In this document: piece by piece, positions 1-64,000 of the stretch
How the letters are laid out: the number at the start of each line of letters is the position of its first letter
Position numbering within the stretch: position 1 is the stretch's first letter
Assembly: GCA_001938485.1 (NCBI GenBank)
Contig: MQRK01224546.1
Location: 1 to 64,000 of the forward strand
Source: Girardia tigrina
Lineage: Eukaryota
Direction of reading: 5' to 3'
DNA: 64,000 nt
Notes under the pieces: generated by a model
What the model was told of the DNA's origin: nothing
The model's input: the letters and a program-made list of their open reading frames with translations, nothing else
Database searches by the model: none
Program-made: the position numbers and the translations under genes

Positions 1-57
<57 letters not shown>
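1..57. repeat. (AT)n microsatellite
   Basis: Pure AT dinucleotide run at window start. Confidence 0.95.
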
Positions 58-60
<3 letters not shown>

Positions 61-1811
61 TATTCTTTCACATAGAATGAAAATTTCCTTATTTTTCATA
101 ATTCTATTTTCATAGTTTTATTTGTATATTTTCAGAGATTCCACATTCAGAAATCGATAAGCATAGTTCAAAGCCGGCTCTCGATTTGTACAATTGGGTT
201 TTTTGTTGTAATACTTTAATCCAACACCGTATGAAGATGAATGAAAATCTTCATTAACGACAGAGGGAAACTGATTATGATTTTGGATTGTTATTTAGGA
301 AATTATTGTGAGCAAATAATAATATCTATTTTCAATAAGTTTTTATTTTAATTTCGTTATGATTTTTCATTATGGCGTTGTCAAAAATGTCATGCATTAT
401 GTTCGAAATAAACATAACAATGTGTAACCATTTTTTCCCGCAAAGCAATTTCTATGTCCTTACACAATTTGAGTATGCTGATTACGAATATGATATCAGA
501 TTTTGCACACCATCTAATTATTTGCCGCTATATAATATATTATATTTTTCTGTTTTAGATTAATGCGCAATAGACTTCCATTTTGTTTAAACGTATCAAT
601 AACCCATTTACATTATTAAGTATTTTCAATTACCTTCCATGACGAGCAAGCGAGCTTGTAAGATCTCCCACGACTCTTTTTGCTATATATGCGGGTATTA
701 TACAGGGTGACGCAAAATAAACTCCAAGGTACTTTTCTATTGGATCTTTTTATCCACCTACTTTTTTACAGGTAAAGTATACATTTTTAGAATCCTGAGC
801 GTCGCCAAATTCTGATGGTATATAAAAAAATCAAAAATTAAAAAAAATTTTGAGACGAAAAATTTAACAAGCTTTTTATTCCATAAAAGCATAACAACAA
901 TTAATTATCGAATTTCAACTTGTCCTCCATCTCTAAGAAAACATTCATGCAAACGTCGTCTGTAGTCGGCCACAACGCGTTCACGAAGTACGAGATCTCC
1001 ACGGATTTCATTGGTAACTCCTTCAATCGCTGCTCTCAACTCGTCGAGTGTGCTTGGACGTTGTTCGCGATGATAAATTCGACCTTACATGTAGCCCCAC
1101 AACCAATAGTCACATGCTGTAAGATCTGGTGAGCGAGGTGGCCATGTAACTGGAGCAGGATGCGTCCGTGTTCTGCGACCTATCCATCGATTTGGAAACT
1201 CTTGACCCAACAATTCAAGAAAATCTCCAAGAATGTGTGGCGGAGCGCCGTCATGCTGCTCAATGAGAGAATTGAAATTCGGCGAAGTTTGAAGCTCTGG
1301 AATAACGTGATCTTGATACAATTCAGTCATCCAACGACCATTGATTCCGCGCTCATTTCCTTGTCGCTCCCAAAAGTATGGCCAACAACACATTCGACAC
1401 CAATTCCCATCCAAACTGTCAATTTTTGAAGATGAAGTCGACGAACATCAAACCAATGAGGATATTTATCGGCCCACATGATCCAGTCTTGACGATTGAC
1501 GCTTCTGTCCAAATGAAAGTGGGCTTCATCCGTAAAAAGAAGATTGTTGAGTCTGTTTGCATCTTCATCCAATCGATCCAATTCGGTTCGAGCGGCATAG
1601 TCGGTCTCCTCCAAGGCATGAGCCATTTGCAAATGATAGGGACCCATCTGTAAGTCTTCTTTCAAAATTCGCTGCAAGCCTCTTTGTGACATATGAACTG
1701 TTCCGTGATCGTCTTATTCGCTGTCAGGTCGCCAGTTGAAACAAATGGATTGCGTCGAGTTGATAGATGAGGATTTGCAGTAAAGGCTTCACGGACGTCT
1801 TCAATGGCTTC

Positions 1812-4800
1812 TGTTACGATCGAGAGACACCGCCCGTCAGACCCCACCATCCACTACATCACCTCGTGAGCACGGAATTATTGTAAAATTTGGGAATAGT
1901 CAAACTCGACTATTCCCGTTACGTTTAAGTGTCCCGTGCATCAACAAAGTGACGAGGTCCGGAGGGATCTATGGACGCGTCTTGAGGGTGATCGTAGACC
2001 CCGAAGTGGTCGGAGGATGTTGTTGGGACCTCTTGAAGAATCCTTTGAAATCCTATAAAAAAAATTTTAATTAATTAAAAACTTTGATTTATAAAATAAA
2101 TTACCCGCAATCATTTGACGCCAGTAATTACCAAAACGTTCGCGGTCGTTTCCTCCCTGTTTTCCCCTCGCATCCTGTTTGTTTTGATTGCCGGCGAGCG
2201 ATAATTACAAATCCATAATTGACTGGCATCCGGCAGGGCAGCAATATCTAAAATAACAATTAATCAAAAATTAATTTGAAACAAGTAAATTACTTGCAAT
2301 CAACATTGTGATGACGGAAATCGTTTTTCCCCTCATCCTGTCGTTGAAAATAACAGCCGGTATGGTATAAATAGCCGGCACACAATTTGAAAAGCCAGAA
2401 ATTTGCACAATATCATATTTCGGTTCGATTTTGAAAGCAAAAAAAAATTAATTTGAGGAATCCGAACGAGGTAGCACCTATCATTTTATTATCTCTTATT
2501 TTATTTATTTATTTATTTTTTATTTATTAAATGTTGATATTTTATTAAATAGTAATATTTCATTATTATTATGGAGAGAGTTAAAGGGACGACCCGCCGT
2601 ATTGATATTCGTTATGAGGCGGGGTTATTAGACCCGGGTCGTCTGAGTTGTTGTTAAGCTTGAATACAGTTTTGAGAGATTGAGAGAGAGAAAGAAAAGC
2701 ATAGAAGAGAGAGAAGTGAATTGTTATTTAATGAAAGAATATTGAGAGTCAGGGTTAAGTTATCATAGAAGCGCAGAGTTAAAGTGACTGATATTGTGTT
2801 AAGTGTTGACGTGAGAGCTTGGCTTATCGTTTTATTTTCTTATCTCGATTCGTGCAAGTGAGCGAGAGACAGCGTATTCGAGCTAGTGTAATTTTGTGTA
2901 CAAAAAAAAAATTTTTTAGTGATCGTCATTTTTTACATATTTTGACTTTTAATCATTCAATCAATTAGTATGAGGTATTTTTCCGTACTTATAATTTACT
3001 TTCTGTTTGATGAAGCTTTTCTCTTAGAATTTATTCACAAATAAAATGCTTTGATGTGTATCGATAAGGGTTTGATTACATTTCCTAAATCAACATTACT
3101 TAATAAAGGGATTACTCATTTGGATTTATCAAAAATAATATTCAAATTTTATAGGAAGATGCTTTGGAATATTTGGAAAATTTAATTAATCTCACTTTGG
3201 ATTTTAATAAAATTTGGAATATTACAAATCAAGCGTTCAAAAATGAGAAAAATTTAAAATATTTATCATTACGAAATANNNNNNNNNNNNNNNNNNNNNN
3301 NNNNNNNNNNNNNNNNNNNNNNNNNNNNNNNNNNNNNNNNNNNNNNNNNNNNNNNNNNNNNNNNNNNNNNNNNNNNNNNNNNNNNNNNAAAGTTTTTCAA
3401 CAATTTAAGAAATTTGAAAAAACTTTATTTGGAAGAATTAGTCGAAATTGAAGATGGTGCTCTTTCAAAGTTATATAATCTAAAAAACTTTATCCATGGC
3501 AAAAAAAAATAATTTTGTATCTCTTCCTAGTTCAATGCTGTAAGAATTCCGAGAAATGCAGCTTAAACTCTATTATTACATTCTAATCCATGGGCATGTG
3601 ATTGTCGGATGAGATGGTTCAAGAGATGATTGATTGGTATGAAACGTAATAAACCTCTAGAAAATGTCTTAAAAAATATTAATCCAATGANNNNNNNNNN
3701 NNNNNNNNNNNNNNNNNNNNNNNNNNNNNNNNNNNNNNNNNNNNNNNNNNNNNNNNNNNNNNNNNNNNNNNNNNNNNNNNNNAAAATTGTAATTGCAAAT
3801 AATTTAGATAATATAACGATGTCTTGCTAGTTTGAAAGCCATCCAAAAAATCTTATGTGAAGTGGTTTAAGACTGGAATACTTATTCAAGATCATTGGGA
3901 AAGAATAAAACAATTTTCTAATTTAATTGATTTTTCGTAATTATGCGGATGATTTGTTCAATGAACCTTCAAGATCTAATAGTGAACACTGGCTTTGTTC
4001 TGCATCAAATGTATCAGAGAATAATATGGAACCTATAGGAATATTTGATGAAGAAAATCAATTGATTTCACCAAATTATACTAATAAGCATTCTGAAAAT
4101 ACTGTGAATCAAATTGATTTAAACTATCAAAAGTTAAGTTATGCTTCAAAGATAGATTTATGCAATCCATCTGATCAAACATTATGAAATTACTTTGAAC
4201 AACCTTGCATTACATCGTTTAATTCACAATATAAAGACATCGAAAATATTACTATTTATAAAAGTGAATTTAATCAATTGGATTTATTTAATAATAATAT
4301 TGTACCTTTACCTAATGCCAAATAATCTTATTTCATGTCACCATATAATTTGCGTGATTTGCCTTAACCTTTTAGTTCAGACAAATAACTCGCGACCGGG
4401 GTACGATTTTGTCGAATAATTTCTAGAATTTGTAATCCACATTTCTATTTTCTATTTGGAAACCAGTTTTCTGGAGATTAGGACATAGATATCCCTTTAG
4501 CAATTAAATATTAGTTTGAATTATTTCTATTAATCAAAACACTTAATACTAAATTCATTATCCAACGAATTGATAACTAGTTATTATTAATTATTATAGA
4601 TATTATTATTACTAAATAGTTAGAATTTATATAGTTTAATTATGAATTTAGAAATCCAAACAACGGGTTAAATTTTACTTTTAGGGAGTTTTTCGTATAA
4701 ATCAATTTAAAATTTTTGCTAATTCGTCAAGCTACTATTACATTATAATAAATCTTCTAAATGAAATAAAATAAAGTAGAGTCAAAAAGAGAGGGAAATA

Positions 4801-5456
4801 ATCAGCTGTAAGTTTTCTGAGATTAATAAAATAATAATTAAATGAGATAATAAAAGATATTTGAAACCAAGTAATGGTAAGGAAGGGTGACTTTTCGAGG
4901 AAGNNNNNNNNNNNNNNNNNNNNNNNNNNNNNNNNNNNNNNNNNNNNNNNNNNNNNNNNNNNNNNNNNNNNNNNNNNNNNNNNNNNNNNNNNNNNNNNNN
5001 NNNNNNNNNNNNNNNNNNNNNNNNNNNNNNNNNNNNNNNNNNNNNNNNNNNNNNNNNNNNNNGAGATGGTGCAGATCGACCATAGAATGCATAGGGGCAC
5101 GTGGTTCGATCGTCGCTTATTTTCTTGAGGCTCTTCTCGTTCACGACATGAAATGGCAGTCCAAAGTTTAGAATAATGTTAATAAAGGATAAAAGCATCG
5201 AACCCTCAAGAAGCTGAGACCACCGGTCGGGCAATACTCGCTACCGGTTTGAACCCGAAGGCGCTCCGATGCACACACAACTTGTTGATGTGCGCGGAGG
5301 AGACGCGTCTGTTCCCATAAGCAATAAGAAGACAGAGAGCAATCACCGAGGGGAGTATGAAGAGATATAAGATAAGTGTGAGTTGCCGTTTAACTCAGGA
5401 AAGCGGATGGGGGCTCAGGGCCAACGAAGATGTCTTAAAACGGAGGGAACACGACA
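1812..5456. mobile_element. Large solo-LTR-like insertion (TG...CA, 4-bp TSD CTTC)
   Basis: Starts TGTTACG, ends CACGACA; CTTC duplicated at 1808-1811 and 5457-5460. Removal restores transposase RVRTKEAIEDVREAF. No gag/pol inside; length includes N gaps. Confidence 0.75.
2970..3900 (+). pseudogene. LRR-LRRCT-Ig cell-surface protein pseudogene (Kekkon/LRFN-like architecture), no introns in the visible sequence
   Basis: Signal-like MRYFSVLIIYFLF; LRRs ITHLDLSK, LENLINLTLDFNKIW, LKYLSLRN; LRRCT SNPWACDCRMRWF (~3582-3620); Ig-like NITMSC...VKWFK. Stops and frameshifts; two N gaps. Confidence 0.75.
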
Positions 5457-6320
5457 CTTCTTTGGTGCGAACACGTTTTGGCTTGTTCTTTCCGCGCTTT
5501 CCATGGACACTTCCAGTCGCTCGAAAATCGTCAATCCATTTTACAATGACTCTTTTTTCCGGAATCTTTGCTCGATCATTTCTTGTTTCACTTCGGATTC
5601 GAGTTCTGAGCTGTGCATAATCATAGGCTTCCTCAACAAGCATCAAAACGAGATTAGCTTTTTGCTGATCCGTACACGTCATTTGAATCAAATTTTATGG
5701 TAAAACTTTCTAAGTTCATTTAAAAAAACGCTTGTTAAATTTTTCGTCTCAAATTTTTTTTTTAATTTTTGATGTTTTTTTTCGATTTTCTTTATATACC
5801 ATCAGAATTTGGCGACGCTCAGGATTCTAAAAATGTATACTTTACCTATAAAAAAGTAGGTGGATAAAAAGATCCAATAGAAAAGTACCTTGGAGTTTAT
5901 TTTACCCTGTTTAGCTCCAAAACAACGAAAATATGCATTTTCAACTGGTAGTAAATTATGCACTGCTTATGAGGCTTACTTTGGTGTTCCTGTCACTGAT
6001 CAAAACGAATCATGGGCCTCACATATCAGTTGTGATATTGCCGGTCAAATTTAGGAAAATGGCTAAATGGTAATCTCAGCAGCATGCCTTTTTGAATCCC
6101 TCGGATATGGAGAGAGCCAACAAATCACCACGATGAATGCTATTACTGTATGGTAGACATTTCCCAATTTAAAAATCCCAGAGATGGAAAAAGTCTTATT
6201 TATCCCATCATCTTTAGCCCCCGTGCTCCACTCTAAAGAATTACCAGTAGCTTAACCACCACCTTTAAAAGACATCGTTGACGATGAGTTTTCTCATAAA
6301 GAAGATAGTGACGCTGACGT

Positions 6321-6848
6321 GGATCATTCCAGCTCTGATCTCAGCACAATTTGTTCAACATTTACCGGGCACATCTATAGCATCCGCCCTGCTAAACTGA
6401 GATCTCCATATATTGGATCGGCTGAAGTTAATGAGAAACGTTTAAATAACGATCAATTGCAGAGACTCTATACATGCAATCCAAAGGCATTCATGGATAT
6501 CATTCGACCTAAAGTTAAAGCTACTGCAAAACCTTCTCCGCAGGCTTTTACTGATAATGTAAATGAACACAATCGTGCTACTCTCTTTGTTCTAGACTCT
6601 TGATTGCCCTATCTCTCGTAAAGCTGAGTTTGATTTCCAACCTCCATCCAGTATTAAAATTGTGAATTGTCTTCAGTCGAAGGATAAGTCTTCACCCGGC
6701 CAAAGTGGTATCTCTTACAAAGATATCCTCTATTGTGACCCTGAAGGGATAATTTGCGAGAAAATCTTTTGTATGATCTTAAAAACCAAGACTGTTCCGA
6801 CTGACTTGAAAACATTTAGCCCTCTTATGATAACAAAAGCTGATAAGA
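6321..6848 (+). mobile_element. Internal fragment of the NeSL-like element (inverted copy of ~15633-16158)
   Basis: Near-identical peptide DHSSSDLSTICS...ATLFVLDS...KDILYCD to ORF 15732..16319(-). Confidence 0.9.
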
Positions 6849-9800
6849 AACGTATAAGTATAAGCTTATAAGAAACGTAGGACTTATGAAATCAAATGCT
6901 GAACTACTTACATCTCGTTTGAAAGAGTGGAATTTGCTGGGTCCAACCTGCAAATCATCAATTTATCGAAAACGACATGAACGTTTCTCGAAGTTTTATG
7001 CGATGAGACTCGTTGTGCTCAGACGTGACTGGGCTTTTTCAAGAAATTGGTTATGAACATCATCCAAGTCACTGGCGGCTATTTATCGACAGCTCAAGTA
7101 GAAGCCTAAAGGCTGATTTACTCCATAACGCCAATATTTTCCCTTCTATCAAAATAGCCCATTCCGTCCACCCCAAAGAAGAGTACGGAAATGTGAAAAT
7201 CTTATTACAAGTGATTGATTACGACAAATATAAGTGAGAGGTCTGCACAGACTTTAAAATGATTGGATTTTTGATTGGATTACAAGGGGGATATACAAAA
7301 TATTCCTGCTTTCTTTATCTCTGGGACAGTCGGGCTTCAGACCAACACTTTGCTACAAAAGATTGACCCCTTAGAGATGCACTTCTTCCTGGAAAGTACA
7401 ATGTCATACACTCTCCTTTCGTCAGAAAAGAAATGATCTTGCTGCCGCCATTGCATGTAAAGCTTGGATTTGCGAAACAATTAGTAAAAGCTTTAAATCC
7501 CAGCGGACGGGCTTTCAAATATGTTACAAAAATTTCCAAGCTGGTGTATTCACGGGCCCTCAAATTAGACTTATGTTGGCGGCAGAGGACTTGGAAAAGA
7601 AGATTACTCCTAAAGAAAGGAATGCCTGGAGAGCCTTAAGGAAAGTTGTGGAACGATTATTGGGAAATAAGAAAAGTGACGAGTACCAACTACTGATCAG
7701 GGATTTGCTCAAACACTTCGAAAAACTGGGCTACATAATGTCGGTGAAACTTCATTATTTGCATTCTCATCTACATTAGTTTCGGGAAAACATTGGTGAC
7801 TTTAGCGAGGAATAGGGGGAACGCTTCCACCAGGATATGCAAACAAGGGAGAAAATGCACCAAGGAAATTGGGATACAGCAATGATTGGAGATTACCTTT
7901 TGTTTTTGATTAGAGACGATAGCACACAACATAAAAGACAGTCTCGTTCAAACCTTGACTTTTGATTGTTCACACATGACTTTACAATCCAATGTTATGC
8001 TAATCTTGTCAGTTTGAGCTTATTTGCTATGAATATTTTGAACTATAACTTCTTGTGGAACATTTTCTAGTCAATAAAACAAATCTGAAACGAAAAAAAT
8101 TAAAAAATGAGGGTTTTTTTGCTAAATTCTTTTTTTTAAATTCCAAGGTTAATTCGGTGACAAAAAAAAGAAAACCGATGACAAATTCAAAAGCAGTAAT
8201 TTGAAAAGTATCAAAAATTCTGAAAACCATTTGCGGGAGAAACTTTCAAAAAAATTTGTTACACAGTTCAATAGACCATCATTTACGCATATCCATTCAA
8301 TCATACTCAAAACATTCTCCATCAAGGGGAAGAATGCCTGACGCTCACATTTAAACCAACGTCCCAGATACAAAAACACCATAGACAAGAGCGCCGCAAC
8401 CACGTTCTGTTACCTGAAATGTTGTTGGTAAAAGAGCGGGCGCTATGTGGATGCCGAGCTCCGGTGTCTCTGGAAGTAGGGGGGGGGAACTTCAAAGGCT
8501 TACTGGAGTTTTTGTTCATATGACCCATGTTGTACGATATCTCGACGTTGGCGATTTCATTCTACAGCTATTTCTATTTTAACAATTATATTCGATCATT
8601 GCTTCGACGGCGGCTCGTTGACAATCTCGTTAGCTCTCTCCTTTTTTCGTTTAACGCTGCCTCGATTTTTACTGTCTTTGATTTTGGCCATAATCGGTTC
8701 ATATTTTTTGCGATGAAGACGTAACTCTCGGCCGATTCTGATACCTTTTTTGCTTTCCTCGTGTATTTTGATAGAAAAGTTTAAATTTTCACTTTGTCAT
8801 TTTCATGGAAAACCAAAACATCCTTAAACGGAATCGTCAAGATATAAATTGATCCATCAATGCATCCGACGTCAATCGATACTTTGACGGTGTGAATAAT
8901 TTTCATCTGGTAGACCACACAACTTTTTTTAACAAAACATTTTTCATTAAATTAGTTTTACGATTAATGATATAAATATTTCCTTTATTCATACCGACCA
9001 CAACAATATCGACATTCACATCGAATGCCGTTTTTATTACATTGAGTTTGTTAATAAATTTCCTTTTGAAAATTTCGAAATATTTTTTTAAAATCTATTG
9101 AATTTATTTATGTTCAATAATTCTTATTTTACTTGGCATAATCTAATTCAAAAAGAAAAATTTTTTAAATGAACAAAAAGACGTAACTTAAATTTCATTC
9201 AAATAACCGATTAAAAATTTTTATTTTTCAATTTTTCACAAATAAACTTTTCGAACTTTTTTTTAGAAAATACCAAAACAACTGATGAAAACTGCTCACA
9301 CACAATGAAACAATTTTATTTCATAAAATTCAAACGGGACAATCAAATTGGGCCACAAAAACAAAATCTGACCAATCATAACCGAAAATTCCTCCACTTT
9401 ATATTTCATAAAATTTTTAAAAAATGTATTTTTAGCAACATTGATTTTTTTACATTTAATTTATTATAACAATATGTATTTTTATTTTATTTATTTAATT
9501 TAAAAAAATAGAAAAAATATTTACATTATAAACAAAGTTAAAGCAGACGTTACAATCATTTAATTCTGAAATGGAGAAGTTGTTATTATTTTTTGTACGA
9601 ATAAAAAATTTAAAACACAAAAATTAAAAACCACAAATATTTATTATTATTAAAATCTTACAATTGCCCAGACGGGACTTTATCTGAGTGTTTGTTGGCA
9701 GTTTTTTTCTGCAGCGGCACGGTTCGCCAGTCGGTGTTCACTGCATGTGAGCTCAATACATCAGTTTGTTCAAGTACATCTGTCGCGACCCTCTCGAGTG

Positions 9801-9908
9801 TAAACATTTTTAAAAGCTCGTGAGCCCTCAGTGGTTGTTAAGGGTCAACCACAACCCATTCTAAATTTATTTCGATTTTAATGACTTTATACATAGGGTC
9901 GGACGCTT

Positions 9909-9988
9909 CCTATTTTGCTTGACATCTGCCTAGCAGTGCCAAGCTCAAGGGGCCTTCGGGTTCAGTTAAAGGTAGGATGGGCTATAGG
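9909..9988 (+). ncRNA. Twister-ribozyme-like motif (type P1 with P5 hairpin), degenerate
   Basis: U-GA, P2 CAUCUGCC / GGUAGGAUG, P4-L4 AG-UGCCAAG-CU, P5 GGGCC-UUCG-GGUUC, UUAAA, then GG able to pair with loop CC. Cleavage-site UAA reads UGA and P1 is imperfect. Confidence 0.55.
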
Positions 9989-11187
9989 CCCCCCTCCTGG
10001 GTCAGCATCAATAGGGGATGCATTCAATTTGTACAACTATCTCGCTTATGCCTGTCTGTAAAGATGTGCTGGTATCGTATATTTGGAAGGTTGGTTTGTT
10101 GCCAAAACTAGGGGTTGTTATAAAGTCGTCGTCGAAGATTATTATTTTCGGTTATCTTATCTCCGTTGTATTTCAGAAGCCAAATCTCCAATACTGAGCG
10201 TATCTTATCAATTTGTTAATTAGCGATATTTATTTTAACTAAATGATATTCGCAATTTAAATAGTAGTTAAATATCACTTTATTCCACTGAACTTTAAGC
10301 TGATCATTCTGACACTCCAGTCATAATAAAAGACAAAACAAAATGTGAAAATAGCTATTTCAAAGTTTCTACTCATTGTATTTATTTGAGGGACTTAATC
10401 GAGAAATTTCAGGATTTTCAGAGTTCGAAATTTAGTGGCATTTATCAGAAAAATTTCGAAGAGTTTTGATAATAAATTTCATCGGTGAATTCTACATATT
10501 CACCCTGGTCATTTGACAAATTATAAACTTATCATAATGAATTTGTCACAAGAAAGTTTATCATAACAGATTGTCAAGAGTATAATTATCAAAAATGAGA
10601 TAAAATTTACGAAATTTCGCAGAATTTTTGTAACAATATCTTAAGTTTCGCTACATACTCGTTCTAATTAATAAAAATTCATTTCGATTACAAATTTATT
10701 TACTTATAAAAAGTCACCTGAAAATCTTAAATAAAAAAATCTATTGAATAAATAAAATCATAAAGATATTTATTATTCAAATTCATAATATATACAAAAA
10801 TTTTAGTTTAAAATTATGTTTAAATATTTCAATTTTATCTTCGAGGTAGCGTCCCCAAATCGAATCTCGTCGAATTTTATTTTCACGTTTCTGGCGGAAC
10901 GGAGTTTTCTCTTGACTCTGTCGCCATTTGATTAATCTAGGCGATTCGCGCTTCCACATTGGCTGGAACTCTCTCGATACGATCGCCTCAGTTAAACAAC
11001 TTAATGATAACGGTCGCTCCTCGACGATGATTAAGGCACTGCGACCTTCATTAATAGATTCAGACAGTCGGTAATTACTCCGGGACATCTGTGACGTAGA
11101 ACGGCGGTGGCGACGGGGACGGCTACGAAGGGCGGCGGTTGTTGGGACCTAACGGCTTGGAACTCGTGGCTGCATGGGCTAAATCGG

Positions 11188-11530
11188 CAGAGCCCATCGG
11201 TACTTAAACTCGGTTAGGTAATATTATATTCGATCGGTAATTATTTATAATTGAATTAACTACTAGAAAAGAGAAAAAGGTTAAATATAAACTATAAGTC
11301 AATTTAAAATAAATTCAATTCAAACATTTATTTAAATTTTTAGACCAGAATAAATTTTTAAACCAGAGCCCATCGGTACTTAAACTCGGTTAGGTAATAT
11401 TATATTCGATCGGTAATTATTTATAATTGAATTAACTACTAGAAAAGAGAAAAAGGTTAAATATAAACTATAAGTCAATTTAAAATAAATTCAATTCAAA
11501 CATTTATTTAAATTTTTAGACCAGAATAAA
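11188..11530. repeat. Near-perfect tandem duplication, 167-bp copies, period 176
   Basis: CAGAGCCCATCGG...CCAGAATAAA at 11188-11354 and 11364-11530. Confidence 0.95.
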
Positions 11531-11945
11531 ACTCGTTATAAAATAAATACAATACAAGAATTTAATTTTACTGTAAAAGTATCCGGGGAGTGTTAAAGCT
11601 CGGGACAATTGTTTGTTCACGCGTCGCTCTTCGCTGGTTGTCTTGATATTAAGTCTTGTCTTGACACAGTCACGGTCCTGCACTCGAATTGGTCGTCTCA
11701 AGTCGCGGCTGTGGCTCTCTTTTCGATTTCGCTTCCGTATAACGCCAATGAATCCGCTCTGTGGCCGATCGTTAGCGTTTTCCTCTGGTTATTAACGGGT
11801 TTCTTCCTCCTGATTTCGTTGAATTTGCCTACTGCGGTCCGTTACTCAAATTAGTTTTCTTGAAGGTGCGTTTATACGTCGTCTCAAGCGTCTATCAAAA
11901 TTGTGCAACTTGGTTAAAAATGATTTCTCTTTTATATTTAATCTA

Positions 11946-12790
11946 GGTTGTCCTGTCATCTTCGAGTGACCAACCAGGTTCTACCAACCAATCGTCTGAA
12001 AATTCTGCGATGCTGGTTGGTCTGGCTGGTAAGTGTGTCTCTAAAAATTTTCGAAATTTCTAAAAATTATTTATTTTATTATAGGATCTGAAGCTCGTGT
12101 GTCTTTACACACTCTCCAATCTCTGAAACATGCCTGCTGCTGATTCATGGATGATTCGTCAGCTGACGATTATTTTCGGATTCTGGGTTGACTCATGGTA
12201 AGATTAATTAATTTTCTATTTTCTTAATTAATTGTTTGATCTTTCAGGACCTATAACTTTCCTCAGGGTGGTCCTATGACTTCGCGGGTTTCGTCCACGG
12301 ATTGTCCGCGCGATATTCTATTATGAGAGGGTCGGCTGACCCCTTAACTCTGCTGGATAATTCAGTAGGTGACTTTGTTATTTTTTGTCTGGTTTTTAAT
12401 TAATTTTTTCTTCGAAGGGTGAATAACTTCTTTCAAGGATCCGCTGTTATCTTACACGCTCCGCCCATGGATCCGTCTCGCGAGGGGCTACGCGAAGGGG
12501 TTCGGTTGACCTCTCAGCTCCAATGGATAATTCTGTAGGCGACTTTATTAATTTTTGGGTTTATTTTAATTAATTCTTTTCCTTTTAAGATCCGTAACTA
12601 TTCTCGGGGACATGAAAATCCTCGACGGGCCATCACTCAGGGTTTCTCTTGTCATATCGGGTAATTTTTGTGTCGACTTTATCTATTTTATTCATTTATA
12701 TGATTATTTTTAGTCTTCGCACAACATTCACGGCTTTCGAGGGGATCAGGAATGGAACAATGAAACGATTCTTCCTTTGTCGTAAACTTT
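11946..12790 (+). other. Array of GC-richer exon-like blocks separated by five micro-introns; no open frame found
   Basis: Intron-like 12029-12084, 12198-12247, 12369-12417, 12539-12589 (GC-AG), 12661-12713. Two exon ends are duplicates (GGTCGGCTGACC..GGATAATTCAGTAG vs GGTTCGGTTGACC..GGATAATTCTGTAG). Confidence 0.5.
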
Positions 12791-12899
12791 TTAAATATGT
12801 ATAAAATTTTGCTGACTTTTCTTTCTTTCTGTGTGCTGAGTGCTATGTTTGTGTGTTTGTGAGTGTATTGTAATGTTTTAATGGATCTCCAAACATAAC

Positions 12900-15800
12900 A
12901 CATCTAACACAGATAGGAGTGTGTCATGAAGTTCTAGTATGAACTCACAATTCGTCTACAGAATCTTCTTCGTCTAACAGCCCCTTCCTGGTGTAGAAGA
13001 GTATCTCTAGGATTGTGTTTAGAATCACGAAACTCCGACAAGTCGTGGGCATCACGTCCATCACAAAAGGATTTCCACATTCTTGCAGACCATCGGATGT
13101 TTGATCGGACAGAGGCAATTGCAATGACCTTTTTCTCTGCCTGATAGGAAAACGGCAGCTAGTGGTTTGTTATTGGCAGGGATCCATGTGCCAAGCGCAC
13201 CTACAACAAATGTGTAAAGCAAAACTGTGTGATCACGGTATTTATCTTTAATTGCATCGCGGAGACGCTTGTACTTAGCCAAGTTGTCTCTGTTCGCGTT
13301 GTCCAAGTTCTCCTTCTCATCAAATGGACACTTCCCATTAATCAAACTATTCGCTTACGATCCAGAAAGAACACTTGCAAATCAACCCTCAACGTTGAAT
13401 AAACAAACCTGCAGGTGACATTTACATACAATTCAGCATTGCAATACTCTTGGATTTTAGTCTTTAAAATGTCAACCCCCGTGTGAGCATTTATATAGGC
13501 CTGAAGAGTATCGCAATGAGAAACAACATGAGCCAAAGTCTCATTGTAGCCTCTACACTTACGACAAACAACAACTTTCTGGTAACGGCGTCCAACTTGA
13601 AGTGTATAGGACCGACTACGATGAACAAAATCACATTCAAAGTAGGACAGACGACTATTGAAAACTACAGAAGTTGAGAAACCAGAAAGAGAGAGAAGAG
13701 GTGGAATGACCAGCACTAGTTTGCTTCTTCTAGTACAGTCCGTCGCATATTTATTAGAACGGATGAAATTTGATTGAAATATTTGAATTTTAAATTTTTC
13801 AATAAATAATTATTTCAAGGTTAAATATATTTTAAATTTAACAAATTTCATTTACAGGTATCTTGTTTTAATAATATGTTTAAACGTTTATTATTTAAAT
13901 TCATTTAATATTCATTAGAACGATTTTATATTTAATTTATTTGTAAATATTATTTGTGTTTATATTATATAATTCAGGTTAGATGTATGATTTAAATATT
14001 TTTATTTATTTTAGAAATTATTATGAATCATGAAATTGAAATATTAAGAGATAGGCAAGCTGAAATGTCGTTTGGAAAATTAGCTAAAAATATGGAATAG
14101 TAAAGTCAGATACCCATTATATTGTTAACTCTAGTGAAAACGAAAAAAGAAAGACTGGACCAAAAGAAAAATTAACCAAAGGCGATAAACGAAGGATCCA
14201 AACCGTTCTCCAAATGAAGGCTACCGAAAATGCTAAATGTTCAAGTAATGACGAACTAATGGTGGAAGAAACCTGATACGATTCATTCTGTAAAAAAATG
14301 GAGATAAGAAGAGATGGATGACTGTCACCAAATTTGACGGTGATCCCATATTTCTCATGTAGAATATGGATTACATGTTGGATTTTATTCCACCAGGATC
14401 CAACAGCCGATTGTTTATAACCCGTATTGATCCAGTCAAGGATACTTACACGACTCATCAGTTTTGAGACATGTCGCAAAGTAATTCGAGCAGCTTCTTT
14501 CACAAAGATATCAGGTGATGTTAGAAGGTAGTATGAGTGTGTGACTCATTGCACAAGATACTCATCAAATGTAGATGTAAGACCTACTCCCCCATGAACT
14601 TTGAAAGAATACAGGTAACCGCTAGAAGCTGATACATGAAGACTTAACAGTTCTTTGTACTTCATTCTAATCAGAACATCCCGACCTGTTGTAAAAGCAG
14701 TCAGATCTGGAAACGGAATGTAAGTGTTACGAAAGTAAAACACCATTTTAGAATGCACAAAGGTCTGATAAGCATGAAATTTTTGAGAAGGAGAGAAAAC
14801 AGAGTTCTTCAGAATCTCAAGATCATCAAGAACATTCTTAATCACTTGTTCCGGAGTGTGACGAAGAAGACGGGAAATAAAACAACCCAAATAAACATAA
14901 CCTTCATCAGCCTTTTTGTGTGGAATCGGTTGATCATCAATTGTTTTCATGATATGGAAAGTCCATATAGGCACACTTTGAACGTCGGAACTCCGTACCA
15001 GTGAGTTTGATATACTTCGAAGCAGTGTTAACCAAAGTTTGAAGAGCAAAGCTAGATGTGCCAAAGAGAACTAAATCATCTGCATATGCCATACAAGAAA
15101 TGGAAGTTTCACCCATCCGAACTCTAAGAGGGAAACCTAACGATAAAGCTTATTTAAAATGGGGTTATACCGATATTAAATAGAAGCATTGAGAGGGGGC
15201 AAACCTATCGAACACCAACATTCATTGCAAGACGGTCAGTACTTTGACCTTTACAGACGATTTTAGTGTGACAGTCGCGATACAGTTCCCGAATTATTTC
15301 AATAGAGTTGAGACGAAGGCCCATTTTGTCGAGGACGAAAAGGATATATTCAACAGAAATAGTAATCAAAAGCCGCCGCAATGTCCATGAAGGAAAGATG
15401 AAGCTCAGCTTTCATACCATTCGTATAATAATCAATGATGGCACGAAGAAGAAAAGTGTGATCAGTACAACCATTCGCTGGACCAAGACTTTTCTGAAGA
15501 GGGTGGAGCAGGTTGTTCTCTCGTGTCCAATCATTAAGCTGCCAGTAGAGGAGAGTTGTAAACAACTTGTACAAACATTCCTGAAGTGTAATTCCCCGTC
15601 AGGAGGATGGAAGATGGTATTCACCCTCCTTATCAGCTTTTGTTATCATAAGAGGGCTAAATGTTTTCAAGTCAGTCGGAACAGTCTTGGTTTTCAAGAT
15701 CATACGAAAGATTTTCTCGCAAATTATCCCTTCACAGGTCACAATAGAGGATATCTTTATAAGAGATACAACTTTGGCCGGGTGAAGACTTATCCTTCGA

Positions 15801-18800
15801 CTGAAGACAATTCACAATTTTAATACTGGATGGAGGTTGGAAATCAAACTCAGCTTTACGAGAGTAAGGGCAATCAAAAGAGTCTAGAACAAAGAGAGTA
15901 GCACGATTGTGTTCATTTACATTATCAGTAAAAGCCTGCGGAGAAGGTTTTGCAGTAGCTTTAACTTTAGGTCGAATGATATCCATGAATGCCTTTGGAT
16001 TGCATGTATAGAGTCTCTGCAATTGATCGTTATTTAAACGTTTCTCATTAACTTCAGCCGATCCAATATATGGAGATCTCAGTTTAGCAGGGCGGATGCT
16101 GTAGATGTGCCCGGTAAATGCTGAACAAATTGTGCTGAGATCAGAGCTGGAATGATCCCGGATAATTCTGACAATTCTGACAGAGTCACAGCGAGTAGAA
16201 GTAGTCGGGTGAGGATTGAATTTTGGCTGATGATTTCGCAGAACAAACTTTTGAGTAAAAGTACGGATGGTGTCCATGTTAATCCGATTATCAAAAGAGA
16301 CACCTGATAAATTTCTCATGTATCCACAGATAAGAGATCAACTGTCAATAAACTTGTAGGAAGTGACTATATTAGGTGGAGAGTCAGAGTAAACCATACT
16401 GATAAGACAAAAATTAGAGCAGAATTGGGTGAATTTATCAATAATTGATTCATATATAGATAGTTGTTGGAGGCCAATCGGATCCCAAATGGAGATTGTG
16501 TTAGAGATTAGATCAGAAGCGACAAAAATCGACCATGTCTGACGGCAAAACAGAGGGTATATAAGTTTCTTTTTATGAGCAAGATCTCTAAGACAAAGGT
16601 TTTCCATAATAAAGTCTCGGTTCACGACAGCGATGGCTCTAGAGAGAGTGGATGGGACGACAAAAACATCCTTACAGTTGATTGACGCTTCAGCAAAAGC
16701 ATCCACATGTCGGTGAGAGAATGAAAGGAAAGGGAGAAGGGAAGCGCTAGCAGGACCATTCCCAATGTCATCCGAAAAGGTGCAATTTTCCAATGAATAA
16801 ACAACTTTATGAATCAACAATGCCGATATATCCAAGTTGGAGCCAGGCACAACATGGTTGTGGTCCCTACAGAAGTTCGTATATACATTAGTGAATCGTT
16901 GAATAAGAGAGCAAGGTTTTAGGGAGGTAAAGAATTCAGAGAGGACCTGGGATGAGTAAACTGATCGTTGAGGACGGTCAGTAACAAAAGTGCAGAAAAG
17001 TTCAACAACAGAATCATCAATAATTTTTTCACCACAAGCAGCAGATTCCCGTAGTTTACCTATAGCTTTAGTTCTGTCTATTTGACGACCAGCCGATTTA
17101 GAAATAGAGGAGTAAATCGAGAATTTGATTAAGAAGGATTTGACGTTTTCTTCAGAAAGAGGACTGGTACAATCAGCCGAAGCAACTCAAAAGACTCGGA
17201 AAAATTCCATGTAAGGTTGGATGAAGAAGCCTTCAGATTTTATAAGAGAGTTACAAATTTTAAAGAAGGATTCCTTGTCAATGAATTTAAGCTTAGGAGA
17301 CTTAATCGGAGCCTGTTCATGACCTGATTCCAAATCAGTATTAGAGGTAACATCAAAGGATAAATGTTTGAAAAAAGAAGTAAAGGAGAGATTCGAGAAA
17401 AATCCACAGTTGCTGAAGACAAAATGAAAAGTCATAAAGGAGACAAAAGCAGAGAACAAGTTTGTAACAGTAGGAGTGGAAAAATGATTCCTTTTCTTGA
17501 AGGTTTCAATTCTTGCCAAAAACGATTTCTTATTAATGAAGTCCGATTTGCCATTAAGGATATTGAATTTAATAGGTTTATATCCTAAGCTAGTAACGCA
17601 GCTCAACATAGTGTCCGAAAAGATACTATATGACTCAAAATTAAATTTACTGCAAACAAAATTAGTGAACCGAGAAAAGCAATACTGATTGATAATTAAA
17701 GGAAGACGCCTCTTCAAACAGTATCGATCAAACGCCTGGAGAAAGTTTCCATAGTATAACAATTTTATCATTGAACCGATTGGTAGCAGTGCTGTTATTA
17801 GAGAGATAGGATGCAAAAAACTGCCTAGAACACTATTTGAGTAAGGACCCATTAAGGTGAAATCAATATCTAAGCAAGTGACCGCAAGAATTTTGTATAG
17901 ATAGCTTCAGACCAAGTGAACTGAATTTTATTCTTTTTTGAGAAGATAGACAGTTTTTGTTGAAGTCTCGTATTATTAATCTTGATCTTCCTACTGTTAA
18001 ATATGTTAATAGGGTAGCTAATCGCAAGATAATGAATGAATTCAAGAAAAATTTCATCATTATCAGGAAAAGGATGATAGATATTTTTAAAAAGCAAAAA
18101 GGCAAGGAAGCTGTCAACCACCAGATCAGTTCCAAACATGAAAAACCCGTTTCTCTGAGCAATAGAGGCATATTTATCTAAAGAAGCGACATGATCAAAT
18201 GAAGACAGTTCACCATTGGCAGATACAAAGGCAACTTTGTCTATATTCGTTTTCAAAGTGGAGAGATGAATTTCTGTAAACTTTTGAAGAGTTGGATCAG
18301 AGAAGATATCTTCAGGATTACAGCTATATTGGCAGGTAATAAACCGCAGGAAGATAGAGAAATTCTGATCCGAGTCCAGAGAGATGTTAATGGCCTTTCT
18401 TATAAAAAATGAGGAGAATGATAATGAGAAGGAGAGTTTATTAACACGCAAAGAGCCACCATTGAAGATATTAACTCCTTCCTCCATACAAAAGAAATGA
18501 AAAAATTCCTCAAAAGTTTTGTCAGGGAAAACATCAATAGAATTGAAATCAAAAGTAGAAGATAAAAAATGCACAAATCTAGTTTTCACCACAAATCTAG
18601 TTTAAAATTTCCCGCATTCCAAAAAATCGATTAAAATAATTGAAAAAACTTTCTTCACATATTTGGTTAAAAAGAGAGAGGTGCTTATTAAAAATAAATT
18701 CCTTTGGCTCCGTTGCAGTCACTTTCAGGTGAGGGACAGAGTCCTTCACTCTACCGGTTTCCCCCATCGGATCCATCATTCTCACACTTCCGTCAACATT

Positions 18801-19100
18801 GATTACTTCATCCAGGCACTAGGGTTCATGGCTTGTCCTGATTGTAACAGTTATCCAAACCATGATGTACCACTGGCCCAGAATCAGTATTCTCAGAGTC
18901 AATGCTGGGTTCGTGTGAGAACTTCTCGTGTCACACAATTTCACATTACACAGAGTAATGTTACCCGAAGGCGACACCGATCCCCCACCTCTATGTGCCG
19001 TGGCCACCAGCTGCTCTACGCATCCTACCAGCCGGAGATTCTCCCTGTGAATCGCAGCGGTTTGATGGCACCCGTCCAGAGGGTGTGGCAGGAGGTACTT
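12900..19100 (-). mobile_element. RLE-type non-LTR retrotransposon (NeSL/Utopia-like, R2 group), degenerate, with Ulp1-like domain
   Basis: Long N-terminal ORF pieces 17187-18785. Ulp1-like YPLFCRQTWSIFVASD..IWDP..ICGY (16320-16570). RT motifs HPLQK..GCTDH, FMDIAAAFD, GVR*VCPLS, AYADDL (~15080), YVYLG, HGGVGL. CCHC CRKC..ETLAHVVSHC. RLE RVDL..KCPFD..KY..VGALGTW. Ends approximate. Confidence 0.9.
13736..14210 (+). mobile_element. 5' fragment of a Tc1-like element inside the NeSL-like element
   Basis: TA|CAGTCCGTCGCA terminus, AT-rich leader, HTH-like MSFGKLAK...KRKTGPKEKLTKGDKRRIQ. Confidence 0.55.
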
Positions 19101-19753
19101 GTAGGGTACTAGGTTGTCGAGCCTTCCATTTTTTTGTAAAACACCTACTGGGTTGACGATATAGTTCACATTGACAACCTCTGCACTAAATACTAACTGC
19201 ATATAAGATGAATAGTATACATGTTTCTCTGTGCCTTGTTTTTATGCTTCACTCTTATGTCTTCTAAATAGATATTGTTTTATAATATCATCTTGGTCTT
19301 AATATTTTCGCTAGTATGATGATTAAGACTTTCTTCGAAATATGTACCTCTGATGAAAGAGATCTATGCTGTTGGTAACCAACTACCTCCAAATGCATAT
19401 AATATTTGGATTTTGACAGAGTTTAATAGTTGCATTTTAATGCTTAAGAGAACGATTTTTTATTACACTTTTCATTTTGTTTGAGATTTCCGGGAAATTG
19501 GAGTTTTCAACGGTCTTTTTCTATTTTGTACCTTTATGTTCACTGATTTTGCTTGATCATTACTTTATTGATTGAGAAAATGAACAACAGTAAAAAATCT
19601 TTTCAGAAAACATTTCTCTTTGTAATAATAATAATAATAATAATTTATTAATGCTAATAATGTTGTTTTTAACATTAAAAAATGTCAAATTAAAAATATT
19701 ATATTTGTCAAAATATATAATGTTAATAAAAAATATCAAATGTAAAGTAATAT

Positions 19754-22700
19754 TCAAACAATGGTTATAAATTTTGAGCTTGAATTGTCAGTTTCAATTT
19801 CAAAATCTGGGGCCAGAAAAAAGTTCAGAAAAGCTCCATATGCAGCAGCACCAAGGCCGAATGTATGACTGGAACATTCTCCTGAAAGGGAACAAATTAA
19901 GTTAATTAAGATATGTATTAAATTATCGAAGTTATTAGTGAAGAAAGACCTTTCATTTGACTATTTCTGCGTTTGGAAATACGCAATATTTCTTCTGAAC
20001 CAAATTCCTTTCTGAACGATTCAATATTTTAAAATCATAATTCGGGAAATCTTACTTTTCAATTTGATTTTGATTTTCGAAGATTTCCTTGAAACAACCG
20101 GTGTTTGGATCTTGAGATTTTATCAGTAAATGTAAGCTGCATGGTGTAAAAAAGTCTATATAATGATATTGACCCCCACATATAACGACTGAAATAAACA
20201 ACTGTAATGTATTCAAGATTTATACATTGTTAATATTTATATTATTTATTAAAGTTCGATCTTACCATCTCCTTGTGTTCTTTTTTTAGAAGTCTCGTTT
20301 TTATGTAATAAATAAAGAAATCGTAATAGCGAAAATGAATAATAAAATAACCTACAAAAGTATTCTTTTTCTACTGTATCAATGAGTCAGCTTATATAAG
20401 CAACATATCTTGTCGTTTTGTTTTGAAATTATGATGAGTTAGTGAAAATTTTTAATTTGCCAAATAATTTATAAAAAATTTTAATTTAAAATTCTAAGAA
20501 AAATTAAATAATTAGTAAAACATTAAAAATACAATATTGTTCATATGATAAAATCAAATTCGATATTGGTGTCATCAGTCGAATTTTCAATAACAATATG
20601 TCGCAATTCGTATTCACTTACAAACAAATCCAAAATATCGAATTCACTCAATGTTTTTTTATGATAATGAATAGTCTGATCTACAAAAAAAAGAGAAAAG
20701 AAAGAGTGGCAACCCGGAAACGTTTGAGAGAAATAGAACCGGCACAAATGAGAGCAGTTGGTCAGGTGAAGTTTTGGATCCGACAACGTTTGATGCAGGC
20801 CACTGATCATATTGAAACTAAAACTGTGAATCCCAGTGTTTTAATTGTTTTTCAAATAACGCAAAAAGTCAGTTCTCATAAAAGTAAGACGAAAAAAGCA
20901 TTAATTGAAAGGTGAAAATAAAATGAAACATTGAATCAAAGAATGGTGTAGTGTATATTGAATCAGAAACCGAAGTCTCAATATTCATCAAACCTTCCTG
21001 CATCAGGACACATTCAAAAAGGAATTGAAGATAATTCTTTGAATCATCAAAATTCCAATTCCCAAACAAATTTTTCAATAAATTCTTTTAATAATTCTTC
21101 CATCGTCATGAAAACCATCAATAATGTCAGAGAAAAGACTCTTCTTCAGAATCTAAAGAAGCTGCTGTGTTATTTGTTGACGGTATCACTTATATTGTCA
21201 CTTTTTGCCCGTCAATATATAAGCAAATAAAGTCATCGAATGTTTACACGAAACTATTGTTCAATTTGACTAATTCAATCATTTTATTTATGTGGTTTCG
21301 TAATAAACAGTGATAAAGAGCAAGTGGATAAAATAAAAATTGATGATTCAGAAAACGATAAATTTAATCAGCCCATGAAAAAGGCTCGAGGAGGTTCGGA
21401 TGAAAGCTTAGATGAAAGCTTAGCTCAATTTTTCCAAAAACGAAATTAAAAATGTTAAAAACAAAGACTAAGACAAAAGTGAAATTAAAAGTATCTCGCC
21501 AATCTGACTTTTCTGCAGTATATGATATAAACAGCGATATCGGGTCACCTATAGCAGATCGATATATTGTTGTTTGTGGTAATTCTTCTATAAAAGAAAT
21601 TGTCTAATTTAGAATCAGGTGTAAATAAAATAAAGAGTAAACAACAGTCCATGGATTTAAAATTTAATCAATTAAAGAAAATCGTATCAGACAATGATTT
21701 GATTTAGAGTTGCATGTTTAAATTTGCTTATGTATTAAATTTGATGACTGTTAAAGGGTTGAAAAACATTTGTTCGTGTCTCTTAGATTTTATAATTAAA
21801 AAAACAATTATTAATTTTGGTTTGAATCTGAATTTGTAAAAAAATATTTTCAATTTTATTAATCAAATTTGAAATTATTGTAATTTTATCAGTCCTAAAT
21901 AATTGTAAAAATCGATTTAAGTTCGATTAGAAATTCGTAAAAAATTGTTGGTTTTGTTTTATCGAGTGAAATTTGTTTTTCTGAGGTCGCGTGATTTCAA
22001 AATAAAAGTTTTTCGCCACGTATTTTTTTTGAATTCAATAATAAAATTTTTGAATAAAATCAATCAATTTTGTGATGAAGAAATGAGACTGATTCGAATA
22101 TTGCCTTGGATTCGTATGTACATGAGCGACAAATTCACTGTTTGAGTTCCATCAACACAAATACACCGGTTCGATCGTCATTTTTGAATCGTGAGATAAA
22201 CCGCCGTTCCGATACAATCGAAATGATCGATTAGGCTCTGGCGGATCTGATTAACGTTGATTTTAATAAAGAGTCATACGTTTTTCCCTGGGGTAATTAC
22301 AGTGTTAATCAGGAGATTGAGCGGCTCTGTGAATCTACTTGTCCGATTTGTCACGATTTTGATGAGAGCTCAACAGAGTTGTTGGAGCGTTTACTACAGC
22401 TGTTGATCTTCCTTCCGTCTGGCTGTTTCTTAATTGGTTGCGAAAACTCGATAAAATCCGTTCAAAAATTGATAGAGAATTTCCTCGCCATTGGATCGAT
22501 TTACACCGACCAACTGGTCAACGTTATCGAATCGAGCCAACCGAAAATCGTATTCTTCAGCGTCGTCGGCGTCCAGACAATCCCAAAAAAGAAAAAATGA
22601 GACTGATTCGAATATTGCCTTGGATTCGTATGTACATGAGCGACAAGTTCACTGTTTGAGTTACATCAACACAAATACACCGGTTCGATCGTCATTTTTG

Positions 22701-25700
22701 AATCGTGAGATAAACCGCCGTTCCGGGAAATTTCGGGATCGCGAATGTTATTATTTAATTTCTCCTCTCGAGCCAGAGTCTACCCACAAATGCTTGAGCG
22801 TCGCGGCAACGCAACCGCTGCGAAATCCACTCTCGCACCACTCAATATTAAGAGAAATATCAAACCGGACAGCGAAAAAGATTTCATCATAGAGGTCTGC
22901 GCAATGGTCAAATAGGAATTTGTCCAGAAAGTCAACACCTGCAACACAATCTAATCAAATCCCGAACATATTTTAATCCTCTTTTGAAAGATCATGGAAA
23001 TGATGTTAGCGACTGTAGCTCGGGCAGTCTGTCGGCTCAATTCAGCTCCGAACCACTTAATTGTCGCGATCATTTCTGGTCGAAGACCGCGCTCAGTCGC
23101 CGGCCCGTCCTCTGAAAATTGAGACACGCCGGTCTGGTCGTTGTTTCAGTCAGGTTTCGGAAAGTGCGCTGACTCGAAGGATTAAAATAAGATGATGCGA
23201 GCAAGTGTTGGCCAAAATCTGAAACGAGAGCGATTTTTGAGTCGGTGATAAAGAGTCATTTGTTTCCAGAAGGCATAACAAACATCTTTGTTTTATAAAA
23301 TTTATTATTTTTCATTTTAACACTTTTTATGTATTTAAACAACCGTCTTGATCTTCACATTTTTCATTAATTATTGTTGTGTCAGTTCTAAATAAAAAAT
23401 GTTTTTTGCGTTAATTTTGGTATTACAGGTATATGTGTTAATTTTTACATATTTTTAATTATAATAAAACAAACAGAATTCAAGGATGTTAGAATTAATA
23501 ATTGAATCAATAAAATATATATATATATTTCAAATTGTATTATTATTAAATATTACAATTTATTCACATCCCAATAAATTGGTGTCAGAAATTTTCAATT
23601 TCATTAAATTATCGACAAAAAAAACAATGAATTATTTACCAAATGTTATCATCATCGTTATCTTATTCAATTATTGTTGAACGAAATAATGTGAATCGTA
23701 TCAACCCTGTTTCCCACTGGAAATGTCATTCAAAAGTCTCACACTTGGTGAAGTCCTCGACGGCGATCGAATGACCAAATCGCTCTATCGTATCCGATTC
23801 CCGCAAAACACGGAAAATTCGATTCTCTGTCGCGTCTCGTTGACACAATCCGACATGCAGCGATTTATCCGCTCTATCGAGTATCTCTACTATCTTGAAT
23901 TCGTGTTGGACGAAATTCTGATCATCGGATTCATCGGCAATCTCGAGGAGAATAAATTGCTGTAGCACATGCACAAAGCAAATCTTTACACGCACGATGA
24001 CATCCGTATCGAGTTTAAGGGGAATCACATCATTTACCCGTTGATCTTGATCACACAATCAGATCCGATCCCTCTCGCCGCGTTCGTCGATCGCAATAAA
24101 TCGGTAATTTTCACTTTCAAGTTCTCGGTCATATTGATCGAGATAGAAATGAGAACCAGCGATCGATTAGAACGGATAATCAATATGATTTTTTTCTGGG
24201 TGACAGTTGAGATCCACTGGATTACTAACTTTCTCGTGCTCGTGTTCATCTTGGTCACGTTTATCATGTTCATAATCAGCCGATTTTTGAGACGAGATTT
24301 CGTGAGATATAATCGATTGATTGAGTCAAATGAGTCATTGGGAGACGATCAAGACGACCTTGGATTGAAGATCGTTCATAACAACGTCTTTCACCCACCA
24401 TACGGCTTGCTCGTGTTTTCGGCGATTGTTGGGACTCACTGTCAACTGTCAACTACCCATGTGCACGATCCTCACATCCAAATTAAAGAAATTATCCAGC
24501 AACATTCTCGTAAAAATAAACTTTTGAAATCCCCGTCTGTTAAATCAAAAAATGCACCAAAAGTCCGGAAATTGAGTCAAAATTGTCGATCGAATACCGA
24601 TTCAGAGAGCAGTACAAACAATGACTTCAAATCAGAGGTTATAATTAATGATCTTTTTAAAATTTTAACATATATTATGTTAATTATACATGTACATAGA
24701 AACGTTTTATTTTGTATCGAACATGCACAACAATAACCAATAGTGTATGAAAAAAACACAAAAAACCTCTAAAATTATACATTAGGTCACAACCAGAAAA
24801 TATATTACGTAGAGTTTCAAAACGGAACCACAGTCAAAAAATTATATACATATATTACAGAAAAAATCAAAATACCAACACATACTCAATTCTTTCTAAC
24901 TACAATGAGCAAATTATTCCTTTTTTCAAACCAGCCATTGGCAATGTCATTGCCGCATTCCAATCACCACTACGTTGACATACATATAAAAGAACGTAGA
25001 AGGATGGAAAATGAAAGGGACACTAATGTTAAACACTTTACCCCACCGTGCGTTAAGTTTTTTTAGATTCTCAAAAGTCCGCGACCTCGTGGCTTCAAAT
25101 TCACGAGAGTTGGACTACTGCATCCAATTTAGGAACTGAGACCCAAAAAGCATATAGTCTTCTTTCACTATTACCCCAGGAATATTTGGCTAGAATAACC
25201 AACTTACCAACTATCTTAGCAAATACATCAGCCTACAATAACATAAAACAAGCAATTATTTGGCTCACAACACTGTCACAACATCAATTACTTCAAACTT
25301 ACTTCAAATCAAATTCTATCGGCACTACCCGTCCATCTCAATACTTAAAATAGGCCCAGACCGACTTAATGGCATTAGGAATCTCGATTACAGACTACAA
25401 TATTTTCAAACAACTATTTACCAGCACGTTACCGCCACAACTGCAAATATTGTTATCAGTCGTTCCTCAATCGGTTTCCGTCGTAGAATTGGCAAAAATT
25501 GCGACTTTGTCAATAGAGATCACTAGGGCTAACCAAGAACAACCAGCTTTAATAGCAAAAGTTAGCACACAACCATCTGAGATCGAGATCTTGCGTTCTG
25601 AAATGCAATCATTTAAGGACGCGGTAACACAACTAACAGCCAGTATCGCCAAACTACCCACTTATTCTAATCGTTCTCGCGTTAAAAGTCCACAAGGCGA

Positions 25701-28700
25701 TCACTCCACTTCACGCGGACCACTAATTTGCTTCTACCATAGTAAATTTAAGGAAAACGCAAAAAGTTTCTGCACAGGCTGTCGATACTTCGACAATAAA
25801 AAATTTTATCCTTCGATATGCGTGTACCACTCGAAATTCAAAGAGCGTTCCCGCAGATGCATTCAACCATGCAAATGCGACCCCAATTCATCCACCGGCA
25901 ACTCTAAAACACATTTTAAATTACGTGCCCGGAGCGGTCTTCGGCAACCGAGGGTACAGGCTTAAACCCTTTCATCGATCTTGAGTCACCAAATATTTTT
26001 TTTCAAAGCCAAAACTCATCACTGTCCACACACATCAATAAACTTTCTTGTCGATTCAGGCTCCGCAGTGTCACTTTTGCTTCTGACGCATAAGTCCAAA
26101 CACCTCAACCATGATCTGACGACATTACGAGCAGCTAATGGCTCACCAATTCCAACTACTGGATCTTTCTACTATATTTCAATCTACCAGGATTCAATCA
26201 TTCCTTAACCTGGCCTTTCATAGTGGCCAAAGTGCAATTACCAATCCTGTGAGCTGATTTCTTTTCCCATTTTGGCATCATCATCGACTGCCAAAAGAAA
26301 GAACTCAAACCCCAACTGAAACAAAAATCTGAAACATTTGCTTGCGAGACAATTGCACCAATACAGAAAATACAACTCAAGCAAAACTCAAGAGCGACAC
26401 TAAATCAAAAGAAATGTATCTCGTTTATCAACGGAGAACCTAACATTCCACCGGTCACGCCAGGCTTACCACCAGATTGGTACCTATACGTCACAAATTC
26501 TTGCCCAAACACAATTAAGAAGTCAAAGTCAATCACTATAAAACCCACCACGTACCACACCATTATCACGAACTGCCATCCAATTAAAAAAAACTTCGAG
26601 AACTTCCACCCGAGATCCGCATGAGCGTAGAGCAAGAGTTTCTCACTCTCTCGACCTTCGTAGTTTTCTCGGAATGGTTAATTATTACTATCGGTATATA
26701 CCGAACTGTTCACACTTGATAGCTCCTTTCTCCGCAATTAGCTCAGGACCCAGGAAATCACTTATTCGATGGAACGACGAACTAATAAACACCTTAGAAA
26801 ATGTAAAAAAATGATGGCAAAAGTCCACACATTAAGTTATCCTGTAAAAATCGCTCCATTACAGCTACTGACCGATGCTTCCAATTTAGCAGCAGGAGCT
26901 GTTTTACAGTAAATAATCTAGGGCATACTACAACCAATCGAATTTTCCTCGCAAAAATTCAGCACCACAGAACAAAAATACTCCGTTTTCGATTGAGAAC
27001 TTCTGGCGATTTTCCTAACAGTGAAGCATTTCAAACAATTCCTACTTGGTAAACAGTTTGTGATCAAAACAGACCACAAGCCACCAATTAGGTTACTTTA
27101 CATGAAAAGACCTTCTCTACGACAACAACGAAAAATTTCATTTTTATCTGAATTTGACTTTTCAATCACACACATTTCAGGCCAAGATAACGTAGTAGCA
27201 GACTGTCTTTCCCGTTCTGTTTCTTCTATAGAATTCTAGACAATGTTCACCATATAAAACTTCCGAGCAAATAAACCCTCAGCAGCTGATCTTACGAAAT
27301 TTAATTATACACAAACCATAGATAACGTTATCTATGACACTAGTTTACCAGGCATATTACGTCCCATTCTCGCAGAATCACATCGTAAAAACGCTTTCAA
27401 TTATGTACATCAACTTCACCATCCAGGGAGTTCAAACACATATCAATTGTTACACACAAAAGTAATATGGCCATTAATGCACAACGACGTGAAAGAATGG
27501 AAGAAACAATGCATCCCCTGCCAAAAATATAAAACACACCGAAAGCTACGACCACATCTTCATCTTTTCCCGCTAACATCAAGATTCGAAACAGTCCACA
27601 TAGATATCGTAGTTCCACTACCACCCAACAGAGGTCACCGATACCTGCTAACCATGATAGATAGAGCAACCAGATGGCCCGAAGCAGTACCTCTTAAGGA
27701 CCTTGATTCCAACAGGATTATTCGAACCTTTCTGGCTACATGGGTATCACGCTTTGGCGTGATAACCAAACCAAACATCTGATTTCAGACCAAGGACGGC
27801 AGTTAGAGTCCAGTCATTTTCACGAATTAGTTACTAGGCTAGGCACAACACATGTACTTACTTCCGCATACCAATCTCAATCCAATGGTATGCTGGAAAG
27901 CTTTCACCGTACGCTAAAAACATCACTACGTATCCTAGCAGAACAAACTCCCAAATGGATAGATGTATTATCATTTGTGTTAAGGGGTTGGAGAAATACC
28001 ACTTCAACAAACAGTGACACATCACCAGTTCAATCACTCTTTGAAAAATCAATCTGTTTCCTTTCAGAGCTCAGGGAGATAAAAAACACAACACCATCGG
28101 ATAACGAAATTCAAACAGCCAGAAAACACTTCCAAAACATCAACAAAGACAATTGTAGAGTCTCAAAACCCTTTAAAGAGTATTTACCCAAATCACTTTA
28201 TGACACAAAATATCTATGGTTAAAAAAACCAAAATGCAACCGGTTTAGAACCCTCTTATTCAGGTGCGTACAAAATATTAACTCTTTTCTCCCCAAACGC
28301 TAAAATATTAAAGAACGGAGAAGAAACAATCATACACCTGACAAACGCAAAACCTGCATTCTTCATTGATGATGAAGAAAATTCAACAAGAGACAACAAC
28401 TCCAACTCAAACAACAGCCACTTCGATCTCCTGAATGATATATTGTCAATGTCGTTACCAAACCAAACCGAAATAACTTACACTGGCCAAACCTGCACAC
28501 AATCATTATCATAAAATAACATAGATAACCAAAATTATTTACAACAACATCAATACACAACACAACAAATGCAAGAAGCAGACAAACTTGCCCCACCTCT
28601 CCCGACTGCTCTTCAAACTAGAAAAATTCACAAACAACTCCGATTTAATAAATACAGTAAAGTACACTATTACAGCTGCACGAGTAGATTGAAAACAACA

Positions 28701-31700
28701 TAAATGAAGTCTTTTTTTAAAAAACGGGGGGCTGTGTTGTGTCAGTTCTAAAAAAATGTAAAAAAATATTTTTTTGCGTTAATTTTGGTATTGGATGTAT
28801 ATATGTTAATTTTTATATATTTTACGTTTGTTTAATTATAATAAAACAAACGAGATCCAAGGATATTAGAATTAATAATTGAATCAATAAAAAATATATA
28901 TTTCAAATTGTCTTATTATTATATATTACAATTAATTCGACATTTTGTAAAGTTGATTGTATCTGTTGGAATAGCCATCACGATGATATTATTCATCTAC
29001 AAAGAATTTTATAAGTCATTACTGATTTTGGCATGAATAATCAATCCCCCTATTCATCTTCTTGTCGACAGAAATCAACTGTATCCGATACTGAACAAAC
29101 ATTTGAAAACCGAGATACCACTATCAATGAGCCTTGTCATTCACCGATGGAGTTTCTAGTGGACGAATCGTTTGTTGATATCCGTCTTGAATCCACTTTT
29201 GACACAAAACATTTTTTTTACATTTTTTTATTTAGAACTGACACAACAATTATTATCACATAGTTTTTTTAAAGCTTTTTTATTTCTGTTTCAATTATTG
29301 GAGCACCACAGTGACATGAAATCCGGGCAAGTCTGTCGTCTATCAATCGCAATTGGGGAAATTCGTGTTGGAAAAGATCGGTATAATGCAATCCGTGAAT
29401 ATTTTTAAGGTTGCAATAACCTAAATATCATTCATGTTAGAAGGGTTTATTTATTGTTGATGGATATGTGGACAAACCTGAAGGACAAGTAACTAGAGAA
29501 ATAACTTGCCAAGAGCAAGGAGTACTGTAGTGTTCACTAAATCGCATCAACAGTAGCAACCAATTAAAAGTTTTTTAAGTGATATTTAATTTAATATTTT
29601 TGATTTTTAATTTTAAAAAAAACTTTCTTAATTGGTTGCTACTGTTGATGCGATTTAGTGAACACTACAAGTACCAAAAGAAATTCAATCGAAATGAAAT
29701 TCGATAAGATAACCGACAAAAAAAAGTGAAATACAAGCGAGAATTTCCTGGAAATTCTCGACTGGATTGACAATTGTTTCAGGAGAGTAGCACCCCCATG
29801 GGCCTGGACACTCTGAACCATACTTGTAGATCTCGAGTATAATAAAGATTAATTATGTTCTTGCATAAGTTAGAATAGAATGAATAATACTCATGGACAT
29901 ATAGTTTTTATATATCTCTGCACAATTTTATTCAGTTTTGAAAAAGTATGAATAGGAAATTACTTCTCTCAGTAATGATATCTAATGCGGATATAATTTC
30001 TGTTTTCTGTGCTTTAAAAATATCAGTATTTTCCTTCAGTATTAATCGGCAAGCATTATTAATTTTCTTTTCAATTGATCTTTTTTTCACTTCGTTCGCA
30101 TTGGTTTGATAACATTTATACTGTTAAAATATTAATTTTGGAGAAGTGAAAGAAACTTACCTTTCTATAAAGAAAAAAATATATAGCTTGATGGGTGGCT
30201 ACGTATTCCTTTCCGATGGGACTCTCAAGAAATCGTAAGTGACAATATTTTGAAATTGAACAGCTAAAAAAATAAAAGAGATATCAAATAATCTTCCATT
30301 TATGCTAACTTTTTTGTAACTATTTCTGCGAAACAAGAATCTCCAGCATCTTCATCGTAATTCACCTCATTGTTTGTAATGTTTGCTAAGATTAGATTGT
30401 CTTTCGTGTTAAGATATTTCCATTCTCTTGATAATAACATAAAAGAATTGAGAACAGGCTTTAATTTTTTATAATAAGATGGGTTTTTCCGGAACACAGA
30501 AACGTCTGCCAATTTATTTATTTTCGAACAAATATTGTGTATCTTTTCAATTTTCGCAGACAATCCGAACTTTTCCTCACTGCATTTTTCTCTCACAGAA
30601 TCAAGGAAAAGTTTCCCTAAATAATCTAAAAAGAAATAACTTTAATTTGATCAAAATGTTGTTTTCTTTCAATTAGACTCACTTGATTCAAAAAGTGAAC
30701 CACATTTTCCTAATTTTTATTTCTTTCCTCCTTTGCTTTTAATGCTATTCTAACAAAACTAAGTAAATTTGTACTTTTGCTAAACTAATTTGAGGTTAAT
30801 CATTAAATGATTTTAAGACATTTGGTTTTTGTTACGGTAGTCTCAAGGTTGCAATAGAGACTTAATGATGGTAGAAGAGTCATAGTGATGTTGGTCCGAT
30901 TTTTTGTATTTAAAATTCAGGAACTTTATTTGGTTCATATGAATAAATTTTTCACAAAAACAAAATGAATTTGTCAAAATTCAAAAAAAATATTTTATAA
31001 TCTAAGATCAATCGTCAATTTTTTTAAACATTTTCATCGACTGAAACACAATAGAGTCGAGATATTTAATTGAGTTATGAATCTTCGTCCACCACGATTT
31101 GTATCATTTCTCTCTGTCGCCTTGATTTAACCATTCTAGGCAGTGAATGTCCAGTCTCTATCTGTGTTGTTGCACTTATCTAGAGTTTTTTCTAAACTAA
31201 TTAGTATTAAGTCTTGAGATGTCGAGCTCAAGCAAGTGAGATTTCGAAATTCTTGCACTATCGATTGCATTGCATATTCGTCTCTTAATGACACAAGTCC
31301 AAGTCCTCCAAGATCCATATCAGCATACAAGTATTCATTGGAGGAGTTCTGGACTGTGCCACATATTTGTTTCAATAGTCGTTGGAGTTCGATATCCAGG
31401 CCGTTCCTAAAATACTGACTTTGTCTTTGCATGATGCCCGCAGTTTGTTAGTTTCTGAGGAGTAAAACATTTATTTTTATTAAAAAAATAGCAAATTAAT
31501 TATTGTTAAACGTCGACGCATCTACACTCACACCTGTAAACAATTTACAAAACTATGAAGATATCTTAATAAAAAATTAAATTAATATTCTTTGACAGTT
31601 TTATAAATAATTTGTAAATAGTTTGACGTGTTGGATGATCACAAATTCTAAAGAATAATTATGATCATTAAACAAATTAAGAAAAATGGCTATTTTAAAG

Positions 31701-33286
31701 AAATGCATAGATTTACCTTAAGGTAATATCTTATTTTTAATTATTTAACACAAATGTCAAACAACTGGTTAAGATAACAATTAGTATTCTCTTATCACAA
31801 TGTAATAACCGTACAATAAACTTTAAAAATTGAGTTAAGTCCTTTAGTAGGTACTTACCTCGCTTTTATTTTTAAGTTTTATAGTGAAATAATCTTTAAA
31901 AACTAAGACAGGAAAATAAAATAATTTCGATCTATCATTAACGTTCTTCACAGTGGCTAATTAAAATTCTAACCTAAATCCTAACTTAAAACGATACTTT
32001 TGGATTTTGTAGATCTCAAAATTTGAAATTTTGAAAATTGAGAAAGTTGAAAATTTTTCGAAAACAATATTTCCCCTTTACGAGGGAAGTACAAAACCAG
32101 CAAACTTTTTAGCGCGAATATATAACGAAAAATTTTGTGCATTATTCGTAAAAAGCGACATTCGAGTTGCATAAAAAAGGCCAACTCCTGACATAAGAGA
32201 AAGAGATAGTGCCATGGTAACTAGTAGGGATGTGATAATACTTTAATGTTGTTATCGAATGTGTATAAATCAGAAATAGCATAAAAATATTTACCATAAA
32301 ATTCATAGATTAACTTTAAATTTAAGTGAGACGTAGTAGCTCCCCAATATATATATAATCATAGAACAGTGTAGCGGAATTGTAAGCTTTTACTTAAGTA
32401 AGAGTAAACGTTTGGTATGAAATCTTGGTGTATTTTCTTATGATGTGCCTAAACAAATTAAATTTAATAGAATATGGCCTTAAAGCTCATTAGATTATTG
32501 AACTCTTGAAAAATTTATAATGAAAGAACGAAAAGTTGGGAACCAATAAAATTTGAGTTTTCTTTGCAAAAGCCATCAACCCAGTTACAATTTTCTATGT
32601 TTAAATTTGAGATTCCATGGAGGTAATTTTAAATTGAAAAAACGCTAATGCTAATTCAAAAAAAGACGTATTTGAATACAAAAAATCCGTGTACAAGATA
32701 AATGCACAAAAAATTGTTTATAAATTATCGACATCTCCGTCATAGAAAATATTAAAATTGGTTAGCAAGCTTGAGTCTCTTGTTTCATTACATGTTACTC
32801 AGGTAGGTTTAGAGGCAAGGGAGAACCATGGGGGTAATTACCCCCTTTACCTCCCCCTGGATCCGCGCTTGCATCTAGGTCAACAATGCTTTTGCCAAAT
32901 TATAACTATTTGAATTTGTTGTAATCACACCTGCAAATGTCATACTCGATAACCTAATAATATAGAACAATATTACTTCAAACATAAAACCATTAATTTC
33001 ATTAAAAATATTTTTCACAGAAATGAAAAATAAATTTCTAAAATAATTTCAAAATGAAATAAAATTATATAAATAAATAAAATATAACGAGAAATATTTT
33101 ACTTTCCATCAACTGAAATCCGAATAATCCATCGAGATCAATTTGATAATAATATTTTTGATAAAATTTCAGAGCTTTTCTTATTCCATCGACAATTTTC
33201 AGCGACAATTCGCAAACATCCTCCGTCAGTAAACAGCAATTTGAGAACGAGAATAGAATTAAAGTCAGTAAAATTGTTATTTGCAT
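19754..33286 (-). CDS. UPF0764 / C16orf89-like secreted protein (DUF4735), 7 exons, ~359 aa
   Basis: Exons 33286-33103, 30625-30310, 30263-30161, 30120-29964, 20188-20056, 20008-19950, 19881-19754, all GT-AG with consistent phases (exon 6 needs an AAG acceptor). Signal peptide MQITILLTLILFSFSNC; family motifs IDLDGLFG, DEDAGDSC, YVATHQAIYF, LDIITERIVICG, SQDPNTGCF, KRR..GECSSHTFGLGAAAYG. Confidence 0.85.
22081..22725 (+). repeat. 131-bp direct repeat (22081-22211 / 22595-22725) within an unidentified coding-like segment
   Basis: AAATGAGACTGATTCG...CCGCCGTTCCG twice, about 2 mismatches. Confidence 0.9.
23375..28930 (+). mobile_element. Ty3/Gypsy LTR retrotransposon (CsRN1-like gag), RT largely deleted
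   Basis: LTRs 23375-23557 and 28735-28930 (TG..CA), flanks ATTAT/ATTAA, PPT AAAAAACGGGGGG. Gag with two C-x-Y-H-S-K-F knuckles; protease FLVDSGS; RNase H TDASNLAAGAVL; integrase HQLHHPG..CIPCQK, VHIDIV, SDQGRQ, SNGMLE. Confidence 0.92.
23627..24448 (+). pseudogene. TM9SF1: Intronless TM9SF1 (EMP70/nonaspanin) retrocopy, 3'-truncated, inside the Gypsy 5' UTR
   Basis: KSLTLGEVLDGDRM..SLYRIRF, IEYLYYLEFVLD, LYTH..IEF.GNHII, EIHW..NFLVLVF, LRRDFVRYN, LKIVHNNVF match TM9SF1. In-frame stop at 23963-23965. Confidence 0.9.
29526..29669. mobile_element. 144-bp MITE-like inverted repeat
   Basis: 42-bp perfect arms 29526-29567 / 29628-29669 around an AT-rich spacer. Confidence 0.8.
31030..31440 (-). 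mobile_element. Fragment of a second RLE non-LTR element (RT thumb/linker)
   Basis: YLYADMDLGGLGLVSLRDEY...EWLNQGD...SWWTKIH, homologous to 14117-14640. Confidence 0.75.
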
Positions 33287-33838
33287 TTTACGAAAGCGTA
33301 TTGAGTGAGCACTGAGCACATTGAGAATGCAAATGAGCACATAGCACATTGAGAGTGCAAATGAGCACAATGTGAAACAACATTTGAGTGTGCTGTTATC
33401 ACTCTTGGACCAATTACTTCTTACCAATTTATTTTTATGCTCTTATCTCTCTACAGCCTACTTTGTTTATCGGTGTATATTTAACGTAATTATTTATATT
33501 TATTTAATTATGAGTTTCGAAATTTTCATCTTTAATATAATTTGTTTTTGTAAAATAAAACGATTTTAAAATATTATTTTTCTTTTGTAAAAAATATCAC
33601 TATTAAAACTTTGATGATTATCGAAAAATTACGTATTTTATAATGTTAATTGTTGCAATTTTATCAGTTTTATGTATTGTAACAGAATGAATTTTGTTAA
33701 GAATTTTACAATTATTTTCATTGAGTTTGTTAAATGTATATTTTAGAAACAATTTTTAATAATGAATAAATAATGTTTACAATTTCTAACTTGTTGAGAT
33801 TCACAGTTTTTCACATTTCTTTATACATTAATAATAAT

Positions 33839-34720
33839 TAGGGCGGGCAAAAGTCAATAAAGTCATAATAGTATCATGAGGTAGAAATAGTGAGAGAAGC
33901 CCAAAATCACTCATAAATTTATACAAGAATGTTAAAAAAAGTTAAAAAGTCAAAAAAATTATTAGTTCAAAAAATTTCAAAATAAGAAAAAAATTGTCAA
34001 AAATGTCAAAATATGTTAAAAAATCTAATTAAGTCAAAAATGTCAATTAAAAAAATAAAAAGTATTAAAAATTTAGAAAAACAATTTTTTTAAAAATTCA
34101 ATAAAATTTTTTAATTTTTTAATTATTTTAGTTTATTTTATTGTATTTCTTCTTTATTCATTCTCATTGTTCTGAAGACAATGTATCCGAAACTGTTTCA
34201 TGTAACCTATGTAGCTCATTTACTGCACAATTTTGCAATGAAAATGAAGACGAAATATGCAGTCGTAGATAACTTGATTGTCACTGTTAAAGCTCTCACA
34301 ATAAAGAACCATGAACGGTGAGACCTATTATGAATTATTGGACAACCAACTTAGCCGGTGGTCACGAGATGGACCACAATGTTGCATGCAGCTTTCTAAT
34401 ACGCGGAGCATTTTCCAGCAGTTCGAAAGGTTGTTAATTCTATTTAATGCAAAGGGCTCCTTATTGCTCACGCCAAAGAGGTTGTCGCAAGTTCTTCTCT
34501 TCCCAAAGACTTAATCATAATTTTACAATATAAATCGCTTGCACACTTTGTAGAACGTTGTGAGTCTCCAAAGTATCATACACGGCAGGCAGTTGAAGAC
34601 CTAAAAAATATTTTCTTTGGAGTGGATTCGTGTGTAATTAGAAAATACTTGGATAAACGTTTGGAGAGCAGTGATATTATGGACTTAATTGTTACGAGAA
34701 CAAATATATCAAAAATTATA
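33839..34720 (+). mobile_element. hAT transposon remnant
   Basis: TAGGGCGGGC terminus-like start; YPKLFHVTYVAHLLHN (CxAH motif), VDNLI..VK, PVVTRW, YAEHFPAVRKVV. Confidence 0.7.
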
Positions 34721-35199
34721 TTAATAACATATAGATTAAAAATATTTAAGTAGAGGAATTCAGTAGTGCAAATTGTCGAATATTTTCCACATATTTGCGA
34801 TTATCTCAACTAGTTATATGTACATCATTGTTTGGTTTATATGCACGGGTCCTCTGTATTCACACACACGTATTCACGAAAAAACAATAGAGCTTACGAC
34901 GGATCTCTAACAGCGTTATTATCTCCTCATTCTATGCCACCTAAAATTTGTTCTGCTAACTGTTCAATTTGTTGATCTAGACCGGATCTTTTTTCATAGT
35001 ATATCTGCAATACACTGTCGCAATACTCGTAACATCGAGTGCATCTCCACATACACACGTGTTGTTTCACAGCAGAAATGAGAGAGAAAATCTGCTGACG
35101 GAATTAGTTAGCAAAACGAATTTTATTTTTAGAAACCAGATTGAATCACCGCAGATTTTTTATTAAAAAGTCTTTGTTTATTCATTACTTTTTCTTATT

Positions 35200-37262
35200 C
35201 TTTAGTGGTCAATTTGGACGACAAAGGATACTCTCCTCACAATCAGATGTCTAGAATGGAACGAACTCGACAAGGGCAATTAGTGAAGGGTCAGTTGGTT
35301 AGTTTCAGACAAGGGGAAGCCCGGTAATTGATTTATGGTTTTTCGGATGGTGATTATGACATAATACTCAATTCAGTGGGAATGTGCTGGATCATCGACC
35401 GTAAGATTGCGAGAAATGTTGGTGGCGGTTCTCTACAAGACGTTTTCATGCTCTTGATCGATTTTTTTGAGATTGCTCGAATATATGCATTAAGTCAAAT
35501 TGAGCTTCTGTTTTTTTCCTTTTATTTGATTTTTGTTTAATGTGATATAAAAAACGATGTGAGTGAAGTAAGAACGCATTGGTGCGACGTTGAGGTATAA
35601 AAAAGGGAATCGTGAACTACGGACCGCAACAATCGCCACCAGCGAGAACCCATACAAATTTTGAAATATGCCCTTCTTAAGTTCACGGGTGATAAATCGT
35701 CACTCATCTGAATCTACCTCGTCAATTTATCACTCCATACATCCACTTTTGCAGTGCGACTCGATACGTGACGTTCAATTCTCGAAAATCTAGTTCAGGT
35801 TGAACTTAGTTTTTGGAATGTTGTACAACTGCAATAAGTGGAATAATTTATCTCTTAACGTTTTCCTTATCTGGAATCAGTTACACTTACTGAATCCATT
35901 CTTTCAATTCCTCATTGACTTCGTCTCGAAAACCATCACGAATATCATAATCCCATATCCTTTTGGCCACTGTAGACTCCACATCCTTTTATGCCGCGAA
36001 ACTGTCCAATGCTCTTTCGCAAACTCTGTAGGGAAATCAAAGTCGCTCACTTTAATATCTTTTTGTGCACCTAGACAAGCCCCATGTGAAAGAGCAAATA
36101 TTAGCTTTTTTTCATTGGCCCGAATCTGGACCGCATCACAGAAACCGATAATGTCCATACCGAACACCGCGTCAATACCTGGAAGCAAATCCGCAACCAA
36201 AAATTCCACTACCATTGTAGTCCGCTGTACATAAAATTCACCTTTCATGGCCAGCACACTAACCATTGTACTCTCCTTCAACATCTGTATCCTGTCGAAA
36301 ACTGCCCGACAGGCTTTCATATTCATTAGCTGTCGATATATCACCGATCTCAAACATCATGTATCAACCATGGCAAGCACTTTAAAACCATTAAAACGAA
36401 CCATCATCTTTGGAAAACGAACCTAAAAAAAGGGGAAGTCACTTTAGCAGAAAATACGATCTTTCCTTAAACCTTCTTTACATTCTGCTGGGAATCAAAA
36501 CTTTGTTTTTCAAAGGGTCATTATTTTACTACTTGTCCAATCCCACTACATTTGTAACAAGTTATATTTTAATGACCTTTACGAAAGCAATTCCTCGTAA
36601 AATGTCCTTCCATGCCACAAGAGAAACATATAAGCTTGTCAAACTACTTCTTCTGGTGCCTTGTTCATTGTCCCCAAATTATCAATTTTTTTGGTACCTC
36701 TCGCCAACGCTGTGGCTTTAACTACCACATCTTCCAATACCATCAGCTATAAAAATTTATCCATGTGTTCCACAGGCAGACTACACAAGAACGCATATTC
36801 AATCCAATCACTGCCGAGTTCGTTCGAAACGAGGTGACCAAGCCTTTTCAGATCCACCAAATACAGGCCAACGATCTTCCACGTCTGAATTTGGAGCTTT
36901 TGAAACTAGTCAAATATTTTGAATGGGCTGATTAGAAAATGCGTCCATTAGTGCTCGTTTCAGTTTCTTGTAATCATTCTTCGTTTCCTGACTCAGACCA
37001 TCATAAACAGTGAAATCACTACCACTAAGAAATGAAGATACAAATTCGTGTAAAGAACCCGAATCCAATCTTTGCAATTTCTCCACCATTTCCAACTTTG
37101 AAACCCATTCCGCGAAATCACTGTCGCTAAAAAATTGGTGATTAACACCTGCTAATCGAATAGGCGCAATACCTCACGATAGCTTGTTGCAAAGAATTGA
37201 GATTAACGAGAAAACAATGTTTTATTTTAACCGTGTGTGGTGCTCCGGTCAAGCAATCGACA
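35200..37262 (-). mobile_element. Degenerate Gypsy LTR retrotransposon (gag, protease, integrase remnants)
   Basis: Gag DFAEWVSKLEMV..FLSG..YKKLKRALMDAFS; protease VLAMVDT*C, DAVFGMD; putative 78-bp 5' LTR 37185-37262. Left boundary approximate. Confidence 0.7.
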
Positions 37263-37485
37263 AAAAAAACAATTAAAAAAACTGACATTTGTTTAATTAA
37301 ATTAAACAAATAATTTATGAATACAAATTTAAATTTTATAATTTTCGAATCAATAAATGTTTCAAATGAAATCGAATTTTTATTCTTTATTTCGTCGTTA
37401 GATCGATCCACAAAAGAAGCCGTTCGGTTCGGACTAACCTACGCCTCACTCGGATATCGGTAAACGGACGAAACACAAACAAATC

Positions 37486-37884
37486 GACTGAACGTGAGAA
37501 TTGGCAGATTTATATCTCTTTCTTGATTCGGTGGGTGGTGGTGCATGGCCGTTATTAGTTGGTGGAGCGATTTGTCTGGTTAATTCTGTTAATGAACAAG
37601 ACTCTCACCTGCTAAGTAGTACATTTGTGTTAAATCGCAAATGCTGACTTCATAGAGAAATAAATAGCGTTTAGCTAAATGAAATGGAGCAATAGCAGGT
37701 CTGCGATACCCTTAGATGTCCGGGGCTGCACGCACGCTACAATGACAGTACCAGCGAGTTTTATTCCTAGCTAGAAATGGCCGGGTAACCTGCTGAATCA
37801 CTATCGTGTCAGGAATAGTGGATTGAAATTATCCCACTTGAACGAGGAATTCCTTGGAAGTGCAAGTCACTAGCTTGCGCTGAT

Positions 37885-37919
<35 letters not shown>

Positions 37920-37930
37920 TCTACCGATTC
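37486..37930 (+). pseudogene. Dispersed 18S rRNA 3' fragment
   Basis: GGTGGTGCATGGCCG, TTGGTGGAGCGATTTGTCTGGTTAATT, GAACGAGGAATTCC, ACGTCCCTGCCCTTTGTACACACCGCCCGTCGCT. Truncated at both ends, with substitutions at conserved sites (GCAATAGCAGGTCTGCGATACCC). Confidence 0.93.
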
Positions 37931-37935
37931 CTTAG

Positions 37936-38262
37936 TCCCGGCATATTAAGGAGATACTGATTGCCACAACTCGATCCGGTGGCCAGTACATATCATGCTA
38001 CACAAATAATTCAAACAAGTGCATAAATAATCACCAAACGGAGAGCGACACACAACAAGGAACCGCCGCGAGCTGGAACCGATGACGTGGCGACCGGTGG
38101 TCATTGGACCCGATCGGTACACAGCTGCCGTTGAACCAACACTCTGATCGTTCCATGCACCGGATCCCGGCACATTAAGGAGATGCTGATCGCCACAGCT
38201 CGGTCCGGTGGCCAGCACCTACCATGCTACACAAATAATTCAAACAAGTGCATAAATAATCA
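37936..38262. repeat. ~98-bp direct repeat (37936-38033 / 38165-38262)
   Basis: TCCCGGCAyATTAAGGAGAT...GCATAAATAATCA twice. Confidence 0.9.
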
Positions 38263-38289
38263 TGCATTAAATACGGATAGATTCTCGTA

Positions 38290-38820
38290 AACCACACAAA
38301 ATTTATTGAGATCAATTTGACTTTCCGTACTGACCATCGTATTTATATCACAGCTTTTATCATAATTGCTTCCCCAATCCAAATTTAAGAAACTCTTTCT
38401 ATCTTGAACAATAGTACTACAACTTTATTTTCGGTTATGTTCCTGAACTCGTCTACATAGTTGACAAGAATTCTCTCCAATGTATGTGGTGGAGCACATT
38501 TTATATTTTTACATATAAACTAAATTTGAACGTAATTCAGATCGAATAATAGTTGTACTGCAAATCAGATTCACAATCTTAAATGATCTAGACACAATTT
38601 TTAAATTTTAATAATTTTTTCATCATGTTTTCATGGACCTTTGGATTTTCTCAATCCACCAACTTTATTTACTTTCTTAAACTCAATTCTTGAAAATAAT
38701 TTTATGATTTACGAATTACATCACAGTTACAAAAATATTACTTTCGTATACAAATGCAAATATATCATTGTTAGTTTTGTCTTACGCAATCTGTAAGTCA
38801 ACCGAAATTGATTCCAATGA
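38290..38820 (-). mobile_element. Penelope-like element remnant (GIY-YIG endonuclease)
   Basis: SNLVYM*KYKMCSTTYIGENSCQLCRRVQEH ... GEAIMIKA. Confidence 0.7.
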
Positions 38821-39449
38821 TTTTTTTGAACGTTTTTGTTTTGCAAAAATTATTTATATGAAATAAATAATTATTTTTATTTATATGAATAATGTATTTC
38901 ATGAACAGATTTTTAGAAGTACATTTTACTAGTATTTATTCTGTTCTTGCGCACTTATCGTATTTTAGATTATAATAAAAATGTTAATTTTTCAAATGAA
39001 TAAATTTCTAAATTACTTAACTTAATTTTTATACTTTATCCATATAAATTTAATGTTATTGCGTCATTTAAGTGGTATCTTTTATGTAATCTAAAAATTT
39101 CTAAGTAAAAAATGAAAATCATATTGTTTGAAAAATCACTTTTAAAAAATAAGATTCAAAACTTTGATATTTTTTATACATAAAATATGAACATAAATAA
39201 AGAAAAACGTTTAATAAATAGAAAAAAGTTAAATCACATTCAATTTCTTAATATTATATGTAAATAATTATTTTTCAAAAAAAGATCTTAAATATTTGAA
39301 ATTGTTTAAATCCGTAACGAAATTACAAATTGTTACAATTTAATAATAATAATTTAAATATTTTACAATTTATTAACACTCATTTATTGTATTTGATCAA
39401 TTATTTTATTTTATAAATTATATATTTTTTATATTATATTTATTTTAGT

Positions 39450-42398
39450 ATGGGAGGAAATAGACCTTCGAAAAATGTTCTAGTAGCAATTGATGGAAGT
39501 CATAACGCGACGAATGCTTTCTTTTGGTATATTAAAAACAGTCCGGAAATAAAAAGTGATCAGATCATTCTGTTTCATAATTTGACGCCACCGACGAATA
39601 TTTCGATAACCGATGACGGAGACCTCGATTTTGAAGTGTCGGAGATCGAAAATGAAGTTAAAAAGTAATTATCATTGTCTCAGCTTTATTGAGTAATATT
39701 TCGAAACTAGTCGTGAATTAAAAAATATTTCATGAAAAATAATTTTATATTTCCTTTCTTTAAAAAGATGGTCTTTGTATTGTTTGTTCTGGCACCACCA
39801 GTACTTGGCATACGATTCGCTTTCCACTGCATTCAATTGTAATCGTCGCTCTGAACCGCACCTTTGCTTCCGAACCATCCATCATCTGCACTGATTCACT
39901 TACGCGGTCCAGTTTTGACGGTTCAACTACCGCCTTCGACACGAACAGCCCGTATCGATTATTGCTCTCACGGTTCTTCCACCTACAATCACCGAGATCG
40001 TCGACATACGCTCGTAAACGCATCCAGGCCCCCCACCCGCGCAGTAGTAAGGACGAGCAATGTGCCCGCTCCCTCCGCATCGATAACATCGCAGCCCATT
40101 GATGGTCGAGGAGTTCAGATCCGGTTTCCCCCTCGTTTGCGTAATTGCCGAAACCTCTTCGTCGCGACCACTGGTCGCCTTGACATGTACTCGAGCCAAC
40201 CTAACCAACCGATCCAGATCGTGATTCTTACCATTTATGAACGCCTGAGCCACAAACGCTTCTCCTCCGCCTTTACTGCCGCAAATTACGATTGACAGTC
40301 GCTTTAAGTCGGCCATGAAGAAGTCCACGCTCTCTCTGGGCTCCAGTCTTCGGGAAGCAAAACTGGCCCACGACAATCTGGGGCTCGGCGCAAAAGCTTC
40401 AAGAAGCGCATCTGCGCTTTTATCGAAGTCCGCTCGTATTGCTTCTCCCAATCCCCTGAAGATGATTGGCGCCTCGCCTGATATTAGGGTGAGTCATAAG
40501 TTGTGGGGCACTTTTTATTAAAAATTAAAATGTTCATAAAACAACGCACAATAAAGATTATGATTCGAAATAAAGTCCATTATGTTCAATACATTGNNNN
40601 NNNNNNNNNNNNNNNNNNNNNNNNNNNNNNNNNNNNNNNNNNNNNNNNNNNNNNNNNNNNNNNNNNNNNNNNNNNNNNNNNNNNNNNNNNNNNNNNNNNN
40701 NNNNNNNNNNNNNNNNNNNNNNNNNNNNNNNNNNNNNNNNNNNNNNNNNNNNNNNNNNNNNNNNNNNNNNNNNNNNNNNNNNNNNNNNNNNNNNNNNNNN
40801 NNNNNNNNNNNNNNNNNNNNNNNNNNNNNNNNNNNNNNNNNNNNNNNNNNNNNNNNNNNNNNNNNNNNNNNNNNNNNNNNNNNNNNNNNNNNNNNNNNNN
40901 NNNNNNNNNNNNNNNNNNNNNNNNNNNNNNNNNNNNNNNNNNNNNNNNNNNNNNNNNNNNNNNNNNNNNNNNNNNNNNNNNNNNNNNNNNNNNNNNNNNN
41001 NNNNNNNNNNNNNNNNNNNNNNNNNNNNNNNNNNNNNNNNNNNNNNNNNNNNNNNNNNNNNNNNNNNNNNNNNNNNNNNNNNNNNNNNNNNNNNNNNNNN
41101 NNNNNNNNNNNNNNNNNNNNNNNNNNNNNNNNNNNNNNNNNNNNNNNNNNNNNNNNNNNNNNNNNNNNNNNNNNNNNNNNNNNNNNNNNNNNNNNNNNNN
41201 NNNNNNNNNNNNNNNNNNNNNNNNNNNNNNNNNNNNNNNNNNNNNNNNNNNNNNNNNNNNNNNNNNNNNNNNNNNNNNNNNNNNNNNNNNNNNNNNNNNN
41301 NNNNNNNNNNNNNNNNNNNNNNNNNNNNNNNNNNNNNNNNNNNNNNNNNNNNNNNNNNNNNNNNNNNNNNNNNNNNNNNNNNNNNNNNNNNNNNNNNNNN
41401 NNNNNNNNNNNNNNNNNNNNNNNNNNNNNNNNNNNNNNNNNNNNNNNNNNNNNNNNNNNNNNNNNNNNNNNNNNNNNNNNNNNNNNNNNNNNNNNNNNNN
41501 NNCTTGCTGCCGAAGATTTGGAGACAAAGCCCTCCCCTTCAACTTGGGAAATTTCCTTTACGGCAGCCCTTGAACTCAGACCTTTTTTTCAGAAAAATTT
41601 CAAAAGTACTCTAATTTCAAAATTTTCCATAATTTTCTAAAATGTTTAAAAAATTAGAATGAACATAAAATCATGATTTTCTTACAAATACTGAAACTTC
41701 AGTTTATGAGCTTTATTAGGATATACAAATTCAATTAATATCGATTCGACAATTCATGTTGTAATTAAAGATAATTACTTTGGAAAGAGTGCCCCACAAC
41801 TTATGACTCACCCTAATAGCGCCAGCGGTAACATCGCTCGTTTGTCTTCTCGGAGCGTTTCTACGTATTCCATAAACCGTTCGAGCCACACGGATATGTT
41901 CTCGTGCCCGTCGTACTGTGGCGCTATCTTCAGGGTTTTCATACTGCCGCGATAGCTTGTTGTCTAAATCAAAACAGTTAAGACGAGTGACACAAATTTA
42001 TTTTTAAATAAAACTCTCGTTCGACGATCTACCGATTAGAACAATTGGATATTTATTTTCCTTGAATTACAATGAAAGTAAAATTTTTTTAAATTTAATT
42101 ATTCTTCTTCTGTAGATTAAAACTGGAAGCGGTCAAATTAGAATCGTTTTTCATGGATGAGTGTAAGAAGCATCATTTATCATGTCGGTGGGTCAATCAG
42201 TGGGGCAAACCAACCAATACAATTTTGAAGGCGGTGGACAAATACCAGGCTAATATGGTGGTGATGGGGTCTCGCGGGTTGAGCACATTTACTCGGACCC
42301 TTCTTGGCTCTGTCTCTAGTTACATCCTTCATCATGTACACATCCCGGTCATCATCGTCCCCGGGTCTCATAACGACCCGGAAAAAAATTCGCACTAA
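39450..42398 (+). CDS. Universal stress protein (UspA-like), 2 exons, 165 aa
   Basis: Exons 39450-39664 and 42116-42398 (phase 2, GT-AG). Motifs VLVAIDGS, GKP..TI, MVVMGSRGL..LLGSVSSYILHH..PVIIVP. Confidence 0.93.
39760..42043 (-). mobile_element. Truncated Gypsy element (5' LTR, gag, protease) in the USP intron
   Basis: Putative 86-bp LTR 41958-42043 (TG..CA); gag MKTLKIAPQYDG..WLERF; knuckle CYRCGGSGHIA; protease AIIDTGCS. Confidence 0.8.
40484..41816 (-). mobile_element. mariner transposon (interior mostly N gap)
   Basis: TIRs TTAGGGTGAGTCATAAGTTGTGGGGCACT, TA TSD at 40482 and 41817. N-term MENFEIRVLLKFF*KKG..EISQVEG; C-term QCIEHNGLYFES*. Removal restores gag PLALSGEA. Confidence 0.92.
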
Positions 42399-44399
42399 TT
42401 AAAAAATTATTTTTCCGTGACGCCTATTTGGAAATGCTTTTATAATTACAAATCAATTGTAGTAATTTTTGGTTTATCTTTTGAAAATTTATATTTTTAT
42501 ACTTTTTTTAATATGATTGTTTGTTGTACGAGAATGTCATTCATTTTCTTTCCCGAGTGAACAGCACTGTACAATTTGCACAGTAAATATTTGTACCAAA
42601 ATCAATATAATGTGATTTAAAATCACCATTTAATCTATTTTTATGAATAAATTAATGAATTATTTTTCTACGATTTTATTTTTAGCTTATATTTACCCTT
42701 CTAATTATCTTGAAGCAGATCGATTTTACAATTTTCTGATGGTATTAAATAGCGAAGCAAAACTTTTCCATTGCATTAAAACCAGTTATTAAGAACACTA
42801 ATATGGGTTTTCACACATTTATTTTCATAACAGTTTGAATTGTCTTTGGAACAAATCTCAGCCAAACTTTCATAATTAGACATCTCGCTAAATTGATAAA
42901 TTTTTGTTAATGTTTCGTTAATAAACAATTATTTGAACAAATTTTCATTTTAAATGATTTCAGATTTTATTTTAAAAATTCTACTTTTATATTTTGCTAA
43001 TAATTTTTTTCTAAAATTAATTTAATTTTAAAAATTATTTTATTTAAAGAAAAACATTTATTTAATCAATTTAAAAATTATTTACTTTATTCAAATTTTT
43101 AAAATTCAAATTTCAAACAATTTAATATTTTAAATTTTTTTTAATATCTTATGTTGTAAATTAAAATGCAAACTATGCTCGAATAACTATTCATCGTGAA
43201 CATCCAAAATGCTAATTTTCCATCTGGGTGGGAGAAACACATTTCCAAATACTAAACTCAACATACGAAATTTAAAATATTCCTCACCAGTATAAATCAA
43301 GATACTTTGTCCTTATATTCATCGGTATGACTGGTGAGATGTGCCCTGATTTTTTACAGGGGTTCTTTTCCTGCGACCTCGCCTGGCTTCACTAAATGGG
43401 GTGATTGTTTCCGCAACCTATATACCTTATGTAATCCATATGAGTGATTGAATCAGATTGTTTTGTCAAAAATAAAAGAAAATAAGATTAAGTCTTTCTC
43501 AGACAATCGTGTGATATAATCGTTCTTTCAGTAAGCTTAATTTTTACTTTGAGCATGGCTGGTAAAATATTTTATTGAAGAATCCTACATGTAAACCACT
43601 GAAAATAAGTTAAGAAGAAAATCTGTTATCTTAGTTTAAATATAAGCCTAAATTGTTTGTTAGGAACTATAAAATGTAGATAGGTTTTAACGATGTTTTA
43701 GTGACTCCAAAATTGAACAAGATGATATCAAAACATTCAAACTCTCACATCTCCACTGTAGTATTATTTATTTATTTTCTAACATCACCTGTTTAGAAAT
43801 TTGCGAAAATAACGTACCAGCGTTATTAAATTTATGTTCGCATCAACTATGTTTAAAAACATTTGGTGCAAATTTATTTTATTCATTTCAATATTTTTTT
43901 GATACTTAGTGTCAGTAAAGCAGAGCTGTGCCACGTCGAATATTGTGAGTTCTAAAGAATAAGTGACCACGCTAAGTAGCTGATTATTAGCAGTTAGATG
44001 AGTGTTACTTTACGACAAATAAACTTATTTGATAGTGAAATCAAAGGTTTGTAAATATTTAAAATCTGTTTATCGATGTTAAATAATTTTTCAAATTTTT
44101 AAATAATTTTTGTAATAATTTCTACTTTAAGATTTATTTTTGTTGATTTAGACTTACAAGTATGAAATTTGTAGAAATTCTGATTATAAAACCAAATCAA
44201 ATGTATAATATGTATTTATTATACATTTATTATAATTTCGTAGTTCTGTTGTTTGGAAAATTTTTAAGTTAAGTTTTATTGAAGATGTTTATTGAATTTT
44301 TATAAGGATGTATAATTTTTAAAATTGATGATTTTTCTATTCTTTTTATTAGCTCACTTTCTATATATATATATATATATATATATACTGATAAATTTA

Positions 44400-44780
44400 A
44401 AAAACAATGGCAGTTGTTTTTTAAAAATTAGAAGACGCCATTTTTAATTTTTTTATTGATGCAATATATTTCAACGGAATATCCGCCATCATCAGGCGAA
44501 TCTGATTCTAGCTGTTAAACTTATATATTTTAAAATGATGATTATACAATCAATTATGTAATTACTGTTTCACGCAAAAACTTTCAACAAAGTTGATGAG
44601 TCACTTGATTGGACATTAATTACTGGATTAACCGCTTTAATTAATAATGCCTCACACGAGACCCTTTCCCAATAATTTTTTAAAATTGCTGCATAAAACT
44701 TTTAAATTATTTATTTCAACAGACGATTTACAATGTTTTTTATGTTCAGCAATATTACTACTACAACTTAAATGTCCATC
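44400..44780 (-). mobile_element. Penelope-like element 3' end (GIY-YIG C-terminus plus pLTR)
   Basis: SNIAEHKKHC..NLKVL..YWERVSCEALLIKAVNPVINVQ..LLKVFA*, followed by a hammerhead core and AATAAA. Confidence 0.75.
44458..44502 (-). ncRNA. Minimal type-I hammerhead ribozyme motif
   Basis: gauucgc-CUGAUGA-uGGCGGA uau UCCGUU-GAAA-uauaUU-gcauc; palindromic stem III AUAUAU; stem I bulged. Confidence 0.65.
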
Positions 44781-44789
44781 CTCACGAAC

Positions 44790-45640
44790 CCGACTCTAAG
44801 AATGGACACTCTCTGATTGCCTAAACTGGATCAACACAGAGGACAAAGAGAATGGATTTAAATCTTGGTGGACCAAGATTCGGAATTCACTCAAATAACT
44901 CAAATTCAGTTTTTCACCAATGAGATAGGCACTTGTTTAAAAGTTCACATATCCAATGACTTCTTGATACTAAATGAACATTCAATTGACAATATTACTT
45001 TCCACCTGCAAAGAAACTATAACAAAATGAAATTTGACAAATGGAGCAAACAAAGGATGGCTGGAATGTCAGCCATCTCATTGGCAAAACACAACTTCAG
45101 CTCCAAAGTACTTTACAACGAGTCACTACCCATCGAGGAATGACGCTTTTTACACAGCGCAAGGACTTAAAGTTTACCAACCAAATATAAGCCGAAAAAA
45201 CCAAGACAACAATCAATGTGCAGTGCATGTGATCAAGATATAGAAACACAGATCCACGTTTTATGTTGGTGTAAACCCAAAAGCACTCAGATACAGGCGA
45301 GACATAATGTAATCGCGGAAATCGTCACAGATGCTTTACTTGCAGAGAAACCAATTTAAAAAATCATCATGAATCGAGAGTGTGATTGGCCTGTGTCGGG
45401 ATGTCGGATCGATTTACAAGTTTATAACCATGAACCAAAGAACTCTGGCTTATAGAAATAACAACCCCTTATGACACAATCAAAGCACTTAAAGATGCCA
45501 AATATAACAACAAAAAGAAATATAAAAGTCTGCTAACTGAGGCAAAGGCGGCTCATAAAGGATGGACCGTAATATTATGAGTAATTGTTGTCGGCTGTTT
45601 AGGATCTTGACCCGTCGAAAATGACAACCAGCTTAAAAAC
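44790..45640 (+). mobile_element. 3' fragment of a third RLE non-LTR element
   Basis: WINTED..SWWTKI, ETQIHVL, ARHNVI, RIDLQV, IEITTPYD, KKY, VVGCLGS. Confidence 0.75.
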
Positions 45641-45959
45641 AAATTTCATCTTTCAGGTACAACGGAAGTTTTGACAAGGAATCACTTTATCAGACAAGGA
45701 TTTAGATATTTGAGAGTCGTGGAAGAACTTAAATTCGACTGCACCGGATTGAGAAGAAAATGGAGAAAGAAACAAGAATTATCAAAACAGTAGTAGAAGC
45801 TGTGGTGAAACAAAATTATCCCTAGCTTTAAAAATATGAATAAGTTGATGAAGGATCGCCCAGAGATCCTAGTGGGGAAGTAATTTTGCAACATGAGAAC
45901 TGGACCGAGCAAGGAAGAGAGGTTCTTAAACGTGTTTTCAAGGTGTTTTTGGAAGAAAA

Positions 45960-48900
45960 AATTGTCTTTCAATTATCTCATTTGTGTTATGGTGATATGG
46001 ACTAGAGAAAATTAATTCGATACTTTTTGCTTCCAACATTTCTTTTACTTTATTCGCATAGAAACATTTCCCGCAGTCTACATGGATCTCTTTTAGTGTT
46101 CCAAATTTTAATATCCATTTCTGTAATACCATTTGTACTATTGTCTCTTCATCTTGTCTTTAAATTGCTGTCAAGCTCACATATTTACTGAAATGGTCAA
46201 TTATTCCCAAGATGTATCTTTCTTTTCTTACTGTCTCATTCCATGGTCCGAATATGTCTATATAAACTTTCTCAAATATTTCTGACGTTGTTATTTTTAT
46301 GTTTTCTTTCTTTGTCTTTGTGGTTATTATCTTTGTTCGTTGACACTCCATGCATGATCCTAGCACCTCTTTTACCGTTTTCTTTTCTTCTTCCATGTCA
46401 AACTTGTCCCTCAGATATTGGTATACTTTTTCGGCTCCCGCATGGCACAATAATCTATGTGTTTGTATGATAAAATCGCTTCTTTTTTCTTTCGGTATCC
46501 ATTCTTTCATACCCACTCGGGTTTGGCTCCTCGTAGTCACTGCCAATAATCTCGTCTTGTTTTTTCCTTTTTTTTGCTTCTTCGTGTTCCATTTGGCATT
46601 GTGTACATGTGTCGCAATTCTGTCTTGATAACATATCAGCGTTGCCGTGCAGTACTCCCTTTCTGTATTCTATTTCGATATCCAAACTACTTAAGTAATT
46701 AGTCCACGTTTGGAATTGAGCCGTGAAGGGTTTCTTTGTGTATAAACCCTAATTTCAATACTATTATTCTGTCTATATATGTACTATTTAGTAATTAATC
46801 AGATAAAGTATATTAATGTATATTATACTTGTATTTTATGTTTTACTATCTTTATATTACTTTTTATTATATTTATTATGTGTAATTTTAATTTATAATT
46901 TATGTATATTATATTTATTGGGTTCTCGATCAAAAGACATTATCATGAATACAAAAATTTATTTCTATAACAATTTGAATTTTTTAAACAAATATTTTTG
47001 AGGAACTTTTGTACTTTCTTTTTTACACAACCAATATAAATAAAAATAGATATAAACAAAAATATGGTTAGTATATTTTTTATAAATTAAAATTCTATAT
47101 TTTCTTTAATAAAAAATTATAGTGAATTAAAATCTTGTCACAAAGATTTTGTTGCATCTTTTATTAATTTTTCAATTTTATGGTACATTTAAATTTACCT
47201 GTTTCTCAATTACATTTTCCCAAAAAAATTAAAATCGCATTTTTTATTTAAGTCGAGTTAATGGTTTTACAATTATTTTTTAATTCCTGTGGTGTTCAAA
47301 AAAACACAAAAAACAATTTAAATTAAAATTCAAAAATTAACAGAATAAACAAAAAAAATAATGTTTTGTTTTACTAATCAAAAAATTGGCGAAAAACTCA
47401 AAAACACACGAATCCACAAGAACACCAACCAGAATCGCAATCAGTATACTCAACGGACTGTCAATCGTCAACCCAACTATGCCCAGACGAGACTCGTGGA
47501 TCTATTCCAATTATTGTGTCGATTCGGGTCAAGTATTCGTTTTATACATCAATAAATTTTATATTCCAGTCGTGTCTTATTTCTTCCCGTTCAAACGACG
47601 GAAGTTGGTGGTGCAAATTGCACTCGCCAAAATTCCCATTTTAATTTCCAAAAGAAATTATAATTACTTTTCCAAAAAGAATTATAACCACACTTTTAAT
47701 TTACTTTGATTTAAAAGTTACCAAAATGGTTTAGTTTACTTTAATTTCGCAAATAAAATATCAAACTTAAATTACCTTTTATTTTATTTCAAATAAATAT
47801 TTTCATCAAATTTGAAATTAACTTTTTTTACTTTATAATAAATCTTTACATAAATCTTTTAACAACCCTACCGTAAAATTTATTTTATTTCTTACATAAA
47901 TTAATTTTATACATTAAATTTCTGAAAATCTTATTTTAACATATGTATAACAATATTTTACGGAATGTAATTGCTTTTTTAATAATTTGATAAGATTCAA
48001 AAATTGTATATTTTATGAACGCTCCCAACAATATTATTCTTAATTTTAATTTTATAATTATTACACGCTTGACTACATTAAGTAGTCAAGCCAATATTTC
48101 AATTTTAAAATTTAAAAAAAATCATTATTAAATTGATTAAAAAAGAAAATCATTAAATAAATTATCTTTAAGACTTTCTAGCGTCTTTCATTTTGCCTTT
48201 TTCACAACCTGAATTTTATGTTATTTACAATCAACTATTCATTATCATTCATTTTTTTCCTCAACTGAAGAAACTGCTGCATTAGCTTCACAAACGATAA
48301 TTGCCATCCAATTTAAAATACTCGATATCACATCAAATCAGTTCAACCGCAATTTGCAATTCCAACTTCTTGTGCACATCGAAGCTGAAAATTGTTGTTC
48401 ATTGACGATCAAATTTTGACGTTCAAAATTTTATTGACCAGAGACTCAAAGGACAATTTTGTAAAGTATATATTCATTGTTTTATTTTTTTTTCTTCCAT
48501 CAGCTCATTTCTCTTCTTCTGTGATCTATATTCATTGTCTTCTTTTTCTCTTTCAATTTTACTGGTTGTGAATTATATATTATTAATATAATTTTTATTT
48601 TTGATTATTATCTCGTAAGTAAAAATTACTTCAAGTTCCTAAATCCGAACTTTAGTTAATTTTTACACTTTGCATGAAACATGAACGTTATAGCTTTATT
48701 ATCCGTTCTCAATTTAAATCTCTTCCCGTACAGATGATGGTTGAAATGCTGGCAAAAATAAAAAATTGCCAAAAGTTCTTTTCTTGTTATGTAATAACCT
48801 TTTTCATGTGCTGATATTGAATGTGATCCATATGCTATTACTTGCTCTTTCCCCGAATCACTTATTTGTGACAGTGCCGCCCCTATGGTATCAAAACTGA

Positions 48901-49450
48901 CATCTGTATCTAGAATAAATTGTTTTTCGAAATTTGGGAAGCTCAGTATTGGTGCCGCTAACAGTGCTTCCTTCATGTCCTTAAACTCTATTTCGCATGC
49001 ATCTGTCCAGATTAACTTTTCTTTATTTAAACCACACATTCCTTCTAATACTTTGGCTTTCTTTGCATATTCTTTAATAAACATTCTATAATAGTTGCAA
49101 ATTTCTAAAAAAACTTCTCAAATTCTTAATACATTTCGGCCTTTGAAAATTCTCTATCGCTGCAATCTTTTCTGGATCTGTCTGTATCCCTTGGTCATTT
49201 ATTATGTGTCCCAGAAATTTTACTTCCGGTCGTAACATCTTACATTTCACTGGTTTTATTCTTAGTCCTGTTTGTTGGATCCTCTCAAATACTTCTCTTA
49301 TCACCTTGTAATGTTCTTCCTTTGTACTTGTCGCTATTAGTATGTCATCCAAATAAACCGATACCCCTTTCTTTATTGGTTGTAAAACCTTTGTCATTAG
49401 TTCTTGGAATGTTCCTGGGGCTGCGGCTATGCCAAAAGGCATACAAAGCT
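45960..49450 (-). mobile_element. Gypsy pol remnant (RT-RNase H-integrase) split by an AT-rich insert at ~46742-48685
   Basis: MPFGI..APGTFQ, VYLDDILI, LDTDVS, KELLAI, NADMLSR, HRLLCHAG..CMECQ, VYIDIFGP, HVDCG, IIERQF. Confidence 0.9.
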
Positions 49451-49670
49451 TCAAATCAAACAAAGCTTCATGAATCGCCTAATGTACCTAGTGATCAATC
49501 ACAAGTACCATGGTTACTGTAACCAAGATACATAACCTTTTATTTTACATGTAAAAGCCTATGTAATACCTAAAACATGCATGGGTATTCTACACCAGAA
49601 GAATCATATATTCATTTTTTTTATTTATTTAAAGTAACACATTAAAACAAATAATAACTTTAAAAAACAT

Positions 49671-50200
49671 TCATTTCTTTGAAATATAATTTTGACACAA
49701 CGCTAAACACTTTTTATAAGCACAGTGTGAACCATGTTCACGATTTATACAAGTAATGTTTTTTGGTATCGCTTTTAGTTTGTCACATTTATATATACAT
49801 ATTCTCAGATCAGGAAATATAGACTTTATCACCTTTTCCTTTCGTCCATCATCATTATCCTTAACATAAAACAATGCTTCAGCTAAATTACATCGTGATC
49901 GAATGTCTCGCATTAGACAATCCTGACAAAACCTGAAATTGTGTTCTTGCCACGTCAATTTATGATGATGTAATGTTAAATAAGCATTTTTTCTTTGTGC
50001 TTTGTTTGAACAGCAATGCATTTTAAGTCTAGAAATTACACCCAAACATTTTATTTCATTTGCAACACTAATTTAACTTACTGAAATACATAATGTAATG
50101 GATTAAACATATTGTCAACAGACATTATACACAACTCTTTAATCATGTCCTCATCATTATTAACCACAAATCTTTCAAAATAAATAAAGAAGATAGACAT
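49671..50200 (-). pseudogene. Polinton accessory ORF, DEDD-exonuclease-like with C-terminal Cys/His cluster
   Basis: MSIFFIYFERF..IKELCI, HKLTW, FYVK..K, C...H..HCA; frameshifted. Recognised by motif resemblance only. Confidence 0.5.
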
Positions 50201-50238
50201 TTTTCAACAATAACAATTTATTAACATAACAACTTTGT

Positions 50239-50612
50239 TTATAACAATTGGCGTTTGAGCCAGTCTATACAATAATTTCCACAAAGAAATGCTAATGGAT
50301 TTTGATACATTACATAATTATATATGACAGGTTGTTGCATTCGTTCCAATTTTGTTACCAACGTTGATGGGTAATACATCCCAAGGGGATCGAATACTCG
50401 TATAAGATCTGAAGTCACATGTACTGCAATCCAGTGTTCTGATGGTAAATTAGCAGTCTGAGTATTAATTACATATCCTCCATCGAGTAGATAATCTGGA
50501 ACTTTATCCAGCGAATATACTACACGGAATTGAGGATATCCTTTCGGTGCTTTTTCAATCTGATATGTACTATATATATAAATGTAAAAGGTTTAGATAC
50601 AACTTACTTCAT
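50239..50612 (-). CDS. Adenain-like cysteine protease, 111 aa, with a 38-nt intron (50570-50607)
   Basis: ATG AA|GTAAGT...TATAG|T ACA gives MNTYQIEK; then VINTQ..PSEHWIAV, FDPLG, YQNP..FLCGNYC (His-Asp-Gln-Cys). Open to TAA. Confidence 0.88.
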
Positions 50613-50658
50613 GTATTATTTCTGTTCGTAATTGCTGTTTTTAGTTCTAATGCTGTGT

Positions 50659-52928
50659 TTATACAATAACTGTACCATCTTTTCGTATTTGTATCTCACT
50701 ATCAAATACTCCATATACATACATTGTAATTGCATTATCTAATGCCTTATGGAATCTTAAATCCAATTTTAAATTGCCTGTTCGTGGCATTTGTATTTGA
50801 TCAACATGAAAATCAGGTGCCAAGACAAATGTAAAGAAGGGGTACTTTGTTTTGAAATCATCCATAGTGATTCCATTATTCATATTTTTATTCACGAATA
50901 CTATGTTCAATATTATAGACTTGTAGTACGCTTCAGTAAGATCATTCTTTTCAAAGTCAATTTTATATGAATCTCTATAATCAATTCCTCGAGATATGGT
51001 TAGGGAGCTAATATTACAGTTGTCAAATGCAGAGCAATATGTTGCGTAATCTCAACTAACTTCTTTACTATCTTGAAATGTTACCAATACAAATTTTGGT
51101 AAATGTTCCTCACTAAACAGATTGTCCTTGTATTCACCATGTGATCCTTTAGGAATTGAAAATTAAACAATTCTTGCTTTTCGAATGGGATATATAGCAT
51201 TTTAATTATCAAGACCCATAATATGAGCCAACAACTGAATCTGTTGTACGAACACGTCGTATTAATAACTTTGTACTCTCAATATATATTTGAGGCTTAA
51301 TCCCTGTTTCAGTACCAGTCTTTTCATATTGAAAGATAACTTTACTTTCATTTCGATGAATCTTGATTGTTATATTGACATTTGGTATGAGATATTTTGG
51401 CTGCTCAAAGAAGTCCAGATTTAACGGTCCGCATAATGTCATCAAGGCTGATTTATGCAACCATTTGAATCTTTCAGTTGCATCACCATACCTCATGGAC
51501 TTGAGAAACGTATTCTTCGTATCTGAACTTAAATTTAATGTAGTCTCAATGATAGTCTTTTGATAATAACTATCATTAGTGTCCTCAATCTTTGTATTAT
51601 TGAGAAACAAGGTCATATCTTTAAATAAGCAATGAAAGAGGTAATTGCTCGGTGTTAATTTTGTAATGTCAACAGTAATGTCTTTTCCTGATTCATCAAC
51701 TGCTTTTATTTTAATGGTAAGCATTATATAATTCATATCAATGTATTCATCTTCACTACCGATAATATCAAACTCAATATGAGATTTATTATACTCACTA
51801 ATACTATCTTTGGGGTTGTTGCGGCAGCAGCGCAGTGGAATGTCATTTTTAGACCTTCCACGAGTCATCCAGGGAAGATGAGTGCATTCGATAGCGTTGG
51901 TGTCTAATTTATTATTAGCATCTTCGATTTTATTATTATTATTATTTTTATCTCTATTATTATTATTATTGTTAATTTCATCTTTATTGTTTTTATTTTT
52001 ATTATTTTTATTTTTATTAATATTTTTACTATTATTTTTATTATCATTTTTATTATTATTTTTATTTATTTTTATATAAATATATATAATAATTACACAA
52101 GGATATACGTTCATTAATCGTCCGAAAACACCGACGGACTTTGGAATATATGAATACTTGGTCTTTCGTTCGCAATTATTGGAACCACTGATGAAATAAT
52201 CTTGTTGAAACAATTTCCCAAGATTCGAATTCAGAGCGTAATCGAGAGTGGTACTATATAATTCGACCATGACGCTGATTGACACACACTCTCCATGAAC
52301 TCCCGAAGTAACGTATACGTAAATTCTCTGTAATTGCAAATCACTGTCGCTTTCATGAACACCAGTGGTCGGTTTGACACCATGTTCGTTGGTGATTATT
52401 TACCAAAACTTCGTCCTCATACTGTTTCTACAACTTTGAAATATTGTCATTAATTTATATCATTTATCATGAATTTCTTCACAAAATTTGATATGCAATC
52501 TCCGATCGAGAATTATTACATGATTATTTTCAAATGTCTTTACAAAATAATCCACATTAAAAATATAGTCGAATGGCATGAATAATGTTCTTAGATAATA
52601 ATTGAAATCAATATCTCTCGTATCAAATTCTTTTATTATTATTTCATTTTACAAATATAAAAACAATATAAAAACGAATATAAAAACAATATTAAACGGT
52701 TTAAACAAAACGTTAATTTCAAATATATCTATATATAACCATCATTAAATTAAATTTAACTTTTTTGTAAATAACATTTTCTTTTAAAAAATGAAAGAAA
52801 ATATTTAACTAGAAATTTATTTAAAGAAACGAAACCGAACAGGGGTAAATATCTTCAAAAGCATATGATTCTATAACAACTTGTGGTGGAGCTGGACTAA
52901 ATATGTCCAATTCCGATTTAGCACTCAT
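50659..52928 (-). pseudogene. Polinton major capsid protein (double jelly-roll, PY), interrupted
   Basis: MSAKSELDIFSPAPPQVVIE..IYP | KDS..IEFDI..EYIDM, PSNYLFHCLF, LNLDFFEQPKYLIPNV, AIYPI, FVLAPD, GNLKLDLRF. Solo-LTR insertion and frameshifts. Confidence 0.88.
51817..52841. mobile_element. 1025-bp solo LTR (TGTT...AACA, 5-bp TSD GGGGT; BEL/Pao- or Gypsy-type)
   Basis: TSD at 51812-51816 and 52842-52846; removal restores EDIYPKDSISEY. Confidence 0.85.
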
Positions 52929-52930
52929 TC

Positions 52931-53313
52931 TCAGAATATGGTTTTCATACGTTTTGTTTCTTTGTTTTTATCTAAACCTTTTCATTTTCTTCCTCCACCA
53001 CATTGATCCATTATTGAAATGGCTTCACGAAAAGCATCTTTAGCATTAGATTTAATTTCTGGTAAAATCTCAGCAGCAGCTTCCTTCAATGCTTCAACAG
53101 TTTTTTTAGTACGATTCAAGACATTTTCATCAGCACGTAATATTGCTTTACCAGCAATCTTTGCTACATGTATACCAAATTTTATCATTATAGAAATTGC
53201 ATATCTACCTAATGTCGCCTTCCAATTACCTCATACTGTTTATCTCTAAAGTATGGAAGATTACCACCATGTAGAGGACCACAATACAATTGTACAATAT
53301 CTCTATCAATCAT
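52931..53313 (-). pseudogene. Polinton core/pVII-like basic protein
   Basis: MIDRD..LHGG^NLPYF..QY (adenain (M/L/I)xGG^x site), amphipathic helix, QCGGG plus basic tail; frameshifted. Confidence 0.65.
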
Positions 53314-54354
53314 GTACTTTCTTGAAATGTAAAGTTAAAATAGTTTTTGCTCCTAAACTAATCTCAATTGGTCTCCCACTATCATCACGAATATTTACTT
53401 CAATTTTGTTTATACATGTGGATGAAATAGGTAAATACATGGGAACAACTGGTGCAAAATATACTGGTTCTCCATGCTTGTGTTTTGAAGCATCTATCCA
53501 AATACATTTTAAAAGAGATACTCGATCTGATCCAACCATTATTGGCTCTACATTAGTAGAATAGATGAATATAGTAGAATATTTGATTGAAGGCATTATT
53601 CAATTTTATTGGGAATACACCTTTATCATCCTTGAGATTGAATTCAGTTTTTGTAAAACCTAAAACCATTGCTAAATGTTTATCAAAAACAGCTTTCTGT
53701 ATATAATCTTGGAATTTGAATGATAAAATATTATTTTCTTCCAATTTGATGGTCTTGAAAACTTTCTAACATTTGGTTTTGAGATGACTTTCAACTTTCT
53801 CACAACTGTTTAGATTTATATCATCTTTAAATACAAATGTTTCCCAAATGGAATCATTTTCAACTTGAACTTTTATGGAAAGCGTTGTATTCAAAACATT
53901 TTGTTCTAAAAGTTCATTAGCTGAATATGATATATATTCGTTTTGTTCCTTTAATACAGAATTAAATTTCAACTTGAAACCCCATTTTTGGGCTTCATTT
54001 TGATGTGCAAATAAAACCTCAAAAACATATTTTGATTTTATGTATAATCTTTTCTCATAGATACTTATCAATACCCATTTTAAGGTGTGAGGTTTCATTT
54101 CCAATATCATTCCTTTGCGTGATATTGAAACGGTTTCAGTTGTTAAACCATTGAAATTGTATAAATAATTTATATGTGTCCTTTCGTATTGTTGCAGGAG
54201 TGTAATAAATCAATACATCTATCATGGCTACCTGCCATATTCCTGTCAGGTTAATACTATTCTCAAAGTCTACAATGAATTTGCTTGCTTTGTTGTCTGG
54301 TTGAGTATCCGGACAGCTATTGCTAGGTAATACCATATAAAATGAATCCATCAA
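53306..54354 (-). pseudogene. Polinton minor capsid/penton (PX)
   Basis: FYMVLPSNS..PDN..F..INLTGIWQVA; IFIYST.VEP.MVG..LLK; IEVNIRDDSGRPI..TLHFKK; split across frames. Confidence 0.85.
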
Positions 54355-54439
54355 TCAATAATGTTTTCGAAATGTTCTTGATTTCGTTTATATATTTTAA
54401 TGAATTAATACTCACTTCTCAAATCATGTTAATACTTCA

Positions 54440-55463
54440 TTAATTTTTGATTATATATTTAGATGTAATCCAACTGGGATTTTTATACCCATGCCATTTA
54501 ACTAAATATTGTTTATATTCCCCACTACCTTTGGATTTGATGATTTTCTCAACTCTATATACATCGGGCTTTTCAGTAAGAACCTGTAATTCCTGTGTAT
54601 AGAACTTGCCTTGAACAACATCATCATCATCATCTATAATCTCATACATTACAGGCATTTGTCTTATATTTATTCCACTTATTCGAAAATCTTCATCCCT
54701 CCAATTATTGTTAAAGTTCTTGATAAAAGGTATCGTGCTTCCTTTACTGATACGAACATAGTCACCAATTTTATATTTAGGCCTCATATTTCTTTGCATC
54801 ACTCTGTAATGCGCTGTACATGTCATCAGTAACATCCACAGGACGAAGGCCCTTCAAACCTCGATGTGGAGTATTATTATATCCCTTGATAAGTTTAGGT
54901 AGGACCGTATACCATACTTTTTTACCAATATGTGTTACATATTTTGTAATCTTTCCTCTCAATGTGCGATTGAATCGTTCAATAATACATGCCTTATATG
55001 TTGAAAACACTGAATAATGTTTTATTTCATACTTATCGAATATATCCTTCACTTTACTATTGTAGAATTCGTTACTTAAATCAGTTTGTAGAAATTTAGG
55101 CTGAACACTTTTCATCATTGTTTGAATTGCAACAGCCAAGTCTTTGGCTGTTTTTCTCTTTACATGTACAGCACGAGCATATCTACTGAATACATCAATA
55201 CAGGTCAGAATATATCTGTACCCCTTATTGATTTTCGCATATGAAATCATCTCCATTAAATATATCTGCCAGATCCAATTGACTGACTTCGATAAGTACC
55301 TCCTCGTCGGGAATCTCTTCAATAATGGTTTGTTGAGACTGTATGCGAACTGCTATCTCAACCACTTGTCTGCCTCCATCTTGCTGGTCTTTGATACTTT
55401 TGCCATTTTTGATACGCTTCCGAAACCAACTGGGTCTTCGGAGTTAAACCATATCTTTTCCAT
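54440..55463 (-). pseudogene. Polinton retroviral-like integrase with C-terminal chromodomain
   Basis: WQIYL (first D lost), CIDVFSRY, QTDLSNEF, IERFNRTLR, YNNTPHR, GDYVRI, GKFYTQEL, QYLVKWHGY. Confidence 0.92.
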
Positions 55464-55556
55464 CAACACAACAGTTGCACTTAATATTAAATGCTAGATT
55501 AGGAAATGAAGACGTTGAGCCCATATCGAGCGTTTATATACTAATTCAATTACCGT

Positions 55557-56038
55557 TTATATTTGTTTATTAGCATTATCATCATTTTCAATAGCATCTA
55601 GTGCCTTTTTCGTACCATATGATATAGCTCCATTCGCAACTGCTGGAACAATAAAACTGGCAAGCCATTGAAAGAATGGTATTAAAGCAACTCATACGAA
55701 ACGATCACCGTCTTGATTCCTTTGCTGATTTTGTTTCTTTATTTCATGTAATACTTTTGCCCCAAAATAATTTGTCTTTGATTTTGTAGGTGGTATAGTA
55801 AATCTTTGATTAAGAATATGTAGTTTTGTTTTTAATGCCCTTGCTTTGAACATTTTTAGCAATGTATCTTGATACTTCTTCAAAGACCTTTTTTAATTGC
55901 CAATTTTTACATTGCCAGCCACAATATTCATCAGAACTTCAATGAAATCCTTCTGTACTTATGTAATAGATCCCATCTATTTTTTCCGCTTTTTAATAAT
56001 GCTTCAAAATATGGAATACTTCTAGTAATGTGCATCAT
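55557..56038 (-). pseudogene. Polinton small basic/core-like ORF
   Basis: Basic region, then QDGDRF..LIPFFQWLASF hydrophobic tail; lies between ATPase and integrase; disrupted. Confidence 0.45.
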
Positions 56039-56280
56039 CATCTATCAAATCTAACTGTCATATATACTGTTTATACCATGTCTGTGGTATTTTCTCAAAG
56101 TATTTTCGTGCAGCAATTATTTTTACTAAAGTTTCATAAATAAACTTTTGATTATTTGGTTGTTTTAAAGAAACTTTATTTGATTTCTTTACATTTAACT
56201 CCTTCGATTTCGTTTTAGAAACCCTCTTTGGTTTGATTTTAACATATACTTTTGTAAAATTCATAATTAATATATTTACA

Positions 56281-56610
56281 TCATAACTTTTGTTTATACA
56301 ATGTAATGTATTTAGTATGAAATAGATTTGTTTTTAGTCGTTGATCATCAGGACATTCTTGAGAAAAATCTATGAAAAGGTATTCATACGGTTTACATGT
56401 TGCATCCATGAATGAATCTATAAAATACTTCTTATCATGAAGAAATGCTTGTATAGCTAAATAATCAACTACAGTTTTATCTCGTGGATTCTTGAATATT
56501 ACCAAGTAATGAACATTTAAATTCCTCGTTCGATGATTACCTCCTTGATAAAAAAAGATTTTGAGTTATGAATATAACCATCACTTCTTTATGTCTGGAA
56601 ATTTTCATCA
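56281..56610 (-). pseudogene. A32-like packaging ATPase, C-terminal half only
   Basis: SRH..VIFITQNLF, LNVHYLVIFKNPRD, DAT.KPYEYLFID, RLKTNLF; no Walker A/B upstream. Confidence 0.85.
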
Positions 56611-57628
56611 AGATAATCGCATACACAAGGACCTTTTTGTTTGAATCGTCTATTTGCTCAATTTCAACGTCCTTTTGATCAGTTTCATCCTTTGAAATAG
56701 CTTCCAATCTATTTATTTGTTCACTTTCATCCTCATTGTCTGAATTCAAGAGTGGTGTAACTTCTTTGCGTTTTGCTACATCATCAAGATAATTGCACAC
56801 ACAAAGCCCTCCTTGAATTGAAGTGTATATTTGCTCACTTTCATTCTCATTTTCTTCAAGAATTGTGTCTATTCGTGGTTCAACCACAAAAATTGTAGTA
56901 TTGTCCATAGTTTAGTGTACCGCATATATACTGTATATCATGATTTTGTTTATATTATTGTTATTAACATATACTATAAAAATAAAAACAAGGTGTACAA
57001 TTTGAAAGTTATGTATCTTGGTTACGGTAATCATGGTACTTGTGATTATACTTGTGTACATTAGATGATTATACAGATGTTATGTATTATATTGTTGTAT
57101 GTTTGAAGTACAATATGAATTTTTACATGTAAAATAAAAGGTTATGTTTTGGTTACGGTAACCATGGTACTTGTGATTGGTCACTAGGTACATTAGGCGA
57201 TTCATGAAGTATTGTATAATGGTCAATAACACGCATATATCATATGGGTTTCATATATATACGAAAAAATCAATTTTTGAGCAATTTTTTGAAAATTTCA
57301 GAAATGTTCGAAAAAATCAGTTTATCAGAACTTTTTCGAAAATGTTAACATGGAATCTAAATGTACGTATATGGGTTTCTATTCAAGTACATGAGCATTT
57401 TTTTGATATTCTGCTTTCTTGTACCTTTAAAATTGATGTGCACTTTGAGCAAATTTGCACATTATGCTTATTATATAGAAAAATAATCAATATATGAAAT
57501 TTCTAATTGCACATTCAGATAAAGAATCAAAATTGGCATCAAACACATGATATCGATTTTTGACACTTGTACTTTTAAAAAATTTTATGTATTGATTTTT
57601 GCATTTTTGCACATGTACAACTTGAAAA

Positions 57629-57765
57629 GCACTGTGCTAGCACATTAGAAATGTGCGGCACAGTGTGCAATATTGATTAGCACTTTAAAAATATCGATTA
57701 GCACATCTGGGCACTGTGCAGGGATCGATTAGCACACCTAGACACTGTGCAGAGATCGATTAGCA
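57629..57765. repeat. Imperfect ~31-bp tandem repeats (CACTGTGC...TCGATTAGCAC)
   Basis: GATTAGCAC four times and CACTGTGC three times. Confidence 0.85.
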
Positions 57766-57798
57766 CTTTTTTCTACGGTCCCTAGTGGTAGGGTCACG

Positions 57799-58069
57799 GT
57801 TGCTACGGATACGGTAACCGTTACCATGGTAACAACCGCCTTGGATCACTATCTCGGTTGCTAATGAAAAACTCCCTTGGTTACCGTTGCCATGAGAACC
57901 GAAACAGTTATTAAGGAACCGGGAACCAATCAGAACCGTTGCCAAGGTAACCGGAACCCTTGCTAAGGTACCAAGCGTTTCCAAGTGAACCGGAACCGTA
58001 GCTAAGGTGATCGGAACCGTTGCTATGGTGATCGCGACCGTTTCTATGTTAACCGTTGCTATGGAAAAC
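57799..58069. promoter_or_regulatory. Array of ~12 RFX X-box-like palindromes, mostly 21-bp spacing
   Basis: GTTGCTACGGATAC 57799, GTTACCATGGTAAC 57820, GTTGCCATGAGAAC 57886, GTTGCCAAGGTAAC 57938, GTTTCCAAGTGAAC 57977, GTTGCTATGGTGAT 58019, GTTTCTATGTTAAC 58040, GTTGCTATGGAAAAC 58055. Confidence 0.6.
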
Positions 58070-58149
58070 GACCTCCCCCCGGGGGGTCTTGTGTGTCGAA
58101 TGCCCATTTTTCCCATACTTTTGTTTATTGCGTCAAGTGTTATTAAGTC

Positions 58150-58530
58150 AGTCGAAAAAAATGAATTTGGGGGACTTCTTCATTTGAATTTTGCTCAATG
58201 TTGAAATGCAACAAAGAGAAAATTTATATATTTCGAGTACAAAAATTGAATTGTTGAACTTTCGAATATCCTCTGATCACCTTGACTGAGACAATTATAT
58301 TTTATCCATTCAAGTCAACTACTTTGCGACTGTTTCAGTTATCTACGCATCAGCACTTGCATCATCCAAAAGAACATTAATTTCGATTTTTTTGTTCCTT
58401 TCAAGAAATGCTTGGAGAGTATTCAAAACTACGTTGCGGTTTATGATTATGAACCCAACAGCTGGTGTAACTGAAATCGTTTCTTGATTATTCGATTCGT
58501 TGTTCTTTTTAAAGCTCTGTCTGCTGACGT
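58150..58530 (-). mobile_element. BEL/Pao aspartic protease remnant
   Basis: VVLNTLQAFL...INVLLDDAS..*ITETVA. Confidence 0.45.
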
Positions 58531-58552
58531 AGTAGAGTAGTGTAGAGTAAAA

Positions 58553-58755
58553 ATCCCAAAATGGGATAAAAACGGAAAATTCGGAGTTCCTGAACAATAT
58601 TAATTGAAAAAGATCTACTTATAAATGATAAGTATTTTATATTGATTTTTTATCTTGATTTTTAACTTATTTTTTTAATTAAAACTTTGTTGGCAAAGTA
58701 GAGTTCTGTCTGCATAAAGAATGAATATTAAAAATTTAATTTTATGATTTACTAG
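58553..58755 (+). repeat. Dispersed repeat copy 1 (Helitron-like 3' end)
   Basis: Homologous to 60292-60512; weak hairpin GGCAAA..TGTC, then CTAG|T. Confidence 0.5.
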
Positions 58756-58859
58756 TTATTTTAAACTTTAAGTCTTCTTTTATTTTAGAAAGCCCTAGAT
58801 AAAGACATTTTGCCACTCTATTCAAATTTCAAATAGATAAAAATATATCAAAAAATCAT

Positions 58860-59880
58860 TTTCATTGTATTTTATCACAATGAAAACACAAAGCGGTTTA
58901 TCATCCGAAACCCACGCAGTCCAAAAAGCCTTGGTTAATAATCATCGGTTTGCTTGGATGAATTTGACCAGATTCATTTTTCAAAAAAATTCTTAAATAA
59001 ATTTCTTTAATTTACTCTTAAATCATATTTAACTGATTTTTTGTCAAGTATTTTCGATATTTGAAACAAACTCAACATCTTTGAATGAGTGAGTTTTAAA
59101 CTGTGACAATAATTAAGACTCAATATCGTTTGAATGATGCTAGTATAAGTATTAAATAAATTTTATCAAAAGAGGAACTAAAACCAATTAATATAATCGA
59201 TTTCAAAGGATATATTAAATTAGTTGAGTTAGCTTTAATGAGTAGAGGTATATCATCCCCTTCCAGAATCATTCTTAAAACAATTTTTAAGACAACTATC
59301 AATTTTACTAGAATCCATAGTTTCAGGTTTGTATCTGAAGTGAAAAAAAACCTTTTTGAAAATCGTCTATGTTTTATAACATATAAATTTATTTACATCG
59401 CCCATGGGTTTTGGATAACTTCTTACACATTGAGGTTTTGAATCAAATCTCCTCTTATTTTGCATTTGCCGCCTTACCTCATTAAGTGGTTATAAATAGT
59501 TAAAAGCGTTACATTTCGTTAGGCTTTCCTCTTCAGGTATATAATATCCATTTTATAATAATATTAAATTTCACAGCAGTAGAATTTCTTATTGAATTTG
59601 GTCAGACTTTACGATTTTTTATAACAGGAATGGGAACAATTTAGGGCTATTATACCATTTATCACCAGAAATATAGGGTGTTTTTATTGTTAAAGGGTTT
59701 TAGAAATGTTGTTACACAGAACAGTTTCTACCGTAATAAATATTCCATTTAATGTTTCTTTTAGTTACAAATGTGGAAGCACGTCCTACAAGAAAAAAAT
59801 GTCACTCCAAAACTATTTCTGTTATTGAAGGTATATTTTTCTTTCCATAATATCGGCGATCCGACCAATGCACGAAAAAT
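58860..59880 (-). mobile_element. Highly decayed piggyBac transposase
   Basis: YGKKIY, GDKWYNSPKLF, KPQCVRSY..PMGDVN, KKVFFHF, KPLC. Confidence 0.55.
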
Positions 59881-60130
59881 AAATTGTGATAATTTGGATT
59901 AAAATGAGATATTTTAGTAATTTTCTAAGTATAATATATTAAAATCAAAAAAAAGACAAACATTTAATTAAAATACAAAATTTTTAATAATTAAAAATAT
60001 AACTTTAGGAACTCCGAGGCCCCGACAAGAGTAATAGACCCATATTGCAGTTTGCGAATTTAACCGTCATGTACTTTCTTAATGGATGTATGTAATTTTG
60101 CCTTTTTTCCATTCTTTTTATTAACTCACT

Positions 60131-60131
<1 letters not shown>

Positions 60132-60164
<33 letters not shown>

Positions 60165-60512
60165 ACGGAAATAAGAAACCTATTTTTGAAGGTCTCCTAC
60201 TCAATCAATTTTCTTCAAACTTTGCACACTTACTCATTCTCGATGATAATAAATGATTATGTAAAACTTTGATAGAAAAAAAATTTTTAAGATCCCAAAA
60301 TGGGAAAAAAACGGAAAATTCGAAGTTCCCGAACAATATTAATTGCAAGATATCTATTATAATTATAAGTAGTTCATATTGATTTTTAATATATTTTTAT
60401 AATTTAAATTTTTTAAATCTTAAATGTTTAAATTTTATAAACTTTGTTGGCAAAGTAGAGTTTTGTCTGCATAAAGAATGGATATAAAAATTTTAATTTT
60501 TTGATTTACTAG
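60132..60512 (+). repeat. Dispersed repeat copy 2 (non-autonomous Helitron-like), starting TC(TA)n
   Basis: 60292-60512 matches 58553-58755; ends CTAG|T. Confidence 0.45.
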
Positions 60513-61470
60513 TTCATTTCACTGTAAGTCATGCAACAGCTTGTAACGCTGAACGGCCCAGGGGCGGCCGCCATTTCTGGTAGTGGCAGTAAAATATTAG
60601 TAACACAAAAGTAAATTACTAAATGTCAAAGAATTTCATTCCTGACTCTAGTCTTAAGCGAAAAAATTAGAGCCACAATTGGCACTATTTGTCTTTTACC
60701 AATTCTCTGTCAACTTCTGTAGCAGAGTTGCCGTCACTGAATGACTATTTAATAGTTACTTATTTTGCTCATCCAACGATATGGTTCATAGATTCAAGTC
60801 ATATTCATTGTCATTCACGAGCGCAGAAGGGGATATGATGCTACTGAATTATTTTTTGGAAGTAAGTAACAATTTTCGAGTTGAGTAAATTTGAGTCAAC
60901 CATAAACGAATACATGTGAAATGTGGACAGTTGAATGGTGATCACGAATCATTTGAATTTTTAATGTTTGTTTTTCTGTAAATTGTCGTAGCTAACTTGC
61001 TAATATTTGTAAATTTTAACACAATGCATTTATCTTTTTATCGCGGGGCCGCTAGGCAGCTCCCTCTTTTGACTAATGGGTAATCCGGCACTGAATTCGT
61101 GGTAAATCTTCAGCATTAATTTCTGGTGTATTTCACATACAAAAAAAGAGGGTGGCAATGTCAATTAAGTCTCATTTTTTTATATTTATTCCAATAAATT
61201 AAATGTATCTCTATTTATTATATTAAATTAACAATACCTTTATTTAATTAACAAATATTTGATGTTATGAACTAATTAATTTGTTTCAACAATGAATATA
61301 TATTAAATATATTTATTAAATTCATACTTTTGTACTAAATTTACAATAATTTAATTTAACTAACAATTTTTTATTATTAACAAATTTTGTAAATACCTAA
61401 TTTGTTTTGTGCTCATTCGTCATCTAGAATACAGAGTTTTTTCCAGAATAAGTACAAAATAAAACTTTTA

Positions 61471-61508
<38 letters not shown>

Positions 61509-62979
61509 GTGAAGGACAGAGTCACTCTTAAAATTTTTGAAACAATAAATTTTTATAAAGAAATTCTAAAATAAGGAAATATTTAAAATCAAAAGTTTTT
61601 TAAGCAATTATAATTAAAAAAAATATCTTAATTATATTTTTAAAAAGTTAACTTCGGAAATAATCAAATTTTAATTGTAGAGTAAAAACTTACAATGAAA
61701 TTAATTGGGAAATAATGGATTTTTAAGTAATTGATTTAAAATAAATATATAAAGACAAGGATAATTACGTTTTTACTAATTTTAAAAGTTATTCTAACAA
61801 ATAAAATAATGACCTTTGTTGCCAGAGATATAAATTAAAAAAACAGATAATTTTAAATTTTAAAGTCAGTTTGAAATTCTGCAAATTAAAGATTTGACAA
61901 ATACTTAATTCTAAACAGTTTTCATAAAAAAATTAAAATTAAAACTTTTATCATTAATGTATCGTAATAATAATAAAAATTTGAATACTGTAAATTATTT
62001 TTTGTATTTAAAATGTTTATCTATATAAATCTATATTCGTACAAAGTGAATATAAATGGATTTAAAATTTCAATTTTAAAATAGCTTATCAGTATTTATA
62101 ATTCCATATTTTTATATAAGTCTGATCAAAAAGAAAACGAAGAAAAGTTCCTCGACGAAAAATTGTTATTTGTGTTAGAAATAAAATTTGGTGTTAATGA
62201 ATTATAATTTTGATCGAGAACCCAACACGTCCTATCTGGCAAATCATGTAGGTCTCTCATACTACTCTCATTTGTGACCCGTTTGCAGCTGTTACTCTCT
62301 GGTTTGTTTGTCGAAGTGCTGCTTCCAGATAATTTTACTGAAATTACATTCAATGCTGCTCATGTGTCCTATATAAATTCAATTGTTACTGTTATAATTG
62401 GTCGCCATAGTAGCTTATCATATTAAATCTGCTGTTCCTCCTTTAGTTATTATCACAATCTTTCGTATACCATCGTCCATTTCTTCTATGTTCAACTTCT
62501 TTACACACTGCAAAACGTTGTTTATTGTGACATGTAAGTTATATATGTGGCTATTGCTCGTACTATATTGACTGTTTCCCCTTACGTCCGTGTCGTTCTT
62601 TTCAGTTTTATTCACATTGTGTTCCTCATGTATTATCTCATCATTATTATAATTATCTTTGTTAATTTTTATGAGAGGTTTTAAGTTTCGCCAAAATAGT
62701 TTATTATTTTTTTTAATTTGAAAATTTAAAAGAAATAAATTAACAATTACAATGTAGAGTAAAAATATGATAAAAAATACTTATTTAAAATATGTTTACA
62801 GTAATAACAATTAACATATTTAAATAAAAGTTATAGAATAAGCTCAATAAATTTTAATTAACGGATTAATATTTTCAGAAATAATTTTGTAATAAAATGG
62901 TTATTGTAAATTTAAATTAATTAGTTTTATGATTAAGTTTCGTAAGAATGTAAAATTTGGTTACATTAAAAATTTGTAA

Positions 62980-64000
62980 ATTTTTTGTAAGAAAATGTAA
63001 ATTATTTAAGGGTAAAATTTTTGTAAAAAATATAAGATTATTTAAGATCAAAATATTGTAAAATTCTTTGTAAAAAAATATATAAGATTATTTAAGATCA
63101 AAATATTGTAAGATTTTTGTAAAAAAATGTAAGATTATTTTAGATTTAATATTGTAAAATTTTTTGTAAAAAAATATAAGATTATTTAAGATCAAAATAT
63201 TGTAAAATTCTTTGTAAAAAAATATAAGATTATTTAAGATTTAATATTGTAAAATTTTTTGTAAAAAAATATAAGATTATTTAAGATTTAATATTGTAAA
63301 ATTCTTTGTAAAAAAATGTAAGATTATTTAAGATTTAATATTGTAAAATTCTTAGTAAAAAAATGTAAGATTATTTTAGATTTAATATTGTAAAATTCTT
63401 TGTAAAAAAATATAAGATTATTTAAGATTTAATATTGTAAAATTCTTTGTAAAAAAATATATAAGATTATTTAAGATCAAAATATTGTAAAATTCTTTGT
63501 AAAAAAATATATAAGATTATTTAAGATCAAAATATTGTAAGATTTTTGTAAAAAAATGTAAGATTATTTTAGATTTAATATTGTAAAATTTTTTGTAAAA
63601 AAATATAAGATTATTTAAGATCAAAATATTGTAAAATTCTTTGTAAAAAAATATAAGATTATTTAAGATTTAATATTGTAAAATTNNNNNNNNNNNNNNN
63701 NNNNNNNNNNNNNNNNNNNNNNNNNNNNNNNNNNNNNNNNNNNNNNNNNNNNNNNNNNNNNNNNNAATATTGTAAAATTCTTTGTAAAAAAATATAAGAT
63801 TATTTAAGATTTAATATTGTAAAATTCTTTGTAAAAAAATATAAGATTATTTAAGATTTAATATTGTAAAATTCTTTGTAAAAAAATATAAGATTATTTA
63901 AGATTTAATATTGTAAAATTCTTAGTAAAAAAATGTAAGATTATTTTAGATTTAATATTGTAAAATTCTTAGTAAAAAAATGTAAGATTATTTAAGATTT
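62980..64000. repeat. 47-bp AT-rich minisatellite
   Basis: Unit AATATTGTAAAATTCTTTGTAAAAAAATATAAGATTATTTAAGATTT, about 20 copies, spans an N gap and runs off the window. Confidence 0.95.

Follow-up and report, generated by a model that had tools for sequence, protein, structure and literature searches.

The 64-kb stretch of Girardia tigrina DNA analyzed here (the window) carries a decayed, integrated Maverick/Polinton copy whose polymerase gene, pPolB, was probably lost by one ordinary internal deletion. The copy is an ordinary fossil of an abundant Maverick family in which we found no named member. Because the join left behind cuts two genes that are whole in relatives, the lack of polymerase most likely reflects ordinary deletion in a dead copy rather than a new helper-dependent virus. 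Since pPolB is absent, the copy is a Maverick/Polinton derivative and not a complete member.

The viral genes are all encoded on the minus strand and follow one another as acidic ORF, C-terminal half of the packaging ATPase, basic core-like ORFs, integrase with rve and chromodomain, penton-like gene, small basic ORF, major capsid gene, adenain and a last ORF (Table 1), in agreement with a first-pass annotation that had described a virion block and an integrase on one strand without pPolB. Most genes contain frame breaks or stops, a 1-kb insertion splits the capsid gene, and the left terminus is absent, so the copy is inactive, as that annotation had concluded.

Table 1. Features of the element and its left neighbor (window coordinates)
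Feature	Position	Strand	Remarks
Ty3/Gypsy-type pol remnant (RT, RNase H, and integrase pieces)	45938..49442	-	neighbor, not viral
Left joint	49443..49465	.	23 bp between cut RT and repeat remnant; locally duplicated 11-mer
Left terminal inverted repeat, inner remnant	49466..49556	.	weaker match to ~49594; 65 nt at 75%
Last ORF	49671..50200	-	two frames; homologue of L035 last ORF
Adenain-like cysteine protease	50239..50571	-	43% to L035 protease, E 1e-23
Double jelly-roll major capsid gene (predicted)	50659..52928	-	insertion after codon ~29; frame break near 51232
Nonviral insertion, 1,037 bp	51809..52845	.	contigs skip it in 4/4 runs compared
Small basic ORF between penton and capsid ("pVII-like")	52982..53310	-	two frames; syntenic with L035:8283-8618
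Penton-like (minor capsid) gene	53306..54354	-	broken into four frames
rve integrase with C-terminal chromodomain	54440..55487	-	one internal stop and one frame break
Two basic core-like ORFs	55584..56280	-	stops and frame break
A32-like packaging ATPase, C-terminal half (residues ~131-239)	56281..56605	-	without Walker A or B; frame break near 56552
Acidic family gene, internal repeat	56604..56908	-	cut at residue ~102 of 121 by join 56605/56606
Right terminal inverted repeat, likely full (~1.1 kb)	57005..58119	.	internal tandem units

The two sides of the join belong to two different family genes. The acidic ORF, which the first-pass annotation had placed at the junction, does abut the join but is not a product of it: it is a family gene, 121 amino acids long in P0095, P0098, and P0099, and it matches P0095 over residues 1-92 at 79% and residues 91-102 at 83%, with the match ending at 56604. 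Its internal repeat spans 63 bp at 81%; no homologue of at least 218 aa and no ESM Atlas match were found for it. On the other side, the ATPase fragment is 89% identical to residues 150-239 of P0007, a 239-aa relative that matches Pfam Pox_A32, and residues 1 to ~130 are missing, consistent with the earlier report that the Walker motifs are absent. The DNA match of the ATPase to loci L001 and L002 ends at 56605; compared with L001, 32/40 bases agree on the ATPase side and 14/40 once the join is crossed. The acidic reading frame crosses the join into ~20 ATPase residues, which a one-in-three chance explains and which would also suit a fusion that was once translated. Two candidate relatives were discarded: P0097 (E 3e-04) is a repetitive bacterial surface protein that matches by chance, and P0100 (100 aa), considered as a sibling of the join, has its C-terminal end encoded by another frame of the acidic gene and not by ATPase sequence.

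Parts of the stretch occur in 20 sequencing runs, four of which (X1, X2, X3, and X7) were compared; the other 16 hold small shares and give no habitat evidence. The contig comparison covered 30 listed pieces, from a set with 210,913 further pieces and 4,861 loose ends. Among those listed, all three ATPase-side contigs that reach the join with sequence to spare run into other DNA: the matches of X3 record 23 and X7 records 29 and 30 stop at 56605, 56605, and 56596, with ~670, ~720, and ~340 bases left over, respectively. The listed contigs of organism A are short, and none of them bridges the join or leaves at it. In public metagenomes, a same-frame Walker A lies upstream in 26 of 34 loci, the other 8 being cut by the contig end, and the acidic region is matched by none of the 34; the close relatives among them are only L001 and L002 (~80% DNA identity), and locus L036, a broken ATPase piece next to an unrelated gene, was left out. 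Longer ATPase homologues have Walker A in 60 of 63 cases, and the other 3 start later yet retain Walker B. The acidic N terminus is found on 0 of 79 ATPases in a search of proteins of at least 166 aa, a size range that places bare C-half products outside its reach. The join is thus present in no relative examined and both flanking genes are whole in relatives, which supports the one-off deletion offered earlier as one of two explanations.

Assembly might instead have fused two copies of an abundant repeat into a chimera at the join: the scaffold has gaps (1,347 N in the window), the family is highly repetitive and the join is bridged by no contig among those listed. We regard this as extremely unlikely, since a misjoin driven by overlap would need more shared sequence than the ~2 bases at most found here, both sides retain the orientation and order expected of one element, and the right flank is found in X1 and X2 at 0 to 1 differences.

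The absence of pPolB noted in the first pass holds for the whole window: seven pPolB ORFs of relatives gave no tblastn match better than E 0.025, and the pPolB of L035 (1112 aa) gave nothing at E≤0.5. No helicase or polymerase substitute was matched among the element ORFs scanned. In the ATPase tree, the window nests in a clade (100/96) with the pPolB-bearing loci L035, L004, L007, and L005 (a piece), i.e., 4 of the 10 clade loci; in the other 6, no more than 1.4 kb of sequence precedes the ATPase. pPolB lies upstream of the ATPase in L035, L004, and L007, and in the 12.7-kb L035 it is followed by the same gene order as here. The L035 pPolB matches that of L007 at E 8e-85, and the latter is confirmed by Pfam.

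These data also bear on a second reading, in which the nearest subfamily is naturally polymerase-free or segmented and borrows a polymerase, the ATPase cut being a small private deletion on top. Consistent with it, no contig of the 10-row subclade holding the window has pPolB, the L001 ORF upstream of the ATPase is without homology to that of the pPolB-bearing L004, gene order varies (in L002 the integrase is directly followed by the small basic ORF region), and the part of PMC4028283 available to us describes Tlr elements, which show that related elements can swap pPolB for a helicase. However, the subclade contigs are too short to reach pPolB, with 381 bases upstream of the ATPase in L001 and 0 in L002, too few to show a pPolB of the nearest subfamily (80 to 95% identical); the surrounding clade (L035, L004, and L007) has the gene in that position, and neither a second segment nor a replication gene standing in for pPolB turned up in the sequences examined, the host genome being outside this comparison. 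This reading is therefore very unlikely. As for the L001 ORF itself, BLASTP and profile searches found nothing to make it a homologue of the corresponding ORFs of L003, L004, L012, and L032.

The first-pass annotation had also considered a helper-dependent or segmented form, to be given up if the junction were unique to this locus and all relatives were full length. The form is not supported: both flanking genes are whole in relatives, clade relatives carry pPolB, and the join is confined to this copy among the sequences examined, with the host assembly lying outside them and the contigs of the nearest subfamily ending short of the pPolB position. Within that reach, the observations are those that the annotation had set for giving the form up. 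In one version, a single deletion event produced a shortened element that full-length members went on to copy in trans, as a nonautonomous or defective-interfering form, this locus being one decayed copy. The family is very abundant in organism A, with a summed contig depth (which is not a copy number) of about 0.5 to 1.1 million for most genes in X1 against about 200 for a flank contig, so helpers would be available; the copy retains its right terminus; and the repeat region has roughly 10 to 30 times the gene depth in all four runs, which could mean many short derivatives. Nonautonomous Polintons have reportedly been described from zebrafish by Kapitonov and Jurka in 2006. On the other hand, the join is in no protein, locus, or listed contig examined, tandem units within the repeat and two repeats per element also raise repeat depth, and intact termini on both sides are not found here, the left one being missing. 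In titles and abstract openings, with subscription papers outside reach, the literature gave no amplified Maverick subfamily without pPolB, which is a weak negative. We consider this scenario improbable. It is unlikely that full-length relatives in this host propagated in trans a polymerase-less derivative, or an entire subfamily without polymerase, as a satellite or defective-interfering polintovirus of which this locus is a later-decayed copy. With one terminus gone, the copy itself would not be mobilizable, even in trans.

The ends of the element differ from those first described. The inverted arms reported earlier are real (49460-49556 and 57121-57215, 97 bp, 92.8%), but they are not the element ends, because family sequence runs on to 58119. 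Contig depth across 57005..58119 is far above that of the flank in all four runs, contig joints connect the inner repeat unit to 57234 and beyond, a joint exits at 58119 in X1 and X2, and near-identical, low-depth flank contigs begin at 58091. Because the left partner is lost, we infer from these data that 57005..58119 is likely the full right terminal inverted repeat. Read inward from 58119, the right terminus is 5'-AGTATGGG, with a single AGT, whereas the accessible text of PMC8097293 gives an (AGT)2 motif. Terminal inverted repeats in Mavericks/Polintons measure 100 to 1500 bp and have ends of AG or AGT type. Of the left arm, only ~90 to 130 bp survives; the outer ~910 bp of the left repeat and the left terminus were found nowhere in the window. 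No target site duplication of 5 to 8 bp was found, there being no left terminus to compare and the left edge being a joint into a cut Gypsy RT. The neighboring Gypsy remnant, identified by Pfam (RVT_1, E 9.3e-21; RT_RNaseH_2, E 9.6e-31; Integrase_H2C2, E 6.7e-10), is cut inside RT at the left edge of the element, and X3 contigs depart from the window at 49442 into other sequence. The left joint is likely a deletion or repair joint and not an integration site.

The preferred reading, an ordinary internal deletion in one dead copy, implies the following history. The complete starting element would have comprised the right repeat, acidic gene, pPolB arm, ATPase, core genes, integrase, penton, capsid, protease, and left repeat, and would have integrated through its own rve integrase. 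Host double-strand-break repair may then have removed the pPolB arm in a single internal deletion. This would have fused the interior of the small acidic gene, which lies close to the right end, to a point midway along the packaging ATPase gene, with at most ~2 shared bases at the join. The outer left repeat and the 5' half of the neighboring Gypsy element were presumably lost in a separate deletion.

The remaining genes place the copy among Mavericks with differing clarity. The integrase matches Pfam rve (E 1.3e-08) and Chromo (E 1e-04), and its pieces are 83% and 77% identical to the intact integrase of L001. The core-like ORFs align with L001:1298-1861 at 58 to 63% identity, the alignments containing 5 stops, and the place of the upstream one is taken in L001 by L001:1105-1350. 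The capsid lineage has no Pfam or NCBIfam model and few sequence relatives (6 clusters for the 413-aa protein, none named). P0001 (413 aa) maps onto the capsid gene in three pieces at 91 to 100%, and the PDB matches listed at the top for its model, which is of low confidence (pLDDT 49), are all double jelly-roll capsids; Foldseek returned iridovirus, Sputnik, PBCV-1, PRD1, and mavirus capsids (E down to 2e-09, TM about 0.3), and the model also matches MELD virus (E 2e-13). These structural matches point to a double jelly-roll major capsid protein, and the capsid is 36 to 39% identical to that of L035. The protease of L035 matches Pfam Peptidase_C5 (E 1.3e-07). The other virion-region genes were compared with their L035 counterparts. 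The penton-like gene, without a family match, is similar to the syntenic L035:7259-8308 (40%, E 3e-20, and 31%, E 3e-13), and it is a putative penton by gene position and a motif. The small basic ORF shows weak similarity to its syntenic counterpart (E 0.002 and 0.04 in a 500-bp local search) and is presumed to be pVII-like from motifs and gene position. The last ORF matches L035:10694-11212 (tblastn E 4e-13); it has no family or fold match in Pfam, PHROGs, the ESM Atlas, or PDB, its model (pLDDT 33) is uninformative, and its first-pass label "exonuclease-like" is an assumption from motifs and gene position.

With Mavericks/Polintons (polintoviruses), for which the name Adintoviridae was proposed in PMC8502044, the copy shares the rve integrase with chromodomain, A32-like ATPase, adenain, double jelly-roll capsid, penton-like gene, and long repeat with a 5'-AGT end, and its clade relatives carry pPolB. 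It differs in lacking pPolB, the N-terminal half of the ATPase, and the left terminus and in having virion and integrase genes all on one strand. Tlr elements and other Polinton-like viruses without pPolB likewise have integrase, ATPase, and capsid genes, but the portion of PMC4028283 at hand describes Tlr with a superfamily 1 helicase in place of pPolB and no adenain, whereas here adenain is present, the ATPase is halved, and no substitute replication gene was seen. Degraded Mavericks of vertebrates and Caenorhabditis elegans, as far as the accessible parts of the sources describe them, share stops, frameshifts, large insertions, lost repeats, and the loss of one functional arm. Those parts put the degraded share of 3,511 vertebrate Maverick loci at 96% (PMC8097293) and report that C. 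elegans Polinton-1_CB remnants at 10 loci in strains have pPolB and a repeat without integrase (10.1101/2024.01.15.575659); here, in another host and family, the integrase/virion arm is kept and the pPolB arm is lost.

This copy adds little, since most Mavericks are partial or degraded wherever a genome's copies have been counted. The underlying family, however, would be well suited to finding out whether elements of this kind form virions, since it is very abundant in one organism's runs and has intact capsid and ATPase relatives without informative names. Intact relatives in public metagenomes fall in capsid clusters of 9 and 26 members and ATPase clusters of 3 and 33 members, and none of those listed bears an informative name. 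No relatives were found in a viral contig collection by integrase, P0001, two alignments, or the repeat motif (0 matches) or in a genome contig collection by capsid alignment. If the join were amplified after all, it would mean that Mavericks complement one another in trans, and comparative genomics could then test what they require for replication.

The first-pass annotation had not reported the 1,037-bp insertion inside the capsid gene. It contains an AAT-rich repeat and a degenerate beta-tubulin fragment (about 52170-52399, minus strand), identified by phmmer at E 6e-11.

The window is AT-rich eukaryotic DNA (1,347 N) crowded with transposon remnants, and the copy in it is a Maverick in descent and build, a fossil of an abundant family with no named members among the matches obtained. 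Intact relatives are common for both the capsid (clusters of 9 and 26 members) and the ATPase (clusters of 3 and 33 members). No pPolB is detectable within the 64-kb window, in agreement with the first-pass annotation of an element without a DNA polymerase; with pPolB and the left end both absent, the copy does not qualify as a complete Maverick. An intact capsid relative, P0001, 94% identical to the window capsid, was modeled with low confidence (pLDDT 49); the PDB matches listed for the model are all double jelly-roll capsids, and in BFVD it matches a MELD virus protein (E 2e-13). The searches run did not confirm the annotation's labels of exonuclease-like for the last ORF and pVII-like for the small basic ORF.

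Genes of the Maverick copy, in order from right to left
Feature	Coordinates	Strand	Place in series
Acidic ORF	56908 (ATG)	minus	first gene
A32-like ATPase, C-half	56605-56281	minus	next after acidic ORF
Two basic ORFs		minus	between ATPase C-half and integrase
rve+chromodomain integrase	55487-54440	minus	
Penton-like gene	54354-53306	minus	
Small basic ORF		minus	between penton-like and major capsid genes
Major capsid gene	52928-50659	minus	
Adenain	50571-50239	minus	
Last ORF		minus	end of series, after adenain

The acidic ORF belongs to the genes of the family: relatives P0095, P0098, and P0099 are 121 aa each, and P0095 matches the window up to its residue 102, ending at 56604. From the other side, the match to the window begins at residue ~131 in the ATPase relatives P0007 (239 aa) and P0008 (234 aa), and the DNA of the metagenome loci L001 and L002 (~80% identity across 2.2 kb) aligns exactly as far as 56605, L001 sharing 32/40 bases on the ATPase side of 56605 and 14/40 past it. 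These coincident match ends indicate that a single join cuts both genes internally; judging from the protein alignments, its two sides would share at most ~2 bases. Both Walker A and Walker B are removed, meaning that packaging would be lost along with replication, an outcome more in keeping with an accident than with a streamlined virion segment. Within the acidic gene (56604-56908), a unit that closes with a CVCxYLDE motif is repeated, and the relatives of the gene vary in unit number (121 aa versus 76 aa); searches for a fold or family gave nothing.

Sequencing runs, protein collections, and scans of contigs supplied the relatives. Part of the stretch occurs in 20 runs, and contigs were compared for four (X1 and X2, both from organism A, X3, and X7). 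Among the 30 contig pieces listed, beside which there are a further 210,913, none bridges the join, and all three that reach it from the ATPase side with sequence left over (X3 record 23, X7 records 29 and 30) diverge there into other DNA; with this scope, and with the listed X1 and X2 pieces being short, the comparison gives no host copy count. An assembly chimera is the least probable source of the join. Scanning metagenomes with the ATPase C-half of the window gave 34 loci, two of them close relatives: Walker A lies upstream in frame at 26, the other 8 are truncated where the contig stops, and the acidic region has no match at any of them. In a protein search limited to at least 166 aa, 60 of 63 longer ATPase homologues carry Walker A, the other three beginning later and retaining Walker B, and the acidic N-terminus is on none of 79 ATPases.

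The feature is real and its cause is ordinary. Very likely, an intact Maverick would have inserted into the host genome and decayed afterwards, host repair deleting its pPolB arm and, in a separate deletion, its left end.

The inverted repeats noted by the first-pass annotation are real (97 bp, 92.8%) but do not mark its ends, since family sequence runs on to 58119. On the right, contig depth up to 58119 greatly exceeds that of the flank in each of the four runs, contig joints tie the inner repeat unit to 57234 and further, a joint departs at 58119 in X1 and X2, and low-depth, near-identical flank contigs begin at 58091, together indicating this extension. The putative right terminus, 5'-AGTATGGG, is of the AG/AGT type like the ends in excerpts of PMC8097293, but without the doubled motif. 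No partner for the outer ~910 bp of the right repeat occurs within the window. On the left, what remains of the repeat meets a Gypsy RT truncated at 49442; the 23-bp joint between them contains a duplicated 11-mer, as is typical of polymerase-theta-type repair. Because the left edge is a joint into this cut RT, the left terminus is absent and there is no target-site duplication to compare. In all four runs, the summed depth of contigs across the right repeat (57175-58275) peaks at roughly 10 to 30 times gene depth, reflecting either tandem units inside the repeat or numerous short derivatives that consist of the repeat alone. There is also a GC-rich palindrome at 58070-58088.

The gene order of L035 (12.7 kb) is pPolB (opposite strand), ORF, ATPase, core-like, integrase, penton, small basic ORF, capsid, adenain, TBP-like, and last ORF, that is, the window's order plus a pPolB arm and a TBP-like gene. 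In L004 and L007, pPolB precedes the ATPase and shares its strand. The ATPase tree, in which the window row fills 41% of columns, places the window inside a 19-row clade (100/96) with L035, L004, L007, and L005, which has a pPolB piece. All contigs of the subclade nearest the window are too short to show pPolB, and no relatedness is detectable between the ORF that precedes the ATPase in L001 and its L004 counterpart. Loss of pPolB throughout the subfamily is unlikely, and a polymerase-free or segmented subfamily is highly improbable.

In excerpts of the works compared (also PMC6431247 and PMC11131425), Mavericks are 15 to 20 kb with core genes, and Tlr has a helicase (PMC4028283); repeats measure 100 to 1500 bp and duplications 5 to 8 bp (10.1101/2023.08.22.554363); adintovirus-like virion genes are seemingly confined to animals (PMC8502044), so that the type of element makes an animal host probable; 96% of 3,511 vertebrate loci are degraded (PMC8097293); Caenorhabditis elegans has partial copies, with pPolB and repeat without integrase at 10 loci (10.1101/2024.01.15.575659); and nonautonomous Polintons were not seen in anole (PMC3014272). 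The papers listed by the literature searches include none on an amplified pPolB-less Maverick subfamily, which is weak evidence in either direction. It is doubtful that a polymerase-less derivative, or a whole polymerase-free subfamily, was spread in trans by full-length relatives to leave this locus as a later-decayed copy, and an amplified nonautonomous derivative is slightly more doubtful.

The decayed copy has stops or frame breaks in the integrase, core-like ORFs, penton, small basic ORF, capsid, ATPase piece, and last ORF. Its capsid gene is split by a 1,037-bp insertion (51809-52845) with a degenerate beta-tubulin fragment (E 6e-11) and an AAT-rich repeat, a candidate retrocopy or captured host piece that contigs from all four runs skip. 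At 53300-54416, a contig joint steps back 1,117 bases in all four runs compared, suggesting two tandem penton genes in some relatives, and in L002 the integrase directly precedes the small basic ORF region; penton number or position thus varies within the family.

The TBP-like gene of L035 (10207-10698; Pfam TBP E 2.8e-10), between protease and last ORF, has a homologue on the minus strand of L009 (4583-4975; E 3e-08) and is absent from the window copy. L035 (12,666 bp), a near-complete eukaryotic Maverick, is part of a bacterial metagenome-assembled genome, where it most likely is a contaminant from binning; L036 looks eukaryotic too.

Elsewhere in the window, long, near-perfect inverted repeats at 5715-6847, 15629-16158, and 714-887 (281 bp at 99%, 144 bp at 97%, and 117 bp at 98%) are probably copies of other mobile elements. 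An intronless TM9SF/EMP70 fragment (23966-24736; Pfam E 1e-18) amid Gypsy-type remnants is probably a pseudogene piece, and an AT-rich tandem array of a 47-bp unit, with blocks copied at 100% identity, occupies 63004-64000.

Follow-up and report, generated by a model that had tools for sequence, protein, structure and literature searches.

A tandem array of twelve X-box-like units constitutes the outermost block of the terminal inverted repeat of a decayed Maverick/Polinton element in a 64,000-nucleotide stretch of Girardia tigrina DNA (hereafter the window, meaning the whole stretch that was analyzed). The array lies 51–320 bp from the element tip at 58119, and this terminal-repeat architecture is well supported. 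Its unit resembles the binding site of RFX factors, and we tentatively favor, at somewhat less than an even chance, a lineage-specific host-factor array that may recruit RFX dimers as an end enhancer of the element's genes. A host-factor-like array in an end repeat could provide a handle on what activates Mavericks, and in which cells.

The array and its immediate surroundings comprise the following features.

57799..58068, no strand: X-box-like array of twelve 14-mers, each with a GTTRCY half-site, a 2-bp center and a looser RGYAAC half-site (motif scan, shuffles, column counts)
57799, 57820, 57857, 57886, 57907, 57938, 57959, 57977, 57998, 58019, 58040 and 58055: starts of the twelve units
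57820..57833, no strand: perfect palindromic X-box-like unit (sequence, motif scan)
57929..58046, no strand: regular part of the array, a 21-bp minisatellite of 5.8 copies (Tandem Repeats Finder)
58075..58086, no strand: C6G6 palindrome, 33–44 bp from the tip (sequence), skipped by some copies (joint 58042–58098)

The original prediction described roughly a dozen imperfect X-box palindromes, one of them perfect, followed by a C6G6 palindrome, and we recovered all of these. A second unit, at 57938, also fits GTTRCY-N2-RGNAAC exactly. With at most one mismatch to this pattern, there are six sites in the 64-kb window, and all six fall inside the array. With at most two mismatches, the array holds 11 sites, whereas dinucleotide shuffles averaged 0.47 and never exceeded 4 (0 of 1000 reached 11) – a test that excludes a chance cluster and is blind to the difference between twelve selected sites and one site amplified twelve times. 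A motif related to the array unit was also said to lie in the inverted repeat, and we found such a weak X-box-like word at 57158, mirrored at 49504, with two mismatches in each.

The claim that the array is helically phased did not survive. Unit-to-unit steps are 21, 37, 29, 21, 31, 21, 18, 21, 21, 21 and 15 bp; the pairs reported as exactly 21 bp apart are indeed so spaced, but this step accounts for only 6 of the 11 spacings in the whole array, and the other five correspond to 3.52, 2.76, 2.95, 1.71 and 1.43 turns, mostly off phase. Sites across the array thus do not share one helical face: phase coherence at 10.5 bp was R=0.42, a value matched by 41% of random placements that retained the 21-bp steps (P=0.41). 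Phasing in the array is only local and is set by the repeat unit, the 21-bp step being the unit length of the minisatellite. The 7-bp spacer of this minisatellite resembles a duplicated right half-site. Single-strand folding of 57790–58119 was no better than that of shuffled sequences (z=−1.04), and an Rfam search returned no match. A reverse-strand 139-codon frame across the array lacked a match in a Pfam search, and we regard it as a side effect of the repeat structure. A bacterial promoter scan gave fewer hits than chance and is irrelevant for animal DNA.

Inward of the array, we identified a set of broken genes that resemble those of L153, a 12.7-kb contig with the same gene order, 30–57% identity, a 1112-codon polymerase frame and a whole ATPase gene.

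56290..56614, minus strand: packaging ATPase, C-terminal half only (corresponding to L153 residues 108–214), with a frameshift; a Walker A was not found
54446..55454, minus strand: rve integrase with chromodomain, split over two frames
53318..54351, minus strand: broken gene in the minor-capsid position, similar to L153 7259–8305 and named from gene order
50665..52934, minus strand: predicted major capsid protein of the double jelly-roll type, broken, with ~1 kb of other sequence interrupting it
50257..50532, minus strand: gene in the protease position, 44% identical to L153 9858–10226
49680..50269, minus strand: cysteine-rich gene, the last before the left repeat, common to L153

All recognized genes lie on the minus strand and read inward from the array-bearing end. 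The integrase assignment draws on a Pfam rve match (E=1.3e-8), the chromodomain, and 46–47% identity to L153. For the capsid gene, a Pfam search returned no match; protein-atlas matches of 0.98 to double jelly-roll-like clusters, 11% of whose members carry the family, yield a call of moderate strength with a recognition score below the usual level, and the gene is 36–39% identical to its L153 counterpart. The ATPase half has Pox_A32 as its nearest named cluster (0.91) and is 53% identical to the Walker-A-bearing L153 protein. The gene labeled protease is likewise without a match in a Pfam search, and its putative identity comes from its place in the gene order and from its resemblance to further Polinton contigs.

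We found no protein-primed polymerase B in the window by tblastn with two IMG/VR polymerases and the 1112-aa L153 frame, and residues 1–107 of the L153 ATPase were not found in the window either. Integrase, packaging ATPase and double jelly-roll capsid genes between inverted repeats are shared with described Mavericks (PMC8097293; PMC4028283), and by its gene content the element is a broken, polymerase-less Maverick derivative rather than an intact member. Besides the polymerase and the N-terminal half of the ATPase, some small L153 frames are missing from 49460–57005. Contig depth near the ATPase-to-repeat junction resembles that of the gene region, and from this depth a polymerase-less subfamily may have multiplied. 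Ty3/gypsy-type reverse transcriptase, RNase H and integrase pieces (48656–49478 and 46160–46669) adjoin the truncated left end. Other element types, judged by the end motifs of Helitron, Academ and CACTA elements, were rejected in view of the Polinton genes and the tip sequence TACT.

The genes are enclosed by a long right terminal repeat and a short left remnant of it.

57005..58119, no strand: right terminal inverted repeat, ~1.1 kb, composed of tandem blocks (inner duplicate and 47-bp, 31-bp and 21-bp repeats)
57005..57215, no strand: inner terminal repeat, in which 57005–57070 and 57138–57202 are copies of a segment with a weak X-box-like word
57249..57343, no strand: 47-bp tandem duplication within the terminal repeat
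57693..57766, no strand: 31-bp tandem repeat within the terminal repeat, bordering the array on its inward side
58112..58119, no strand: element tip ending in TACT (5'-AGTA on the minus strand), a Maverick-type end (contig ends, a joint and L153 likeness)
49460..49556, no strand: left terminal inverted repeat remnant, 93% identical in inverted orientation to 57121–57215, its outer part (array and tip) missing
58120..58496, no strand: single-copy host flank past the tip (contig depth)

The array was originally placed beside a Polinton end. Its link to a Polinton proves firmer than that, since the array belongs to the terminal inverted repeat and lies inside the element rather than next to it. 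This placement follows from the mirror in the left remnant, a step in depth, ordered overlapping contigs, and joints. We compared contigs over 55500–58800 from four public sequencing runs: two from one organism (X1 and X2), which contain about half of the sampled words, and two small-share runs from two other studies (X3 and X4). Sixteen further runs, each with only a small share of the words, were left out of the comparison. The terminal repeat occurs in contigs of all four, in many diverged copies. In every run, summed contig depth rises at bin 56943 and remains high until 58052; in X1 it ranges from 2.0e5 to 1.3e6 in the genes and from 3.1e6 to 2.3e7 over 56943–58052, values that do not translate into copy number because each short contig enters the sum repeatedly. 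The surplus relative to the genes nevertheless suggests that many derivatives lack genes or that arrays are longer. Past the tip, at 58275–58496, depth falls to ~190–290 in X1 and X2, and X3 and X4 reach zero.

Contigs with 10–20% differences overlap in order (57149–57721, then 57724–57941, among 32 records listed of ~196,500), and joints span 57706–57768 and 57910–58098 (among 15 listed of 439). Copies skip 55, 66, 84, 113, 226 or 231 bp, so array length differs between them. In both X1 and X2, contigs almost identical to the flank have their first position at 58091; with words of 31 letters, this places the last shared base near 58119–58120, and one joint departs at 58119. The 6 bp after 58119 do not occur in 49301–49480, a comparison for a target-site duplication that is limited by the loss of the left tip. 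A separate observation concerns another high-copy repeat, two copies of which lie at 58497–58800 and 60289–60519, the first 380 bp past the tip.

Vertebrate Mavericks are described with ends of the form (AGT)2...(ACT)2 or (AG)3...(CT)3 and repeats of 46–1447 bp (PMC8097293). The window repeat is within this size range and has an AGT...ACT-type tip, although its terminal AGTATG differs from (AGT)2 and this copy lacks a polymerase. Its outermost block is an X-box-like minisatellite, and no such block is described for Mavericks in the literature searched. Maverick particles are reported as not observed in the same account (PMC8097293).

Consistent with the predicted likeness to RFX sites, the array unit is a good match to the published specificity. 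RFX factors are described as binding GTTRCY as monomers and GTNRCC N0-3 RGYAAC as dimers, with one half stricter, an asymmetry noted for RFX2, and with a specificity conserved from fungi to animals (10.1101/2022.11.11.515474). The array unit shares the inverted half-sites, the 2-bp center and the one stricter half: over the twelve units, 67 of 72 positions agree with the motif in the left half-site and 53 of 72 in the right one, counts inflated by the choice of units through the motif itself. Among the most variable columns of the box are the left half-site's Y and the free center. Two of the twelve units match the published X-box form exactly and four are within one mismatch. The arrangement differs from that of usual X-boxes, of which a promoter has one or two nearby, in that twelve tandem copies sit in a mobile-element end. 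Among random 21-bp units of the same composition, 0.17% contain such a site, a suggestive figure that is not decisive once the many recognizable motifs are allowed for; given some hundred known motif classes, the match would no longer be rare.

Other copies provide further comparisons, made by eye. Loose ends of copies at 57735 and 57872 carry further or better X-box-like words, and at 57806, the one array position among the 40 of 384 cross-copy differences listed, ~99% of depth differs from the window copy, toward the usual box center. The expectation that boxes would be more conserved than spacers did not hold within this copy: over the six units joined by 21-bp steps, 36 of 42 spacer positions are conserved vs 66 of 84 box positions. 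Twelve units from one amplified ancestor are also not equivalent to twelve independent sites.

We favor the RFX-recruiting array on the basis of its position in the terminal repeat, the fit of half-site and X-box, and precedents from adeno-associated virus (AAV) and adenovirus. RFX1 and RFX3 are reported to bind the D sequence within AAV's inverted terminal repeat, with RFX1 knock-down cutting vector mRNA by 54%, and this sequence and the EF-C/EP sites in the enhancers of HBV (hepatitis B virus) and of polyomavirus exemplify an RFX-type site in the end or control region of a DNA virus (PMC5760533). Adenovirus ends are described as carrying NF-I/NF-III sites (PMC6141750). The AAV, HBV and polyomavirus sites are single, experimentally tested and from mammalian viruses, whereas the predicted array of the window is amplified and belongs to an endogenous element of invertebrate type. 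Sites for host factors, among them RFX, are already known from the end repeats of viruses.

Under this reading, one X-box with a duplicated half-site would have been amplified by slippage into 15- and 21-bp units, the 21-bp step being a by-product of unit length. Host RFX dimers would then bind the amplified boxes, and the multiple sites could raise transcription of the inward-reading genes or perhaps help replication. Such action might proceed from both ends of intact or polymerase-less copies, as with adenovirus and AAV ends. Of the terminal enhancer originally proposed, the Polinton linkage and the RFX-site match stand, and AAV offers a precedent for RFX binding to a viral inverted terminal repeat; array-wide phasing, conservation of box over spacer within this copy, and conservation in related Mavericks find no support. 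The proposed link to germline cells does not follow, because RFX1 is broad and RFX factors work outside ciliated and sperm cells too. RFX2 and RFX4 are described as testis-rich, RFX3 as acting in ciliated cells, and RFX1 as broad (PMC2533330). If RFX acts on the array, this high-copy repeat family would also scatter RFX site clusters across the host genome; if it does not, the array is an ordinary terminal minisatellite.

The principal alternative, which we consider unlikely though the most credible of the competing readings, is that the tandem blocks of Maverick ends are neutral or merely structural and vary by lineage, the outermost one here happening to resemble an X-box. Three other tandem blocks in the same repeat lack an X-box match, array length varies among copies, and the spacer is as conserved as the box. 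Half-site asymmetry and variation at tolerated positions, on the other hand, fit RFX, contigs from three studies retain the unit, and the inner repeat also has a related word, though a weaker one.

The ends of related elements bear directly on this alternative. In two contigs we identified what are probably the right ends of Mavericks, each with tandem blocks, a TACT-type tip and, no more than 50 bp from it, a palindrome.

L153:11270-12295: probable right end, its last 17 bases similar to the window tip
L163:12990-13234: probable right end

We also observed a Polinton-like IMG/VR contig that starts (L004:1-170) with four copies of the palindrome TGACGTCA, a GC box, and 15- and 22-bp repeats – a CRE/ATF-type array at a possible Maverick end. 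This array of a different host-type word speaks in turn for the host-factor reading. Instead of X-box units, the probable L153 and L163 ends and the L004 start are made of 138-, 63-, 24-, 43-, 22- and 15-bp tandem units, as a neutral minisatellite would lead one to expect. Allowing one mismatch to the published form, we counted zero sites in all three end regions, compared to 4 in the window repeat and 0.4 in shuffles; conservation of the array in related Mavericks is therefore not supported. The palindromes near the L153 and L163 tips differ in sequence from C6G6, and the near-tip palindrome seems to be kept by position rather than by sequence. From these three end-like regions, tandem blocks and a near-tip palindrome appear to form a common plan in which the X-box unit is lineage-specific. 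The array was also absent from 10 IMG/VR contigs with related integrases, most of them without ends, and none of 33 contigs from metagenome-assembled genomes (L152–L184), again mostly without ends, had more than two sites within two mismatches per 300 bp. These 33 contigs carry Polinton-type integrases in genomes classified as bacterial by GTDB, several with capsid, ATPase or polymerase genes as well, and very likely represent eukaryotic contamination.

Surveys of X-box repeats elsewhere extend the comparison. Single-protein integrase and capsid scans of viral contigs yielded no matches; a strict two-box pattern matched 0 viral contigs, and a looser pattern matched 23, none with Polinton proteins. 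Scanning 7 of the 64 parts of a metagenome collection for two tandem cores identified 118 distinct loci, none similar to the element by blastn and none with Polinton proteins. Among 107 non-redundant two-core loci, 21 bp is not a favored step (13/107) and the full box is present in only 8, which is again compatible with a neutral minisatellite; the scan had no scrambled-motif control, and we therefore make no claim that X-box minisatellites outnumber other minisatellites. Eleven long frames from nine of the metagenome loci encoded one GPCR and nothing else recognized. Animal-type DNA unrelated to the element (L025, L027, L039, L045, L061, L063 and L065) contains X-box-like tandem repeats as well; these loci and L108 are minisatellites with an RFX-type core and 15–22 bp units, unrelated to the element.

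Less probable still, and improbable in our estimation, is that proteins of the element itself (integrase, packaging ATPase or a partner) recognize the units, which would form a near-tip packaging or integration signal. Adenovirus A-repeats are the closest model: they are described 220–400 bp from the end, paired 21 bp apart and bound by the viral proteins IVa2 and 22K (PMC5033970), and the array, at 51–320 bp, shares with the end region of this related virus class (PMC6141750; PMC5033970) repeated short sites within a few hundred bases of the tip and some 21-bp steps. An integrase and an ATPase of the A32 type are encoded by the family, and a polymerase-less copy would need only its cis ends for mobilization. 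The two end regions have no sequence likeness, however, and A-repeats are non-palindromic and lie outside the inverted terminal repeat. Relatives with ~50% identical integrase and ATPase lack such units, which a conserved viral reader should need, and the match to a host motif would be a coincidence.

A broader version of the RFX reading, which we regard as quite improbable, is that RFX is a host key repeatedly acquired at the ends of unrelated DNA elements. The X-box would then have been amplified into a Maverick terminal enhancer active in RFX-rich cells such as spermatocytes, with other lineages carrying other host words there (CRE in L004). If true, RFX would be the first host factor to be named as an activator of Mavericks, and heritable spread would have a route.

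Very improbable is that the array is a separate transposon or satellite that landed beside the Polinton: summed depth over the repeat is ~10 times that of the gene region or more in all four runs, so that many copies of the repeat probably lack these genes, and the left-end mirror covers only 57005–57215. Yet the depth step falls at the inner edge of the mirrored segment rather than between that segment and the array, other copies yield contigs with an ordered overlap across 57149–57941, the tip is TACT as in L153, and gene-less derivatives and longer arrays could account for the extra copies.

X-box arrays in the ends of Mavericks are not described in the open-access full texts that we searched. 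Passages from two texts (PMC11464507, PMC4408798) describe no RFX sites in Polinton or transposon ends; RFX4 motifs are reported in mammalian piRNA clusters (PMC4408798), and RFX7 is named as one of the factors increasing the expression of transposons in mouse cells (PMC13144441). A stress-protein exon has an oyster protein, at 42%, as its only named close match. Two further repeat structures lie elsewhere in the window. Inverted arms of ~530 bp (6321–6847 and 15629–16158), 97–99% alike, flank a 9.8-kb interval that contains a transposase-like piece and a reverse transcriptase-like insert, and a 47-bp AT-rich satellite of ~21 copies (62976–64000) runs off the end of the window.
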